From Candidatus Helarchaeota archaeon (GTDB taxonomy: Archaea > Asgardarchaeota > Lokiarchaeia > Helarchaeales > RDOG01): a stretch of DNA of 64,000 bases. Below are positions 1 to 64,000 of this stretch, one piece after another (the first letter of the stretch is position 1; every line of letters begins with the position of its first letter). The stretch spans positions 384,001-448,000 of the forward strand of contig JAHPZH010000004.1 in the NCBI GenBank assembly GCA_019058315.1. The letters are read 5' to 3'. The translations under genes were made by a program, and so were the position numbers. A model generated the notes under the pieces. The model was given only the letters and a program-made list of their open reading frames with translations. It did not search any database and was not told the origin of the DNA.

Positions 1-140
1 AATATTATATCTAAATCATATAAAGGAACACCGAATGGAGATAGATCAGCTAATTGCCAAGCATTATTCCAGACTTCATATCTTTTTTTCTTAAAATTTT
101 TTATCTTAAACCCTAATCTTAGCATTATATATTTTTTCAT
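1..140 (-). CDS. 5' end of a hypothetical protein running off the window
   Basis: ATG at 140, open to position 1 (MKKYIMLRLGFKIKNFKKKRYEVWNNAWQLADLSPFGVPLYDLDII). Confidence 0.5.
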   Translation of the reverse strand, partial: MKKYIMLRLGFKIKNFKKKRYEVWNNAWQLADLSPFGVPLYDLDII

Positions 141-322
141 GATTTATTGTCTCGTCTTTAGCATTAAAAGCTGAATTTATTTGGTAAGAACTTTGAAATT
201 CAAAATAAATTATTTTAAAGAAGGGATGCATCGGATTTAAATTATTGTTTTTTATTCTTAAACCTACAACTCAAAAATTAAAATTTAAAATAAACATCCC
301 TTATTGATTTTTAACAAATCTA

Positions 323-2374
323 TTAACTTAATTCTATATTACTTAATTTGCATCTTTCTTTAATGAAATTAAGAATCTTCTCCTTTAATTCATTATTTTT
401 ATTATCTGGAAGCTTATAGATTTGATCTAAATCCATATCTTTGTAATAAGATTGATTTTCAACCTTTTTTAAGTAAAATCTAAAATATTTTCCAACTAAT
501 TCCAAGTCATAGCTTGTATTAGCTTCAGGGATTAAATTTAAAATTGAGAATATTTTTTTCTGTTCTTGGTCCGGTAGGTTTTTTAATGTAATTAGTAAAT
601 TAAAAAAATCATCAATTTTAATCGAATTATAAATTTTTTGTACAATTATCGAAATTTTATCTATATTCTCATATTCATGAATCATCCGATTCTTTATTTC
701 ATCTATAGTCATAAGACGAGTAGTACTGCTATTAATATCTCTAATATAACATTTATCTTTGTAAGCAATCAGATTTTTAGATTTTTTAATATTAACTTTT
801 ACTAACTTCTTCCTCTCATTCAGATCAAATACTTCATAATTAATAATTGGTTTTTCTCCCCCAAAATTTTTTAAAATTCCAGAAATCCTATTGTTTATTT
901 CTTGTGCTTTGTCTATACCTATAATTTTTTTATCATCTTTAATCCCGAAAAAAATATCCCCTCCTTCCTGATTGGCAAAAGCTGAGATTAGGGTACCAAT
1001 TTTATCGGCACTATAAAATTCTTGCTTGAAATCTAAATTATGTGATTCCATTTTTTTAACTATGTCTTTAATTTCGGGAGGAATTTTCATTTGTAGTTTT
1101 TTAATTGGTTTTGCAATTATTTGCTTATCCATTTTATATATTATTTTTTCTATAATTTTGTATAATTCATCATAATACTCTGGTATGCCATTTATAGAAT
1201 CTTGATGGATTTTACCTCTACTAATATCAAAAATAACTAGAGATTTATTTAAATTTATGAGAGTTTCCTCAATGTCATTTTTAGAATATTCATAAATTTG
1301 AGGAATTCCCATCAGATAAGGAATTAATACAATACAACTTATCGACTCATCTTCGATAAGATTCCAAAAATCATGCCGAGATATCCAAGGTGTTAGGATT
1401 ATAAGATGGTAAGATTCCAGTGAATATTTTCTAAGTAGATCTATTTTCCATATTTTAGGTGCACTTACCAGAATTCTTGATACTTTTGAAAGGTTATATT
1501 TCGGGTAATTCTTTTCACAAAATTTTTGAAGTACTTGATTAATTTCATCTATTATTTTGGAATATAAGCTAATTTTTTTTCTATTATCAAAAACTCTTAT
1601 TAAAGATTTGTATTTTCCAGTTCCATTTCTAATATTTTTCAGAATTAACTCGAGATTCATTAATTCCTTAATAGATTTATCTTGATAAAGATTTTCAAGC
1701 TGTCCAAAAAAGTAAGATTTCTCAGGCTCTGAAAAATCACAGTAATTGTCAATTTCATAAAAGAGAGATTCTAAATATCTTGGAAATATTATTTTTAAAT
1801 CTCTTTTAGAACAATTTTTTGAATGTACCCATTCAAGGAGATTTATTATACCTAATTTGTTAAGAATTTCTATAGGATCTTTTATTTTTTCAGAGGATTT
1901 ATTGAAAATTAATTGATAAAGATATTTAAACTCTTCTATTTCTATCTTTGTATATTGTTCGTTTAAATTGGAATAATTTAATGTATCCTTATAATTAAAA
2001 AAAAGCCAAACTAAGTTTTTTTCTTCTTGGGTGGCTTTATTTAGCATTTTTAAAGTATTTGACTTTAAAGGTGTCTTTACTTCGTTTAGGATTAAATCTT
2101 GAATTAAATAGTCGTTAATTACAAATGCATCATCAAAATTTAATTTTGATTTGTAAATTTTATTTTTTAAGGTTAAATAGATTTTTTTAGCTTTATCTAA
2201 GGAATAATTATATCTTTTCATTAAATTATCGATAATATATGCATGATTTGCTTTACAATTAGTTGTCAAAATTGATGTTTTACTCGTAGGATTGCTTACC
2301 CATTGATAAAGAGCATCTAGCATAACTATATCATTACCAATTAATTGCATTAAGTTATTTATGTAATATTGCAA
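323..2374 (-). CDS. Large protein with a Schlafen/AlbA_2 domain
   Basis: ESHNLDFKQ...ISAFANQEGGDIFFGIKDD...CYIRD motif set in the C-terminal third. Confidence 0.8.
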   Translation of the reverse strand: MQYYINNLMQLIGNDIVMLDALYQWVSNPTSKTSILTTNCKANHAYIIDNLMKRYNYSLDKAKKIYLTLKNKIYKSKLNFDDAFVINDYLIQDLILNEVKTPLKSNTLKMLNKATQEEKNLVWLFFNYKDTLNYSNLNEQYTKIEIEEFKYLYQLIFNKSSEKIKDPIEILNKLGIINLLEWVHSKNCSKRDLKIIFPRYLESLFYEIDNYCDFSEPEKSYFFGQLENLYQDKSIKELMNLELILKNIRNGTGKYKSLIRVFDNRKKISLYSKIIDEINQVLQKFCEKNYPKYNLSKVSRILVSAPKIWKIDLLRKYSLESYHLIILTPWISRHDFWNLIEDESISCIVLIPYLMGIPQIYEYSKNDIEETLINLNKSLVIFDISRGKIHQDSINGIPEYYDELYKIIEKIIYKMDKQIIAKPIKKLQMKIPPEIKDIVKKMESHNLDFKQEFYSADKIGTLISAFANQEGGDIFFGIKDDKKIIGIDKAQEINNRISGILKNFGGEKPIINYEVFDLNERKKLVKVNIKKSKNLIAYKDKCYIRDINSSTTRLMTIDEIKNRMIHEYENIDKISIIVQKIYNSIKIDDFFNLLITLKNLPDQEQKKIFSILNLIPEANTSYDLELVGKYFRFYLKKVENQSYYKDMDLDQIYKLPDNKNNELKEKILNFIKERCKLSNIELS

Positions 2375-2622
2375 AATAGATCCCTACTTGATTGTATAAC
2401 TAGAATTATAAAAATCCAATATGAGAAATTAGTATAGAAAAAGGAATGATACAATAAAAATCATTGTAATTTAAAAATTGCATTTTTATTTGTCTTTCTA
2501 TAATTGTTCAATTAAAATTTTCTCCGATAAAAATAATGCAATTTATTAAATTATCGGATCTAAAGAATTTCGGGTTATGTATATATATAAAACACATAAC
2601 ATAAAAATATAAGGGAAGTAAT

Positions 2623-3768
2623 ATGCCTCAAAAAGGTCAACTTGCATATATTAATCCAAAAATATTAAAATGGGCACGAGAAGAATCGGGATTAACTTTA
2701 AAGGAGGCTTCAAGCTCAGTATTAAATCAAAGAAAATTGGAGAATGCTGAACAAGGTTTAGATAAGTTAACTTTTAGACAATTAATATTAATTGCAAAAA
2801 AATATCGGAGACCTCCAGGTTTTTTCTATCTTAAAAATCTACCAGTTGAAAAAGAGTTACTTAATGATTTTCGAACTCTTGATTCTGTTAAAGTGAAATA
2901 TAGACCAAGATTGAGAGAACAAATTTTGAAGATAAAAGAGAAACGTGAATTTGCTGTTAATTTTAAAACATATAGTAAAAAATATGATTATTCTTGGATT
3001 AATCATATTTCAATAAAGGAAAAACCAGAAATTATTGCTAAAAAAATATTAAATTTATTTAATATCAAAATGGAACATCGCAAGAAGTGGAAAACGCCTT
3101 ATGATGCACTTAATGCTTGGAGAAATGTAGTAGAAAAAATGGGAGTTCTAGTATTCCAAATTTCTGGAATATTAGTCACCGAAATGCGAGGATTTTCTAT
3201 ATCTGAAATTCCTTTTCCAACAATAGCATTAAATCGAGGTGATGCGCCTTTAGGACGTGTTTTTACACTAATTCACGAGTTTTGTCATATAATGCTTAAA
3301 AAAGGTGGTATATGCACGATATTTGAAGGAGATAGTGATCATTTTAAGGTTGAAAAGTTTTGTAATGCAGTTACTGGTGCTGTGCTAGTTCCAAATGATA
3401 TATTAATTAAATCTGGGATTGTTCTAAAACATAAGACTGGTGAAATTTGGCTCCCAGACGAATTAAATTCATTAAAAAAATATTTTTGGGTGAGTCAAGA
3501 AGTTATTCTACGTCGTTTATTAATAAACAATTTGACTTCAAATGATTTCTATCAAGAAAAAAGAAACGAATGGGCTAAATTAATAAGAAAAAAAGCAGGA
3601 GGACCTGAAAAACCTTATACAAAGGTACTAAAAACAAATTCACATAATTTTATTAAAATTGTGTTAAATGCAATGTATAATAACAAAATCAATTTAGTTG
3701 ATGTTTCTTATTATTTCGACATGAGTTTAAAGCATTTGAAGAGTTTAGAGAAAAATTTAGAGGGGTAA
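2623..3768 (+). CDS. XRE-HTH + ImmA/IrrE-family Zn metallopeptidase
   Basis: N-terminal LKWAREESGLT HTH; FTLIHEFCH (HExxH) and EKFCNAVTGAVLVP. Confidence 0.9.
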   Translation: MPQKGQLAYINPKILKWAREESGLTLKEASSSVLNQRKLENAEQGLDKLTFRQLILIAKKYRRPPGFFYLKNLPVEKELLNDFRTLDSVKVKYRPRLREQILKIKEKREFAVNFKTYSKKYDYSWINHISIKEKPEIIAKKILNLFNIKMEHRKKWKTPYDALNAWRNVVEKMGVLVFQISGILVTEMRGFSISEIPFPTIALNRGDAPLGRVFTLIHEFCHIMLKKGGICTIFEGDSDHFKVEKFCNAVTGAVLVPNDILIKSGIVLKHKTGEIWLPDELNSLKKYFWVSQEVILRRLLINNLTSNDFYQEKRNEWAKLIRKKAGGPEKPYTKVLKTNSHNFIKIVLNAMYNNKINLVDVSYYFDMSLKHLKSLEKNLEG

Positions 3769-3788
3769 AAATTACAAAAGCACGGCTT

Positions 3789-4259
3789 ATGCCATTATAT
3801 CCAAATGGTGTTTATAGTTTTGATACGAGCGCATTTATAGAACCATGGAATAGACATTATCCCAGAGATATTTTCCCATCAATATGGGACGGAATTCAAG
3901 AATTAATTGTAAATAAGAAAATTCTTGTGACTAATATGGTTGAAATTGAATTAAAAAAACAAAGAGATGATTTGTATCGATATTTAAGGAACCTAAACCC
4001 ATTTGTCCAGCCTACTAAGGATGAACAAGAAGTTGTTAGACAATTAATAAATCACCCTGATTTTGATAAATGGATAATTAGCTATAAACATATTGCAGAT
4101 CCGTTCGTTGTTGCTCTTGCAAAAGTTCATAGTTTATCTGTAGTCACCTATGAAGATACCAGAGCTGAAAAAAATAAAATTCCAGCAGCTTGTCGCTTAT
4201 ATAGAGTTGATTGTATTAAATTTGTTGATTTTCTTAGAAGGGAACAAATAATAATTTAA
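3789..4259 (+). CDS. DUF4411-like PIN-domain nuclease
   Basis: FDTSAFI, ADPFVVALA, VVTYE, KIPAAC; usual partner of HTH-IrrE genes. Confidence 0.85.
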   Translation: MPLYPNGVYSFDTSAFIEPWNRHYPRDIFPSIWDGIQELIVNKKILVTNMVEIELKKQRDDLYRYLRNLNPFVQPTKDEQEVVRQLINHPDFDKWIISYKHIADPFVVALAKVHSLSVVTYEDTRAEKNKIPAACRLYRVDCIKFVDFLRREQIII

Positions 4260-4336
4260 ACAAATTTTTAATATAAAATGAATAAACAAAGTCCATAGAT
4301 TATTTTTAAATTCAAATATACTTAAAGTATATACCG

Positions 4337-4396
4337 GGCAGAAATAGAGGATTTAAGCGCAGAGTACAACGTGCTGCTTCCAAAAATAAAAAATAA
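4337..4396 (+). pseudogene. 3' fragment of the small SMP-like gene at 9206-9313
   Basis: Encodes GRNRGFKRRVQRAASKNKK* versus GKNKGFKSRAQRAASKNKK*; followed by a similar T-rich tail. Confidence 0.75.
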
Positions 4397-4451
4397 AAAA
4401 ATACCCCCTCTCTTCTTTTTTTCAATTAATTTTATTTTTTAAATCAAAATT

Positions 4452-5663
4452 TCATTTTTTGTATTTTTTTTTAAAAATAAAACCCTTTCTAAATATATGT
4501 GTAGCCCATTTGATCTTAAATTCATTATTTTTAATTCGATTTTCTAAAAAATCAAGGGCTTCTGTTGGTATATCTTGTTTTACTTTCAAGTCCTCAAATT
4601 TATTTAATATAGATTTATAAAATGATTGCATTTTTTTTCCATAACTATTACTCCATTCATAAGATATTTCCAGGGGAAATTTAATTTTTTTACAAAATCC
4701 GATAGATTTTTTCTTGTAATATTTATCATCTTCTAGAATTAATGAAATTTTATCATAAATTGCATGATAATCATCTGTTCTCTTACGAGGATCACCTTTA
4801 GCACCAACGATGATAATCAATCCCCTCTTTCTTAATGAATCGGCAAAACTTCTTAATTCCAATTTTAAATTATTAACTAATGAAATTTGAGTGAAAAAAT
4901 TACTAAAAATTACTAAATTATAGCGATTAGAATGTCTCCAATATGGAAAGTCATATTCAAATGAATATTGACTGAAATAATTTTCACCAATTTCATATTT
5001 AGTTTTTAAACTCATAAATAATTCTTGTTTACGTTTTCTAAAATCTAAACCCTTTGCATTATTAAAACTTCCATGTTGATAAGGCACTGACCATCTAAAA
5101 TCTATTGGTCTATATTTTTCATAATCCATTCTATATCTTTCTTCGTTTGTACCGTTTGCAAATTCAAGAAATCTATGTAACCAATTACGCCAACCATAAC
5201 TATTCTCAACATAATCCGTTTTAAATTTAAGTTCCTTAAAAACAAGTTTATTGGTTTCTTTTCCATATATTTTTAAAAGTGTATATATGTCTGAAATCGC
5301 AAATAACGAGGGAGCGGGACCTGTTCCAACACCTATAATATCTATTTTTTTTCTTTTAATTGGTAATTTGTAATATTTTAATAATAATTTCGAAATTAAT
5401 TGAAATCTATGGTATCTATCGAGAAAATGCAATATTGTATATGCTTCTGGTACTCCTTTTTTATTATAATCGACAGTATTACACTTTTTTATTACATCTA
5501 GTAAGTTTTCAGCTATTGATTTTGCTCTCTCCCTAGAAACCAAAACATAATTAATTAAATAATATTCTAATATATCTGATAAATAACAAAATCTTTTATA
5601 GAAATAATTATTTCTTTCTATCCAATTAATAATTTCTGTTGTATTATAAGGGGGGATTTTCAT
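4452..5663 (-). CDS. Hypothetical protein, possible class I SAM-methyltransferase fold
   Basis: IDIIGVGTGPAPS resembles motif I; YNLVIFSNFF resembles motif IV. Confidence 0.55.
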   Translation of the reverse strand: MKIPPYNTTEIINWIERNNYFYKRFCYLSDILEYYLINYVLVSRERAKSIAENLLDVIKKCNTVDYNKKGVPEAYTILHFLDRYHRFQLISKLLLKYYKLPIKRKKIDIIGVGTGPAPSLFAISDIYTLLKIYGKETNKLVFKELKFKTDYVENSYGWRNWLHRFLEFANGTNEERYRMDYEKYRPIDFRWSVPYQHGSFNNAKGLDFRKRKQELFMSLKTKYEIGENYFSQYSFEYDFPYWRHSNRYNLVIFSNFFTQISLVNNLKLELRSFADSLRKRGLIIIVGAKGDPRKRTDDYHAIYDKISLILEDDKYYKKKSIGFCKKIKFPLEISYEWSNSYGKKMQSFYKSILNKFEDLKVKQDIPTEALDFLENRIKNNEFKIKWATHIFRKGFIFKKKYKK

Positions 5664-5708
5664 GAAAGTACCATCTGATTTCGTTATAATTTCATTTCGT
5701 AACTATTC

Positions 5709-6761
5709 TTATAATGGTATTAAACCGCTCCATCTTCTAAATCGAATTTTTTCCTTTTTTAATCTTATTATACCTTCTTTATTAAGTGGTCTACACTCTG
5801 GACCAATTCTCACATAATATTTAATTTCACCATTTATTACTCCATGACATCGTGGCATTCTTGGAATGAAAAAGACAAGAATTACATTTCCATTTTCGAG
5901 TGTTATTTCTTGAAATAGATCGTTCTTTGTAGGTTCAATAAAAGGTTTTATATGGTGAAATGCTTTCAAAATATCTTCAACTTCACTTGGTAATACACCA
6001 TTTAGCGACTTGATAGTACTATCTTCTTCTAATACTCCTACTATAATGTGTCCTCCCTTTGTATTTGCGAATGCAGAGATAACTCTTGCAAATTTTTTCC
6101 CCCTCGCCTCTTTTGCTATAGATTTGAATTCAATAAATATACGTTTATTAAAATCAAGAAATGAACCTTCACGAATACTTCTTTTTTTCAAATTTATAAT
6201 TGTATTAATTGTTATCTTTTGAACATTTTCAGGAATAAGATATTTAATTTCTTTTAAGGAATCCCGACCCAAACTTGTTATTTTCCAATAATAATAATCA
6301 TTATCAATTAATCCCAGATCTTCAAGGTATAATCCAATTCTCACAAACAATTCCGTTTTAATTTGCTTATCTTCGGTTCTATTAGAGTTTATCTCTTTTT
6401 GAAGTTCTTTAAAAGCAAAACCATATTTTGCCGGATCTTTTTTCCATTCAGCATCTAAAAATTTGAGAATTTCAGAGCTAACTTGATCAAAAAACGGATC
6501 TTCAAGCAATTCTTCATGTGTTACTATACCTATAGAACCAATTTTAAGTTCAGGAAATTCCTCTCCGTGATAGGGTTGCCAACGAAAAAAATCCTTTGAC
6601 TTTCCGTCATATAATGCCCTCCTTAATGTATTTTCGTTTATATCTGGGATATGACCTTTAAGACTCTCCAAAATTTCTTCAAAAGATGACCTTTCGTCAT
6701 TTATTTCTTTTTCATATAGAATTTTTAATATTTGTAATTGGATATAATTGATTTTATCCAT
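5709..6761 (-). CDS. wHTH-containing protein with C-terminal AlbA_2 domain
   Basis: IEFKS...ISAFANTKGGHIIVGV...YYVRIGPECRPL; wHTH-like LEDLGLID...WKITSLGR. Confidence 0.8.
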   Translation of the reverse strand: MDKINYIQLQILKILYEKEINDERSSFEEILESLKGHIPDINENTLRRALYDGKSKDFFRWQPYHGEEFPELKIGSIGIVTHEELLEDPFFDQVSSEILKFLDAEWKKDPAKYGFAFKELQKEINSNRTEDKQIKTELFVRIGLYLEDLGLIDNDYYYWKITSLGRDSLKEIKYLIPENVQKITINTIINLKKRSIREGSFLDFNKRIFIEFKSIAKEARGKKFARVISAFANTKGGHIIVGVLEEDSTIKSLNGVLPSEVEDILKAFHHIKPFIEPTKNDLFQEITLENGNVILVFFIPRMPRCHGVINGEIKYYVRIGPECRPLNKEGIIRLKKEKIRFRRWSGLIPL

Positions 6762-6762
6762 T

Positions 6763-7059
6763 TTATGAAACCCCTAATCCTAATCTTTTTAATTCCCTTC
6801 GCAAGATCTTCGTGTATAATTTTCTTAATTTAAATTTTATCTGATAATAAAATGCAACTGAAGGTGAATAACTCATAGTGACTACGATTTTATTTTTTCG
6901 TAAGGTGCTATCAAAATTTAAAAATGAAAACTCTAGAAGTGTTGGATAAATATGTTTTAGGATTAAATGGAATTTCTTATTAGAATTTATGATGCCTTTC
7001 TCTAAAGCATTATTTATTTGATCTTTTCCTATAATATTTCCTGATTTCAACTTAATCAT
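6763..7059 (-). CDS. Hypothetical protein
   Basis: 98-aa ORF abutting the downstream gene. Confidence 0.5.
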   Translation of the reverse strand: MIKLKSGNIIGKDQINNALEKGIINSNKKFHLILKHIYPTLLEFSFLNFDSTLRKNKIVVTMSYSPSVAFYYQIKFKLRKLYTKILRRELKRLGLGVS

Positions 7060-7337
7060 TATATACCAACTTATAAGATTAATCTGCTTTTAATTTAATG
7101 ATTTGAACATTCATCAAGTTAATGTCCCCTTATGTAGCTATTTTTAAATAATAATATTGTAATATAATTTAATTTCGTTGTTCTAGGATATTTTTATAAT
7201 TCTATATTTTTATCAAAATATAATCTTTTTAATTTAGTAAGTTTTTCTAATCCTTTTAATTTTTTAATTCTATTATGACTCAAATATAAACCTCTAATTA
7301 AGTTAGATTTTCAAACCTTTCAATTTTTTCAATTTGG

Positions 7338-9047
7338 TTAAAATGTAGAAATATCACTTTTAATTGTAGAAGTTGAGAGATTAGATTTCAATTCATTTAA
7401 AAAAGGTAATAATTCAGGATAATGTATAGATACTTTTTCATAGATTCCTTTCGCTTTAACATAAGATTTTCTTTTAAGCAAAGAAAAATATAGTTCTTTG
7501 ATTATATTGGTATCATATTCATTTTCGTTATATGCTCCAAGACAAAAATCTTCTAATTCTTCCCAATTCTCCAACTTTTTTAAAATATTAACTATTAAAT
7601 TAAATAATTTGAGATTACGTTCTTGATGTTCATACCAACTATAAAAAGAATATTCTTTTGCACTTTCGAAATCATTTTGAATATAAAATACTTTAGCTCT
7701 ATAATATAAGAAAAATGGTTCTAAATGAATTAAATTTGGATTATTTTTTATGATTTTTAATGAACCTCCAATGAATAATTTAGCTTTTTTTAGATCTTGA
7801 TCTATATCTACGTAATATTCAATCAATAACCGCATGGTAATTAAATCATCCTTATAAATTTTAAGGGTTTTTTCTGTAAATTGTAGGAATTCTTGATATT
7901 TTTTAAGATTAAAATAAACTAGCTGCATTGAATGTAACATATCTATGTCATTTGGTCGATGATTAAGATATTTTTCACCCCAAAGAATCGATTCATCTTG
8001 TTTTTTTAAATTTAAATAAATTTTATTAAGAATTCTAAATATTTCTAATGCTTGATTTGAATTTGGTGAAATTGATTTAAGTTCAGATTTTAATTTCTTC
8101 TCCATTTTAATTAATGATTGTTTGTCAATAGGAATATCTTTCCAAGCATAAGAAAAACCTTTATCCTGCTCTAGAAATTTCCTCATAAAGAAATTAATTA
8201 TTTCAACAAGGATTTGTATTTGGTTATAATCCAACTCAAGCATAAAATTCTTAATTAAATCAACTCCAATATAATATCCTTCATTACTTAATTGGAAATG
8301 AAAATTTTCAAATATTAATTCTTGAAGAACTGCTCTTTGAGTTCTAAATCTAATTTCCATAAGAAGTGCCTCAAAAACCATATCATCTTCCATTAAAAAC
8401 CAAGGCTCACCATTTTTATCTCTCATAAAGTATATTTTTCGAATTTCACTCCATTTTTTTAAAAAATATTCTAATTCAATATTATTAATTTTAAAATGAT
8501 TTCTAAATTCTTTTTGTAGTAATTTTATAATTTCAGGTTGAACTCTTCTCCATTGTTCTGATTTAGAATATTTAAGATTAAATCGGGATATATAATAAGC
8601 AAAAATGTAAGCTTTTTCTTCTGTTTCAAGGAATTTTATAAAATCAAAATCTTCTATTTCTAAAAAATTTTGTACACAATCAATTAGTAGTGAATTTGGT
8701 ATGGAGCCAAATTGTAAAAGGAATTTATCTCGAATATTTTTAACTTGACGTTCTATTAATTTATATCTACGAACTCGGGATGAATAATCATCCTTCCCAA
8801 GGATTTTTTCTACTTCTAAGCGTCCTTTAATAGTTAATTTATTCCACTTAATTTTATCTTCATATTCAATTTCAATAAGTCCATTTTCCCTTAAAAACTT
8901 TAAATACTTGCTTATTGTATTCCTTGATAAGTTAATTTTTTTATTTTTAATCAATGTGGTGTAATTTGTTTTACCATTTTCATGAATATAAACCAAAATT
9001 CTCTGAGCGTTGTCTAAATCATTGTAATCAACCAAATTTTTCACCAA
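7338..9047 (-). CDS. Winged-HTH + TPR-repeat protein (probable regulator)
   Basis: LSRNTISKYLKFLRENGLIE...LTIKGR wHTH; helical TPR-like C-terminal half. Confidence 0.7.
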   Translation of the reverse strand: MVKNLVDYNDLDNAQRILVYIHENGKTNYTTLIKNKKINLSRNTISKYLKFLRENGLIEIEYEDKIKWNKLTIKGRLEVEKILGKDDYSSRVRRYKLIERQVKNIRDKFLLQFGSIPNSLLIDCVQNFLEIEDFDFIKFLETEEKAYIFAYYISRFNLKYSKSEQWRRVQPEIIKLLQKEFRNHFKINNIELEYFLKKWSEIRKIYFMRDKNGEPWFLMEDDMVFEALLMEIRFRTQRAVLQELIFENFHFQLSNEGYYIGVDLIKNFMLELDYNQIQILVEIINFFMRKFLEQDKGFSYAWKDIPIDKQSLIKMEKKLKSELKSISPNSNQALEIFRILNKIYLNLKKQDESILWGEKYLNHRPNDIDMLHSMQLVYFNLKKYQEFLQFTEKTLKIYKDDLITMRLLIEYYVDIDQDLKKAKLFIGGSLKIIKNNPNLIHLEPFFLYYRAKVFYIQNDFESAKEYSFYSWYEHQERNLKLFNLIVNILKKLENWEELEDFCLGAYNENEYDTNIIKELYFSLLKRKSYVKAKGIYEKVSIHYPELLPFLNELKSNLSTSTIKSDISTF

Positions 9048-9075
9048 GATAGAATTTAAGAAAAAGTATATTTTA

Positions 9076-9104
9076 CTATACTTAAGTATAGGTACATATA
9101 CCTA
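9076..9104. promoter_or_regulatory. Palindromic operator candidates
   Basis: Perfect 16-bp palindrome CTATACTTAAGTATAG (9076-9091) overlapping TAGGTA-cata-TACCTA (9089-9104), between divergent genes. Confidence 0.5.
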
Positions 9105-9205
9105 CAAATAAAATGTTTTCTAATATCTAATTAGCCATTTTAAAAAGAATAGAATGGTGCATATTTAGAAAATAAATAAAAAAGGTGATAAATACGACTA
9201 AGAAA

Positions 9206-9313
9206 ATGACTGAAAAAGCTGCATCTAGAATTCAGTCACATTCAGATAAATCAGGTAAAAACAAAGGATTTAAGAGTAGAGCACAACGTGCTGCCTCAAA
9301 AAATAAAAAATAA
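9206..9313 (+). CDS. Small basic SMP-like (seed-maturation/LEA-like) stress peptide, 35 aa
   Basis: MTEKAASRIQSHSDKSGKNKGFKSRAQRAASKNKK; AASRIQS...RAQxAA pattern; AGGTGA upstream and T-rich tail; not in the ORF track. Confidence 0.75.
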   Translation: MTEKAASRIQSHSDKSGKNKGFKSRAQRAASKNKK

Positions 9314-9383
9314 TCCTTTTCTTCTTTTTTTAAATACTTATTATTTTCTAACAACTATTAATTAAAATAGTATAAGAATTAGG

Positions 9384-9468
9384 TGGGGGGGGCGGGATTT
9401 GAACCCGCGAACTCCTTCGAGAGTCACTTTCAAGGTGACCGCATTTGACCAGACTTTGCTACCCCCAT
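9384..9468 (-). tRNA. Atypical class II tRNA with anticodon TGA (Ser) and a Leu-like body; possibly a pseudogene
   Basis: T-arm GCGGG-TTCAAAT-CCCGC; anticodon arm GTCAC-CTTGAAA-GTGAC; variable arm CTC-GAAG-GAG; acceptor ATGGGGG/CCCCCCC with 2 mismatches; A73. Confidence 0.8.
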
Positions 9469-9796
9469 GGGAGCATTAAAATTATTTAAAATTCGAGAAA
9501 AATATAAATTTATTCTTATTATGATTCTATTTCATACTATTCATTTGAAAGTACAAATAAATTATATATAAAATAATATATAAATTCCCTAAAAATGTAA
9601 GATCTATAATATAAATTAGTTGTTCATTCAAATAATTTGTTAATTGTATTTTCAAACGGATTATCTAAGAATTTTAACTTTTCTGGGTAAGAATTTAAAG
9701 GCAAATTGGGAATAAATTCTCCTTTGATTAAAAAAATAAATAAAAATAAGATAAATACATAATAATTATTTTAAGAAATTTAGGATTTTCAAGTGC

Positions 9797-10057
9797 CTAT
9801 CTGTTTCCAAATCCAATTCCTGTAATTTCAATTCCATCGCTGATTTTACTCATCAAACAATTAAAATGCACTAACTTTCCTTTTTTATTTTTTATTATTT
9901 TATCACTAGATGAAATTTTTTTATTACAAATCGGGCAAATTTGATTTGGCATATTATTTTCTTTAGAAGCTTTAATAGAAGAGTTATCCATTTTTTTCAT
10001 CATTAATTGATTTAAAACTAATAAAAGTAAAATAATTTTTGCATAAAAATATAACAT
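9797..10057 (-). CDS. Small Zn-finger protein (probably starts at MPNQICPIC)
   Basis: CPIC...HFNC. Confidence 0.55.
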   Translation of the reverse strand: MLYFYAKIILLLLVLNQLMMKKMDNSSIKASKENNMPNQICPICNKKISSSDKIIKNKKGKLVHFNCLMSKISDGIEITGIGFGNR

Positions 10058-10115
10058 TAAAACTAATTATATCAAGAAAAAAATATTTTTGACTTTTGTA
10101 AATTTATTTTGAATT

Positions 10116-10604
10116 TCAGACATTGGATTTTATTTTAATAGTATAGTAATAACCCCATACTTTGTCTTGTTTCTTATCAGAAATTGAGACAAAATCTTTT
10201 AAATTTTCTAGATATTTATTCCAAAAACTTAAATCTTCTTCAGGAATGAAAAAATATATACAAAAACTTTTCAAAAAATCTATTTTTTCTAAAAGATAAT
10301 TAGTTATATGTTCGTACATAAATTTCGCAAAACCTTTTTTTTCAAAACCCTCTTTAACACCGATTCTACTAATATAATACACATTTTTTATATTAGGATG
10401 TTTGATACTCTCATCACGAAATCGCGCAATACCAACAATCTCCCCATCTAGCTCAAGAACCCAAGTTATATATTCTAATGATTCATCATAAAATTCTTTT
10501 AGTGTTCCACTTGGATTTTTTTTGTTAAATGACTCCCTACTTGTCAAAAAACTTATTTCCCGATCTTTTTTTTCTATCCTTCGAATTACTTTTGACATGT
10601 ACAT
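10116..10604 (-). CDS. GNAT-family acetyltransferase
   Basis: GEIVGIARF...YISRIGVKEGFEKKGFAK acetyl-CoA motif. Confidence 0.8.
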   Translation of the reverse strand: MYMSKVIRRIEKKDREISFLTSRESFNKKNPSGTLKEFYDESLEYITWVLELDGEIVGIARFRDESIKHPNIKNVYYISRIGVKEGFEKKGFAKFMYEHITNYLLEKIDFLKSFCIYFFIPEEDLSFWNKYLENLKDFVSISDKKQDKVWGYYYTIKIKSNV

Positions 10605-10745
10605 TTGGATTTGTATACGTATATAAAGCTTATCTTTTTAAATAATGATTTTATTGAGGTTACCTAATTATAGCTTCTGGTTTATTAAAATTTTAGAGAT
10701 TTTTTACAAAAAATTTAGAAGAAAGTGGAGAAAAATATTTATGCA

Positions 10746-11414
10746 CTAAATCTTTGATTGATGTAGTAACCGACTTAGATTTTCTAAGCCTTCCAATTTC
10801 TCGATTTGATTATTATCAACATAAATTCTTTTTAATTGAGAGAGATTCACTAAACCTTCTATTTTTTCAATTTGATTATAACTCAAATACAAGGTTTCTA
10901 AATTAGAGAGATTTTCTAACCCCTCTATTTTTTGAATCCAATTGTGATGAAGAAATAAAAATTTTAATTGGAATAGTTTCTCGAGTCCCTCAATTTTTTG
11001 AATATAATTACCGAGCAAGTCTAAAATTTGTAATTGTGATAGATGTTCCAAACCTTCTATTTTTTTAATTTTATTCCATGCCAAAAATAATTGTCTTAGT
11101 CTTACAAGTTTTTCCAACCCTTCAATTTTACTAATTTGATTATTTTCAAAGTCCAAAATTTCCAATTTCTTAAGATCATCTAGATTTTCTATCTTTCTAA
11201 TTTTATTTTTTATAAAGAAATCTCCACCAATTTTTAAGTATTTTAATTGAGAAAAATTACTAATAATTTTGGGTACTTTTTCCATATCATTGCTATATAA
11301 GGCAAGTTCAATAACTCTTCCTCTCTCATCAATATCATAATCTAGATGCTCAATTTCTTCCCAATCTTCTAACTCCGAAATGCGTTTTTTTTCTAATGGA
11401 TGTTTAATTTCTAT
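10746..11414 (-). CDS. SDS22-like leucine-rich repeat protein (N-terminally extended from 11285)
   Basis: Repeated LxxLxLxxNxIxKIEGL; frame open 43 codons upstream and includes the LRR cap DYDIDERGRVIELAL. Confidence 0.85.
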   Translation of the reverse strand: MEIKHPLEKKRISELEDWEEIEHLDYDIDERGRVIELALYSNDMEKVPKIISNFSQLKYLKIGGDFFIKNKIRKIENLDDLKKLEILDFENNQISKIEGLEKLVRLRQLFLAWNKIKKIEGLEHLSQLQILDLLGNYIQKIEGLEKLFQLKFLFLHHNWIQKIEGLENLSNLETLYLSYNQIEKIEGLVNLSQLKRIYVDNNQIEKLEGLENLSRLLHQSKI

Positions 11415-11416
11415 AA

Positions 11417-14400
11417 TTATACCCCCTGAACCTTAATTTTTTTACAATATTTGATTACAGCATTGACTCCATGATCATAAACAATTTGATCAGATTTTGA
11501 TAAAGGGTTGTTAGATAAATCCAATTTCTTTAAACTTGAAAGGTCTTCTAATCCACTAATATTTTTAATCTGATTTCCATAAACTATAAATTGCTGTAAA
11601 TGTTTTAGATGTCCTAAATTTTCAATAATTTTAATATCATTTTTTCCGAGATTCAATCTTTTTAATTTAAACAACTTATGCAGACCACTAATTTTTGAAA
11701 TTCTATTATTGTGTAAATTTAGCACTTCTAATTTGGTTAGATCATCAAGTTCCTCTATTTTGGAGATTTGATTTAGAGACAAATCTAAAACACGTAAATA
11801 TGAGAAGTTAGAAATTATTTTTGGAATTTTTTCAAGAAAAAGGTTATTTAAATTAAGTCTTACTACATGACCATCATAATCCATCTCATAATCATATGAT
11901 CCTATACGATATTTTGTGATTAATTCCTGAATTATCTCTCCATCTTTAATCTCTTCTATTTCAGGTTTTTCTCCAGGTTTTATTATCTGATTTATTATTT
12001 CAAATTGGTACTGAATTTGTTGTGTTTCTATCCTTCTTTCAAATGAAGCAAAAACACCATATTCGGAATCATTTAATAGATAATTAGCTAAGTTTTTCGC
12101 TTCAAAATCAATAATGTCGGACAAAGGCATTATTTGATGGTCATAGAAGAAAGGAAATGAAAATAATCTATTAAATAATCCATCCAATTTATCATTTTTC
12201 CCTCCCACTATATAAAATACTCTCTCATTCCATTCACTATTTTTCCAATTTATATCAGTTTCGTCGAATTTGCTAGCTCTAAACATTAATAATAAATAAA
12301 AACGAAGTGGAACTCTATAAGCATCCATAAAATCATATATAAGCTCTCTATTCTCTGGACTTTCTATAGGTTTAGATTTTCCCTCTCCATAAGAACGATA
12401 ATGGAGTATTCCTCTTCCTGGCCAATATTTTGAAAATCCAACTTTACCCAAAGCTTCACTAGCTCTTTTTTCTAGATTGAAAAATAAATAATTTAATGCC
12501 ACATTATACCTATCTAGTGCTCGAGCACCATAAAATATAGCTGTAGTGGCATGCCGTTGATATTGACGACTTGAAAATCTATCCTCTGGGGGTAGTGCTT
12601 TTTTAACACCATCCCATGCTTCATCATCGCAATTCGCTTCTATAGATCTTAATTTTCCTATAATCTCATCAAATTTTTTCTCATTATCACCTTGAGATTC
12701 CTTTAAAATTTTCTCTTTAATATAATAAGCTGTTATAGCATAATCTAACTGTCTTAATACAAGCAAATTGACCTTTTTTGGAAAAATTTTATGTTTTTTT
12801 AATTGTAGAGTATAAAAGATACTTGATTTAATCTTACTAATTACCATTTCCCAAGCTATTGGGAATAATTTTCCTTCTTCTCTCGCTTTTTGAATTGCTT
12901 GACGTAATTTATCAGCTTCAGCAGCTTTTTGTTTTTGTATTTCTATTTCATAATCAGAAAGTTTTTCAATTTCAATGTTTAATTTACTAATGAATTCTAG
13001 GTCTTCGTCGAAAATTTCTCCACCCGCAAGTCTTAATTTATACACTTCAAACGTATAATACGAACGACCATCAACTTTGATAATATGTAAATTAAATTGT
13101 TCCCCTCTTTCTAATGACAATTTCTTTCCTGGTCCAAGATGAATTAATTGCTTAGTACCGTAAATAGTAACCGAGTAAATTCCTCTATATTTACTTATTC
13201 TATCGGACCCGATGTTTGTTCCTTTATAGAACACAAATCCTCCTTTTTTATACCTAATTAGAACCTCACAGTTATTGCAAATATACATTTTATTCTTTGT
13301 AGGCATTCTTAGAGTCCCTGATTTACGACAATTGGGACATATGATTTTATCTTGTTCATCCTTGTTGAATTTATTAAAAGGATGATAATTTCGGGATTTA
13401 TATTTGAAATGAATACAAGCAGGTTCATTTTTTAACCGTCTCTTTTGTTTTTTTCGACAACAAGATTTGGGACCATCTTCCCTAACTTTTATGGAATTTG
13501 CGATAAAAAATTCACATTCTTGGCAAAAAATCCGTTCTTTCTCCTCAGGTTTCATTCCTGCTAAATAATAACGCTTAGACGGACGCCCCTTTATTATCAG
13601 GTCAAACGAAAATTCCAAATCTTTACTAATTTTGTCCAATTGATACCAAATAGCAGATTTCTTAATATTATTATATTTACGCTTTAATATATGATGTAAT
13701 TCTTTTATTGTCGCCCCTTTTTTTCCACTATTTCCCAATTCTTCTTTTATAGAATCCAGATATATCGAACTTCCATGTTTCTTCCTACGTGTGCGTTTAG
13801 AAACATGAAAATGAATTGTGTCTTTATCATCATTATATCGTTCAATTATATATCTAATCCGCCAAAATATTGGTTTATTTTCTTTTAAATTTAATATTTT
13901 CTTCTCGTCTATATCATGATAGTTTTTTCTCCCTAGGGCAATAGAATGAAATAATCTAGCAGCCTTAATAACATACGTTGAACAGAAAAACCATATTCCA
14001 GTTTTTCTACAAACTTCTACATCTCCCCCAAAATACTTATTTTTTTTAATAAATTTTTTATTTTTTAGTTTATTTTGAGAATATTTTTGGATTATTATTT
14101 TATATTTATTATTCTCTCGTTCAATATACTCTTGTGAAATTACACCCTTATATTGTGAAATTATTTCTTCCGCATGAGATTCACCAATTATTTCACCAAT
14201 TCTAAGTATGATCTCCTTACTCTTGGGTTTTTCATTTTGGTTAAAAAAGTCTAAAATTTGCATAAACGCTTTTCTATTTAGCTGAGTCTCTACAAGGCCC
14301 TCCCCTAGATAAGTTAGAGCATATTTTTTCTTAACATCCCGAATTAAATTCCTATTTTTTTTCATCAGTTCTTTATTCTTTACTGGAACTAGATCGGGCA

Positions 14401-15835
14401 TCAAGGATTTTAAAATCAGATCAAGGGGTTTTACATCGATACAGAAAGTTATTGATAATATGAAAGGCACTCGAAACATATATTCTACAAATTTATCGGG
14501 ATGCAAGACTTTCTCAAGATGCTCCATAATCTGAGCTTTTGAACGCTGACGTAAAAATAAATATTCAAGAATAATTTTTGGCAAATCTTTAATCGTTATT
14601 TGGCTATTTATTGCTTCTAGTGTATAACCCCGGAAAATTGTTTTATTTTTATCTAGAAATTTGACACTCTTTTTAAAGTCCTGATAATCTCTATAATACA
14701 TTAAATGAACTATTGTACCTAATAATTCTCTACATCTACCAATTATTTGTTCAAGCTCAATTTTTGAATATTTTTCAGGATCAGCTATAATTATTTCTTC
14801 AATATCCTTTACATCTACACCAGCTTCTAAAATGGGGCTACAACTCAAAATTTTGATTTTACCTGAATTAAAACTATCGAAAATTTGCTTTTTTTCATAA
14901 GTCGCAAGCCCTGCATGAATAAATCCGAAGATTTCAATATTATAACCTTTAAATTTTTCTTTGAGATGGTCTGAAATTTCCTGAGCTTTTTCTCTTGATT
15001 TGATAAAAATTAATAATTTAGCTTTTATTACTTCTCTATATTTTCTTAAGAAATTCCTGACTAATCCTGTAATTTCATCAAGTGGGGGATCACTTGCTTT
15101 TTGATGTAATTCAAATTTGAATTTGCGATTAGATGGATAGTAAAGTAATTCTGAACCAAATCTTTCCGACCAATATTCAGCAGATTCACGGTCAAATGTT
15201 CCAGTTAGAAAGCAAAAAAGAGGTCTGCTTTTCTTATTATCGAAATATTCAAATTTTAACTTATAAATCATGGTCTCTAATTTCATTCCCCTAGAAGGGT
15301 CTCTAATAGTATGGATTTCATCTACTATTATTGCTCCAAAAATGTCTTTTCTGTCAAACAACTCATATTTTTGAATTCGAAATAAAAAAGCTCGAAACGC
15401 TTCATAAGTACAAAGGAGAACTACTCGCCGATCTCTTTCTTTAGGTTTTTTCTTACTTTTACGGTCTTGTTGCCCTTTCTTCATTTTTGGTCTTAATTCT
15501 AATAGGTCTGGTCTTGATTCACCGACTAGTTTTAATATTTTAACCTTACTCCCAAAAAACCACCTTAACTCCTTTTCCTTTTGATATACCAACGTAGTAG
15601 TTGGTTCGAGTATAACACCTATTTTTCCTTCATCTGTTCCGACATAAAGGCCAATAAAAGCAACCCAAGTCTTTCCAGAATTTGTTGGGGCACAAAGAAA
15701 TATACTTATACCAGACAATAATTTATAAATCGCCAATTTTTGACTTTCAAATAAATCTGCAGTTGTAACACCATTTCTACGTGCGAATTGATCAAGTAGA
15801 TAAAGTAATTCGCTTCTATTTTTTAATAAAGCTAT
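11417..15835 (-). CDS. cas1: SF2 (Ski2/Hel308-like) helicase - wHTH - Zn finger - divergent Cas1 - LRR fusion (track start 15736; likely start near 15835)
   Basis: Helicase motifs APTNSGKT, DEIH, TGT, HAGL, LEAGVD, QIIGR; Cas1 motifs LRSIEA, FSSRQ, DRYNVALNYLF, GILH, LIYDFMDAYR; C-terminal LRRs. Confidence 0.8.
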   Translation of the reverse strand: MALLKNRSELLYLLDQFARRNGVTTADLFESQKLAIYKLLSGISIFLCAPTNSGKTWVAFIGLYVGTDEGKIGVILEPTTTLVYQKEKELRWFFGSKVKILKLVGESRPDLLELRPKMKKGQQDRKSKKKPKERDRRVVLLCTYEAFRAFLFRIQKYELFDRKDIFGAIIVDEIHTIRDPSRGMKLETMIYKLKFEYFDNKKSRPLFCFLTGTFDRESAEYWSERFGSELLYYPSNRKFKFELHQKASDPPLDEITGLVRNFLRKYREVIKAKLLIFIKSREKAQEISDHLKEKFKGYNIEIFGFIHAGLATYEKKQIFDSFNSGKIKILSCSPILEAGVDVKDIEEIIIADPEKYSKIELEQIIGRCRELLGTIVHLMYYRDYQDFKKSVKFLDKNKTIFRGYTLEAINSQITIKDLPKIILEYLFLRQRSKAQIMEHLEKVLHPDKFVEYMFRVPFILSITFCIDVKPLDLILKSLMPDLVPVKNKELMKKNRNLIRDVKKKYALTYLGEGLVETQLNRKAFMQILDFFNQNEKPKSKEIILRIGEIIGESHAEEIISQYKGVISQEYIERENNKYKIIIQKYSQNKLKNKKFIKKNKYFGGDVEVCRKTGIWFFCSTYVIKAARLFHSIALGRKNYHDIDEKKILNLKENKPIFWRIRYIIERYNDDKDTIHFHVSKRTRRKKHGSSIYLDSIKEELGNSGKKGATIKELHHILKRKYNNIKKSAIWYQLDKISKDLEFSFDLIIKGRPSKRYYLAGMKPEEKERIFCQECEFFIANSIKVREDGPKSCCRKKQKRRLKNEPACIHFKYKSRNYHPFNKFNKDEQDKIICPNCRKSGTLRMPTKNKMYICNNCEVLIRYKKGGFVFYKGTNIGSDRISKYRGIYSVTIYGTKQLIHLGPGKKLSLERGEQFNLHIIKVDGRSYYTFEVYKLRLAGGEIFDEDLEFISKLNIEIEKLSDYEIEIQKQKAAEADKLRQAIQKAREEGKLFPIAWEMVISKIKSSIFYTLQLKKHKIFPKKVNLLVLRQLDYAITAYYIKEKILKESQGDNEKKFDEIIGKLRSIEANCDDEAWDGVKKALPPEDRFSSRQYQRHATTAIFYGARALDRYNVALNYLFFNLEKRASEALGKVGFSKYWPGRGILHYRSYGEGKSKPIESPENRELIYDFMDAYRVPLRFYLLLMFRASKFDETDINWKNSEWNERVFYIVGGKNDKLDGLFNRLFSFPFFYDHQIMPLSDIIDFEAKNLANYLLNDSEYGVFASFERRIETQQIQYQFEIINQIIKPGEKPEIEEIKDGEIIQELITKYRIGSYDYEMDYDGHVVRLNLNNLFLEKIPKIISNFSYLRVLDLSLNQISKIEELDDLTKLEVLNLHNNRISKISGLHKLFKLKRLNLGKNDIKIIENLGHLKHLQQFIVYGNQIKNISGLEDLSSLKKLDLSNNPLSKSDQIVYDHGVNAVIKYCKKIKVQGV

Positions 15836-16073
15836 TCCTTCCTATTATCGAATTACAAAACTTATAATGATTAATATCAAATGAATTTAAAATTTACTAA
15901 GAATTTTTTGAAAAAAAAATAATTTTTTAATAAATAAAAATTTTTAAAGGTATGAAATGCAATTGTTATAAGAACAAAGAGGAGTTTTTATTCTAAAATA
16001 AAAGTTCTTTACATAAAGTTTAGTTAAATTGTTAATTCTCTTCGAATAAATATTAGTTTAGGGAGAAAATATA

Positions 16074-16181
16074 ATGAAAAAAATCCGTAAAATTGGCGTT
16101 GGGGTTAGTATCACATTAATTTTTAGTATATTAATTGGGCTTACCATTTATTTTACTTCTGGGAATATATGTAAAATATAG
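16074..16181 (+). CDS. 35-aa signal-peptide/TM-like ORF (possible gene remnant)
   Basis: MKKIRKIGVGVSITLIFSILIGLTIYFTSGNICKI after GGGAGA. Confidence 0.35.
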   Translation: MKKIRKIGVGVSITLIFSILIGLTIYFTSGNICKI

Positions 16182-16199
16182 AGGAGTTTTATATTAATT

Positions 16200-18590
16200 A
16201 TGAGAAATAACATTAAAAAAAAGCGCTTCTTAACAATATTTCTAGTTTTTATTATATTTTCCTTTATCATTTTTGAATTTTCACCAAAAAAATATTTTCA
16301 ATTCAATTCATTTAATGATAGGGGTCAAAAAAACCATTTTATTATACCTATAACAGATTTACAGGATTTTTTTGAGTTAGATACCAATTCATATATTTGG
16401 ACACAAACACAAGTTGTTTCCATTGAAAGCTCTGATAGTATACTTGATTTATCATTATTTATAGACGATTCTGACATTTTACATCTCGCTTGGAGTGATT
16501 ATACAGATTATCAAGGATCAGGAGAAGATGCGGATTATCTTTATAAAAGTTGTAATAGTACTTCAGGAATTTGGACACCAGCTGAGGTAATTTCCACAGA
16601 AAGTGCAAACCGTTCTCACTTTGGAAATATTGATGTAGATAAATTTGGTAATATAAATATTGCTTGGTGTGATATTACTGATTACGGGGGTGCAGGAATA
16701 GATTATGATATATTTTATAAATATAAAGACGCTAACACAGGTCTTTGGACTATTACTGAGGTTATTACCTCAGGGGCTGTTAATTCATCTGCCGATCCAG
16801 AAATTCGATCAGATAATTTTGGAAACTTGCATATGGTATGGTATGATTCTACAGACTATGGAGGAACTGGTTCAGATATTGATATCTTCTATAAATTTCG
16901 CAATCACACTACTGGTACGTGGTCTATAATTGAACTAGTTTCAACAAATACCACAGAAAATTCCATGTGGCCCGATATGACTTTAGATGAATTTGGAAAT
17001 GTTCATGTAGTTTGGGAAGAATGGAACAGTTCTGGACTTGAATATAATATTTTTTATAAAATGCGCAATTTTACAACAGGAAATTGGACAAAAATTGAGG
17101 AAGTTTCAACAGAAAGTTCTGATTTTTCCGAAGCTCCTGCTATATCAGTTGATTCTTCTGGTAATATACATGTTGTTTGGAGAGATAAAATGGATTATAT
17201 GGGTGCTGGTATAGATGAGGATATATTCTATAAGCAAAAGTATACAAACAATAATAGTTGGTCTGCTGCTGTATTAGTTTCTGATGGGTGTAATAAAGTT
17301 TCTAGTTCTCCTGAAATCTTTATGGGTAATGATGGAAAATTACATTTTGTATGGAGAGATGATACTGAATATAATGGAGCAGGAGGAGATTGTGATATCT
17401 TCTATAAATGTTTAGATTTAAATAATAATGAGTGGTCGACGAAAGAAGTGGTTTCCACTGAAAGTACTGCCAGCTCCTCATATCCAAAGCTCGCTGTAGA
17501 TGGTTTGGGAGTAATTCATGTAGTTTGGTTGGATGGCACGAATTATAATGGTTCAGGTGCGGATTCTGATGTCTTTTATAAGAAAAAAATTAAATTTACC
17601 CCACAAAATAATGAAGATCCAGATTATAGTCTCCCATTTTATACAACACCACCAACTTATAGATTTTGGCCTTATTTAATTTTAATGTTTATCGTTTTAT
17701 TGATCCCCTTACCTTTTATGATATATAAAAAATATTCTTCCAAATCCTCTCAACTGATTTTTGATAAAACATCACCTGAACAAAGAACATTATTTAGATC
17801 AAAATTAGATAGTTATCCATTATATAGAGAGGAATTACCATTTGAACAATTTGAAAAAACCTATGAAAAAGATAAAGTAAAGCATATAGATAGAAAATCA
17901 ATTGATTACTCAATAAAGGTTAAAAAAACTGAAACTAAAAAATCATTAGTTCCACGTTCGCCAAGGGTTTCACCACTAAGCTCGAAATTAAAGAGATATT
18001 CAATGTACAAAGAAGATGTTCCCTTTGAAAAATTAAAAAAAGCCTATTTAGAAAATAAAGCAAATGATCTTGACAAAAAATCTATTGAAGAATCAATAAC
18101 AGATAAAAAAATTAAAACCGAAAAACCATTAATTTCACATTCATTAGAAGAACAAAGCTCTCTTATTCTAGCCCTCAAGGATGAGAATATTTTTATACGT
18201 ATTAATGCTGCTAAAGAGCTCGGAAAATTTAATGATATAAAATCAAGTTACGTACTAATTAATGCCTTTAAAAACAACATTGAAAATAAAGAAGTTCAAA
18301 ATGCGGTGGAGTTATCTCTAATAAAAATTGGCGAAACAGCAGTAAAGCCATTACTTGATTTAATCAAAGGTTTGGAAATAAGCCTATTAACTAGCTCCTT
18401 TTTTAGAACAGATTTGTTATTTTTCGTTTTTAGAGTATTAAAAACAATTGCTACTAATAAAGTAGGGAAAAAAGCTGTAGACAAAATCCCGTTTAGAGAT
18501 GAACATCTTTATATTTCACGATTTCATCAATTAGCTCATAGAGCTAGATTATTTGCAGAAATAATAATTGGTAAATCAAAAAATTCGTGA
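16200..18590 (+). CDS. Single-pass receptor-like protein: extracellular beta-propeller repeats, TM helix, cytoplasmic HEAT repeat
   Basis: About 7 GNxHxVWxDxTDYxGxGxDxDIFYK repeats; TM FWPYLILMFIVLLIPLPF; ALKDENIFIRINAAKELG HEAT. Confidence 0.75.
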   Translation: MRNNIKKKRFLTIFLVFIIFSFIIFEFSPKKYFQFNSFNDRGQKNHFIIPITDLQDFFELDTNSYIWTQTQVVSIESSDSILDLSLFIDDSDILHLAWSDYTDYQGSGEDADYLYKSCNSTSGIWTPAEVISTESANRSHFGNIDVDKFGNINIAWCDITDYGGAGIDYDIFYKYKDANTGLWTITEVITSGAVNSSADPEIRSDNFGNLHMVWYDSTDYGGTGSDIDIFYKFRNHTTGTWSIIELVSTNTTENSMWPDMTLDEFGNVHVVWEEWNSSGLEYNIFYKMRNFTTGNWTKIEEVSTESSDFSEAPAISVDSSGNIHVVWRDKMDYMGAGIDEDIFYKQKYTNNNSWSAAVLVSDGCNKVSSSPEIFMGNDGKLHFVWRDDTEYNGAGGDCDIFYKCLDLNNNEWSTKEVVSTESTASSSYPKLAVDGLGVIHVVWLDGTNYNGSGADSDVFYKKKIKFTPQNNEDPDYSLPFYTTPPTYRFWPYLILMFIVLLIPLPFMIYKKYSSKSSQLIFDKTSPEQRTLFRSKLDSYPLYREELPFEQFEKTYEKDKVKHIDRKSIDYSIKVKKTETKKSLVPRSPRVSPLSSKLKRYSMYKEDVPFEKLKKAYLENKANDLDKKSIEESITDKKIKTEKPLISHSLEEQSSLILALKDENIFIRINAAKELGKFNDIKSSYVLINAFKNNIENKEVQNAVELSLIKIGETAVKPLLDLIKGLEISLLTSSFFRTDLLFFVFRVLKTIATNKVGKKAVDKIPFRDEHLYISRFHQLAHRARLFAEIIIGKSKNS

Positions 18591-18615
18591 TTAAATTATC
18601 TTTGAAAGATATAAA

Positions 18616-18843
18616 TTCAAAAAAATGATGCCTTTTTCTAAACACTTTTCAAAAAATCGATATTATAAAAAATTGATCAAAAAGGAGTTTATTGATCAAA
18701 AAAAATTCTATGCAGTTTTCTAAACGCTTTTTAAAAAATTGTATTTTACTAGGTGATTTTTGATCAAAAAAATTTCTATGCAGTCTTCTAAACGATTTTC
18801 GAAAAATTGAACTTTTCAGGATCAAAAAAAATTTTCATTTTTA
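18616..18843. repeat. Imperfect ~50-bp tandem repeats
   Basis: TTGATCAAAAAAA(A/T)TTCTATGCAGT(T/C)TTCTAAACG..TTT..AAAAATTG at 18692-18741 and 18760-18809; degenerate copies at ~18616 and ~18820. Confidence 0.75.
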
Positions 18844-19685
18844 CTGAAATCAAAGAGATCCCTTAACTATAAGAATTGAGATAAATTATAAAAATTTGTA
18901 ATTAAATAACCTGATTTAAGTGGAAAATAGAATAAAAAAATTAGTTATTGAATAAGTATAAGTTTCTTAATTTCATTTACTAAATTTAAAATTTTTAATT
19001 TATTACAATGTTATGTTGTTTAACGCTGAAAAAAATGAGAGTTTCTACAAAAATATAGTTAAGTTAATCTTTGGATTTGAAAGAAGAATTTTAAAGAGTT
19101 ATAATTGAATCGCTATTAATTCTAAACATTAAATTGGAAAATATTTTTTAAATTTAAAGATGGAATAATGTTTTTCGATATTTATGTTCATAAGAAAGCT
19201 TCTTAATGATATTAAATTTAAAAACAATAAATAACTCTTAATTATTTTGTAAACTAAGTATATTTTTCTAATTTTATAATTTAAGCTAAAAAATTTTCAA
19301 ACTTCTAAATTCATTTAAATTAAATTTTAATTTTTATATTAGAAAGCTTATACAGCTAAAATTTTAATCAAAATTAAATAAACTCTTTTTAAATTAATTG
19401 GCTTATTAAATTTGTGATTGCTTAATAATAATTCAAATTAAAGTATATACCAGAATACTTAATTATAATTTAAGAAAATTTATATAAAATTTTCGTTTAA
19501 TTTGAATAAAGTCGATAATAATCAGCCTTGATATCCTCATTCGATGAAAAAATTTATTTAATAAATTTTTCTTTTTTTACTAAGAAATTTTTAAATTAAT
19601 GATAAAAACTTCTTTTTAATAAAATTTTAAAGATATTAAAATTGTTATCTTTTCTATTTTCTGCCCAAATTCCTACCCGAACCGT

Positions 19686-19731
19686 CTAAATAACCAGTTT
19701 TAGGGGTGTTTAAATATAGAATTAACAGTTA
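19686..19731 (+). promoter_or_regulatory. 46-bp repeat copy 1, overlapping the probable cas7 operon promoter
   Basis: CTAAATAACCAGTTTTAGGGGTGTTTAAATATAGAATTAACAGTTA; TATA-like TTTAAATA at 19709-19716. Confidence 0.7.
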
Positions 19732-19773
19732 TATAATAAATAAAAGTTTCAAAAAAAAAGAGGTTGAAAGAAT

Positions 19774-20619
19774 TTGAAAACAATAAATGTGGTTTTTTTA
19801 TGTGAATCAATAACAACAAGACAAGATCTCTTTGTCACCTTTGGAAATAGTCATGGAATCTTTGATCAAAAAAAGTTATCGGGGTATACTAAACTTGGTC
19901 GCATACCTGGTAAGACCTTGAAAGGTTGGTTAAGACATGGAATGGAAAAACTATTGTTGAAAATGGGAATATCTATTTGTCATCCTCTACCTGCAAATAC
20001 GATAACAAACGAGAGGAATAAAAAATATTATAAAGAAGATATGGCAATCGGTTACCATCCACGAGGAGAATGTGAAAAACAAGGCGGATGTCCGATATAT
20101 AATATGTTTGGGGATTTAGATAAACCAAGTAATTTAATTGTTCCCAGTGTTTATTTTTATCCTTCAGTTGGAGGCGGAACAATGGCAGCTAATATTAATA
20201 AAATTTTTGGATCTGTCGGAAGAGGAAGAATTGAAATTGACCATGAAAGTCCTAGAAAACGATCAAATAGTTTTCAAACATATATGAGCAACGAAACAAT
20301 TGTAGGAACTTATATTGAGGCACCTTGGAATCTTGTAATTCGAGAAGATAACGAACTTCATGAAATTTTAATTTTAAAAACTTTGGAATATCTCTTCGAA
20401 AAAAACACAAATTCCGATATGACATTTATGGTAGGCGGACAACGAACTGCTGGATGTGGAAGAGCTGTTGCGGTTAAATTAAATGATAGCGGAAATTATT
20501 TGATAAAAAATAGAAATTCCCTTGGTATAAAGCAAGAAAAAGTGGAGTTAATTAATGGAAAATTCGATGATTTCATGAAGGAGTTAAAAAAGAAATTTCC
20601 TATAAAGGCGGTAAAATAA
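19774..20619 (+). CDS. cas7: Cas7-like RAMP protein with Zn finger (HRAMP/ARAMP type)
   Basis: RIPGKTLKGWLRH, C..C..CPIYNMFG, Gly-rich loop VGGQRTAGCGR. Confidence 0.85.
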   Translation: MKTINVVFLCESITTRQDLFVTFGNSHGIFDQKKLSGYTKLGRIPGKTLKGWLRHGMEKLLLKMGISICHPLPANTITNERNKKYYKEDMAIGYHPRGECEKQGGCPIYNMFGDLDKPSNLIVPSVYFYPSVGGGTMAANINKIFGSVGRGRIEIDHESPRKRSNSFQTYMSNETIVGTYIEAPWNLVIREDNELHEILILKTLEYLFEKNTNSDMTFMVGGQRTAGCGRAVAVKLNDSGNYLIKNRNSLGIKQEKVELINGKFDDFMKELKKKFPIKAVK

Positions 20620-20620
20620 A

Positions 20621-21328
20621 TTGGAATACAAAGTTTTAAGATTGCTCTTTGGATTCTTAAGCGAATATGTGGGAAATCCGCTCTATATCTCTGGAAATGC
20701 AATTCGCCATGCTTTTCATAAAAAAATTAATACATCGGTTGGATGTTTTACAGAATTAAGACGATTGGATGCAATAAATAGCTATGAAGCTTTTATTAAA
20801 ATCAGAATAGAGAAGCCTTTTTTAATACCTCACACTCAATCTTTTTTTTCTAAGATTGAAAGGAAGAAAAAACATCTAATTTATTTCACACCTACTTCAA
20901 TAACCTTCGATATTATTAATCCTCCTGAGAATCTTATTAATTTTATTAAAAATTTGAATATAATTCAGTTGGGTGGTTTAAGAAATGAAGGTTTTGGAGC
21001 TGTTGAACTTCTTGATCATCTACTTATTGATTTAAAAAAAATTGAATATCCTGATATTGGGACACATGTAACTCTTATATCACCAATATTATATGTTCCA
21101 AAATTTCTTGAAACTTATCAGTGTCGTCAGGAATATGTAATTTTTTGGAATAATAGTAAAAAAAATCGGATAAAAATAATCTCACCTGGACAATTTTTCA
21201 GAATAAAAAAGAATAAAAACATAAAAAAAATTGCAGAAAAAGGGATCTTACGCAAGGTTTTATTTGGTCAGTTCGGGTTTGGTGAATTCTTTGTTAATAA
21301 TTGGCCAAAGGAGGAGGAAAATGAATAA
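20621..21328 (+). CDS. cas5: Cas5-like RAMP protein (HRAMP/ARAMP type)
   Basis: YVGNPLYISGNAIRHA, QLGGLRNEGFG and terminal GQFGFGEF Gly loops. Confidence 0.7.
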   Translation: MEYKVLRLLFGFLSEYVGNPLYISGNAIRHAFHKKINTSVGCFTELRRLDAINSYEAFIKIRIEKPFLIPHTQSFFSKIERKKKHLIYFTPTSITFDIINPPENLINFIKNLNIIQLGGLRNEGFGAVELLDHLLIDLKKIEYPDIGTHVTLISPILYVPKFLETYQCRQEYVIFWNNSKKNRIKIISPGQFFRIKKNKNIKKIAEKGILRKVLFGQFGFGEFFVNNWPKEEENE

Positions 21329-21998
21329 TATACTATCAATTCTACGACATGATCTTCATAAATTGAGGATAAAAGGATTTAAACCCCATAAAGAAGCCTT
21401 AGTTGAGCCTGAAATGAAAAAAGCAGATTCTATAGCCAGTTGGTTTTCAAGAAATGGCAATAAAATAGAGTTCGATATTAATAAAAGACTGTATTTGAGG
21501 GATTCTTATTTGATTAAAATTGAAAAAAATAAAATCAGAAATCAAATCATTAAAAAAAGAGAAGAAATTTTTAAAATTTTTAATGAAAAAAATCCTACAA
21601 AATTACATTCTCAGATTTTAAACTCAAAGGTTCTAAATAAATTTTCAGAGGCACGAATTTGCCCCCATAGTAGCTATAAATATCATTTGCTTTTAACTTG
21701 CAGTATTTATTGGAATTTGAAAAATAGTAATTGTTGGCAAAAATTATATTTAGCAGAAAATGCCGAAATTGATAGTCCGTTTCAGATTATCTACAAAGAT
21801 GATCAACGTGAATGGGCACTTACTCCTAACGGAGGAATGTCCCGCGTTTTCCCACAGTTTTCTAGAACTTGGTTGAGACGTCAAACATTTAGTTTAGGAG
21901 GTGATGATCTCATCCTCGATGGACTCCTATCCCAAATCGGGAGTTGGAGTGCTGCACTTGCAACAATCGAGGATTGGAGAGAGCTTCAAAAACCATAA
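21321..21998 (+). CDS. cas10: Miniature Cas10-like protein (225 aa)
   Basis: ATG 21321 after GAGGAGG; HDLHK, ADSIASWFSR, PHSSYKYHLLLT, LGGDDLIL motifs in Cas10 order. Confidence 0.65.
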   Translation: MNNILSILRHDLHKLRIKGFKPHKEALVEPEMKKADSIASWFSRNGNKIEFDINKRLYLRDSYLIKIEKNKIRNQIIKKREEIFKIFNEKNPTKLHSQILNSKVLNKFSEARICPHSSYKYHLLLTCSIYWNLKNSNCWQKLYLAENAEIDSPFQIIYKDDQREWALTPNGGMSRVFPQFSRTWLRRQTFSLGGDDLILDGLLSQIGSWSAALATIEDWRELQKP

Positions 21999-22051
21999 AT
22001 ATAGCAAGGGAAAAATTAGCTTGACTCGGTGCCTAACAATGCATAGTACCA

Positions 22052-22097
22052 CTAAATAACCAGTTTTCGGGGAATTTAACTATAAAATTAACAGTTA
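22052..22097 (+). repeat. 46-bp repeat copy 2
   Basis: 41/46 identical to 19686-19731; identical to 28361-28406. Confidence 0.85.
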
Positions 22098-22309
22098 ATC
22101 AAAGCTCTAAATAGAATAATCCTAAAAACAAAGTTACGTCTCGGTCTCAGCAGTGTAGACCGAAAAGAGGTAAAATCTGGAAATAGAAATTATCTCAATG
22201 TATAGTACAACTAAATATAAAGAACCATCTTTATGCATCATATCCAGAAGCGGATTCACTAAGTTTCTCAGTTCACTTTAATAACCTTAATAATTAATCT
22301 TTCATAATA
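22098..22309 (+). ncRNA. Candidate structured RNA downstream of the RAMP operon
   Basis: Hairpins TCGGTCT/AGACCGA, GAGGTAA/TTATCTC enclosing TCTG-GAAA-TAGA, TGTA/TACA, ATAAAGA/TCTTTAT, ATCC/GGAT; conserved in copy 28407-28619. Confidence 0.4.
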
Positions 22310-23399
22310 CTAATCATATTCCCTAACTAATTCAAAAGTTTGTTTTAAGAACTTAGAAGTTCCTTTTTTTTGCATTAAATCTAGAAGTGGGTTTATGGGA
22401 AGAAAAATTATTTGGTTTTTAATAAAATTATCAAGAATTTTTAAAAATTTTAAAGATCCTGAGACACTAGTTGCCAATGAGAGGATTGCTGAAAATTTAT
22501 TTAAATCTGTATATCTTATGCCTATTATCGTGTTTATCCACCACCCAAATTGCTCTGACAATTGATGTTTTGCGATTAAAAGGGCTTTTTCAACATTTCT
22601 TTCCCGTTCAAAAATATCAATTACTTGTTCTTTAGAGATAGTGTAGAATTTTTCTAATGAACCATTTTTTAAATCTAAACCTAAAATCGTTTGTAATTTT
22701 ATATCTTGATCGAAAATGAACATTATTGTCCTAACTTGATATCCATAAATGAAATTAAAAGCTCTATTATAACTTAGTATTGAAGGGGGATTTAATTTTT
22801 TTAAATCAAAATTAAAAAATGTTTTTCCCCAACGTCTAAATAACACAATTTTACCATCAGAAGTCCATAAATCATCTGATTTGGTAATAAATTCTGTAAA
22901 TTTGATAAGGAAATTTTTAAAATTATATTTAGACATTATATCTTTCAAATAATTAAATATTTCAAATCTTGTTATAAAAGCGGTATTTACTTTCAGATAT
23001 TTTTCATTATAGAATACCTGATATTTTTTATGAAATTGTTTAGCGAGTTCTGCCATAAGATCCTGCATTGAATGTTTCTTCTTTTTGATTTTTTCAAATC
23101 TATGCTCAATTTTTTTATTATCCAGAAATGTAAAAACCAACTTATAAGGTGTTGTAAGAATTACAAATGATGCTATTTTCTTTTCATTTATCAAGGAAAA
23201 AACAACATTTTGAGGAGGTAATAATTTCGTAATTACGTTTCTAAAGGTTAAGGCATCGAAATTATCATTATCTGTAATAAATTTTTTAAGAAAATCTAAA
23301 AATAAGGGAGGATTATAAACTTGAATTCTTTCTTCTTTATACATTTTAGCTAAAAAATTCCAAAGAGCTGCAATATAGTCTAAAAATTCATATTTTAAT
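22310..23399 (-). pseudogene. 5'-truncated duplicate of the gene at 28620-30200
   Basis: Homology starts abruptly at 23399 (equivalent to 29709); reading frame intact. Confidence 0.8.
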
Positions 23400-23438
23400 A
23401 ATTAGTCAAAAATAAATAGTTTTGCATCCTTTAAAATT

Positions 23439-24182
23439 TTATATTAATTGTTTAGAATAAATACCTAATAAGATTGAACTAATAATAATTATTATTAATC
23501 CTAAAATTACTATCCAAGAAAATAAAATTGCTAATTGTTGTAATTGGTTATCTAACGCATCTATAGCCATGTATTCAGGAAAGAATACCAAAAAAAATAC
23601 AATAAATGATGGCTCAAAATATAATAAGGTTAGAAATGTTGAATGCCTGAGTAAATATCTTGTAGTAAAAACCCTAATTATATATGGAATTATTGAAAAT
23701 CCCATAAATAATAATATTCCTATAAGAAGTAATAATTTAAAATAGAATGTTGGAACTTGGGGTATTATTAATTCACCAGCAAGTGTATCTCTTTTACTTC
23801 GTCTGAAAATTAAAAAATTAAAGAATAATGCGACTATTATTGAACAAATTAACATGATAGCAAAATATATAATGAATGATGGAATATTATAGGATGTAAT
23901 TGAAGATGCTAACACACCAAGATTAAACCATATGGATAAAATTTGAGATAAAGACCCCAAAATAAAACCTATTTTGGCATATTTTGGTATTTTTTTGATG
24001 CTATATAATATAAAAAAAATTTTTGATGGGAAATAGAGGAAAAATGGAATGAGATAAAAGATATAGGTAATCATGTTAAAATTTAAATACAAGGCGATAT
24101 AGCTCAAAATTATAAAATTAATCCAGAAAATGATTATTAGTCCGAAACTTAGTTTATATGATAATTTATCTTGGATTATCAA
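23439..24182 (-). CDS. Integral membrane protein
   Basis: About 7 hydrophobic segments. Confidence 0.65.
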   Translation of the reverse strand: MIIQDKLSYKLSFGLIIIFWINFIILSYIALYLNFNMITYIFYLIPFFLYFPSKIFFILYSIKKIPKYAKIGFILGSLSQILSIWFNLGVLASSITSYNIPSFIIYFAIMLICSIIVALFFNFLIFRRSKRDTLAGELIIPQVPTFYFKLLLLIGILLFMGFSIIPYIIRVFTTRYLLRHSTFLTLLYFEPSFIVFFLVFFPEYMAIDALDNQLQQLAILFSWIVILGLIIIIISSILLGIYSKQLI

Positions 24183-24699
24183 AAAAAATTTCCCACCTAA
24201 GTTAATTAAATAATTTAATTTTTTATAAAATTTGTTATACTAATCAAGAAATGAATTATAATTAAAATAAAAGAATTAACCTTATTTCTAGAACTCAGTA
24301 ACTCATATTTTGTTTTATATGAATTTTCTGAATCATTGAAACATTAATCTTAGTTACATCAATCTCTTAATAAATATCGTAATAGATTACTATAATTAGG
24401 TTACATATTATCTTATAATCTTATAGTAATAAGATTAATTATAATAACTCTAAATATTGATTACAATTAATTTTGAATTTACCAAATTTATAAAGAGCGC
24501 TCTAATCATTATTTCGGAAAAAAATTATAGATTTCGCAATTTTTAACTATTTTTTTGTAATTTATTATTTCTTCATTGAGAAATTTTAAGAATTCCTCAA
24601 TTTTCAAAATATCATACAATATTATTATAAAGAGTAGTTAATAAACTTAATTCAAATACTAAATACACTTAGTACATTTACAAAAATGGGGTTTACAAA

Positions 24700-27600
24700 G
24701 TGAATAAAAAAACGACTATCGTAATAATAATATTAATTAATTCTATATTGCCAGCAACACTCTTTTTTCACGAAACAGATAATAATATGTTCAATAATTT
24801 TATATCTTTAATTGAAATGGTGAAACAAAAGAATCAGAAACAAGAAAATCAAATAGAATCAGAACCACCCGAATTAGGAAGGACATTAATATTTATATTT
24901 GGATTTGAAGCGGCTGGTCAACTTAATAATTCGACTAATTTCTCGAACATAACAACACCTTATATTCCAGAGTTTAACTTTAATTACAGTTATACCAAAG
25001 TAGATGTGACTTTGGAGAACTATAGTCCATATTATTCTAATAGTATAGTATATTTTCACCGGAGTATCGCTGAATTAGCTTATTTACCTGAAGAAGAATT
25101 TTTATTAGTAGATACAGCATATCACAGCTGGTACGATCAATATAGAAGTCTGGGTTATGCTGAAGGGGAAGCTGGTTCAATGGCTAGAGCGCAAATAGAT
25201 ATTAATATGCTAGCAAGGGCATTATACTTTAGAATTATAGAAAGTGGAGAAGCTTTTTCGAAAATACATATAATAGGACACTCTATGGGCGGTTTAATTG
25301 CAAGAGCATTAGTCTGTTCTTATTATACTTCTTTAAAGGAATATGGTTATCAAATAGAGGCTGTAGCAACGCTCGGGACTCCAAACCATGGAACAAGTCT
25401 AATTAGTAGAAGATATCAAATCTCCCCTCTCGATATTGATTATGCTTGGGTGATAAAATATCGAGATACCTTACAAGCGTCTCAAATGGGATTTGAGTCA
25501 CCCTTTATTCATGATTTAAATGTGGATGGTGATGAAACTCCATATGATGATGAAATTAATTGGGTTACTGTAGCAGGATGGGCAGGAAAATATGGTAGAA
25601 TTTGGAATCCGGGATTAAGTTTTATTTATGGAGGATATGGTCTAGTTCCGTGCCCTGTACCACCATTTGGATACACTATTTTAGCACCATGTATAGCATA
25701 TACATTGGGAATATGTTGGGCTTGGATAATACCTTATCCTTGCTTAATTCCATATTGGACTATCTGTGTTCAAACAATCGAAGTTTGGAATGATAAACTT
25801 GTAGATATATGGAGTGTTCCTTTGAAGGGAGCAAAAAACGAATATACGCCATTCGACCATCAGGGGTTATTAGCAGTAGGTTTGGCTTATCTTAATGATG
25901 AATGGTCCAATGAATTTACTGCTAAGCTATTCAGTGCAATGACGGGTGGAATCATACAACAAATTAGTTTTACTCAATTCCAAGTTGTAGAATCACCCTC
26001 AGCGGATTATAATATTCGAATTTCAGTCCATATCTCTTCAAATATAGGAAATATAATAAAAGAAGACTTTGTTTATGCTAGGATTGACGGAGATGTCTAT
26101 TACTTTACTCCTTGTGAAAGTTGTGAAGATGTGTATTATATGGATCTTCGGTTAGATGATGGTGATTATTCTATTCAAATATTTGCAGAAGATTCAGAAG
26201 ATAATTTAGAATGGTGGACTGAAGGAATATCAATCGCTGATGACGACAATTGTCCACCAAATATTGCATTCCTTCCTAAATTTACTCCAGAAAACCGAAC
26301 TTTTAATGATTCAGTAGTTCAGACTAATTTATCATGGGCAATCTCTGACTATAGTGGGCTTTCTCAAGTAGAGGTAAAATTAAATGATGCTCTAATTAGT
26401 AATGAAGAAATAGGTTATCATCTAGTTGGTAATGATTTAGGAAATTATAAGTGGGAACTATATGCACTTGATAATGATCAAGATAGACCAGATGATCAAT
26501 TATCATCATACAAATCTCAAGAATTTACCATTATAGACGACGATACAACACCCCCATGTATTGATATTTCATATATGGGTGGTAATACGGATGGTAATCC
26601 TGGAACCTGGATGGTGACAGCAATTGATGAAGAAAGCGAGATAGATACTATTAAGGTTCAAATTGATGACGGTCAACCCTTTGAAATAATAAGTGGTTCT
26701 GCGATAGATGTACCTAATAGTCTTGGGATTCACACTATTATGGTAGAGGCAATAAATGGGGATTTGGATCGAGGTACAATTGATCAGGAATCTACAATAA
26801 CTTCAGACAGCCAGATCATTGTCGATGACGATACCATTCATCCGACAGTGACTAATTTAATTATCGAAGACAATTTTTTGAATGTACAAGTTGCTTTGGA
26901 TGCATCGGACGATAGTACAGGTGATGATGAAGGAATTAGCAATATCGACATATTCGTGGATGGTGAATTGATATTAAATTACGTTTCAACACCTTTCGAG
27001 ACTTCGTTTAACTTTGAATTTTCTAATGATTGGATTATGGAGTTTGGAACGCACAAAGTGGAAATACAGGTTACAGATGCGGATGATGATCGCCCTGCAG
27101 ATTCACTTACTACAATCGTTAATAGTACCTTCAAAACCTCGGTTGAAGATATGTCCAATTATATTTTATATGAAATACCTATTCTAAAAGATGATGTGGA
27201 TCAAAGAGTCAATTGTCCTTTTAATAGGATGATTATTAATCAATTGGAAAGGGCAGAGATTTTAATTCAAGATGCTCTTTCTTCATATCTCGATGATTCT
27301 ATTGTAAAATCGATTATATTGGATAAATTAGCTAAAGCTCATGTGGAACTCTCTGATGTAATAACAACAATTTTAGATTGGTTAACTATAATTTCACCAG
27401 AAGATAGTGATTATATCTTGGATTCGCTTCATGAGATACGTGATCATATAACGCTTACTATGGGGGCTATAGTGGGAACTGATGAAGCCGTAGAGATCTC
27501 GATTGTCGAAACCAAAATAGAACAGCTCGCAGATCAGATCTTTGATGACTATTGTTTATCCGTTTCTATCCCAATAGATATCTATCTTTGGTGTGCAGGT

Positions 27601-27822
27601 GAAAACCTTGATTCTACTCTTATCTGGTTAGCTACTAATTATACTTGTCTCGCTGAACAACACATAAATTTTGCAGAATTTAAGTTAGAAAAAGCTAAAT
27701 ATAAAACTAACAACTTACAAGAGAGAGGAAGAATTTCAGATGAAGAAGCTCAGAAAATTTTAATTAAGATAGATATCTTAATCCAAGAGATCATTAATAT
27801 CCGCACTCTTCATAATTTATGA
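24700..27822 (+). CDS. Secreted alpha/beta-hydrolase (lipase/PGAP1-like) with Ig-like repeats
   Basis: Signal peptide; IGHSMGGL, TLGTPNHG, NDKLV, DH; DDD(T/N)xxP-delimited repeats. Confidence 0.8.
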   Translation: MNKKTTIVIIILINSILPATLFFHETDNNMFNNFISLIEMVKQKNQKQENQIESEPPELGRTLIFIFGFEAAGQLNNSTNFSNITTPYIPEFNFNYSYTKVDVTLENYSPYYSNSIVYFHRSIAELAYLPEEEFLLVDTAYHSWYDQYRSLGYAEGEAGSMARAQIDINMLARALYFRIIESGEAFSKIHIIGHSMGGLIARALVCSYYTSLKEYGYQIEAVATLGTPNHGTSLISRRYQISPLDIDYAWVIKYRDTLQASQMGFESPFIHDLNVDGDETPYDDEINWVTVAGWAGKYGRIWNPGLSFIYGGYGLVPCPVPPFGYTILAPCIAYTLGICWAWIIPYPCLIPYWTICVQTIEVWNDKLVDIWSVPLKGAKNEYTPFDHQGLLAVGLAYLNDEWSNEFTAKLFSAMTGGIIQQISFTQFQVVESPSADYNIRISVHISSNIGNIIKEDFVYARIDGDVYYFTPCESCEDVYYMDLRLDDGDYSIQIFAEDSEDNLEWWTEGISIADDDNCPPNIAFLPKFTPENRTFNDSVVQTNLSWAISDYSGLSQVEVKLNDALISNEEIGYHLVGNDLGNYKWELYALDNDQDRPDDQLSSYKSQEFTIIDDDTTPPCIDISYMGGNTDGNPGTWMVTAIDEESEIDTIKVQIDDGQPFEIISGSAIDVPNSLGIHTIMVEAINGDLDRGTIDQESTITSDSQIIVDDDTIHPTVTNLIIEDNFLNVQVALDASDDSTGDDEGISNIDIFVDGELILNYVSTPFETSFNFEFSNDWIMEFGTHKVEIQVTDADDDRPADSLTTIVNSTFKTSVEDMSNYILYEIPILKDDVDQRVNCPFNRMIINQLERAEILIQDALSSYLDDSIVKSIILDKLAKAHVELSDVITTILDWLTIISPEDSDYILDSLHEIRDHITLTMGAIVGTDEAVEISIVETKIEQLADQIFDDYCLSVSIPIDIYLWCAGENLDSTLIWLATNYTCLAEQHINFAEFKLEKAKYKTNNLQERGRISDEEAQKILIKIDILIQEIINIRTLHNL

Positions 27823-27883
27823 CAATAATAAACTCTGCTTCTTAATCTTTTTTTTTTCGAAAAATATCTATTTAGTTATCAAT

Positions 27884-28307
27884 ACACTTTTTGAAAAATT
27901 GAACTTTACTTGTTTTAAAAAAATTTTCATTTTTACTAAAAACCTAGAATATAAAATAATAAGATAAATTTTTAATATTTTTAATTAAACAACTTATTGA
28001 CAGCTTTTTTCTAAAATAAAATAAACTCTTTCTAAATCGATTGGTTTATTTAATTTGTGATTGTTAAAGATTAATTTTATTTAGAAAATATATTTGATTT
28101 TTTACTTAAAATTTAAGATAGAATAATTATAGCTACAGTTAAGTTAAACAAAAGTCTGTAAAATTTATTAAGTTTATCTTTATATTTTTTTTTTACTCAG
28201 AATTTAGAACTTTTTAGTATTATTATTGGTGGGTCCTTTCTCAGATTGAGAGTTGGAGCGCTGTACTTGCAACGATCGAGGATTGGAGTGATCTTCAAGA
28301 AACTTAA
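27884..28307 (+). pseudogene. Relic of the RAMP locus: upstream intergenic pieces fused to the last ~24 codons of mini-cas10
   Basis: 27884-27940 resembles 18791-18848; ~28012-28070 resembles ~19370-19430; 28234-28307 resembles 21925-21998 (SWSAVLATIEDWSDLQET*). Confidence 0.75.
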
Positions 28308-28360
28308 ATATTGCATAGGAAAAATTTGCCTGACATAGTGCCTGACAATGCATAGTTCCA

Positions 28361-28619
28361 CTAAATAACCAGTTTTCGGGGAATTTAACTATAAAATTAA
28401 CAGTTAATCAAAGCTTTAGATTGCTAAATATCAGAAACAAAGGTCTGTCCCAGTCTCAGCAGTGTAGATCGAAAAGAGATAAAATCTAGAAATAGAAATT
28501 ATCTCAATGTATAGTACAACTAAAGAAAGAGAGCTATCTTTATGTATCATATCCAGCAGAGGATTTGCCAAGTTTATTCAGTTCATTCTCATACTCTTAA
28601 TAACTAATCTCTTATAATT
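28361..28619 (+). repeat. 46-bp repeat copy 3 plus second copy of the candidate ncRNA
   Basis: Colinear with 22052-22309 at offset 6309-6310. Confidence 0.85.
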
Positions 28620-30200
28620 CTAATCATATTCCCTAATTAATTCAAAAACTTCTTTAAAAAACTTAGAAGTTCCTTTTTTTTTCATTAAATCGAGAAGTGG
28701 ATTTATAGGAAGAAATATCATTTGATTTTTGATGAAATTATCAAGGATTTTTAAGAACTTCAGCGATCCTGGGACACTAGTTGCCAACGATAGGATCGCT
28801 GAAAATTTATTCAAATCTGTATATCTTACACCGATTACTGTGTTTATCCACAACCCAAATTGCTCCGACAATTGATGTTTAGCAATTACAAGAGCTTTTT
28901 TGACATCTTTTTCCCTTTTAAAAATATCTTTTACTTTTTCCATAGAGATTATATAGAATTTCTCTAATGTACCATTTTTTAAATCTAATCCTAAAATTGT
29001 TTGTAATTTTACATCTTGATCAAAAATAAACATTATTGTCCTAGCTCGATATCCATATATGAAATTAAAACCTCGATTATAACTTAATACTGAAGGAGGA
29101 TTTAATTTATTTAAATCAAAATCAAAAAAGGATTTTCCCCAACGCCTAAACAAAACAATTTTACCATCAGAAGTCCATAAATCATCTGATTTTATAATAA
29201 ATTCTGTAATTTTAATAAGGAAATTCTTAAAACTATATTTCAATATTATATCTTTCAAATAATTGAATATTTCAAATCTTATTACAAAAGCAGTATTTAC
29301 TTTCAGATATTTTTCATTATAGAATACACGATATTTTTTATGAAGTTGTTTAGCAAGTTCTGCCATGAGCTCCTGAAATAAATGTTTCTTATTTTTGATT
29401 TTTTTAAATCTCTGCTCAATTCTTTTATTATCTAAAAAGGTAAAAACGAACTTATAGGGTGTTGTTAGTATAGCAAATGCTGCTGTTTTCTTTTCATTTA
29501 TCAAGGAAAAAACAACATTTTGAGGAGGTAATAATTTCGTAATTACGTTTCTAAAGGTTAAGGCATCGAAATTATCATTATCTGTAATAAATTTTTTAAG
29601 AAAATCTAAAAATAAGGGAGGATTATAAACTTGAATTCTTTCTTCTTTATACATTTTAGCTAAAAAATTCCAAAGAGCTGCAATATAGTCTAAAAATTCA
29701 TATTTTAATGAATCATGTAATTCTCTAAAATCTTCAAGGAATTTTAAATCAATAACAATAATGAAATTGAGGTTAAAATTAGAATTGAGCCCGATATTTA
29801 AATTTTGAACGTAATTATTTATTTTTTCAAAGGAATTATCTTTAATTAATCCAAGTATTTCTTCAGAATTTTGAATTTCAAATTTGAAAAAGTCGAAATA
29901 ATTCCCATTCTCTTCGTATTGCGCAGCTGACCAAATTACTTGATTATGAGAATCATTTAAAATTAAAATTAAAGAATCCCCATTTTCCGTAAATAATTTT
30001 GGAAAAGATTCTGAAAAGAAATTAAAAAAAGTATAACAATCTACTTCAATAGGAATAAATGGAAAAGTAAGCTTTGTTTCTTGTTCTGATATTTTCTCTC
30101 CTATGGCGATTTTTTTATTAAATTTTATAATTTTTTTCCAATCTTCAACTAATTCTTCAAACCAACTTATAATCTCATGCAAAATATACTCATGCTCCAA
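28620..30200 (-). CDS. Hypothetical protein (full-length copy)
   Basis: 526-aa ORF coupled to the DUF362 gene. Confidence 0.7.
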   Translation of the reverse strand: MEHEYILHEIISWFEELVEDWKKIIKFNKKIAIGEKISEQETKLTFPFIPIEVDCYTFFNFFSESFPKLFTENGDSLILILNDSHNQVIWSAAQYEENGNYFDFFKFEIQNSEEILGLIKDNSFEKINNYVQNLNIGLNSNFNLNFIIVIDLKFLEDFRELHDSLKYEFLDYIAALWNFLAKMYKEERIQVYNPPLFLDFLKKFITDNDNFDALTFRNVITKLLPPQNVVFSLINEKKTAAFAILTTPYKFVFTFLDNKRIEQRFKKIKNKKHLFQELMAELAKQLHKKYRVFYNEKYLKVNTAFVIRFEIFNYLKDIILKYSFKNFLIKITEFIIKSDDLWTSDGKIVLFRRWGKSFFDFDLNKLNPPSVLSYNRGFNFIYGYRARTIMFIFDQDVKLQTILGLDLKNGTLEKFYIISMEKVKDIFKREKDVKKALVIAKHQLSEQFGLWINTVIGVRYTDLNKFSAILSLATSVPGSLKFLKILDNFIKNQMIFLPINPLLDLMKKKGTSKFFKEVFELIREYD

Positions 30201-31449
30201 TTTGTGGGTGTCTAGGGTCTAATAGTTTACGCCCTTTTGTCCATCTCTTTATTATTTCATTAATAAATTCAAAGGCTGGGATTTTATCTTTGAAATTTAT
30301 TGCGATTTTTTCAAAAATATTCAAATTGATAGGAGGACAACCAGAAATTTCTTGTATTCTATAAGCTCGGCGAATTCTTTTATTGGTATTAAATCTATAA
30401 TTTTTAGTGGAAATAATAGCACAATCGCCAAATATAATGATATTTCTCTTATATGATGAAACTTCAGGATTTTCTCCTAATAAACAAGTAAATCCTCCAT
30501 ATCCCTTTAACTCTTTTCCGAGGAACGTATCCATTAAGTCTGAAAATATTCTAAATGAAGCCAAACAACCCGAACAACATTTGCCTTGATGTATACTTAA
30601 TAATTCACTATCAGAAGGTAAGAGTTGAGCCTTTTTAAAATTAAAATAATTTGGGTCATCTCCCACTAATGAGATTTTCTTAGGATCTCCATTACCTAAA
30701 TTTAAATCTTGAGCAAGCTTAATATGCTTAATTTGAGAAGGATCAAATCCCATAATTGACGCTGCAATTGAATCAATAGCAATGGGATCAGTACCGGCTA
30801 AATTAAATTTGGTTTCTATCCCTGAAAGGTTAAATGGACCTTGTCCTTCCCCTCCAATAAATGAATCCATTATGATCAAATCGGGTTTAATTGCTTTCAA
30901 TATATCAGTAAGTCCTTCATGAATTCCGGATTTATAAAGTAAGAAATATTGCTCATCTGGCAATAATCCATGAAGATTTTTAATTGAAAGAGCAACATCG
31001 GATAAAAAATCAGTTCGTATAGTGGGAATTGAAATAAAAACATCTGAACTCAAAACACTTTTTGGAAGATGAACTTCTGTAAGGACTTTAGATTCTGATA
31101 CTTTTATGGGCTCGAAATGTTCCTTCTCTAAATTTATTAATGTCACTCCAATGCTATTGAGATATTCATCTAATCCTGTAAATTTAAATAAATTTTTTGA
31201 TGAAATTCCTCCAAAGGGATTATCGCCAACAATTACTTTTTTAGCACCAACATCAAAACACATCTTTGCTATTGTTCCAATTATTAAAGGATCTGTGCTT
31301 GCAGGAATACCTATAGGGGTACTAAGATCCGGTTTTAAAAAAACTGTTTGTCCTTTTCTAACAAAATTCTGTATTCCCCCTAAAAGTTCTATAGCTTTTC
31401 TAGTTGCATTAATTGTATTTTCTCCCTTAGCAATTGCAACTATAGACAA
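30190..31449 (-). CDS. DUF362 Fe-S protein
   Basis: LGGIQNFVRKGQTVFLKP, GEGQGP, DPIAID, CCSGC, GCPP. Confidence 0.85.
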   Translation of the reverse strand: MSIVAIAKGENTINATRKAIELLGGIQNFVRKGQTVFLKPDLSTPIGIPASTDPLIIGTIAKMCFDVGAKKVIVGDNPFGGISSKNLFKFTGLDEYLNSIGVTLINLEKEHFEPIKVSESKVLTEVHLPKSVLSSDVFISIPTIRTDFLSDVALSIKNLHGLLPDEQYFLLYKSGIHEGLTDILKAIKPDLIIMDSFIGGEGQGPFNLSGIETKFNLAGTDPIAIDSIAASIMGFDPSQIKHIKLAQDLNLGNGDPKKISLVGDDPNYFNFKKAQLLPSDSELLSIHQGKCCSGCLASFRIFSDLMDTFLGKELKGYGGFTCLLGENPEVSSYKRNIIIFGDCAIISTKNYRFNTNKRIRRAYRIQEISGCPPINLNIFEKIAINFKDKIPAFEFINEIIKRWTKGRKLLDPRHPQIGA

Positions 31450-31580
31450 AACTCATCACGAAAGACTATTAATCAAATAAGTTTCTGATATTTTTCATAT
31501 TATTTGTATATAATACTTTTCTTTAGATTACTTCAGAATGTTTAAAAGAAGAATAGGATCAATAATATAAGGTTATTGTT

Positions 31581-32603
31581 TTGGTTGACATTAAGTTAAA
31601 ATTAATATCATTGGCGCAATTATTAACCTCCTTTTTTAGCTTAAATCGTCCAGCAGTAGTATTTATGGGTCTCCCATTCGCAATGGTCGGGGTAGCATAT
31701 GCATTAATTTCTACATATTCAAATATAACCTTATTACAAGCTGCCTTAGGAATAACTTCCGTTTTTTTGGTTACAGGAGGGGTTCACACGATGGATGATG
31801 TCTTTGATAGAAAACGCGATAGAGGCATGTGGCCAAATAGAGCTTTATCATTGGGTTTTGCAACACCTAAACAAGCAACAATATTAGCTATAACATGTTT
31901 TTCCATCGGGTTATCTATTACATTATTTATCTTCAATATAATTACTTTCTTTATTTTGACATTAGCCACAAGTCTTACAATCTTGTATTCTGGGTATTTA
32001 CGTGATAAATATGGTTATCTAACATTACCATTATTAATAGGACTATTTCCATTAGGAGGTTATTCAGCAATTGCCCCATCTCAATTATTTAATGATATGA
32101 TTCCTTGGGTGTTATTTACAATGGTATCACTTTGGCAGGCAGGACATATCTTAGCTTATTCTCCTCCACATGGAATAGAGTTAGATGGGAAGACAACTAT
32201 TCCTACTTTATTTAAGAGATTAAGTCCTTCAAAAACTCTGCTGATGGCTGGTATTTTAATAACTATCTTAACAATAATGAGTATATATCTCTATTATTTA
32301 ATTAATCTAAGCCAGTTTTATCTAATATTGGCAATTATAAGCGGTTCATTTACTTCAATTATGACTTATTACGTATCCATAGAAAAAAATTGCACATTAT
32401 CGAATTGTATGAAAGCTACTTTAACAATATCCACTTATGGTGCGGGTCTATTTCTCCTAATTACATTCGAATTATTAATAAGATATTCTTATGATTATTT
32501 TCTCATTCTTTTTATCTTGACTACAATCTTGCTTACTTTAAGCATTCCAGCATTTATAGGGACGGGAACACCCTATTTGGAAAATTATGATTATTTAGAT
32601 TAA
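31581..32603 (+). CDS. UbiA-family prenyltransferase
   Basis: DDVFDRKRDR...PNRAL..G Asp-rich loop; multiple TM segments. Confidence 0.85.
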   Translation: MVDIKLKLISLAQLLTSFFSLNRPAVVFMGLPFAMVGVAYALISTYSNITLLQAALGITSVFLVTGGVHTMDDVFDRKRDRGMWPNRALSLGFATPKQATILAITCFSIGLSITLFIFNIITFFILTLATSLTILYSGYLRDKYGYLTLPLLIGLFPLGGYSAIAPSQLFNDMIPWVLFTMVSLWQAGHILAYSPPHGIELDGKTTIPTLFKRLSPSKTLLMAGILITILTIMSIYLYYLINLSQFYLILAIISGSFTSIMTYYVSIEKNCTLSNCMKATLTISTYGAGLFLLITFELLIRYSYDYFLILFILTTILLTLSIPAFIGTGTPYLENYDYLD

Positions 32604-32678
32604 TTGTATCTTTTAAGCAGCCCACCATAACTTACAAGTGTAACTAATGAAATTTTAAAAAAAATTAAAAAAAAGAGT

Positions 32679-34328
32679 TTAACGTTTCTTAACTTTTTTT
32701 GTTTTTACTGGAGTTTTTCTTTGACGAGCAACGACAGAAGACAAAATTATAATAAGTAGTGCTTCTCCCAAGACCATGATGCCCAATACCATTGGGGATA
32801 ATAATGTTCTGAGAAAGACATCTATCATTTTTGAGATATCCTCCATAAGCCCTCCGTATTGTCCATGTATAGCCAATGAAATCAAAGTAACCCAATCAAA
32901 CGGACTTTCAGGACTTCCAAGTACTCTCTGAGCATAAATATCATCATCATTAATTCCCGTTCTTTCATCATCCCAAGCAATTATTGCACCACCCGCTCCA
33001 TCACTGCAAATTTGAGGGTATTGTTGATCTCCTCCTTTATTGCATATTATAGAACCATTTGCAGTCCATTGTGTCACTCCACTTGCATCTATTTTTTGTG
33101 CGTATATATCATCAGTTGGACCTCTAGGATCCTGCCAAACAATGATTGCACCTCCCGCTCCATCGCTACAGATTTGGTGTTGATCTTGAACTCCTGAAAC
33201 GGTACATATTTCCACTCCATTAGTCGTCCATAGTACGTTTCCTGCTGAACTGATTCTTTGAGCTGTTATATTACCAAAGTCAGATTTCCATGTTATAATT
33301 GCGCCACCTGCACCATCACTACAAATTTTAGGGATTTCATTTAAAACGGCTAAAGTGGATATTTGCACACCATCAGTCGTCCATTGGCCATCACCAGTTG
33401 AATTGATTTTTTGAGCATAAATATGTAATCCAGATCGTGGATCTTGCCAAGTAATGATTGCGCCTCCTGAACCATCACTGATAATCTTTGGAAGATCTTG
33501 ATTAAAAACCGCAGAACATACTACTTTCCCAGTTGCAGTCCATTGTAAATGACCTGTTGAATTTACTCTTTGTGCATGTATATCTATATTTCCATCCATA
33601 GTAATAATAGCACCACCCGCACCATCACTACAAATTTCTGGTCGATAAATATTTGAAGATGATAGGAGTGTACCATCTATAGTCCAGAAGAGGGTACCAT
33701 TTGATAAAATTCTTTGAGCAAAAGAATAGCTGCCATTATCCCAAGTAATAATTGCACCTCCCTCACCGTCACTCATTATTCGTTGATCCTGTTGAGAAAA
33801 AGGTGCCGTAGAAACCAGGAGCCCATTAGCCGTCCATTCCAAAGCTCCATACACATTTACTTTCTGTGCATAAGTATCATAATGAGTCCCACTTCTCCAA
33901 TCCGCCCAAGTGATAATTGCACCACCTGCTCCATCACTACAAATTTGAGGCTCCCATTGAAGAGCTACATCTGTACAAATCGCAAGTCCACCCGTTGCCC
34001 ATGCAACACTGCCATCAGCATGAATTTTTTGTGCGAATATATCATAATTCCCTAATCTATAATCCTGCCATGTAATGATAGCTCCTCCTGCACCATCACT
34101 ACAAATAGCTACAATATCTTGATAACTATTGGCGACAGAGATTGGAGTACCATTATCTGTCCATGCAGTTTGCATATTTTCACTTGAAGATAATTTAGAA
34201 GTTGATTTCATAAGAATATTGTTGGATAACATTGATACTTTGGAATTTGCCAGGGAAATAAATGTAAAGCTAAGAAAAATAACCATAATCAGAATTGCTA
34301 CTTTTTTTTTCATTTTAATAAGATCCAA
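32679..34328 (-). CDS. Surface beta-propeller repeat protein with C-terminal anchor
   Basis: 7 SDGAGGAIIxW...IYAQ(K/R)I repeats; signal peptide; TM plus Lys-rich tail. Confidence 0.75.
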   Translation of the reverse strand: MDLIKMKKKVAILIMVIFLSFTFISLANSKVSMLSNNILMKSTSKLSSSENMQTAWTDNGTPISVANSYQDIVAICSDGAGGAIITWQDYRLGNYDIFAQKIHADGSVAWATGGLAICTDVALQWEPQICSDGAGGAIITWADWRSGTHYDTYAQKVNVYGALEWTANGLLVSTAPFSQQDQRIMSDGEGGAIITWDNGSYSFAQRILSNGTLFWTIDGTLLSSSNIYRPEICSDGAGGAIITMDGNIDIHAQRVNSTGHLQWTATGKVVCSAVFNQDLPKIISDGSGGAIITWQDPRSGLHIYAQKINSTGDGQWTTDGVQISTLAVLNEIPKICSDGAGGAIITWKSDFGNITAQRISSAGNVLWTTNGVEICTVSGVQDQHQICSDGAGGAIIVWQDPRGPTDDIYAQKIDASGVTQWTANGSIICNKGGDQQYPQICSDGAGGAIIAWDDERTGINDDDIYAQRVLGSPESPFDWVTLISLAIHGQYGGLMEDISKMIDVFLRTLLSPMVLGIMVLGEALLIIILSSVVARQRKTPVKTKKVKKR

Positions 34329-34467
34329 TAAAAAATTATCAAACTAATTATCTACTTATTTAATTTTTTATTTTTTATTCTTTATCAAATATTACAGAAA
34401 TTATATATAGACCTATAAAGATTTAATATTACTAATAATTATTAATCTAACAAATATAAGTAGGAGG

Positions 34468-34917
34468 ATGAAGGTTATGGCTAGTGCTACATATGTAATA
34501 GGATTTATATTTAGTTTTTTAGGATATATTTTTTATATGAATGGAGCATATGTTCTGTCACTTCCTTGTATAATCGTAGGAATTATTTTACTTTGTGCAA
34601 GTTTTGGTAAAAAATCTGAAAAAGATGAATATTCTGAGTCAAGATACGATGTTCAATATGAAGACATCCAGCGAATTGACGAATATAATAATCCCAATCA
34701 TCGATTTTACAAGGCCATTAGAGAAGCGATCGATACTGCTGCTTTTAATTTAGATTCAGATCCAGAAATGGATATAGATTCTCAAATGAGGAGTTTGGGA
34801 ATTGAATCGTATGCAAATTATTGTCCATATTGCCAAGAACAATTATATCTCTTTAAAGATTTTCTGGTTTATTGTTTGAATTGTAAATTATTTATCTCGG
34901 AATTGAAATATCAATAA
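34468..34917 (+). CDS. Membrane protein with C-terminal Zn ribbon
   Basis: 2 TM; CPYC...CLNC. Confidence 0.6.
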   Translation: MKVMASATYVIGFIFSFLGYIFYMNGAYVLSLPCIIVGIILLCASFGKKSEKDEYSESRYDVQYEDIQRIDEYNNPNHRFYKAIREAIDTAAFNLDSDPEMDIDSQMRSLGIESYANYCPYCQEQLYLFKDFLVYCLNCKLFISELKYQ

Positions 34918-35064
34918 TTAGACTATTTAATCATACCTTTTTTTTTAATATTTAGATTAATTTTTTAATAGAATTAATATATAATATCGAACATCGACAG
35001 AATATTTTTTATTATTTTTTAATAAATGTAATATAATTAGGATAAAATATTTGGAGTTTAAAAA

Positions 35065-36246
35065 TTGTCTGACATTAGTTCTCTTGAAAAATATCTCCCA
35101 GAATTGGTCCACTGTATGAAATGTCATATTTGCTATTCAGCAAATTGGCAAAAACTCGATGATTGGCGAATTTTATGCCCACAAGCTGCTAAATTTGGTT
35201 ATGAATCTTATTATGCTGCTGGTAAAATGGAGCTTGCTCGAGCATTTCTTGAGGGTAGAATTAAAGAACCAACACCACGCTTACTTGAAGTTCTTTATAC
35301 TTGTACTGGATGTGGTGGATGTAGAGAGCAATGTACCGAATTATCTGGGCTTAAGATAGATCATGTAGATTTATATGAAAAAATGAAGGCTTATATTGTT
35401 TCAAAAGGTTGGGGACCTCTAGAAAAGCATAAAAAATTTAGTCAAAGTGTTGCAGAAAATCATAATCCATATGTTGAACCTCATAAAAATCGTTTTGATT
35501 GGATGCCAAAGGATGTTAAACCTTCATCTGGTGAAGAAATTGTATATTTTGTAGGATGCACCTCTTCATATCGACAACAAAAGATAGCACAAGCTACTGT
35601 AAAGGTATTAAAAGCAGCAAACATTCCTTTTAGCATAATGGGTCAAGAAGAATGGTGTTGCGGTTCCCCGCTAATTAGAACCGGTCAATTGGATATTGTA
35701 AACAATCTAGCTTCTCATAATATCGAAACTCTGAAATCTATGGGTGCCAAAACGGTTATTTTTTCATGTGCCGGATGTTATAGAACATTCAAAGAAGATT
35801 ATCCAAAATTAGGTTTTGAACTTCCTTTTAAACCTCGCCATACAACGCAATTCTTCTTAAATCTTATTCGAGATAATAAATTAAAGCTTAAATCACTTCC
35901 CAAAGAATTAACTTACCATGATCCTTGTCATTTAGGACGGCATGCTAAAGTCTATAAGCAACCAAGAAGAATTTTAAAAGCTCTAAAGGTTAACTATCAT
36001 GAAATGCCACGAAACACAACCGATGCTTTTTGTTGTGGAGCTGGAAGCGGTGTTCGGGCTGCCTATCCTGAATATTCAAAATGGGTTTGCAAAGAACGTT
36101 TAGATGAAGTTAAGGAAGTTGGTGCTTCAGTATTGGCCTCAGCATGTCCTTTTTGCAAAAACAATTTCGTTGAAACCTTAAAAGACTTTCCTGACCTTAA
36201 AATTGATGTAGTTGATATTAGTGAACTTTTAGAAGAAGCTCTATAG
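35065..36246 (+). CDS. HdrD/GlcF-like Fe-S protein with CCG domains
   Basis: CTGCGGCREQC, WCCG, YHDPCHLGR, CCGAG, ACPFC. Confidence 0.9.
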   Translation: MSDISSLEKYLPELVHCMKCHICYSANWQKLDDWRILCPQAAKFGYESYYAAGKMELARAFLEGRIKEPTPRLLEVLYTCTGCGGCREQCTELSGLKIDHVDLYEKMKAYIVSKGWGPLEKHKKFSQSVAENHNPYVEPHKNRFDWMPKDVKPSSGEEIVYFVGCTSSYRQQKIAQATVKVLKAANIPFSIMGQEEWCCGSPLIRTGQLDIVNNLASHNIETLKSMGAKTVIFSCAGCYRTFKEDYPKLGFELPFKPRHTTQFFLNLIRDNKLKLKSLPKELTYHDPCHLGRHAKVYKQPRRILKALKVNYHEMPRNTTDAFCCGAGSGVRAAYPEYSKWVCKERLDEVKEVGASVLASACPFCKNNFVETLKDFPDLKIDVVDISELLEEAL

Positions 36247-36358
36247 GAGATTTTCCAAATTATAAATGAATTAAATAGAATATTAAAAAATAAAATGGAG
36301 TATTATAATATTTAAATTAGATAAATTAAAAAAGATATGAATTTGAGAGGTAAAGAAA

Positions 36359-37774
36359 ATGGCTGTACTTGATACCAGTACTTTGGAAACAGAAATAGCT
36401 AAAATTGTGGGTAAAGAGAATGTATCTACTGATTTTGTTGATTTAATTGCTCACGAAAGGGATGATCAATTTGCAACTGTTCCACCACACCTTCCAGATT
36501 TTATTGTAAGACCTGCTAATAAGGCTGAAATTCAGGAAGTTATTAGATTCGCTAATGAAAATAAAATTCCAATTGTTCCATATGGATCAGGCATAAATAG
36601 GAAAGGATTATGTATTGCTCAAAAAGGTGGAATTATCTTAGATTTACGACGAATGAGAAAAATTGAAGTAGATGAAAAAATGATGGTTGCTAAAATAGGT
36701 CCAGGTGTAAATTTTGTTGAAATGGTAACAGCTCTTAATAAATATCCACATCTAAGATGTCTTGCTCCTGATGCTCCTGCTACTGCATCGGTTCTAGCAA
36801 ATTACATGTTAAGAGGAATTTATCCAACGGCGACTCGTTATGGAATAGACCATCTAATTACGATGGAAATCGTGCTTCCAAATGGTGAAATATTGGATAC
36901 TGGCTCAGCAGCAACCCCCGGTTCCCCAGGACCGTATTGTGGTATTGTAAATGGTCCTGATTTAACGAAATTATTCCAAGCAAACGTTGGAACTATGGGA
37001 GTAATTACGGAAGGACGAATCCGACTTTATCCCATGCCGGAAAAGATTGTACCTTTGACTATTAGGTACAAAGATTTCAAATCTATGATTGAACCTGCAA
37101 CCCAATTTGCTTACAAAAATTTAGTAGCAGGGATTTGGGTAATGACTTTTGACCCGGAAGCCATTTCGACTTTTATGGACATGCGTGGGGCGGATGAAGA
37201 AGTGTTTATGTCATTGGTTTTTCTGGAAGGCACCGAGGAAGAAGTGCAAAAACATAAAGAACAAGTCGTAAAAATTGCTGCAGCTTCAAATGGTGATACC
37301 ATGGATTTACCAGATTTTATGGCAAAAGAATTTGTACAAGACCATCGTTATATGCGTTCTTTTATAAGAGGATGGCGTAAAGGAAATCTTTGGGGTTGTT
37401 CCGTCTATGCTCCTATGACAAATGTTGTAAAAATGTATGAAGATTCAAAGAAATTATGTAAAAAAAATAATTTAGAGGGACGTCTACATTTTGAGGCCAT
37501 TCCAGTTCATCCTTTTCATAACGGACAGCTCACATATGTTGATCCATGCGTAATGTGGGATGGTGGAAAACCTGAAGAAGTTGAAAATATTCGCCAACTA
37601 TCTGCAGATATTCGTAAAGCATTTTTAGACATTGGGATTTATGGTTTTTTCAGAGCTTTTCCTGGAACAATTAATTCCCACGAACTTGGTATGTACGGAG
37701 AAATATGGAGGAAAATTAAGAAATTAATAGACCCAAACAATATAATGAATCCTGGAAACCCACCTTTACACTAA
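36359..37774 (+). CDS. FAD-linked oxidase (GlcD/D-lactate dehydrogenase family)
   Basis: PDFIVRP, PYGSG, GTMGVIT, DPNNIMNPG. Confidence 0.9.
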   Translation: MAVLDTSTLETEIAKIVGKENVSTDFVDLIAHERDDQFATVPPHLPDFIVRPANKAEIQEVIRFANENKIPIVPYGSGINRKGLCIAQKGGIILDLRRMRKIEVDEKMMVAKIGPGVNFVEMVTALNKYPHLRCLAPDAPATASVLANYMLRGIYPTATRYGIDHLITMEIVLPNGEILDTGSAATPGSPGPYCGIVNGPDLTKLFQANVGTMGVITEGRIRLYPMPEKIVPLTIRYKDFKSMIEPATQFAYKNLVAGIWVMTFDPEAISTFMDMRGADEEVFMSLVFLEGTEEEVQKHKEQVVKIAAASNGDTMDLPDFMAKEFVQDHRYMRSFIRGWRKGNLWGCSVYAPMTNVVKMYEDSKKLCKKNNLEGRLHFEAIPVHPFHNGQLTYVDPCVMWDGGKPEEVENIRQLSADIRKAFLDIGIYGFFRAFPGTINSHELGMYGEIWRKIKKLIDPNNIMNPGNPPLH

Positions 37775-37853
37775 TCGACGTGTCAAGATATAAAATTTTT
37801 TTATTTTTTAATTTTTTTATTGCATCTAAGAAAATTAAAAGTTAAGTGGGGAA

Positions 37854-38126
37854 TTAACCACCGCCTATTGCTTGTAGTAAAGTAATTTCATCCCCATCTT
37901 TAGGGATTAGTGAAAATCCCCCAGGAAAATCAATTCTATTACCGTTTAATAATAGTATTGGATTACTTCGTCCTTCTACAAATACACGATAAATGTCATT
38001 CTTGATTTTTTTTCCAATTTTTTTAAATATATTTTTTAATGTCTCATCATTTTTGATCTTTAGATCAATAGATTTCTTGATGAAATTTCTATTAAAAACT
38101 CCATTAATGTTAACTTTAATGTTCAA
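37854..38126 (-). CDS. MoaD/ThiS ubiquitin-like sulfur carrier
   Basis: C-terminal GGG; LLNG...DGDEI; downstream of AOR. Confidence 0.85.
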   Translation of the reverse strand: MNIKVNINGVFNRNFIKKSIDLKIKNDETLKNIFKKIGKKIKNDIYRVFVEGRSNPILLLNGNRIDFPGGFSLIPKDGDEITLLQAIGGG

Positions 38127-38137
38127 GTTTATTCCTT

Positions 38138-40111
38138 TTAGTATAATTCATCAGCTATATGACTTAGTCCCAAACTTTGTAACTTCTTTAAAGATGGTTT
38201 ACCATCGACTGGATTCCAATCGGCGGTTTTGTAGAACTCTTTTACTAAAGTATCTAAATCAATTGTTTTTCCAGCAAGTGGTCCATGTTTTAATGGAGGT
38301 ATTCCTTTAACCCTATCGGGTAGTTTGAAGTCTGAAGGTTTAATACCTTCTCTAACATTAAATAATTGTCTTAAAACTTGAACACGCTCTCCTGTTTTCA
38401 GTAAATCATCAGTAGATAATTTCCAACCAGTAACTACTTCCATAATTTCGGGTAAGGGGATGTCTCCGAACATTCCAGAGAATTGACAAATTCCAATACA
38501 ATTTAATAACGCTATAGCATTGCTTAATATCAAATGTGACTCTCCTTTTCCCGTGTATTCATATTTTTTAACTTTTGGAAATTTTATATCTTTCAATGGA
38601 ACTAAATCCATTCCAAACTCAAGGAAGCCAGCTCCTCCAGCAGTATGTCTACCGGGTGTTGGATCTGTAATGTAAGTTGTTCCAAAACTTGGATTTAATC
38701 TAGGATCATGCATTGGAAGTTCTTGACCACCTACATGCATAGCATATTGCTCTGAACCTCTTCCAATTTTTTCTGCTGCTATTTTAACTCCATCTGCAAG
38801 AATATCACCAAAACCTTCGCGTTTGGCTATTTTCTCGGTCATTGTTATAATTGCTTCAGCATTTCCCCATGTAAGGTCAATACCATCAATATCCTCTTTT
38901 GACAATATGTTATTTTCGATACATTCCATCGTAAAAGCAATTGCAGATCCTACAGAAATAGTATCTAATCCATAACTATCACAAATCTCGTTAGCTTTGA
39001 TTATAGAATCTATATTGTCATTTAATAGCATAGTTCCAAATGCCGCTAATGTTTCATATTCTGGTCGATGTGTTTCTTCTCCGGCAAATGGTCCATCTGG
39101 TATTTTAACTACTGCTCCACATCTTAAAGGACAAGCTTGGCACCCATAAGCCCTTATTTTATGTTTGACAACATAATCATCACTAATTTTGAAAGAATGT
39201 TTTTTCATTGAAAAATCATGTGAACCTGCTGCACCCCAATTCCTACATGGGGAATCCCCCATTTCTGAAGATACGGAAGTTGACATGGTAGTTCCATATT
39301 TACGAAAACCATCTACTACTGTTCCAACATCTGGCATTGTAAAAACACCTTGCCTTAAAAGCCAAGGTAAAATAGGATTTATTAACCACATCATGAATTT
39401 CATTATACGAGAAGGTTTCTTTTTCAAAGGTTTTAACCAATCTTTTTTGAGCTCACTTAGTCTTTCCGGATCGAAAATTTTTACCTCATTAGTACCTCTA
39501 ACTGCTACTGCTTTCAATTTTTTTGATCCCATAAGAGCTCCTAGTCCACTTCTGGCTGCAGCTCTCCCATGATCAGTCATAACAGCTGAAATTAAAGATA
39601 ATTTTTCTCCTGCAGGACCTATACTTGCAGACTTTACTAACTCATCACCTAATTCATTCTTAAGCATTTTATCAGTTATTCCAGTATCTTTTCCCCATAG
39701 TTTATCAGCATCACGAATTTCTATTTCATCATCTTTAATCCATAAATATACTGGTTTTTCTGAGATATTTTTTATAAAAACGGCATCATATCCAGCTTTT
39801 TTTAATTCTGTACCGAAATAACCTCCTGAATTAGCGTCTCCCCAAGTTTTAGTCAAGGGCGATTTGCCGACAACAGAATATCTTCCAGAAAAGGGAACAT
39901 TAGTACCATTAAATAGACCTGTAATTAGTCCAAATATATTTTCAGAACCTAAAGGATCAACGCCTGGTCTCTGATTGTCGTAAAGATATCTTACACCTGT
40001 CCCAGTTCCACCAAAATAATTTAGGTAAATTTTTTCTTCTGGTTTCTCAATTTTAATATCTTTACTCGCAAGATCAATAATTAGGATTTTTCCCTTATAT
40101 CCATTTGGCAT
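38138..40111 (-). CDS. aor: Tungsten aldehyde:ferredoxin oxidoreductase
   Basis: KSPLT, SGGYFG, GSKKLKAV, PEYET, DTIS, HDPR. Confidence 0.9.
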   Translation of the reverse strand: MPNGYKGKILIIDLASKDIKIEKPEEKIYLNYFGGTGTGVRYLYDNQRPGVDPLGSENIFGLITGLFNGTNVPFSGRYSVVGKSPLTKTWGDANSGGYFGTELKKAGYDAVFIKNISEKPVYLWIKDDEIEIRDADKLWGKDTGITDKMLKNELGDELVKSASIGPAGEKLSLISAVMTDHGRAAARSGLGALMGSKKLKAVAVRGTNEVKIFDPERLSELKKDWLKPLKKKPSRIMKFMMWLINPILPWLLRQGVFTMPDVGTVVDGFRKYGTTMSTSVSSEMGDSPCRNWGAAGSHDFSMKKHSFKISDDYVVKHKIRAYGCQACPLRCGAVVKIPDGPFAGEETHRPEYETLAAFGTMLLNDNIDSIIKANEICDSYGLDTISVGSAIAFTMECIENNILSKEDIDGIDLTWGNAEAIITMTEKIAKREGFGDILADGVKIAAEKIGRGSEQYAMHVGGQELPMHDPRLNPSFGTTYITDPTPGRHTAGGAGFLEFGMDLVPLKDIKFPKVKKYEYTGKGESHLILSNAIALLNCIGICQFSGMFGDIPLPEIMEVVTGWKLSTDDLLKTGERVQVLRQLFNVREGIKPSDFKLPDRVKGIPPLKHGPLAGKTIDLDTLVKEFYKTADWNPVDGKPSLKKLQSLGLSHIADELY

Positions 40112-40320
40112 AATTTTTCACCTTCAATATAACGAAGAAAAATTTTTTTAAAATTTATCGTTTTCTACATTTAGATTAAGTAGATAAGCTATTTTTCGAC
40201 CTTATTTTCGTTTTTTCTTCCTTTTTTTATATGTATTTCTCTTCATGCTCCCTCAAGAATTATTCAATTTTCTATTATTTTCTGTAAAATAGTTTTATGG
40301 TGATACAAAATATTTAAATA

Positions 40321-40354
40321 GTAGATTTCTACAGAGATAGTGTAGATATCTACA
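40321..40354. promoter_or_regulatory. Tandem operator sites, GTAGA-NN-TCTAC
   Basis: GTAGATTTCTAC (40321-40332) and perfect TGTAGATATCTACA (40341-40354) between the divergent aor and V4R genes. Confidence 0.65.
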
Positions 40355-40434
40355 AAAGAATTTAGTAATGTTTAGCAATAAAAGAACAATCTATCAATTT
40401 TTATTATATAATATGAAATATAGAGAGGATTTAG

Positions 40435-40950
40435 ATGCAAATGGCTGAAACTGACTCATTTAATAGTGAAGAATTGATAAAAATGAGTTTTTTATCAGGT
40501 GTTATTACCGATTTTTATATTCAGTTAGTTCCAAAGTTAATGGAAAAGTATAAAGATGAGCAAAAAGTAGCTGATATCTTGAAAACCTTTGGTAGCCGAT
40601 TGATAATAAGATTTCAGAATTATTGGACCCCTAAAAGCAATGGAATCAAGAGGATAATAGAAGAAACTTATAGGATAATCATGAGAAGAAGGTTAAGAAG
40701 AGTTATTGAGGAAGAAAAAGGTAAGAAATGGATTATGGTGGATTCTGATTGTATATTGTGCGGAAAAGGATCTAAAAAATTTAAAAATTTACATTATTGC
40801 ACACTCTTTACTGGTATAATTGAAGGAGGCATTAATCATTTAAGAGAGAAAAAGGGATTTGAATATCTTCCTAAAATAAAGGCAGAAACTATTGCATCAA
40901 AATCCCATGGGGATAAAGTATGTAAACACGTAATTACTGTGGTGGAATAA
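40435..40950 (+). CDS. V4R/Bet3-like domain protein
   Basis: CILC...YCTLFTGIIEG...HGDKVCKH. Confidence 0.7.
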   Translation: MQMAETDSFNSEELIKMSFLSGVITDFYIQLVPKLMEKYKDEQKVADILKTFGSRLIIRFQNYWTPKSNGIKRIIEETYRIIMRRRLRRVIEEEKGKKWIMVDSDCILCGKGSKKFKNLHYCTLFTGIIEGGINHLREKKGFEYLPKIKAETIASKSHGDKVCKHVITVVE

Positions 40951-40952
40951 AA

Positions 40953-41582
40953 ATGCTTAGATATATTGAACGAGGATTTAAAGACGTTTTAGGCGGACTT
41001 GGTAAAAGATTTGTTAGACGAACGGAGAAAAAAATGAACACATTATTTCTGAGTATAATTATTTTAGAGTATACTCGAGTTTTGGTAGAATATCTATTTG
41101 ATGGAAATTTAGAAGCTGCTTTGGAAGATTTTTATGATACGGGTAGAATTACTGGAAAAGGAATTACAGATGATCATTTAGATACAGCAAGATATATTCT
41201 ATCAAAATCATTAGAGGATACTCCTCGGATGGCTAAAATTTTTTGGTATATTGCGATGGGCGAAGATGTGCCCAATAGAAATATTCGCTTCGTTCCAAAA
41301 GGGAAAGAAGGTAATGAATATGACATGCTTACTTGGACTTTTGACAAGTGTATTTTCTGTGCAATGTCAACTGAAGAAAAGGATATAATGATCAATAAAG
41401 AGACGATGGGAAATCAGACATGGGGTGGTCAATGTGCAGGAATATTTGAATCTATAATGCAAGCAGTCCAAGACTATATGGGGAATAATTACGAAATAAA
41501 AGTAAAAGAAACAAAATGTATTATGAGGGGCGACCCTAATAATGAATATGAGATGTTTTTCATTCCAAGAGAAATAGAATAA
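40953..41582 (+). CDS. V4R-domain protein
   Basis: CIFC...AGIFES...ETKCIMRGD. Confidence 0.75.
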   Translation: MLRYIERGFKDVLGGLGKRFVRRTEKKMNTLFLSIIILEYTRVLVEYLFDGNLEAALEDFYDTGRITGKGITDDHLDTARYILSKSLEDTPRMAKIFWYIAMGEDVPNRNIRFVPKGKEGNEYDMLTWTFDKCIFCAMSTEEKDIMINKETMGNQTWGGQCAGIFESIMQAVQDYMGNNYEIKVKETKCIMRGDPNNEYEMFFIPREIE

Positions 41583-41623
41583 CTATTTTACCTTTATAGC
41601 TGAATCGTTTGAAGTAAAGATTG

Positions 41624-43336
41624 TCAGAACATCAGCGTTTCAATTCCAATTTTATCTATATCATGTGCTTGGAATTTAATAACCACATCGATTACGGCAG
41701 GTAGATTAGAATTTTTCGCACGCTGAAGAGCACCTTTAATTTTATTTGGATCAGTGACTCTTTCCCCATAGCAACCGAATCCCTTAGCAATTTCGGCAAA
41801 ATTTGTATCACTAAAATCAACATCTATAAATCTTTTTTTGAAAGCATATTTTTGTCCAGATTTGATCATTCCCCAAGCGCTATTATTACCGACTACACAA
41901 ATAAAGGGCAATCCACATCGTTTAGCAGTTTCTAATTCTTGAATGTTAATGATTATAGAACCATCGCCACTGATAGTGCAAACTTGTCTTTCAGGAGCTG
42001 CTAACTTTGCACCAATTGCATAGGGAATACTAGTACCCAAGTGTCCCATCCCGATAGCTTGCAGTACCTTCCGATGGTGATACATATGAATCTGTTCTAA
42101 AGCAAAAAACGCGATATCTCCGCCATCTAGTATTACTATGGCATTATCATCTATAAATTCATCTAATTCCTTTATTAAACGCTGTGGTTTAATTGGAACT
42201 GCATCAGAACTACTGCGTTTTTTCATTTTTTCCATATATTTATCTCGAGCTTCCTTAAGGGATCTAAGCCAGTCGGATTCTTGCTTCACTTCCGGTTTTC
42301 GCTTCTTTATTAATTCGAGCATATGTTGCAATACAGGTTTACAATCACCAAGAATACCTAACTCTACGGGGCGATTTTTCCCTATTTCGCTTGGATCAAT
42401 ATCAATTTGAATTACGGGTAGGTCATCTCGCCATAATGGTGCTTTTCCAAACATAAGGGATAAACCAAATCTGGCACCAAATGCTAATACTAAATCAGTC
42501 TCCATAATAGCTTTTTGAGTGTTAGATGTAAGTAATCCAGGACCACCAATGTAAGCAGAAGTTTCTTTAAGTATTCCTGAACTGCCAATTATAGTGGTAG
42601 TCATAGGAATTTTTAAGTACTCGGCAAAATCATTAAGTTCTTTTTCAGCTTTCGCAGAAACCACACCGCCCCCTGCAATTATTAACGGTCGTTCTGCATT
42701 TAATAATATATTGATTGCTTGTTCAACTAATTTAGGATCTGCCGTTGGATTAAAAAGCGATCGATAATTAGAAGGTTTTGGACAAACAATCTCCTTCTTT
42801 ACTTCAGTAGCTAGCACTTCAAAGGGAATATCAAGATGCACAGGTCTTGGACGTCCTGAATATGCTTCCCGAAAGGCCTTTTGTACATATTCTATAATTC
42901 TCTCAGTACTCAAGATCTGTTTTTGATATTTTACTACTGGTCGATACATACCGATTTGGTCTAAATCTCCTTGTAGAAATCCTATATCCATTTGATTAAT
43001 TGTAACTTGTGGGGTAATTACTAAGACTGGGATGCTATCTGACCACGCGGTGGCAATTCCTGGTAGCATATGTGTTGCGCCGGGTCCTACAGTTCCCATA
43101 CAAACGCCAATCTCTCCTGTAACACGTGCCCAAGCATCGGCTGCATGTGCAGCTCCTTGTTCATGTCGGAACATGATCGTATCAATGCCTTGTTCTCGAC
43201 CCCATCTATAAATCGCGTCATAGATATTTAAAAGTTGACCACCCGGAACTCCGAAAATAAATCGGACATTCTCATTTATAAGTGCCTGAACTAACAAATC
43301 CCCGCCAGTCATAATATCTTTCTTTTTCTCACCCAT
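41624..43336 (-). CDS. TPP-dependent enzyme (acetolactate synthase / 2-hydroxyacyl-CoA lyase family)
   Basis: FGVPGG, RHEQ, GPG, GDGS...NNSAWGM. Confidence 0.9.
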   Translation of the reverse strand: MGEKKKDIMTGGDLLVQALINENVRFIFGVPGGQLLNIYDAIYRWGREQGIDTIMFRHEQGAAHAADAWARVTGEIGVCMGTVGPGATHMLPGIATAWSDSIPVLVITPQVTINQMDIGFLQGDLDQIGMYRPVVKYQKQILSTERIIEYVQKAFREAYSGRPRPVHLDIPFEVLATEVKKEIVCPKPSNYRSLFNPTADPKLVEQAINILLNAERPLIIAGGGVVSAKAEKELNDFAEYLKIPMTTTIIGSSGILKETSAYIGGPGLLTSNTQKAIMETDLVLAFGARFGLSLMFGKAPLWRDDLPVIQIDIDPSEIGKNRPVELGILGDCKPVLQHMLELIKKRKPEVKQESDWLRSLKEARDKYMEKMKKRSSSDAVPIKPQRLIKELDEFIDDNAIVILDGGDIAFFALEQIHMYHHRKVLQAIGMGHLGTSIPYAIGAKLAAPERQVCTISGDGSIIINIQELETAKRCGLPFICVVGNNSAWGMIKSGQKYAFKKRFIDVDFSDTNFAEIAKGFGCYGERVTDPNKIKGALQRAKNSNLPAVIDVVIKFQAHDIDKIGIETLMF

Positions 43337-43419
43337 TTTAACACCAAACAGTTCATAATTGTTTAAAGCTTAAGTTTTTTCATCTAAACATTTTTGTATA
43401 AAATATATATAATAAATTT

Positions 43420-44412
43420 ATGAAAGCTCTAGTTTTAAAAACAATAAAAGATCTTGAATTATCAAAGGATTTCCCAAGACCAACCATTTCAAAAAAGGAA
43501 GTTCTCATTAGGGTAAAATACTGTGGTATTTGCGGAAGTGATCTGGAAGCATATAATTATGGAAAAGTCTTAACACCCCTTATTTTAGGACATGAATTTT
43601 CTGGAGAAATAGAGGAGATAGGATCTAAGGTTACAGATTGGAATATTGGGGATCGAGTAACTGCCTATCCTGGAGAATTCTGTGGAAAATGCTATTTCTG
43701 TAAAAAAGGTGAGGAAAATCGATGTATTAGCACAATGGTAGGACTTGGCATTTCTGTTAATGGTGCATTAGCAGAATATGTGAAAATATCCTCAAAATCC
43801 CTATGTAAATTACCTGATTCGGTTAGTTATGAAGACGGAGCCCTAGTAGAACCCTTATCCGTAGGATATCATGGTGTAAAGAACTCAGGAATCCAATCAA
43901 ACGATACTGCTGTTGTAATTGGCGCTGGGACAATTGGATTATCCACGATCCAAGCTTTAAAGTTATCTAATATTGAAAATATCTATATTATTGAACCTTC
44001 TGAATTTAATCGAAATCTAGCATTACAAATGGGAGTTCAAAAAGCAGTTCGTCCATCCAAGATAAATAAAATTGGTCCAAAATTTATATTTGATTGTGCT
44101 GGCTTTCCTAAAACCTACAAAGACGCCATCCATATAGTTCAGAGGGGTGGTCATGTCGTTTTATTAGGAGTTCATTTTGAAAATGTTCCGATTTCTTTCT
44201 TAGAGGTAATTGCTAAAGAAGTAAATTTGAAAGGAAGCTTTGGCTACTCATTTGAAGAATTCAAGGAAGTAATTGCACTCCTAAGTCAAAAAAAATTTCA
44301 AACCAATCTAATTGTGTCAAAAAAAGTGAGATTTGAGAATGCAATTAACGAAGGATTCCATGAACTTCTTAAACCAAATAGAAAAGCGGCTAAAATATTG
44401 GTCGAAATTTGA
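43420..44412 (+). CDS. Zn-dependent medium-chain alcohol dehydrogenase
   Basis: CGICGSD, GHEFSG, CGKCYFC, GAGTIG. Confidence 0.9.
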   Translation: MKALVLKTIKDLELSKDFPRPTISKKEVLIRVKYCGICGSDLEAYNYGKVLTPLILGHEFSGEIEEIGSKVTDWNIGDRVTAYPGEFCGKCYFCKKGEENRCISTMVGLGISVNGALAEYVKISSKSLCKLPDSVSYEDGALVEPLSVGYHGVKNSGIQSNDTAVVIGAGTIGLSTIQALKLSNIENIYIIEPSEFNRNLALQMGVQKAVRPSKINKIGPKFIFDCAGFPKTYKDAIHIVQRGGHVVLLGVHFENVPISFLEVIAKEVNLKGSFGYSFEEFKEVIALLSQKKFQTNLIVSKKVRFENAINEGFHELLKPNRKAAKILVEI

Positions 44413-44561
44413 TTATTAAATTCTTGTCTACATTCTAAAAAGTTTTTGTCAAATTAAGGAAGAATAAAATAGTATTATTCATCATTTCTAATTTCACTTA
44501 TTTGTAAATTTAAGTTAAGATTTAATAATTAATATTATCTAAAGCGAAATAGAAAATTGAT

Positions 44562-44629
44562 GGATCTCATCCTCTCAAAAAAAGAGGAGGGATGGAGGGG
44601 ATAAAAAATAGTTAATGAGGATGAGATCC
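44562..44629. other. Stem-loop element family A, copy 1
   Basis: 13-bp perfect stem GGATCTCATCCTC/GAGGATGAGATCC; GA-rich 42-nt loop. Confidence 0.6.
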
Positions 44630-44894
44630 TTAATAATGGATTTTTTTTACTTTTCCTTCGCGTTCATCTCCTTTTTCTTGTTTATTGGTTTTTGTTTTAA
44701 CATTTTTCACCTTCTAATTATTATATTACTTTTTTTCTTTTGATAATTCTTAGGTAAAAAATAGGGAAAAATTGGGACAAATTAGAAATAAATACTGAAT
44801 TGAGTTAATTTTTAATTTAAATTTCCAATTTTGCTCTATTATGACAGATGTAGGTAGATATTCAAATTCATAAAAAAATCTTAATTGGGGGCGA

Positions 44895-44970
44895 GTCTAC
44901 CTTCACCGTAAAAAGAGGAGGGGATGAGGGAGGGGGGAGGGAATCAAAAATGAAACGGTGAAGGTAAGAC
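44895..44970. other. Stem-loop element family A, copy 2
   Basis: 12-bp stem TACCTTCACCGT/ACGGTGAAGGTA plus GTC/GAC; loop starts AAAAAGAGGAGGGGATG as in copy 1. Confidence 0.6.
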
Positions 44971-45190
44971 CCTTAAATATATTCCGATGCATTTAAGTAT
45001 CCAGTGTTAATATACGAATTGTTATATTTAAATCGTATAGTTAATTCGAGTTTACGATTTACAACTTTTATTAAATTCAATTTGACTTAAATTTCATTTA
45101 ATTGATTTAAAAATCATTTAAAAGTAATTTCAAAAATAATTATTTGTAAGTTTTAATAGTTATAATTAAATCGAATAATGAGGGATTTAT

Positions 45191-46471
45191 TTGGAAAATG
45201 ACAAGATATTCGAAGAAGTAGATAAAATTGATGAAAAAAGAATAGTTTCTATAATGAATGAACTAATTTCAATAAATACATCAGTTCCTCCAGGTAAAAA
45301 TTATGAGATATTTGTTGATACTTTGGTTCCTTATTTCAAAAATCTCGGTTTTTCGTTAGAAAAAGTAATAGTCCCACCGTCTAAAATTAAGGAGATTCCT
45401 TTACCTCTTGAAGGTGAGAGAGTAAATCTGGTAGCCTTTAGAGATTTGGGAAAAAGCCAAGATATAAATTTCTATTCGCATATGGATGTTGTTCCAGTTG
45501 AAGACGAGAAAAAATGGAAACATAATCCATTTTCCGCTACAGTTACAAAAAGGGGAAAGATTTATGGCCGTGGAACATCGGACATGAAAGGAAATATTGT
45601 ATGCTTAATTCTAGCACTAGAAATAATGAAAAAATTGAATTTAGAATCAAAATATAATATTAAAATTTTAATTTGCACGGATGAGGAAATTGGGATTCAA
45701 CCCGGAGTCAGATATTTAACTGAAAATGGTTATATAAAGGAAGATAGTATAATTATTTGTATGGAGGGTGCACAAGAAAACGTAATTATTGTTGGTTCAG
45801 CTGGAGATTTTGATGTAGAAGTTGAATGTATAGGTATAAGCTGCCATTCAGGAATGAATTTTATGGGAATTAATGCAATAGAACAGACAATTCCTATATT
45901 AAATGAATTAATGAAATTAAAGAAAATTGTTGAAAAACGACAAAGTAAAGATATTCCTGGGATTCCACGTCAGGATGATCCATCTAGAAGAATGATGTCT
46001 CCCATGTTTAATATTGATATAATTCGTGGGGGTACAAAGTCAAATATCGTTCCAGATAAGTGTACATTTGTAATAAATAGAAGATATATACCTGATGAAA
46101 ATTTCGAAGATGTAAAGAAAGAAACCTTAGAAGCTCTTGAAAAAGGTAAATCGCAAAGCTCTTTAAAAAATTTAAAAATTAAGGCTTACAATATATATCC
46201 CGCTTTAAAAGTAGATCCAAATACAGAATATATTGAGAAAATGAAAAAAATAGTTTGCTTAGTTCATAATACGCAACCCGAAAAGCTAGGCTATCTAGGA
46301 ATATCTGGTTCAACGGATATGGGTTTTGTTAATGAAGTATCTCAGAATATTATTATGAGAGGAGTGGCTAATATCCAATCAAATTCTCATGGAGTTAATG
46401 AATCTATTCGAATGAAAGATGTTAAATCTTTTATAAAGGAAATCATATTGTATCTTTGTAGTGATTTTTAA
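45191..46471 (+). CDS. M20 peptidase (ArgE/DapE family)
   Basis: HMDVVP, GRGTSDMKG, DEE, SHGVNE. Confidence 0.9.
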   Translation: MENDKIFEEVDKIDEKRIVSIMNELISINTSVPPGKNYEIFVDTLVPYFKNLGFSLEKVIVPPSKIKEIPLPLEGERVNLVAFRDLGKSQDINFYSHMDVVPVEDEKKWKHNPFSATVTKRGKIYGRGTSDMKGNIVCLILALEIMKKLNLESKYNIKILICTDEEIGIQPGVRYLTENGYIKEDSIIICMEGAQENVIIVGSAGDFDVEVECIGISCHSGMNFMGINAIEQTIPILNELMKLKKIVEKRQSKDIPGIPRQDDPSRRMMSPMFNIDIIRGGTKSNIVPDKCTFVINRRYIPDENFEDVKKETLEALEKGKSQSSLKNLKIKAYNIYPALKVDPNTEYIEKMKKIVCLVHNTQPEKLGYLGISGSTDMGFVNEVSQNIIMRGVANIQSNSHGVNESIRMKDVKSFIKEIILYLCSDF

Positions 46472-46567
46472 AAACAAACTAACCATTTTTCTTCTTTTTA
46501 GGTTTCAAAATGAACCCTTTTTCATTGTTACATTCTAAACATTTATATAGAATATTTTAACAAAACA

Positions 46568-46583
46568 TTGTAGATATCTACAA
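46568..46583. promoter_or_regulatory. Operator palindrome
   Basis: Perfect TTGTAGATATCTACAA, same core as 40341-40354. Confidence 0.65.
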
Positions 46584-46620
46584 ATTAAGATATAAAGAAT
46601 AAAAATTTGGAAGTAAAAAA

Positions 46621-47109
46621 ATGGGTTCAGAAACAAATGAAAAAGAAAAAATAACTTATGGGGAATTGCCACACACACATTTATATCATTTAATAGGAGT
46701 TATATCCTTTTTCACAGTATGGATATTGGATTCATTCATTTTCGAATATTCAACATTTCTACAAGAAGATATAGATTGGTTCATTCGATTCCCCATCGGA
46801 ATGGCTATTATGATTGTTGGTTTCATTATTTCAGGACTAGCACATGAAGTAAAATTTCATAAGAAAGTCTCTGGTGTTATTGACAATGGAGTATATGGAG
46901 TATCCCGACATCCAATGTATTTAGGCTTTATAATGGCTTATATCGGAGCTATAATATCAACACTTTCGCTAATAAGCTTCATTCCTTGGGTTTATATTAT
47001 TATTATAAACCATATAATGGCAAATTTCGAGGAAAAAAAACTTTTAGAGGAATTCGGAGACGATTATCGAGAATATCAGAGTAAAGTTCCAAAGTGGTTA
47101 TTGATTTAG
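46621..47109 (+). CDS. ICMT/PEMT-family membrane methyltransferase
   Basis: GVYGVSRHPMYLG...EEKKLLEEFGDDYREY. Confidence 0.85.
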   Translation: MGSETNEKEKITYGELPHTHLYHLIGVISFFTVWILDSFIFEYSTFLQEDIDWFIRFPIGMAIMIVGFIISGLAHEVKFHKKVSGVIDNGVYGVSRHPMYLGFIMAYIGAIISTLSLISFIPWVYIIIINHIMANFEEKKLLEEFGDDYREYQSKVPKWLLI

Positions 47110-47868
47110 CTTATTTCTTCATATCTGCGTTTTTCATTTTTTTAATAAACTAGATAACTTAAGAATTATTTTTTAAAAAATTATATTTATTGGATTTATA
47201 TCATAGTAAAAATGGTAAATTATGAAGAAAAACCTGAGAAATTCTTTAATTTTGGATATATACATTATTAGAAGAAAATACATGAGTGATTATTAGACTA
47301 ATTTATAATATGATGGAGGAATCTTCCCTAAAAAAGTGTTTGGGACAATTTAAGCTAAGAGGGGTTTATAAAAATAGAATTTGGGAAGATTCTTAAAATT
47401 TCTCCATACATATTCTTTAAATAAATTTGATTATTTTAAATTAAAATGTCAATTTGAATTGAATAAATTGAATTAGGAAATTCCAGACAAATAAATAAAA
47501 GAAATGAATGAAATTGTATTTCGTAATTAATTTTTACCTAATTAATGAACAATTGGCAAATTATGAGAACTTAATCGTTAATTGGTATTCGGTTGAGAGG
47601 AATATTATAAATATTCAAGGTATACAAAAGTTACAAATCTGAAAATTCGAAAAAATAAAAGAATCTTCCCAAAAGTAGTTTTTAGGATAATTTAAGAAAA
47701 GTGTTATTAAAAAGAGTGGGTGGGAAGATTCTCATAGCAATATCAAACCAATGATGAAATATAAAATATTATGTTTATTAAAATTGAGTAATTCGAGCAA
47801 TCATCGATTGATATTGAGTTAATGAATTTTTTTTAATGCCTCTTCAAAAATATTAAATTGAGAAAAAA

Positions 47869-48100
47869 ATGGTTTCTAAAAACCAAGATCCTTATGAAAT
47901 AATCGTACAGAAAAATGAGAGAATACCCAAACGACATTCCTATAGTAGAGAGAAAGAGAGTTATTCGTATTTGCCAATCAATTGACCTTCAATCCCAGAT
48001 CTTAAATGTTGAATAAATCCATAAAATTAAGGATAAATGTCAAAAACCAATCGTAATAACTGATTGTGGAAATAGGACGGAAATATTAGAAATAAGAGAG
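47869..48100 (+). pseudogene. Deleted, frameshifted copy of the 4Fe-4S gene at 48683
   Basis: DPYEII, YPNDIPIV, QSID.QSQILNVE*, CQKPIVITDC segments. Confidence 0.8.
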
Positions 48101-48101
48101 T

Positions 48102-48359
48102 ATGGTAATTGAAATTATGGAAATAGCAAAATCTTCAACTTATCAAGATTAGGGAAACAGATATAGCGGAACTTTCGCAGGGTGGTCTTGGAATGGGAAA
48201 GATATAGAAAAGTTGAATGAAAAATTATTAATTAAAACTCCCATTAATAATCTTTTAATGGTAGGAATATATACCGCATCCGAACTTTTTCTAGGAGGAT
48301 ATCCAACTGCAAGCTTTACCGCAAACTTAGCAGTTGATCTAATTTTAGAGAATCATTAA
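48102..48359 (+). pseudogene. C-terminal fragment of a phytoene-desaturase-like FAD oxidoreductase
   Basis: GTFAGWSW...KTPINNLLMVG...GGYPTASFTANLA with an in-frame TAG. Confidence 0.55.
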
Positions 48360-48682
48360 ATAAATAAAGCAAAGCAAAATCGCTGTATACGAATGAAATT
48401 AGGGGTATATATAAAATATTATGAATTTGAAGATGGAGGAATCCAACCTACAAAGTTTTTAGGATAATTTAAGAAGGGATACTAAAAGGAGTTTTTCGTA
48501 GGCAGATTCTCATATTCATTTCTCCATCTTGCAATTTTGATAATCAATCGTACTATTTAAATTTTTTAAGTCAATTTGAATTTACATTAATATTAAAATT
48601 GTTTTCTAGAAAAATCTACTAGATATTATTAATGAATTAATGAATTAAAAGAAATTTAGGATATATTAAATGGAGAAATCGT

Positions 48683-49801
48683 ATGTCTTCTATAGAAATT
48701 AAAGATCCATATGAAATTATATTACAAAAAATGAGGAAATATCCAAACGATATCCCTATAGTAGATGGTGAAATTTCCCAAGCTTTTAGGGAATATATTA
48801 AATTATTATTTACACCAGAAGAAGCAGAAATAGCCCAATATTTAGATATAAGACCATTATCCACACGTGAAATTTCAAAACGTATTGGAAAGACCCGAAA
48901 GGAAACAAAAAAAATCCTCGCAGAAATGACAGATAAAGGTGTAATTCAAGATATAGGTGGGTATTCGTACTTCTTGACAATGGCACATCTTTTAAACATC
49001 GGATTCAAATATTCGAAAGCATTAGAGAGACTCGGAAAAAAGGGAGCAGAATTATATCTTCAATTCTTTATTAAAGAAAAGTATTATAAACGTTATGAAT
49101 CGTCAGATGCCGGAACTTCGCTTATGAGGGTTATCCCTATTGGCCAATCGATTGACTCTCAATCCCAGATCCTAAATGTTGAAGAAATTCATAAAATTAT
49201 GGATGAATGTCAAAAACCAATTGTAATAACTGATTGTCCATGTAGAAATAGGACAGAGATATTAGAAATAAGAGAATGTAAGGACAAATTTCCTATAAAA
49301 GAATCGTGTTTTCAGTTAGGCATATTTGGAAAATATTTTTTAGATAGAGGCGAGGGTAGAGAACTTACTATCGAAGAAGCTCATGAAGTTGTAGATAAAT
49401 TATCGAAACTAGGTCTCGTTTTTACAACCGAGAATGTAAAACAACATAATCATCAAGTGATATGTTGTTGTTGCTCATGTTGTTGTAGCTTATTAAGAGG
49501 TATGACCCGTTTTGAAGAAAAGAATGAAAATTGTATCTCTAAATCAAATTATATTTCAATAGTTGACGAAGATTTATGTAAGGGTTGTGAGCTTTGCTCT
49601 AAAAGATGTCCGTTTAATGCAATTACTATTGAAAATAAAAAGGCATCTGTGGATATTGAAAAGTGTTTTGGCTGTGGTGTATGTGGAGTAACATGTCCTA
49701 ATGGGGCAATTAGACTTCATAGAAAAGAAAGATCCCACATTTTTGAAAATTTTTTACAGTTAATGGATCGGATCTACAAAGAGAATAGAGTTAGTACTTA
49801 G
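48683..49801 (+). CDS. 4Fe-4S dicluster-domain protein
   Basis: CPCR, ICCCCSCCC, two CxxCxxCxxxCP motifs. Confidence 0.85.
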   Translation: MSSIEIKDPYEIILQKMRKYPNDIPIVDGEISQAFREYIKLLFTPEEAEIAQYLDIRPLSTREISKRIGKTRKETKKILAEMTDKGVIQDIGGYSYFLTMAHLLNIGFKYSKALERLGKKGAELYLQFFIKEKYYKRYESSDAGTSLMRVIPIGQSIDSQSQILNVEEIHKIMDECQKPIVITDCPCRNRTEILEIRECKDKFPIKESCFQLGIFGKYFLDRGEGRELTIEEAHEVVDKLSKLGLVFTTENVKQHNHQVICCCCSCCCSLLRGMTRFEEKNENCISKSNYISIVDEDLCKGCELCSKRCPFNAITIENKKASVDIEKCFGCGVCGVTCPNGAIRLHRKERSHIFENFLQLMDRIYKENRVST

Positions 49802-49839
49802 GGGATTAAATAAAAAAAAATAATTTATTAATAATTTAG

Positions 49840-50283
49840 TTATATTTCTTTAAAACTTTCCGTTATTTGTTTGAATTCATCTTTATATTCTGGAAATGTA
49901 TCTGCCACCAATGTAAAGCTTAGTATCACCATTTTAGAACTTGTTGAAATTATTTTCATTATAATTAAAATATCCTTTCCTTCATGTATTCTGCCAGAAA
50001 TGTCTACTGATAAAGCTTTGCAATCTCCTATAGAGAATTTCTGAATGTTTGAAAATTTTGCTTCAGGAGGTAGACTTTGTTTAATCTGATCTAAAAGAAT
50101 ATCTGAAAGACCATGTAAGTCATCAATTGTTTCATCATTTACATCAATTTTTAGATTAGGAAAGGGATTTTCTGGTTTTTTTCTAGCAGCCCACGATTGA
50201 ATTTCCTCAACATATTTATGTACCCAATCTCCAAAATCTAGAGATATTCCAATATCTTTTAAGTCAACTCGCAAGTATTTCAC
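49840..50283 (-). CDS. Hypothetical protein (PsbP-like fold possible)
   Basis: 147-aa ORF ending in F..I.ESF. Confidence 0.5.
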   Translation of the reverse strand: MKYLRVDLKDIGISLDFGDWVHKYVEEIQSWAARKKPENPFPNLKIDVNDETIDDLHGLSDILLDQIKQSLPPEAKFSNIQKFSIGDCKALSVDISGRIHEGKDILIIMKIISTSSKMVILSFTLVADTFPEYKDEFKQITESFKEI

Positions 50284-50424
50284 ATCACTCTATAACTTAA
50301 ACTTATGGACAATATTTAAAAATTTGAGAATATTGACAATATAATTTTCATAAATATATTTTATTCTGATTGTAAATAATCTTTTTAAAATCTATTTTTA
50401 ATTTATTTTAAGATTTCTTTATAG

Positions 50425-51726
50425 GTGATAATATTGAGTTCCTCTGATAAATTTCAAGCAGATGCACTAGGTGCATCTGATACTATAGAATTACCCTGTA
50501 GGGATGTGTGGTTGATTCCAGCGTTCGGAAATGTGGGAGTCGTGAATTGTGGTGATGAAGGACTAGTAATTTTCGATATAGCACAGCCAGCATTTGAAAA
50601 GAAAATCTTTAACGATATAAGAAAGTTTACTGATAAACCTGTCAAATATTTAATCTTTTCCCATGGACACTTCGACCACGCGTTCGGATTTAGAGTTTTC
50701 TTAAAAGAAATAGAAGAAAAAGGATGGAAAAAACCCCAAATAATTGCTCATGAAAATTGTATTAAAAGATTTGAAAAATATAAAATGATGGATGGTCATC
50801 AAAACTTTATTAATTCTCAACAATTCGCAGCATTGACTCAAAAAGGGGTAAGAAGAGTAGTTTTTCCTGAAACAAGTTTGGATCCTACAATTATAATTCG
50901 GGATAATGAAAATTATTCATTTAAATTAGGTTCATTCACATTTGAGCTATATCCTGAATGGGGAGAAACCGATGATGCTATTTGGATGTATTTACCTGAA
51001 AAAAAAGTTATTTTTTCAGGTGATTTGATAATTTCTCATTACCCAAATGTTGGTAATCCCTATAAAGTACAACGTTATCCCAAGCATTGGGCTTTAGCAA
51101 TGGAGAGAATGTTACAAAAAAAAGCTGAATATCTTATTCCAGGTCATGGTGCATTAATTGAAGGTCCTGAAAATATTAAAGAATGTTTAACTATCACAGC
51201 AGAAGCCATGCATTTTGTTCATGATGAAGTTGTGAAACGATTGAATCAAGGAAAATGGTTTGAAGAATTATATCACGAAATGTTAGAAATTTATCCTAAG
51301 AAATTTGAAAAAAGTAAATGGCTTCGTCCAGTTTATGGATGTTATCGATTTGCTATTCACGCAGTTTATCGATTATATCATGGGTGGTATAATTCCGGAA
51401 ATCCGACAGACCTTTTCCCCTCAAAATCCGCTGATATAGCAAATGAATTGTTAAAAATAGCTGGTTCAAATAGCGAAGATAGATATTTTGAACATGCCAA
51501 AAAACTTTTTGAAGATGGAAAACTGCAATTGGCATTACATATCCTTGATGTGATAATTAAAGGCACAGACACACAAAATAAAGAAATGCTCTTAAGATCT
51601 TATAGTTTAAAAAGAAAGATTTTGAAAAAGCAAGCTAATCTTGAAACATCTTTTATTGTGAAAAACATTTTAAATAATGGTGCAATTCAAATCAAGAATA
51701 AAATAAAAGAAATAAAAAAAAGTTAA
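50425..51726 (+). CDS. Metallo-beta-lactamase fold alkyl-sulfatase-like hydrolase
   Basis: SHGHFDH, GETDD, PGHG. Confidence 0.85.
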   Translation: MIILSSSDKFQADALGASDTIELPCRDVWLIPAFGNVGVVNCGDEGLVIFDIAQPAFEKKIFNDIRKFTDKPVKYLIFSHGHFDHAFGFRVFLKEIEEKGWKKPQIIAHENCIKRFEKYKMMDGHQNFINSQQFAALTQKGVRRVVFPETSLDPTIIIRDNENYSFKLGSFTFELYPEWGETDDAIWMYLPEKKVIFSGDLIISHYPNVGNPYKVQRYPKHWALAMERMLQKKAEYLIPGHGALIEGPENIKECLTITAEAMHFVHDEVVKRLNQGKWFEELYHEMLEIYPKKFEKSKWLRPVYGCYRFAIHAVYRLYHGWYNSGNPTDLFPSKSADIANELLKIAGSNSEDRYFEHAKKLFEDGKLQLALHILDVIIKGTDTQNKEMLLRSYSLKRKILKKQANLETSFIVKNILNNGAIQIKNKIKEIKKS

Positions 51727-51767
51727 ATAATAAATAAAGTCTATTCCAATTTTAAGAGGTAATTACA

Positions 51768-53060
51768 TTGAGCTTCTCAGACAAATTTAGAGCTGAATTT
51801 TTTGGTATAGCTAATACAGTTGAATTAGCATGTAAAGACGTTTGGCATATTCCCGCATTCGGAAATGTGGGAATGATAAAATGCGGTGACGAAGGACTAG
51901 TAATTTTTGATATTGCACTTCGAATGTTTAGAAAGAAAATCTTCAAAGAAGTAAGAAAAATAACAGACAAACCGGTTAAATATCTGGTATATTCTCATGG
52001 ACATTTCGATCATTGTTTCGGATTTGAGCCATTCTTAAAGGAAATAGAAGAAAAAGGATGGAACAAGCCCCAAGTTATTGCACATGAAAATTGTATAAAA
52101 AGATTTGAAAAATATAAAATGATGGAAGGACATCAAAATTTTATTAATTCTCAACAATTCGCATCAGAGATGCGTACGGGTTCCGGGGGTATAGTATCTG
52201 CGAAAGAAACTTTAGATCCAACAATTATAATTCGTAATAATGAAAATTATTCATTTGAACTAGGACCATATAAATTTGAAATAAATGCAGAATGGGGGGA
52301 AACTGATGATGCTATTTGGATGTATATGCCTGAAAAGAAAGTAATTTTCGCAGGAGATTTAATGATTTCTGGTTATCCAAACATTGGTAATCCATATAAA
52401 GTTCAGCGTTATCCTAAACATTGGGCCTTGGCAATGGAAAAGATGATTCAAAAAAATGCTGAATATATTATTCCTGGTCATGGTCCGTTGATAAAAGGAC
52501 CTGAAAATGTAAAAGACTGTTTATCTATCACAGCTGAAGCTATGCATTTTGTTCATGATGAAGTTGTAAAAAGATTAAATCAAGGAAAATGGTTCGAAGA
52601 ATTATTTCATGAAATGCTTGAGATATATCCCGAAAAATTCAAAAAAAGCAAATGGTTGGAGCCAATGTATGGCTGTTATCGATTTGGAATTCATGCTGCT
52701 TATCGATTATATCATGGGTGGTATAATTCCGGAAATCCAACAGATTTATTTCCTTCAAAATCATCTGATATAGCAAACGAATTATTAAAAATAGCTGGTT
52801 TAAATAGTGAAGATAAATATTTTGAACATGCAAAAAAACTCTTTGAAGATGGTAAACTCCAATTAGCTCTACATATCCTTGATGTAATAATTAAAGGCAC
52901 AGATCCAAAAAATAAAGAATTACTCTTAAAAGCTTATGAATTGAAGAGAAAAATTTTGAAAAACCAAGCTAATAAGGAAACATCGTTCATAGTGAAGAAT
53001 ATTATAAATAATGGCGCAGTTCAAATCAAAAAGAAAATAAAAGAAATGAAGAAATCTTAA
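51768..53060 (+). CDS. Tandem paralog of the alkyl-sulfatase-like MBL hydrolase
   Basis: Same motifs; colinear with the previous gene. Confidence 0.85.
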   Translation: MSFSDKFRAEFFGIANTVELACKDVWHIPAFGNVGMIKCGDEGLVIFDIALRMFRKKIFKEVRKITDKPVKYLVYSHGHFDHCFGFEPFLKEIEEKGWNKPQVIAHENCIKRFEKYKMMEGHQNFINSQQFASEMRTGSGGIVSAKETLDPTIIIRNNENYSFELGPYKFEINAEWGETDDAIWMYMPEKKVIFAGDLMISGYPNIGNPYKVQRYPKHWALAMEKMIQKNAEYIIPGHGPLIKGPENVKDCLSITAEAMHFVHDEVVKRLNQGKWFEELFHEMLEIYPEKFKKSKWLEPMYGCYRFGIHAAYRLYHGWYNSGNPTDLFPSKSSDIANELLKIAGLNSEDKYFEHAKKLFEDGKLQLALHILDVIIKGTDPKNKELLLKAYELKRKILKNQANKETSFIVKNIINNGAVQIKKKIKEMKKS

Positions 53061-53114
53061 TTTAACAATATAATTTAATCAATTTTTTTTAGAGATTTAA
53101 ATATTGAATCCAAA

Positions 53115-54098
53115 ATGACTGAATTTATTAAAAGAAATATTCCATTAATAACTCTCATTTTACTCTCCCCAACTATAGGAGAATTACTTTCCGGTTCTGC
53201 CCCTCCTTTAGAATTTTTTAATCCATTCGGATTTATTATACTTGTTGGTCTTTATGGACTTGGAGCATTAATTATTAGGGAACTTCGTGTGAAGTGGGAA
53301 AAAGGTTGGTGGAGCATTCTAATATTAGGAATGGCTTATGGAATTATAGAGGAGGGGCTTGCAATTAAGAGTTTTTTTGATCCAAATTGGATGGATTTAG
53401 GAAATTTGGGCTCATATGGAAGGTTATTTGGTGTCAATTGGGTATGGAGTGTATGGCTAACAATCTATCATACAATTATTAGTATCGCAATTCCAATACT
53501 GCTTTTTGAATTATTATTTCCAGATAAAGAAGATGAAAGATTATTGACAGAAAATAAACTTGGTATAGTTGTTATCCTCTTCATTATTGATGTGATATTC
53601 ATTTCTCTCTTTATGACTCCATATTTTCCTGACTTTTTCCTCTATTTTTTTACCCTAATAATTGTAATATTATTATTTTTAATTGCTTGGAAAATTAGTC
53701 CTGATATTATTTCTCTAAAGAATGAAGAACCCAAAATTCGAGCAGGATGGTTTGGAATCGTGGGATTAATAGCTATATTTTCGTTTTTTATTATTAATAT
53801 AACATTAACTTACTTAATTTCTGAATTTATAATTCCGATAATTCTTGATCTGCTTGTAACACTATTTTTATTACTTCTTGTTATCAAATATGCAGGTTAT
53901 AACAATAATTCATACCATAAACTTGCATTTGCAAGTGGTTTTCTATCGTTTTTTATATTTCTTTCATTTTTTCAAGAATTAAATGGTGTCTTTGGGATGT
54001 CTGTTGTGGGAATATTCTTTATTATATTCTTATTTTATATCAGAAGGAAAGTTTTATCAGAACAAAGCACAAGCAAGGTTAGTAAATTAATTGAATAA
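53115..54098 (+). CDS. Conserved integral membrane protein
   Basis: LSPTIGELLSGS...YGIIEEGL; multiple TM segments. Confidence 0.7.
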   Translation: MTEFIKRNIPLITLILLSPTIGELLSGSAPPLEFFNPFGFIILVGLYGLGALIIRELRVKWEKGWWSILILGMAYGIIEEGLAIKSFFDPNWMDLGNLGSYGRLFGVNWVWSVWLTIYHTIISIAIPILLFELLFPDKEDERLLTENKLGIVVILFIIDVIFISLFMTPYFPDFFLYFFTLIIVILLFLIAWKISPDIISLKNEEPKIRAGWFGIVGLIAIFSFFIINITLTYLISEFIIPIILDLLVTLFLLLLVIKYAGYNNNSYHKLAFASGFLSFFIFLSFFQELNGVFGMSVVGIFFIIFLFYIRRKVLSEQSTSKVSKLIE

Positions 54099-54110
54099 CT
54101 AGATTACTTA

Positions 54111-54941
54111 TTATTTGAAATTATTTAAAACTAGGATTTCTTTTATTTTTCCTCTTCTTTTTGCGTTACTATTAATTGCTCTCTTTGCATAAATCGTCAT
54201 AATCTTAAAATCTTTATATAAATCTAAAATAAATTTATTATAAGAATTACTCAACATTACTTTGCAACCTATTTCATCAAGTTGCCTAAAAACTTGAAAT
54301 AATTGACTCTGTGAATCTTTTCCAAACATATTTTTTGTGTAACCAGTAAAATTGGAAGTTTCTGAAATTGGATGATAAGGCGGATCAAGATAAACAAAAT
54401 CATCCTTTTCTGCAAAATTTAAGCAACTTTCAAAACTATTTTTATAGATTTCAATATCTTTTAGCACAATACTAACTGCCTTTAAATTCTTTTCATCACA
54501 AAAATTAGGGTTCTTATATCTACCAAATGGAACATTAAATTCTCCTTTACTATTAACCCTGTAAAGGCCATTATAGCAACATCTATTTAAATAAATAGTT
54601 CTAGACGCTCGCTCTACATCTGAAATTTTATTAAATTCTTCATGATTACGATCCAAATTTCGAATTTTATAAAAATAGCTCTTCTCGTTTTTATGCTTTT
54701 TCAATAGCCCTATTAATTCAGCTACATTATTCTTAATTACTTTATAACAATTAATTAATTCCCCATTATTATCGATTAAAATTGCTTGTTTAGGTAATAA
54801 ATGGAAAAATACTGCACCTCCACCCACAAATGGTTCAACATATTTATTAAATTTCTGAGGAAAATATTGATCAAATTGTTCTAGTAATTGTCTTTTACCC
54901 CCTGCCCATTTTAAAAAAGGGTGTGCAGAATTTTCCGACAT
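54111..54941 (-). CDS. dam: Dam-family DNA adenine methyltransferase (orphan)
   Basis: KWAGGK, EPFVGGG, NVPFG, DPPY. Confidence 0.9.
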   Translation of the reverse strand: MSENSAHPFLKWAGGKRQLLEQFDQYFPQKFNKYVEPFVGGGAVFFHLLPKQAILIDNNGELINCYKVIKNNVAELIGLLKKHKNEKSYFYKIRNLDRNHEEFNKISDVERASRTIYLNRCCYNGLYRVNSKGEFNVPFGRYKNPNFCDEKNLKAVSIVLKDIEIYKNSFESCLNFAEKDDFVYLDPPYHPISETSNFTGYTKNMFGKDSQSQLFQVFRQLDEIGCKVMLSNSYNKFILDLYKDFKIMTIYAKRAINSNAKRRGKIKEILVLNNFK

Positions 54942-55202
54942 TTTGGTAATTCACTTTTAATTTTCAAATTCCCAATATTTTTGTCGTTTTAATTAAAAGA
55001 ATATATTCTAAGGACTTATATCTAATAGAAAATTTTTGAAATTTTTGTAAGAAATAGAAAATATTATGTAATTTTTTTAATAATATATTTTGAAATGCTC
55101 CGCATTTCTACTAAATTTGTTTAAATTTTATTAAATAAGAAATAGTTATTATTAAAAATAACAAACATTAAAAATGTATTTTATAAAAGGAGATAAATTT
55201 GA

Positions 55203-56444
55203 ATGCCAGCAATAAAAATGGAAGATAATGTATATTGGATAGGAGCGAATGTTCATACTGAAGATTTGTTTGAAGGAATTTGGCCTATTCCTAATGGAGT
55301 TGCTTTAAATAGTTATATTGTAAAAGGTGATAAAATTGCAATTGTAGAACTCGTCCGTGAATGGGGTGGAGCAGCGATGTGTTTACTTGAAAATTTAAAT
55401 TCTCTTTCAATTTCACTCAAAGATATTGATTATATCATTCTCAATCATCTAGAACCAGATCACACTGGATTTACCTATTTATTTCGTACATTATCCCCTA
55501 AAGCACAAATAGTAACAACCGAAAAAGGTGCCTCCCTAATAAATGGTTTTTATGGTATTGATGATCATATTTCTATTGTAAAAACTGGGGATGAATTAGA
55601 TCTGGGTCAGAATAAGCATTTCCAGTTTATTGAAATCCCAAATGTTCATTGGCCGGAAACAATGGTTTCTTATGAAACTAATACAAAAATTCTTTTTTCT
55701 GGAGATGCATTTGGGGCTTTTGGAGTTCATCTTGGAGAAATTTTTGATGATGAAACGCCTGACGTTCATAAACCATATTGGGAGGAAGAAATGTTACGGT
55801 ATTATGCAAATATTATTGCTACATTTTCTTCAAATGTTCTCAAAGCCATAGATTCGTTGGCTAATATTAATATTAAAATGATTGCACCATCACATGGTCT
55901 GATTTGGCGAAAACATCCAGAAGTAGTTATAAGGAAATATTTACGTTATGCAAATTATAATAAAGATTTTGCAGAACCAGAAATATGTGTTGTTTGGGGG
56001 AGTATGTATGGAAATACAGAAGTGATGTTGAATTCAATATTAAGGGGCATTGCAAGTGAGGGTGTACCAGTAACTGTTCATAGAGTACCAAATGAAGATG
56101 TCTCTTTTATCCTAGCAGATGCTTATAAATCCGCAGGGTTAATCATTGGAGCACCTACTTATGAGTATGGAATGTTTCCTCCGATGAAATATTTCCTTGA
56201 AATTTTAAAAAAGAAATTGATTTGGTATAAAAAAGTTTTATATTTTGGATCATTTAGTTGGAGCGGTGGAGCACAACGGGAGTTTGATGCCTTAAGCAAA
56301 AATATGCATTGGGACATAATGGATCCAATAGTGTTTAAAGGACATCCCAGCAATGAACAATTAAAGAAAGGGGAAGCACAAGGTGCCGAATTAGCGATGC
56401 AAGTGAAAAATATTCCTTCTAAAATAAAAGATGAAAATTATTAA
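55203..56444 (+). CDS. fprA: Flavodiiron protein (FprA family)
   Basis: NHLEPDH, HWPE, SGDAFG, SMYGNT. Confidence 0.9.
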   Translation: MPAIKMEDNVYWIGANVHTEDLFEGIWPIPNGVALNSYIVKGDKIAIVELVREWGGAAMCLLENLNSLSISLKDIDYIILNHLEPDHTGFTYLFRTLSPKAQIVTTEKGASLINGFYGIDDHISIVKTGDELDLGQNKHFQFIEIPNVHWPETMVSYETNTKILFSGDAFGAFGVHLGEIFDDETPDVHKPYWEEEMLRYYANIIATFSSNVLKAIDSLANINIKMIAPSHGLIWRKHPEVVIRKYLRYANYNKDFAEPEICVVWGSMYGNTEVMLNSILRGIASEGVPVTVHRVPNEDVSFILADAYKSAGLIIGAPTYEYGMFPPMKYFLEILKKKLIWYKKVLYFGSFSWSGGAQREFDALSKNMHWDIMDPIVFKGHPSNEQLKKGEAQGAELAMQVKNIPSKIKDENY

Positions 56445-56478
56445 CATTCATAAAATAAAAAAGATTAATTAAATTTGA

Positions 56479-56811
56479 TTAGATTTTTTCCTGAGGTCTT
56501 CTTTCTGGAATTTTATTAGGCTTCTTACCACTTTCAATGAACTCTTTAGAAAGGAATAAAGCACAGTAACAATGCCCATATTCTTTGATATCTGGTTCAG
56601 AGTATTGGCAAGGGCAGATGATATCACGGTCCTTTTCTTTTTCACCGGTGGCTAATCTACAAGGGCAGGAACGATATCCAAACCGCTCTTTATTAATAGC
56701 AAGACCTTCAATTAAGTCATTTAACATGATTTCATCAGGTTCTAAAATCCAATTTCTATGATCAGCAACTGTCTTTACATATTTTTTCGTATCTTCTATG
56801 TCAGGCATCAT
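56479..56811 (-). CDS. Ferredoxin:thioredoxin reductase catalytic subunit
   Basis: CPCR...CPC...HCYC. Confidence 0.9.
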   Translation of the reverse strand: MMPDIEDTKKYVKTVADHRNWILEPDEIMLNDLIEGLAINKERFGYRSCPCRLATGEKEKDRDIICPCQYSEPDIKEYGHCYCALFLSKEFIESGKKPNKIPERRPQEKI

Positions 56812-57088
56812 TTACCAAATCCTGTATTTTTTGATCTATAAATTGATTTTCAATAAATTCATCATCAATAAACATCATTGGAAATGCTAATATCCGTCTG
56901 TATTGTCTTAGTTGAGATTTTACCTCTGTTTTCTCTGGAAGAGTTAATAAATCTATATCTAAATAAGTATATTCTATATTATTCTGATTTAATTTCCTTT
57001 TTAATCTCGTACACCACATACACGTAGAAATCGTATAGATTTTTACCTTTTGTTTGTTGTATTTACCAGAAACAGTTTTGAAATCCAT
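56801..57088 (-). CDS. Glutaredoxin-like protein
   Basis: CMWC and FP cis-Pro motif. Confidence 0.85.
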   Translation of the reverse strand: MDFKTVSGKYNKQKVKIYTISTCMWCTRLKRKLNQNNIEYTYLDIDLLTLPEKTEVKSQLRQYRRILAFPMMFIDDEFIENQFIDQKIQDLVNDA

Positions 57089-57152
57089 TTTTTTCCCATC
57101 AATAATTTTTAATTTTGAATAAAATATCTAATTCTAAATTTTTTATATTTAT

Positions 57153-57722
57153 TTAAGCATATCGTTCCTCTTTCCATGGATCTGCCGTATTACTATAGCC
57201 TCCTTGTTCCCAATAACCAAGTTCATCCTTTTCAACGAATTTTAATTTTAGAACCCACTTAGCACTTTTATAAAAATATTTTTTAGGGACCAATCCCCTC
57301 ACTGGACCACCATGTTTAATATTCAAATCTTCTCCGTTATATTTGAATGCTAACATTGTGTCATCTCCCATCAAATCCTTTATAGGCAAGCTGGTTGTAA
57401 AGGATCCTCCTAAATCTGCACATTCAAAAATAACAAATTTTGCTTTTTCGGTTGGTTTAACTATTTTAAAAATTTCCTTAAAAAGCACTCCTTCCCAGTT
57501 AGTATCCAATAAACTCCAGGTAGTTACACAATGAATATCTGTTTTAATTTTTGTTTTTGGTAATTTGATAAATTCTTCATAATTATATTTCTTAGGGTTT
57601 TCTACTTCTCCATAAATTTCGAGACTCCAATTTTCTTTCGTTAAATCATAAGGAATTCCTCCTGCCTGTAAAACTGGAAATCTACTAACCTCTGTTTGAT
57701 TCGGTGGTAAACGATCTTTCAT
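57153..57722 (-). CDS. Sulfite-oxidase-like molybdopterin oxidoreductase
   Basis: DIHCVTTWS, HGGPVR, KSAKW, GYWE. Confidence 0.9.
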   Translation of the reverse strand: MKDRLPPNQTEVSRFPVLQAGGIPYDLTKENWSLEIYGEVENPKKYNYEEFIKLPKTKIKTDIHCVTTWSLLDTNWEGVLFKEIFKIVKPTEKAKFVIFECADLGGSFTTSLPIKDLMGDDTMLAFKYNGEDLNIKHGGPVRGLVPKKYFYKSAKWVLKLKFVEKDELGYWEQGGYSNTADPWKEERYA

Positions 57723-57869
57723 TTTTTGAACCAGATATATTTTATTTCAATTTTTAATAATGGAATTAAAGTAAAATTTTATACTCTAATTAAAGTACTA
57801 AAAATTTGAATTTATTATTGTTTGATAAAAATCATTTTTTTAATTTTAAATATTTTAAGGTTCAATTGA

Positions 57870-58001
57870 ACTAATCTCACAAATTGAAAATCCAATACCA
57901 GTTCATTTATCAATGTGTTTAGTAGAAAAGAACGGTTCAAAAACCCTAAGCAAATCAGACTCTTTGATTCCTTTACTATTATCAATTATTTTAATTTCTA
58001 C
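57870..58001 (-). pseudogene. HATPase_c (histidine kinase) fragment
   Basis: VEIKIIDNSKGIKESDLLRVFEPFFSTKHIDK*TGIGFSICEI. Confidence 0.7.
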
Positions 58002-58081
58002 ATTACATTTTATTTTTGAAAATGTAATTTAAATTTTAGGTTTATGTTTTTTTGATATTGTTTATTTCTGATATTGTTTGT

Positions 58082-58651
58082 TTATATCATAAATGAAGGT
58101 AAATGATTTTTATAGAATTTTAAATATTTTTCGATAATTTTTTGATCAGAAATTTTAAAAACTGTATTTAATTTTGAAATTAATTCAATTTTTGTTAAAA
58201 TTCCTGAAATTAACAAAATTTCCATCTTATCTTTAATAATAAATGTCGAATTTATGTTTGGATTTATGAAATGATTAATTTTTGGGGTGGATGCCAGTAT
58301 GTCAAATGATTGAATGCCATCTTTTTCATATATGTTATTTCTTTTTGTCGTTATTACAAAAATATTTTTTAATTCATTCAATTTCTTAAGAATTAAATCT
58401 AAAATATCAGAACTTATAAATTTGGATGCAAATATTAATTCGATTTTAGATTCATCAATGAAATTAGTGACTATTTTATAAATTTCCTTACTATTTGGAG
58501 GTATTGATGTTGTGAGGAAATAATTTTGACTTTGTATATTCAGAATATTGATTAATTTATCCTCTAATTTTAAATTTTCCTCTTTAAGTACTTTAATTCT
58601 ATCTTGTAAATTTATTATTAGCTCCTTATATGAACCGTAAGTCTTGGACAT
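58082..58651 (-). CDS. Coiled-coil + degenerate PLD-like domain protein
   Basis: IFASKFIS and INSTFIIKD...LISGILT resemble a degenerate HKD fold. Confidence 0.5.
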   Translation of the reverse strand: MSKTYGSYKELIINLQDRIKVLKEENLKLEDKLINILNIQSQNYFLTTSIPPNSKEIYKIVTNFIDESKIELIFASKFISSDILDLILKKLNELKNIFVITTKRNNIYEKDGIQSFDILASTPKINHFINPNINSTFIIKDKMEILLISGILTKIELISKLNTVFKISDQKIIEKYLKFYKNHLPSFMI

Positions 58652-58728
58652 AATCTAGTCCTTCTGATGTTTTATTTATAAAAATTTATGAAACTGCTTT
58701 CTTCAAAATTTTAAATAAAAAATAAATT

Positions 58729-59118
58729 TTAATTAATTTTAGTCATTTCAGCGAACAGGTTTTCAAAAATCTTCTCATAATTTTCCTTCTGAAGATTTGA
58801 AAGTATTTGTGCAGCTCCTTTCTTCAAAATTTCTTTAAATTTCAGAGGTTTTTCATTCCTTCTTAATAATAAAGCAATTATATAATTAGGAATAACTACT
58901 TGGTTATCATCTATTCCACTAAAAAAGCTAATAATTTTAGTGTTTATCAGTGTTAAAGAAGCAAAATTCGGTCCTGTAGTATTCATCCGGTGATTTGCGT
59001 ATATATTTGTTAATAATTTAGTAGTTATTTTTAAATTCTTAGGATATTTAGCAACAAGTATTGCACCCGTATCATTATTCCAGGTTATAATCGCTATTCC
59101 TTTAGGCATTTGGAACAC
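58729..59118 (-). CDS. Longin/uDENN-like small domain protein
   Basis: GIAIITWNNDTGAILVAKYP; paralogous to the N-terminus of 60912-62033. Confidence 0.55.
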   Translation of the reverse strand: MFQMPKGIAIITWNNDTGAILVAKYPKNLKITTKLLTNIYANHRMNTTGPNFASLTLINTKIISFFSGIDDNQVVIPNYIIALLLRRNEKPLKFKEILKKGAAQILSNLQKENYEKIFENLFAEMTKIN

Positions 59119-59164
59119 TATAATTTATTTTTATTTATCGTTATTAGATGGAAAAAATTATATC

Positions 59165-60766
59165 TTAAATTTCTTTAATCAAGCTGATTTTTATTTGAGT
59201 AATTTTATACAAGGTTTCTCTTTTTGAGATATTTAACCTTTCAAATTTTTTCTCATAACGCTCTTGAGATATCGTATTTTTTTGATATAGTCTCTCGAGG
59301 GTTGAAAATTGTTTTTTAAGATTATCTAATTCTAGTTCCAGATTCAATATTTTTTTCTCAATATCCTCGTGTTCAATATTTTTATTGATTGGATTTAATG
59401 CATTATTTACTTGCGTTTCTTCTGGTATTTTTCCAGAATCTTTAATATTTTGCTGATTATTTATTGAAAAAGTAGACAAATTTTTTGATTCTTGAATTGT
59501 AGTTGTACACGCAAAATTATTATCATTACTAATCCATGTAGTATTTGGAACAGTAATTGACTGCAGTAGTTCTGCATCCATTGGTTTAATTTTTGCTTTT
59601 AGTTGTGTGATCGTATTTAATTTAGGATTTGACTCTAATTTCACTTTTGGAATTTCTATAACATCAGATAATTGCTTAATTTCATTAGATTTTTCTCTCT
59701 TTTCTTTATTATTTTCTAAATTTTCAGAAATTTTCGATTTTATCCATTTTGCTCTTTCTAAAAACTCATATGCTATTTTAGAATCTCCTAAGTCTATACA
59801 ATTTTTCGCAATTTTTTCAAATATTAAAATAGCAGTTTGGAATTCTTGATTAATTAAAGCATTTTCTGCAGCTTCAACTAATTTATCACGATCTAGTAGT
59901 GGACGTATTAAAGGAGATATTTCTGTAGAGATCCCTAATGTTTGTGCTACTATTTCTATCATTTTTGCACGATTATTTGGGTCAATTGCAATCATACCAT
60001 GTGTATTAATACCTAAAAGGGTTTCAATTTCTTCTGCTGTTAATACATCTGGTAAATCTTGTTTATTTGCAACTACACACAATTTAGCAGTAGGAACCTT
60101 CTCATTTGTTAGTCTTATGAAAAATTTTGATTTTTCAATATTTTTCAGACTAGAATCTGTAATAATTAATACTGCATCAGCATCTTTAACGAACTTTGGC
60201 CAAAGAAACGCAAATTGTTCTTGACCTGCAAAATCCCATAAATTAAAATGCAATTTTCCTATTTTTATTGTATATATATCACCAGTTATAGTCGGGTTAT
60301 GAACTTTCGGTATTTCATCTGCTCTTATTAGCTTCGTAATGGTAGTTTTTCCTACTCCACTAAACCCTACTAAGGCGATTTTTGGTCTTAAATCCTTATG
60401 AATAAGATCTGTAATAGGATTTAATGGTTCAAAAATTGATGGATCAATTGCAGTATCAATGATTTTTCTAGAAAATAATTCTTGAAATTCGTCTTTTAAC
60501 CTTTTTAATTGAGTTTTAATCAACTCATTATTATCCATAGGATCACTTACAAGAACAAACAATAATTTCATTTCTTTAATTGAAGCGTATGAAATTTTAA
60601 ATCCCATTAAATCAGGTAAAATTCCGTCAATTTCATCTGGACTTGACTCAATTGATCTACAGAATGTAAATAAAATAGGAGATAAATTTTCCCATGAAAT
60701 AGCTTTTCCGAATTGCCTCCAATATAATAGGTCTAAACCTCTAAGAATATGTATTTCTCTTAACAT
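59165..60766 (-). CDS. Longin-like domain + Arf/Ras-like small GTPase + coiled coil
   Basis: GFSGVGKT, PTI, WDFAGQ, NKQD. Confidence 0.85.
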   Translation of the reverse strand: MLREIHILRGLDLLYWRQFGKAISWENLSPILFTFCRSIESSPDEIDGILPDLMGFKISYASIKEMKLLFVLVSDPMDNNELIKTQLKRLKDEFQELFSRKIIDTAIDPSIFEPLNPITDLIHKDLRPKIALVGFSGVGKTTITKLIRADEIPKVHNPTITGDIYTIKIGKLHFNLWDFAGQEQFAFLWPKFVKDADAVLIITDSSLKNIEKSKFFIRLTNEKVPTAKLCVVANKQDLPDVLTAEEIETLLGINTHGMIAIDPNNRAKMIEIVAQTLGISTEISPLIRPLLDRDKLVEAAENALINQEFQTAILIFEKIAKNCIDLGDSKIAYEFLERAKWIKSKISENLENNKEKREKSNEIKQLSDVIEIPKVKLESNPKLNTITQLKAKIKPMDAELLQSITVPNTTWISNDNNFACTTTIQESKNLSTFSINNQQNIKDSGKIPEETQVNNALNPINKNIEHEDIEKKILNLELELDNLKKQFSTLERLYQKNTISQERYEKKFERLNISKRETLYKITQIKISLIKEI

Positions 60767-60911
60767 AGTGTTAAATCAAATCCATTACTTCTAGCCTTGT
60801 CTTTTATAAATGAAACATTAGTCTTTAATCACTATGTCGGATAGAATTGACATTTCGAATTTAAAAATGATGGATAATTAAACACTATAACTAAAATGAG
60901 GAGTTTATTTA

Positions 60912-62033
60912 ATGCCCATTGGAATGCTTGTTTTTACTTGGGACGACAGAATCGGAGCAGACATAAAAGCGAAAATTCCAAAAGATTTAGAGATACCAGA
61001 ACAGACTATAAAGCAGATTTATTCCTCTCACTTTCTTGAAGAAAGTGGCGGGTTTTTATCCTTAATCATTGGAGCTTTGAATGTAGCAAGTTATTATACG
61101 GGTTCAGAGCTCAGTTATTTCATATCTTTATTATTAACAATAGAAGAAGATCCTGATGATTATGAAGATGCAATAATTGATGCTGCACGATTTATCATAA
61201 CTAATATGGCTAATGAACGATATATAGAGTTATTATCGAATATTTATGAACGAATTTCATTATATCCCTCATTCGAAGAAGAACAAAAGCTTGCACTTGT
61301 TTATATCGATGAAGTAAAACGGTTAATTATTGATAGACTAGTGGAAGATGGCAATGCTACAAAAAATGACCTACTAAATTGGTTAAAAGAAAAATTAAAT
61401 GTTGAATATCTTAATATTGATGGCATTCTTAATTCCTTAGTTAAATTAGGTCTCATAAAAATCGCCTCAGTAAAGGGCTTACCTAGTGAATCTGTATTTT
61501 TAACAAATGATGTTTTTATAACACGTATTCCTCCTGGACACATAATAAAACAAGCAAGAGGTAAAAAAATAAGTGACGCCATGAGATCGGAATTTATTTC
61601 TAATATGAAGGCATATTTTGAAAGGTATAAACCAACATTGGATGATGAAAAAACTATTTCAGAAATAATAGCTGACATCGATACATACACGATCTTGAAT
61701 TTACTAAGATTATCCCCAGTTACCCGAAAGGGGTTAGATAAAGTCAAGAAGAAAGTTAAAAATATCGATTTGTCACTAAAAAAAATTTGGTCAGCAGGCA
61801 TCATTCAAGTATTAAAAGATAAATCAGGTGAGGAATATTTTTTCCTAAAAACAGATATTCGAATAGAAAAATTCTATCCCGAATATATGATTGATATAAT
61901 TCGAACCAGTTTTAATAATCGAACAGTTGCTAACGCTGTATTAATAGAGCATCTAAAAAATCTCAAAGATACCTATGAAACACAATTTAAAATAAAAAAG
62001 AAAAAAAATAAAGAGGAGAAACCAGGTGATTAA
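60912..62033 (+). CDS. Longin/uDENN-like + wHTH protein
   Basis: GMLVFTWDDRIGADIKAKIP N-domain; LNSLVKLGLI wHTH-like. Confidence 0.55.
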   Translation: MPIGMLVFTWDDRIGADIKAKIPKDLEIPEQTIKQIYSSHFLEESGGFLSLIIGALNVASYYTGSELSYFISLLLTIEEDPDDYEDAIIDAARFIITNMANERYIELLSNIYERISLYPSFEEEQKLALVYIDEVKRLIIDRLVEDGNATKNDLLNWLKEKLNVEYLNIDGILNSLVKLGLIKIASVKGLPSESVFLTNDVFITRIPPGHIIKQARGKKISDAMRSEFISNMKAYFERYKPTLDDEKTISEIIADIDTYTILNLLRLSPVTRKGLDKVKKKVKNIDLSLKKIWSAGIIQVLKDKSGEEYFFLKTDIRIEKFYPEYMIDIIRTSFNNRTVANAVLIEHLKNLKDTYETQFKIKKKKNKEEKPGD

Positions 62034-62034
62034 T

Positions 62035-64000
62035 ATGAAAAGCAGTTCGATTTTTAAAAAAGGACTTCAATTTTGTTTGTTAATTGTATTTATCACTAGT
62101 CTTTTTATAGGTTTACATTCAACAAATCGTGACACAAATATTTTTACAAATACTCCCGAAAATTCCCGACACCCCATGGAATTCACAAATCCAATTACCA
62201 TTTCAAAATCTTTACCTAGAGCAGAGTGGTGGAATACCTCATTTCAATATAGAAAACAAATTAATATTACAAACCAATATGATTATGATTTAAATAATTT
62301 TAAAATATCGTTTCAATTTAATTACAGCCAACTGGTTAGCCTGGGAAAAATGCAAAATGATTTAGAAGATATAAGAATCGTTGAAAACGGAACATTATTA
62401 AGATATTATTATATAAAAAATTCACCCACAGCTGGTTTAGCAACGGTTTGGTTCGAAACAAACGTTTCTGCCACATCTTCATATTATTATTCATATATGT
62501 ATTATGGAAATGATACCGTATCCAAAGCTTTAGACTATTATGATGATGAATATTTTGGAATGTTATGGTATGATTTTGAAGATTATAATTCATCAACAGC
62601 AAGAGATTTGATGGGTAAAAATAATGGGACTATTTTTGATGTAGGAGATCATGTAAATTATGTTACTGGTCATGCAGGAAATTATGCGTTAGATTTTGAT
62701 GATACACAGACCGAAGCTTATATTAGTATTCCTAATGATGCAATAAATGGAATATATAATTTTACCATTTGTTTTTGGGCCACTGCTGGACATAGTGGAG
62801 AATATTTAATTTCGGGCTCATACGCAGGAAATCATAACTATATGTTAATGAGGTCCCCTACAGCAGCAGGTTGGCACTTTTATATCTGGATGAGAAATGG
62901 AACAACTCCCCATATTTATACGGATTTAGTTCGAACAGATGGGCTTATATATTCCAATCCAGGTAATCCCGTTTATATAAGTCCTGGTGGATTAATATGG
63001 GCACAAGAACAAGATTCATTAGGAGGCTCGTTTGATCCAAACCAAGCTTTTTCAGGTTCCATCGATGATATCAAGTTTTTTAACCATGATCTATCCTATA
63101 CAGAATTAATTTGGTTATTTAATAATTATACTTTGGATATTTCACTTTTAGGAGAAGAGGTGGCTAGCACTGAGTTTACAGTATTTGTCAAAGATATTGA
63201 AGGTAATTCCGTTCCTGGAGCGGAGGTTAATATATATAATCAATCTGATATCTTGTATCTTCCTGTATTTGGTTATTTTACGAAAAATACCACCTCAAGT
63301 GGAAGCGTAACTTTTGAGGGTGTTCCATTTGGAATGTATAACATAACCGTTAATTATACTTCTACCGAAGGTTTAACCGAAATTGTTAATATTTCTTTAA
63401 ATGTACAAATGAATGAAGTACAGCAAAATTTTACTATCAACACAATACTTTGGACAATTAATTTTAACATTACTGATATTGATTATCAACCAATGGAAAC
63501 AGGTTGGGTTATAGTAAAGAATTTTACGAGTGGTCAAACAATTTCAAATATAACTGTAAACAGTTCTGGAATAGCAATATTTAGATGGTTAAATCACACG
63601 GTAAATTGGACCGGGTTTACTAATATATATAATGTTATTGGTTATAATTATTCTGTATTTTACAATAATTCATTATATAATGGACATCCGTTATTAGTCA
63701 ATGAAAGTATGGTACCAAATATCATCTATTTTCATCAAAACCTTGTTTTTATAATTACTAATCTAACAACATTAAATTTTTTATTGTATTCTAAAGATAC
63801 ATCTGAAATTTTAAATGGTGCAACTATTTTTATTTTTAGAGATAATAACACAGATAATCATGTTGTAAATTTATCTGCACCATTAGGTATTGCAACTTTT
63901 CGATGGGTTAAAAGAGAAGCACCAGAAAATTATACTATGCGTATTTGGTTTTATTCATATAAAGAATTCAATGTATCTGAATCGTTAGATGATTTAGCAT
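62035..64000 (+). CDS. Large secreted surface protein (DUF2341 + LamG-like), truncated by the window edge
   Basis: Signal peptide; WWNTSFQYRKQINITN...DIRIVE; ALDFD...FTICFW...GSIDDIKFF. Confidence 0.75.
   Translation, partial: MKSSSIFKKGLQFCLLIVFITSLFIGLHSTNRDTNIFTNTPENSRHPMEFTNPITISKSLPRAEWWNTSFQYRKQINITNQYDYDLNNFKISFQFNYSQLVSLGKMQNDLEDIRIVENGTLLRYYYIKNSPTAGLATVWFETNVSATSSYYYSYMYYGNDTVSKALDYYDDEYFGMLWYDFEDYNSSTARDLMGKNNGTIFDVGDHVNYVTGHAGNYALDFDDTQTEAYISIPNDAINGIYNFTICFWATAGHSGEYLISGSYAGNHNYMLMRSPTAAGWHFYIWMRNGTTPHIYTDLVRTDGLIYSNPGNPVYISPGGLIWAQEQDSLGGSFDPNQAFSGSIDDIKFFNHDLSYTELIWLFNNYTLDISLLGEEVASTEFTVFVKDIEGNSVPGAEVNIYNQSDILYLPVFGYFTKNTTSSGSVTFEGVPFGMYNITVNYTSTEGLTEIVNISLNVQMNEVQQNFTINTILWTINFNITDIDYQPMETGWVIVKNFTSGQTISNITVNSSGIAIFRWLNHTVNWTGFTNIYNVIGYNYSVFYNNSLYNGHPLLVNESMVPNIIYFHQNLVFIITNLTTLNFLLYSKDTSEILNGATIFIFRDNNTDNHVVNLSAPLGIATFRWVKREAPENYTMRIWFYSYKEFNVSESLDDLA

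Follow-up and report, generated by a model that had tools for sequence, protein, structure and literature searches.

A Hel308-type helicase-Cas1 fusion, an ARAMP operon and guide-like RNA units in a putative Asgard mobile element

The window (the whole 64,000-nucleotide stretch of Helarchaeota DNA analysed here) carries on its minus strand a gene that joins a helicase, a Cas1 domain and an LRR tail, followed by a second LRR gene. Their features are:

11417-15835, minus strand: gene for the helicase-aCas1-LRR fusion; uncertain or non-canonical start
13870-15790, minus strand: Hel308/Ski2-type helicase; its pair of RecA folds keeps the motifs intact and is followed by winged helix and helical domains
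13562-13759, minus strand: additional winged helix-turn-helix; three helices and a hairpin in the model, function presumed
13268-13525, minus strand: two Cys4 modules, putative zinc sites (C771/774/793/807 and C833/836/853/856)
11951-13186, minus strand: Cas1 domain; E 12640, H 12403, D 12334 and 12325 (both D of DFMD)
11486-11866, minus strand: LRR tail; clade-specific, standing where a DHH and RecA-like tail usually is
10746-11420, minus strand: second LRR gene; abuts the stop of the fusion gene and also follows the fusion gene in locus L005

The fusion is a genuine open reading frame, uninterrupted on the minus strand from 15841 to 11417, with 1,472 codons counted from 15835. Its earliest ATG, GTG or TTG, at 15736, lies 3' of the Q motif, so the real start is non-canonical or lost; the ATA at 15835 is a plausible start codon. 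Pfam matches cover DEAD (aa 31-217), Helicase_C (268-368), Cas_Cas1 (964-1179; 23.7 bits against a cut-off of 22.3) and LRR (1324-1450). Together with the single open frame and structural models, they bear out the proposal of an initial annotation that helicase, winged helix-turn-helix, two zinc-binding modules, Cas1 and LRRs share one polypeptide, the zinc sites being putative; their eight cysteines are invariant across the five closest proteins. Misassembly, which that annotation had named as a danger, was rejected on homologues: the same fusion recurs in many independent assemblies, which argues against it, and the gene is split in L005 by an assembly gap (Ns) and in L006 at a different point.

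The helicase part has intact SF2 motifs (Q motif 15751, Walker A 15688, DEIH 15322, motif VI 14749) followed by winged-helix and helical domains, as in Ski2-like/Hel308 enzymes, and the best structural match of the predicted N-terminal 880 aa is Hel308/Hjm. Motif VI is indeed atypical, as first noticed; the same oddity is common to homologues and is therefore a family trait, not decay. Cas3 needs an HD nuclease fused to its helicase, and this identity was rejected, again in agreement with the initial annotation, since the polypeptide has no HD domain. The Cas1 region has the two-domain Cas1 fold and the catalytic E, H and D/E: its AlphaFold model reaches a pLDDT of 87, and the top 50 Foldseek matches are all Cas1 or casposase (best E 2.5e-12). 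The E, H and DFMD positions were correctly assigned at the outset; they line up with those of the A. fulgidus Cas1 and the M. mazei casposase, and in 24 homologues E and H never vary and the two D hardly do. This Cas1 is an Asgard Cas1 (aCas1) belonging to an ARAMP locus, a kind already published. A helicase-linked aCas1 was reportedly mentioned by Makarova et al. in 2020.

A divergent module lies on the plus strand:

16200-18590, plus strand: 796-aa repeat/membrane/HEAT gene; flanked by the two divergent modules, not present at other loci
19774-20619, plus strand: Cas7 (RAMP, Csm3-like)
20621-21328, plus strand: Cas5-like RAMP; weak Cas5_IIId match, E 0.015
21321-21998, plus strand: DUF8574 homologue, predicted HD-type subunit; invariant HD-x-H and distal D

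The initial annotation overlooked this Cas7-Cas5-HD (ARAMP) operon 4 kb off, together with its guide-like RNA and the hints of mobility. The DUF8574 homologue, predicted to be an HD-type subunit by its motif, was not named by Atlas or PDB-profile searches, and the 796-aa gene is probably cargo or a later insertion. As expected of ARAMP, the host is Asgard (actin 448 bits; archaeal operon context of homologues), Cas7 and Cas5 are diverged and type III-like, though the Cas5 match is weak, and no CRISPR array was found within the 64-kb window. Opposite helicase-Cas1 homologues lies a Cas7-Cas5-HD operon at eight loci (the window's included), TnpB at nine and a LAGLIDADG-domain gene at one. Copies with ARAMP and TnpB partners interleave on the Cas1 tree, which in one case places an ARAMP copy and a TnpB copy as sisters (100/99).

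Around this operon lie short elements resembling guide RNAs and their target:

19687-19731, plus strand: cas7 promoter segment with a TATA-like box inside it; guide 1 is predicted to target this DNA
22038-22058, plus strand: repeat R1, directly 5' of guide 1
22053-22097, plus strand: guide 1; own cas7 promoter copied, mismatches in 6-nt register
22141-22196, plus strand: two stem-loops of a putative second RNA unit; z = -4.0
22197-22217, plus strand: repeat R2; 19/21 identical to R1, flank DNA in guide position
27849-28526, plus strand: internally deleted second copy; upstream region, HD-gene end and both RNA units

A copy of about 40 nt of the locus's own cas7 promoter is present 3' of the HD gene in all eight complete ARAMP loci (8/8). 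The own promoter is the best-scoring match of guide 1 in six of seven loci and, for the window's guide, the sole non-self match genome-wide (27/29, against 22 for the next). Guide and promoter mismatch at 22/35 positions (63%) on a 6-nt register and at 15/203 (7%) off it (Fisher P 9e-13, for a register picked after inspection and loci that are kin). The same effect is seen in a sister family (68% vs 2-17%), and the held-out locus L127 has a promoter copy with four mismatches, all on this register, a result that rests on a 35-nt core match, the whole-region shuffle test being uninformative owing to AT richness. Judged from sequence, mismatch at every sixth base is characteristic of a guide that is bound by Cas7 and lies on DNA, and the apparent layout, a repeat-flanked spacer matching the own cas promoter, is that of a CreR-like mini-array. 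In L113, a deleted remnant, and in L093 the guide-1 slot is present and a matching promoter was not found; L028 and L127 show no evident R2. Neither the stretch following R2 nor the one separating the RNA units has a second target in the flanks or in this genome. An Rfam search matched tRNA-Ser alone, and the GTTCACTCA motif described in PMC10691335 has one similar heptamer at about 22271 that is not conserved in other ARAMP loci.

Several observations point to mobility. This genome holds five paralogues; two TnpB copies, 81% identical, share a sharp common boundary and differ in their flanks, and G001 has two copies that are 93% identical. Three insertion sites in all were found empty in other genomes: L001 separates DUF359 from S24e, a pair 38 nt apart in this genome; L005 begins at a HEAT gene's stop, and the corresponding block here is empty; and G002 and G003 both lack an insertion at the site 3' of a 526-aa gene. 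The right end of the window element would lie near 22211, at R2. Against a mobile element count the failure to find a left end for the window copy, L001, L003 and L005, the presence in this genome of a single complete ARAMP operon, separated from the fusion by the 796-aa gene, and the lack of a partner directly upstream in the nearest relative, L006, on its 5.6-kb contig. No convincing terminal inverted repeats or target-site duplications were found in the window, L001, L003, L005 or eight sister copies, and no PolB, as expected within a casposon, from the tRNA-Ser to the right end or between fusion and partner in homologous loci.

The architecture, the linkage and swapping of partners, the empty sites, the promoter copy and the 6-nt register are all there to be read in the DNA. 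We give about even odds (0.5) to a mobile element with aCas1 for its transposase, in which ARAMP takes the place of TnpB as the RNA-guided component, a reading that presumes transcription, repression, cutting and movement of the element by Cas1. The fusion protein would be the transposase/integrase, its Cas1 joining element ends to target DNA, and the Hel308 motor, winged helix-turn-helix and zinc modules may act on DNA at the ends or target, by unwinding it or tracking along it. The RNA-guided accessory facing the fusion would be exchangeable: some copies have TnpB, this one Cas7-Cas5-HD. Short RNAs would be made 3' of the HD gene and bound by ARAMP. Unit 1 would guide it to the element's own cas7 promoter, causing repression; unit 2 would run up to the boundary of the element and, like TnpB RNAs, draw its guide from the flanking DNA, thereby marking the empty insertion site. 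TnpB cuts empty sites for element retention (10.1101/2023.03.14.532601, 10.1101/2023.11.20.567912), and the HD subunit may likewise cut the empty site, favouring retention or homing. A pure flank-as-guide model does not explain the sister family, where several internal guides match DNA at distances of 50-650 nt. We put forward more tentatively that this is a natural Cas1-based RNA-guided integrase, in which a Cas7-Cas5-HD complex of type III origin would read an RNA made up of scaffold and guide, bind DNA and either direct the Hel308-Cas1 transposase or, via Cas1, be re-programmed by it; if true, CRISPR would gain a new type and guided transposons a new class.

RNA-guided integration as in CAST, where ARAMP or TnpB locates the target and helicase-Cas1 inserts nearby, the helicase permitting a variable distance, seems to us unlikely. 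It draws on the sister family, where an internal guide matches the gene just past the element's own end in 5/6 complete elements (L037-L041), four of these matches beating all 200 shuffles, always on the same strand and with mismatches at codon wobble and 6-register positions; ARAMP ends, moreover, are located at stop codons or just 5' of start codons. But one helicase-Cas1 clade exchanges unrelated effectors, which argues against specific protein contact, the partner TnpBs of L014/L015 keep all three catalytic motifs, unlike Cas12k, TnsB/TnsC/TniQ-like genes are absent from all loci examined, and the window's own family yielded no internal guide matching its flank.

Still less probable is a guide-writing adaptation module, a minimal array-less adaptive system whose Cas1 captures short DNA and installs the pieces behind an RNA scaffold. 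A genome can hold up to 22 sister-family scaffolds, some of them lined up as three-unit arrays with differing guides and terminator hairpins, most members have DHH and RecA-like processing domains, and the promoter copy itself must once have been written. However, there is no Cas2 or Cas4, nor the leader-array of an adaptation module; guide 1 is old and fixed, the window's two copies differ by point changes, not guide replacement, and no guide matches foreign DNA in the local loci and this genome.

A domesticated defence protein whose LRRs sense foreign protein and then switch on helicase or Cas1, the idea first offered for this gene, is very improbable: LRR tail and second LRR gene are retained in three genomes, and Schlafen/AlbA and PIN-like genes lie close by, but the tail occurs in just 3/27 family hits, which form one clade (support 100/100) whose members occupy different chromosomal sites, it is most closely related to ordinary LRR proteins of the host (41 ORFs in the same genome), and, replacing the DHH and RecA-like tail of most family members, it is not a core sensor. 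Within the mobile-element reading it would be a lineage-specific replacement, perhaps a protein-contact surface. We give equally little credence to the downstream copy being merely a second promoter co-regulated with cas7, with ARAMP not guided by it: the copy spans a BRE/TATA-like region upstream of a folded RNA unit, yet a promoter offers no reason for 6-nt periodic mismatches, 5/7 copies have a C substitution within the TATA-like box, and the sister-family promoter copy shares its slot, behind a full scaffold, with other guides.

Like Cas3 and Cas1-Cas2/3, the locus links an SF2 helicase to a Cas protein, but here the fold is Hel308, the polypeptide lacks HD and the fusion is to Cas1. With casposons (families 1-4) it would share Cas1 as mobile-element integrase, and structural and profile searches both place casposase among their top matches; it differs in having no PolB, no TIR/TSD found, a Cas1 fused inside a Hel308 helicase and a partner predicted to be RNA-guided. 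IS200/IS605 elements with TnpB have, as predicted here, an RNA unit ending at the element boundary, flank as guide and a proposed retention role, whereas their transposase is Y1/serine in place of Cas1, and the effector here is a multi-subunit RAMP complex. CreA/CreR mini-arrays (PMC10120712) also have two repeat-like sequences around a spacer partly matching a cas promoter, and autorepression, predicted here; in contrast, the window has no parent CRISPR array, its RAMPs are type III-derived where the mini-arrays go with Cascade, and the unit would belong to a mobile element. The aCas1-TnpB loci 'Cas1H-Asgard-1/2' have TnpB where the window copy has ARAMP, and the passages found on them (PMC10691335) mention neither a fusion to a helicase nor an exchange with ARAMP nor a tail of LRRs. 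Closest is ARAMP with aCas1 (Makarova et al. 2020, CRISPR J 3:156, as presented in PMC8730458 and PMC12669027), which shares the Asgard host, Cas7 and Cas5 RAMPs, nuclease-like gene, divergent Cas1 and lack of a CRISPR array; its mechanism has been called enigmatic and its crRNA binding unclear, and under the 2025 CRISPR classification it would qualify as a new type if crRNA-binding (PMC12669027 supplement). Beyond published ARAMP, the present locus has guide-like RNA units, a predicted DNA target, the 6-nt register, empty sites and TnpB exchange. Since it offers an RNA and a DNA target, both predicted, along with a register at which mismatches would be tolerated, the question whether ARAMP systems are RNA-guided, which the RNA-guided reading would answer, is now a three-protein, one-RNA experiment. 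The system could give a compact programmable DNA binder or integrase, and a Cas1 transposase tied to two interchangeable RNA-guided effectors would bear on how Cas1, TnpB and RAMP complexes assembled.

The fusion protein reads as one uninterrupted frame (15841-11417, minus strand) with the Pfam domain order DEAD, Helicase_C, Cas_Cas1 and LRR. It lies among the following features of the window.

323-6761: two Schlafen/AlbA_2 genes, an IrrE-like peptidase with a DUF4411/PIN partner, and a 403-aa gene without assignment
7206-7374: LRR-coding-like DNA with no long ORF, probably a gene remnant
9382-9468: tRNA-Ser(TGA), about 1.3 kb past the second LRR gene
11417-15835, minus: helicase-Cas1-LRR fusion
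18619-18856 and 27849-27948: 68-nt tandem repeats, the former in a 1.2-kb non-coding stretch before cas7
19774-21998, plus: Cas7-Cas5-DUF8574 operon (ARAMP)
21925-23399 and 28234-29709: 1.5-kb duplication (88%) with an RNA end and a truncated copy of a 526-aa gene
27849-28526: deleted remnant that retains the RNA end

The modelled Cas1 region (pLDDT 87) has only Cas1 and casposase as structural matches, and the best match of modelled residues 1-880 is Hel308/Hjm; this domain-by-domain search bears out the division drawn in the initial annotation. The E, H and D that it assigned to the Cas1 site are in place and kept in an alignment of 24 homologues, and the odd helicase motif VI also occurs in relatives. 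The start codon is uncertain because the first canonical start would remove the Q motif. Given this uncertainty and the 796-aa gene that separates the fusion from Cas7-Cas5-DUF8574, the window copy may be partly decayed.

The family is rare (27 representatives in 1.8 billion proteins); among 400 genomes from the phylum, 16 match the Cas1 profile, a few of the weak matches being other Cas1s. The host is Asgard, judged by its actin, and its genome carries five paralogues. Behind Cas1 most members carry a DHH domain (invariant H, DxDG, D, DHH) and then one that resembles RecA/Rad51. At L022 and L025 a RadA-like gene is convergent with the fusion on its downstream side, and two paralogues are each followed by a small winged-helix/coiled-coil gene, oriented oppositely in the two (L013:6374-6895, L014:15418-15954). 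In more distant Asgard Cas1 (aCas1) families (L043-L051) the helicase is a separate downstream gene, and some of these loci adjoin TnpB and LAGLIDADG-domain genes. L052 is labelled as a bacterial genus, although its contig is part of a genome from the same archaeal order; the record is probably mislabelled.

Partner type was scored where DNA upstream of the fusion is visible. The fusion lies opposite Cas7-Cas5-DUF8574 in the window, L001, L003, L005, L024, L025, L028 and L127, opposite TnpB in L012, L014, L015, L026, L027, L035, L036, L056 and L126, and opposite a LAGLIDADG-domain gene in L013; no partner is seen in the visible DNA of L006. ARAMP and TnpB partners are interleaved across the Cas1 tree. 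In genome G001 the L035 and L036 fusion genes are 93% identical and their TnpBs clearly different, which points to a recent partner exchange. DUF8574 has an invariant HD-x-H and a distal D, as does the Cas5-HD fusion of a sister family.

Flanks differ among all ARAMP loci. Three of the sites lack an insertion in another genome: DUF359-S24e is contiguous in this genome and split in L001, the block surrounding the L005 site is empty here, and G002 and G003 have no insertion at the site behind the 526-aa gene. Remnants with deletions that retain the RNA end are also present on contig C11 and in G003. The boundaries shared by TnpB copies are sharp, and searches for TIRs, TSDs and a left end found none. 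The tRNA-Ser gene is a candidate left boundary. At L027 (near 4650) and L036 (near 9200) the ends of TnpB-type elements lie about 100 nt ahead of what, by eye, resemble intron-containing tRNA genes that ARAGORN missed. The 1.5-kb duplication may reflect local re-insertion in which flanking sequence was captured. The 68-nt repeats, and three 79-80-nt repeats immediately upstream of the L001 fusion (L001:9716-9953), are possible binding sites or internal ends. The 323-6761 cluster has the look of an island of defence or cargo genes.

A 46-nt match joins window 19686 and 22052. Each of the seven loci tested first shows this pairing of the cas7 promoter with the 50-75 nt behind DUF8574, and in six of them the own promoter scores highest. 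This promoter copy (guide 1) stands directly behind repeat R1, followed by two hairpins and repeat R2. Since R2 coincides with the neighbouring gene's stop codon in L001 and L005 and in L003 and L113 lies just ahead of a start codon, we take it to be the end of the element, with flanking DNA occupying the guide slot. The most likely reading, at a probability of about 0.5, is a mobile element whose transposase is helicase-Cas1 and in which ARAMP takes the place of TnpB as the RNA-guided partner. Unit 1, guide 1, would autorepress ARAMP; unit 2, the hairpins and R2, would mark the empty site, which ARAMP so directed would perhaps cut. That RNA guides the insertion itself is a less probable alternative, and that Cas1 writes the guides a less probable one again.

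Cas7 thumbs on a guide-target duplex leave every sixth position unpaired, and guide 1 mismatches have this spacing (22/35 on register vs 15/203 off; P 9e-13, overstated because the register was chosen post hoc and the loci are related). L127, fetched afterwards, has four mismatches in the same register, and the sister family independently has 68% on-register mismatch vs 2-17% elsewhere. Because the target covers the untranscribed TATA region, it should be DNA. In the sister family (G307 and G308), Cas7 and the Cas5-HD gene come after the fusion, together with scaffolds of ~140 nt that carry guides at their 3' ends. The locus's own promoter is matched by one of these guides; in L037-L041 another matches a gene 50-650 nt past the end of the respective copy. 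Many further scaffolds adjoin flanking genes, or nothing nearby matches them. In G304-G308, including G307 (L089-L097), a genome holds as many as 22 scaffold copies, many of them on their own, and the sequence behind them often starts 5-8 nt ahead of a start codon.

Two further readings are equally improbable: that the promoter copy serves as a second promoter, and that the LRRs gate a defence system. The initial annotation suggested that the LRRs provide a protein-sensing or partner-binding input to the integrase. They occur only in the window fusion and in P0002 and P0003, one clade on the Cas1 tree, and in sequence the tail is close to ordinary LRR proteins from this genome, so we regard it as an accessory and not as the defining input.

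Evidence for ARAMP as an RNA-guided, DNA-targeting and TnpB-exchangeable module was not found in the accessible literature, and the 2025 classification leaves its RNA guidance open (PMC12669027). The fusion is a variant of a known protein type; the layout of ARAMP with aCas1 has been published in outline (PMC8730458), as has that of aCas1 with TnpB, described as a likely transposon (PMC10691335).

Follow-up and report, generated by a model that had tools for sequence, protein, structure and literature searches.

A 46-bp repeat around an archaeal ARAMP operon as a probable crRNA-like guide and its promoter target

Why should an operon of RAMP genes be bracketed by near-identical copies of a 46-bp sequence, one of them lying over the operon's own promoter? 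The question is raised by a 64,000-nt stretch of a Candidatus Helarchaeota archaeon genome (assembly GCA_019058315.1, contig JAHPZH010000004.1, positions 384,001 to 448,000; hereafter the window, numbered from its first letter), for which a sequence-only reading had offered two answers, a co-regulated promoter or a crRNA-like autorepression guide. By genome-wide scan, the 5.79-Mb genome contains exactly three copies of the element, every one on the + strand, and a reversed-sequence control returned zero matches in the same 5.79 Mb; for the 29-nt core of the element, the chance expectation is 0 matches in the window.

19686-19731, + strand: copy 1, predicted target (protospacer) over the promoter of the RAMP operon
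22052-22097, + strand: copy 2, the guide segment of a predicted crRNA-like RNA
28361-28406, + strand: copy 3, the same sequence as copy 2

Direct comparison reproduced the coordinates given in the sequence-only reading, together with its 41/46 match between copies 1 and 2, the mismatches at positions 17, 22, 23, 29, and 34, and the end of identity at position 47. As that reading had it, copy 1 lies over the operon TATA box: within it lie an AACCAGT motif upstream, a BRE-like stretch rich in purines, and TTTAAATA at 19709-19716, 58 nt ahead of the TTG start at 19774. The TATAAAA that it had placed at 22081 in copy 2 was likewise found, at 22081-22087. Copy 3 is indeed identical to copy 2, but it is not the isolated island in diverged flanks that had been described, as both copies sit within a 1476-bp duplication (21925-23400 versus 28234-29709, 88% identical). 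The longest identical stretch in the diverged part of this duplication is a 58-nt run (22049-22106) that spans the element, and positions 22180-22215, in the region of the repeat termed RepB below, are also among its longest identical runs.

The genes between copies 1 and 2, and the linked Cas1 fusion gene, are as follows.

19774-20619, + strand: cas7-like RAMP gene, 281 aa (Pfam RAMPs, 5.7e-7; PADLOC Csm3, 1.2e-7)
20621-21328, + strand: second RAMP gene (orf2), 235 aa, Cas5/Csm4-like (weak PADLOC matches, AF2 model with Foldseek)
21321-21998, + strand: orf3, 225 aa, conserved third gene of the cassette (synteny in all loci)
11417-15736, - strand: helicase-Cas1-LRR fusion gene, 1439 aa (Pfam, PADLOC)

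The operon at 19774-21998 is an ARAMP cassette, with a Csm3-like Cas7, a Cas5-like RAMP, orf3, and a helicase-Cas1-LRR gene nearby: diverged Cas7 and Cas5 genes share one operon, a distinct Cas1 is linked to them, the host is an Asgard archaeon, and the system is array-less. ARAMP and HRAMP cassettes are placed in the CRISPR classification as array-less derivatives with an enigmatic mechanism (PMC8730458; PMC12669027). The cas7-like gene has 41 homologues, and those that are named come from Helarchaeota or Hodarchaeota MAGs. For orf2, the PADLOC matches are to Cas5_IIId and Cmr3 (E about 0.015), and Foldseek searches with its AF2 model (pLDDT 80) matched type III-D and type VII effector subunits, a Csm3-Csm4 subcomplex, and Cas6, with E from 1e-5 to 1e-3. 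No family, PDB, or Cas10 model match was found for orf3 or its family, homologues of which carry the precomputed annotation DUF8574; the family alignment has an invariant HDLHK together with H23, D36, H96, and H122, the GGDD of the window's orf3 is not conserved across the family, and the AF2 model (pLDDT 44) was too poor for a structure search. PDB sequence searches with profiles of all three protein families gave nothing meaningful. The fusion protein matched Pfam DEAD (6.6e-16), Helicase_C (2e-13), Cas_Cas1 (2.9e-5), and LRR families as well as PADLOC Cas1 (4.4e-8). In two further loci (L005 and L006), divergent Cas1 genes lie beside the RAMP operon, and a Cas1 gene adjoins the operon on contig P0007.

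A crude scan detected no CRISPR array in the window or in the 5.8-Mb assembly, from which arrays can drop out; its sole array-like match genome-wide was a 78-nt coding tandem repeat, which was rejected. Class- and phylum-wide searches yielded few further cassettes (2/161 and 5/400 genomes, respectively), and positions 19500-22400 of the window were found in DNA runs of sediment metagenomes only.

The sequence-only reading had considered the 6-nt spacing of the mismatches only suggestive, and it had named the absence of such a repeat from homologous loci as evidence against its proposal. The repeat was present in 8/8 homologous subclade loci that have both flanks, where RAMP proteins are 40-70% identical; in every case one copy lies about 45-150 nt ahead of the RAMP start and the other 18-115 nt beyond the orf3 stop. 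With these loci compared, the periodicity became strong: in all nine loci the differences between the copies fall on one 6-nt register. Across seven loci, 28/42 every-sixth positions (67%, about saturation) differ between copies 1 and 2, against 17/238 of the others (7%; Fisher p = 8e-17), and 25/35 substitutions lie on the register (binomial p = 1e-12); these p-values overstate independence because the loci are related, yet the register positions that vary differ between clades. The 1-nt indels of L018-L020 are at positions 5 and 17, and that of L017 can be placed at 23, so that all fall on the register. A coding origin of the periodicity was ruled out, since stop codons interrupt each of the six frames in both copies. 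Flipping out of every sixth guide nucleotide is a hallmark of class 1 Cas7 filaments (PMC11127173).

Guide and promoter also co-vary. Own pairs have 0-7 mismatches of 34, whereas pairs across clades have 11-20. With the sixth positions masked, own-locus mismatches numbered 0/30 in L006, 1/30 in L008, 2/39 in the window, and 4/30 in L016, compared with 7-12/30 for the best shuffled guides. In L006, the guide/target pair is an unrelated 48-nt sequence that lacks the CCAGT motif, and still 6/6 mismatches fall on the register, the phase of which is unchanged when counted from the TGCAT core of the upstream repeat (RepA, below). These data make it extremely improbable that the element is a functionless, neutral relic of duplication or gene conversion. 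The region does contain a recent 1.5-kb duplication, as such a relic would require, but neutral divergence does not leave every-sixth positions at saturation and the remainder 93% identical, and the arrangement has been kept although the proteins are only 40-70% identical and other intergenic DNA is unalignable.

Copy 2 forms part of a two-repeat unit, or mini-array, that follows orf3.

22037-22058, + strand: RepA, first repeat (core TGCAT at 22040-22044)
22142-22196, + strand: two weakly predicted hairpins (22142-22162 and 22167-22196), ending at RepB
22196-22217, + strand: RepB, second repeat (core TGTAT at 22199-22203)
28346-28526, + strand: second mini-array copy (RepA', guide at 28361-28406, RepB'), part of the duplication

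RepA and RepB are identical at 20/22 positions. A repeat pair of this type follows orf3 in 16 loci, co-varying between loci, with the second repeat 80-180 nt downstream of the first; L035, L036, and L039 appear to carry just one repeat. Copy 2 always begins 12 nt past the T of the RepA core, a CCNG motif keeps a constant distance (offset 21) from the repeat core in 11 loci, and the phase of the 6-nt register is fixed relative to RepA. Elsewhere in the genome the repeat occurs only in the duplicate and in a relic on contig 11. The duplicate unit has no RAMP genes, being preceded only by the last ~74 nt of orf3; the contig-11 relic has neither RepA nor guide but retains a TATA-like sequence ahead of the conserved hairpin-RepB part. 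Degraded cassettes (L012, L025, and L026) still keep the repeat-guide unit. When the 36 nt downstream of RepB were treated as a guide, no significant match was obtained in any locus.

For RNA structure, the z-score of the whole unit is -2.0. The hairpin sequence is kept in the copy 3 unit and likewise in the relic on contig 11; the changes seen are all of the G-U/A-U kind, none of them a double compensatory one, so that support for the hairpins is weak. In several loci (L009, L012, L015, L016, L017, and L018, and also L020, L023, L026, L037, and L041), the stretches immediately ahead of RepA and of RepB can pair into a locus-specific helix; in most loci tested the own pair was the best of 11, and the + strand mostly folds better. 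Such a helix implies a transcript with its start upstream of RepA, which would then include copy 2. The window's own clade (the window, L005, and L008) lacks this long-range helix and has only local hairpins before RepB.

Outside copies 2 and 3, the only genomic match to the guide is copy 1, which agrees with it at 37/39 non-sixth positions, and the match between guide and promoter recurs in 8 further loci. Scans with partial guides for further targets gave background only; the best extra candidate, at position 199742 of contig 9, is coding sequence and was rejected. Close to the target lies one further element.

19678-19682, + strand: CGAAC (SGAAY), a PAM-like candidate, 3 nt upstream of the target

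SGAAY is found at a fixed offset (5-9) by the target in 11 loci, including L006 with its unrelated target, and is absent beside the guide (copy 2). Two protospacers of one guide would also differ only at sixth bases, and both copies could in principle be targets of a third, unseen guide. We consider this very unlikely, as no further genomic copy was found on either strand even when the sixth positions were masked and up to 10 mismatches tolerated, and only copy 2 keeps a fixed distance after a repeat while only copy 1 has the SGAAY flank. The circuit is not universal, because no significant upstream/downstream (promoter) match was found for the unit in five ARAMP loci (L035, L036, L037, L040, and L041).

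The co-regulated promoter proposed in the sequence-only reading would make both copies sites for one transcription factor, with copy 2 driving a small RNA (the hairpins and RepB) in step with the operon. Consistent with this, both copies in most loci retain the conserved AAGCCAGT-type motif, the purine-rich BRE-like stretch, and a TATA-like octamer; the contig-11 relic keeps its TATA-like sequence before the hairpin-RepB part despite the loss of RepA and guide; and the window's clade is without the helix that would require an upstream transcript. A protein-binding site, however, explains neither the strict 6-nt register, nor the confinement of indels to it, nor the phase to the repeat, and L006 shows the same register on a different sequence without the CCAGT motif. 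Further, position 29 of copy 2, an every-sixth position within the TATA octamer, is C in 5/8 loci, which weakens the reading of copy 2 as a second promoter; the TATA is missing altogether from copy 2 of L037, and the loop of the co-varying RNA helix encloses copy 2 in most clades. A shared promoter is thus not needed to account for the similarity, and we regard it as unlikely. Copy 2 might nevertheless act as an internal promoter, since it has kept a BRE/TATA-like arrangement and a TATA-like sequence occupies the corresponding place in the contig-11 relic.

The second proposal, the crRNA-like autorepression guide, is supported by the nine-locus register, its phase to the repeat, and the co-variation. 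Copy 2 is probably a crRNA-like guide and the operon promoter (copy 1) its target, in a CreR-like autorepression circuit of an array-less ARAMP; this reading accounts best for the data because of the register, its fixed phase to RepA, the co-variation, and the single genomic target. Judged from the sequence, the most likely outcome is that the ARAMP system binds and silences its own promoter, because the guide reproduces that promoter apart from each sixth base, the pattern left by a guide bound to Cas7. The + strand of the mini-array would be transcribed by read-through from the operon or from a start upstream of RepA, and the transcript would be cut in or near RepA, yielding a crRNA-like RNA that is loaded onto a Cas5-capped Cas7 filament. 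The first ~46 nt of the guide (copy 2) would then pair with the template strand of the operon promoter (copy 1) in 5-nt segments, with each sixth base flipped out. As the upstream motif, the BRE-like stretch, and the TATA box all lie within copy 1, a complex bound there would be expected to keep TBP/TFB off, so that the cassette represses itself in a CreR-type loop. SGAAY, beside copy 1 and absent beside copy 2, may allow the complex to distinguish its target from the gene that encodes the guide. As the target lies upstream of the expected transcription start, it would have to be DNA.

Besides the helix missing from the window's clade, the promoter-like layout of copy 2, and the five loci without a match, two considerations speak against the guide reading: type III relatives bind RNA, and the target here appears to be promoter DNA; and near-complete complementarity to self DNA would be risky if orf3 is a nuclease. 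To our knowledge, DNA targeting of this kind is without precedent in the type III lineage.

The pairing might also be real but serve another purpose, either as a border mark of the cassette for the helicase-Cas1-LRR protein (homing or integration, compare the homing guides of CAST) or as a self tag by which the effector is held inactive. The same register evidence would be explained, a Cas1 fusion is linked to the cassette, the repeat-insert-repeat form is what Cas1 integration produces, and the unit is retained in the degraded cassettes. Against this, the target always lies not at an element end but on the promoter-like region upstream of the effector operon, with the conserved upstream motif and, in most loci, a TATA box; no terminal repeats or target-site duplications were found around the cassette, and several homologous loci are without a nearby Cas1. 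There seems little chance that a border mark or self tag is the correct explanation.

The predicted autorepression guide closely resembles CreR and the regulatory mini-arrays of types I-B, I-E, I-F1, I-D, and V-A (bioRxiv 10.1101/2023.03.10.532045; 10.1101/2023.03.03.530964), which share two repeat-like sequences with one spacer beside cas genes, a match of the spacer to an effector-gene promoter, predicted autorepression by the own effector, and a conserved motif by the target that is absent by the guide gene. Here, in contrast, there is no parent CRISPR array or canonical repeat as a source of the repeats, the host system is type III-derived, the complementarity extends over about 40-48 nt and is broken only every sixth base rather than being a partial match of 10-20 nt, and the inter-repeat segment is 60-155 nt long and partly structured. 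The survey of such mini-arrays found no targets for those of type III and judged them degraded. CreA of CreTA (haloarchaeal type I-B) has the same archaeal crRNA-like layout of two degenerate repeats and a spacer matching a BRE/TATA promoter, but it represses a toxin gene through the effector complex, whereas the repression predicted here is that of the effector operon itself, with no evident toxin gene. With tracr-L (type II-A, Cas9 autorepression), the likeness is a natural guide that sends the effector to its own promoter; tracr-L, however, is a class 2 system with an 11-bp duplex and no Cas7 register. Other ARAMP/HRAMP systems have in common with this one diverged Cas7 and Cas5, a distinct Cas1, occurrence in Asgard archaea, and no CRISPR array (PMC8730458; PMC12669027), but were published as array-less, whereas the present cassette carries a conserved two-repeat unit whose guide matches the cassette itself. 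Finally, type III crRNPs (Csm/Cmr) share the Csm3-like backbone, the Csm4-like cap, and pairing broken every sixth nucleotide; here no Cas10 was detected, a single hard-wired guide takes the place of a many-guide array, and what is targeted seems to be promoter DNA, not a transcript.

A conserved guide gene with a readable target provides a testable mechanism for ARAMP and HRAMP cassettes, comprising guide, target, candidate flank motif, and register. If correct, it would add to the cases of crRNA-like autoregulation (CreR, CreA, and tracr-L) one from a type III-derived lineage, although a dedicated survey had detected none there, and it suggests that this lineage switched its target from RNA to promoter DNA. 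The every-sixth positions that are free to vary are an in silico footprint of a Cas7-bound guide and could be searched for elsewhere. More tentatively, ARAMP may be not guide-less but a type III-derived, RNA-guided DNA-binding machine hard-wired to a single guide, the Cas7 filament of which would read the double-stranded promoter DNA adjacent to SGAAY, with the loop acting as a guard; if so, disabling or titrating the complex would de-repress the cassette together with its linked helicase-Cas1-LRR or nuclease partners.

The operon at 19774-21998 is an ARAMP cassette, ARAMP being described as an array-less type III derivative with an enigmatic mechanism (PMC8730458, PMC12669027). Homologues from Asgard MAGs keep the three-gene order, often with an adjoining Cas1 gene. 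No CRISPR array was found in the window, and none in the assembly by a crude scan.

Features of the window
11417-15736: helicase-Cas1-LRR fusion gene (domain matches)
19774-20619: RAMP gene, nearest Csm3, the type III Cas7 (Pfam RAMP 5.7e-7; PADLOC Csm3 1.2e-7)
20621-21328: second RAMP gene, weak Cas5-group matches
21321-21998: orf3, no recognisable family
19686-19731, + strand: copy 1 of the 46-bp element
22052-22097, + strand: copy 2
28361-28406, + strand: copy 3, identical to copy 2
22037-22058: RepA, 20/22 identical to RepB
22196-22217: RepB, 20/22 identical to RepA

The confident model of the second RAMP gene product (pLDDT 80) resembles Csm4/Cas5/Cas6-type RAMPs, and its structural matches are RAMPs of type III and VII complexes. 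For orf3, family searches returned no match and the AF2 model was poor; the alignment of its own family contains an invariant HDLHK near the N-terminus together with invariant H23, D36, H96 and H122, a pattern that hints at an HD-type metal site. The window's orf3 also has a GGDD, but this is not family-wide, GG alone being invariant. Between the Cas1 fusion and the operon lies a 796-aa gene (16200-18590) with 174-nt periodic internal repeats and a weak PDIAV-lipoprotein match; it is missing in the homologous loci, in which the RAMP gene directly neighbours Cas1.

Sequence comparison reproduced what the sequence-only reading had described: three copies of the element, of which copies 1 and 2 are identical at 41/46 positions, with mismatches at 17, 22, 23, 29 and 34 and identity stopping at 47. 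A search of the whole 5.79-Mb assembly recovered these three copies only, all on the + strand, and the 29-nt core is not expected by chance within the window. Inside copy 1, TTTAAATA (19709-19716) lies 58 nt before the TTG start of the first operon gene, with a GAGGT ribosome-binding site in between.

In the window and in eight homologous loci with both flanks (L005, L006, L008, L016, L017, L018, L019 and L020; RAMP 40-70% identical), we compared the 450 nt preceding the RAMP gene with the 500 nt following orf3. The top local match in the window and in all eight homologous loci, where the sequence-only reading had proposed to look for the repeat, was a 39-49-nt direct repeat, with one copy about 45-150 nt upstream of the start codon and the other 18-115 nt beyond the orf3 stop, and in most loci its score was well above those of shuffles. 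Five loci of other ARAMP branches gave no such upstream/downstream match; the predicted circuit either does not exist in those branches or takes another form there.

Positions were counted from the element's first base, which puts the CCNG motif at 9-12. In this numbering, copies 1 and 2 tend to differ at every sixth position.

Differences between copy 1 and copy 2, by position in the element
Window: on register 17, 23, 29; off 22, 34
L005: on register 17, 23, 29, 35; off 15, 19, 21, 32-34, 39
L008: on register 17, 23, 35; off 1
L016: on register 5, 11, 17, 23, 29, 35; off 1, 19, 20, 32
L017: on register 5, 11, 23, 35; off 31, 34 (an indel in the G run can be placed at 23)
L018: on register 29, 35, with 1-nt indels at 5, 17; off none
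L019: on register 23, 35, with 1-nt indels at 5, 17; off 31
L020: on register 11, 23, 29, 35, with 1-nt indels at 5, 17; off 31

Over seven loci, 28/42 every-sixth positions differ (67%) versus 17/238 others (7%; Fisher p = 8e-17), and substitutions alone give 25/35 on register (p = 1e-12), p-values that are optimistic because the loci are related. The mismatch register suspected from the window alone is thus borne out in homologous loci, and the register positions that vary differ from clade to clade. The L006 pair consists of 48 nt of unrelated sequence with all six mismatches 6k apart, in the phase of the other loci if RepA's TGCAT core is taken as the origin; judged by its sequence, L006 is an independent case of the register. 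With every sixth base masked, the predicted guide has 0/30 mismatches to its own promoter in L006, 1/30 in L008, 2/39 in the window and 4/30 in L016, shuffled guides reaching 7-12/30 at best. Of 34 positions, own guide-promoter pairs mismatch at 0-7 and different-clade pairs at 11-20; because own pairs are closer, the two sites evolve together and are not each tracking a shared consensus. Neither a recent duplication nor gene conversion can account for the match, since divergence at the every-sixth positions is near saturation.

A repeat of ~22 nt (consensus near ATTGCATGGTATCGATAATAAG) occurs in two copies, RepA and RepB, after the orf3 stop in 16 loci, at a spacing of 80-180 nt; the two are alike within a locus and differ between loci. 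Copy 2 is part of the resulting mini-array. It starts 12 nt past the T in the RepA core, and 11 loci share the same spacing between this core and the CCNG motif of copy 2. In most clades, the ~30-nt segments that precede RepA and RepB pair into a helix, the arms of which end 3 nt before the repeat cores and are wholly different between loci with complementarity kept. When arms were exchanged across loci, the own pair ranked first of 11 in stability in L009, L015, L016, L017, L018 and L026, and came close to first in L019 and L037. Folding mostly favours the + strand over the - strand, and the + strand helices include G-U pairs. The co-varying helix and the strand bias argue for a + strand RNA that begins upstream of RepA and hence includes copy 2. 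The helix was not found in the window, L005 or L008, which instead have weakly supported local hairpins ending at RepB (predicted at 22142-22162 and 22167-22196 in the window). A + strand T8 run at 22364-22371, 147 nt after RepB and within the 3' end of the convergent gene, may act as an archaeal terminator of a long + strand transcript.

The unit also occurs in other settings. In three degraded cassettes (L012, L025 and L026), the first ~100 RAMP codons are fused to a C-terminal portion of orf3 and the RepA-guide-RepB unit is still intact. RepA with a promoter-like unit lies upstream of the RAMP gene in L027 (about 1860-2090), where the unit is complete with RepB and another promoter-like copy is found ~290 nt ahead of the RAMP start, and in L041 (about 505-650), which has an additional unit downstream. 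In the window, 21925-23400 and 28234-29709 form a 1476-bp duplication, 88% identical and 6.3 kb apart, that includes copies 2 and 3, the 3'-terminal ~74 nt of orf3 and a gene on the minus strand. Copy 3 is identical to copy 2, as had been read, and its flanks, read as diverged, belong to the same duplication. Apart from a 224-bp identical block at the far end (23176-23399 = 29486-29709), the duplication is ~86% identical, and its longest identical run (58 nt, 22049-22106) lies exactly over the 46-bp element; 22180-22215 is among the next longest. The duplicate at 28234-29709 carries a second mini-array without RAMP genes, and a membrane protein gene and a 1040-aa lipase-like gene separate the two copies. 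AT-rich 68-82-nt direct repeats (families D3, D8, D12 and D13; 18620-18860 and 27849-27948) occupy the long intergenic region upstream of the operon, with one related copy before the duplicate locus. A third relic, on contig 11 of the same genome (G000 50083-50493; L004 6083-6509, minus strand), has an 87-aa open frame 66% identical to the orf3 C-terminus, followed by the conserved hairpin-RepB part; RepA and the guide are missing.

A flipped-out every-sixth guide nucleotide is the distinguishing feature of class 1 Cas7 filaments (PMC11127173). The copy 1/copy 2 pair is best explained as target and guide, given matching at 5/6 positions, a phase set by the adjacent repeat, and Csm3-like and Csm4-like genes beside it; copy 2 would be the guide because it lies behind the repeat, and copy 1 the target because it has none. 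Of the two alternatives in the sequence-only reading, the crRNA-like guide is therefore favoured by the register, the repeat-fixed phase and own-pair co-variation. The other, a co-regulated promoter, is not needed to account for the similarity of the copies. Copy 2 is still laid out like a promoter, a TATA-like sequence stands in its place in the contig-11 relic, and some initiation may occur from an internal promoter. However, position 29 of copy 2, inside the TATA octamer and left unconstrained by pairing, is C in 5/8 loci, the L037 unit has no TATA, and in most clades copy 2 lies in the loop of the co-varying helix, all of which speaks against a promoter as its main role.

A second guide may follow RepB. 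The segment at 22225-22258 matches a site 137 nt downstream (22362-22395), within the 3' end of the convergent gene at 22310-23344, with 25/34 positions agreeing (offsets 27-60 from the RepB core) and every-sixth positions 29, 35, 41, 47, 53 and 59 all mismatched, in the phase seen after RepA. The match is weaker in the duplicate and had no equivalent in the other loci searched; the segment may be a guide antisense-compatible with the convergent gene's mRNA, or the match may be due to chance.

Cascade flips out bases at guide positions 6, 12, 18 and so on. If the same held here, the guide would start at 22051, behind an 8-nt handle at 22043-22050. A conserved PAM-like candidate motif, SGAAY, stands at a fixed offset beside copy 1 in 11 loci including L006 (CGAAC at 19678-19682 in the window). 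The partner of the guide RNA should be the template DNA strand of the promoter, since this site is located upstream of where the transcript is expected to begin and the RNA is of + strand sense. We know of no precedent for DNA targeting of such kind in type III relatives. Among known systems, CreR and other regulatory mini-arrays (types I and V-A), CreA and tracr-L come closest; in a survey of mini-arrays, those of type III had no identified target. In masked and partial-guide scans, copy 1 was the only target in the genome. Because it covers the upstream motif, the BRE-like purines and the TATA box, a complex bound at copy 1 should block initiation.
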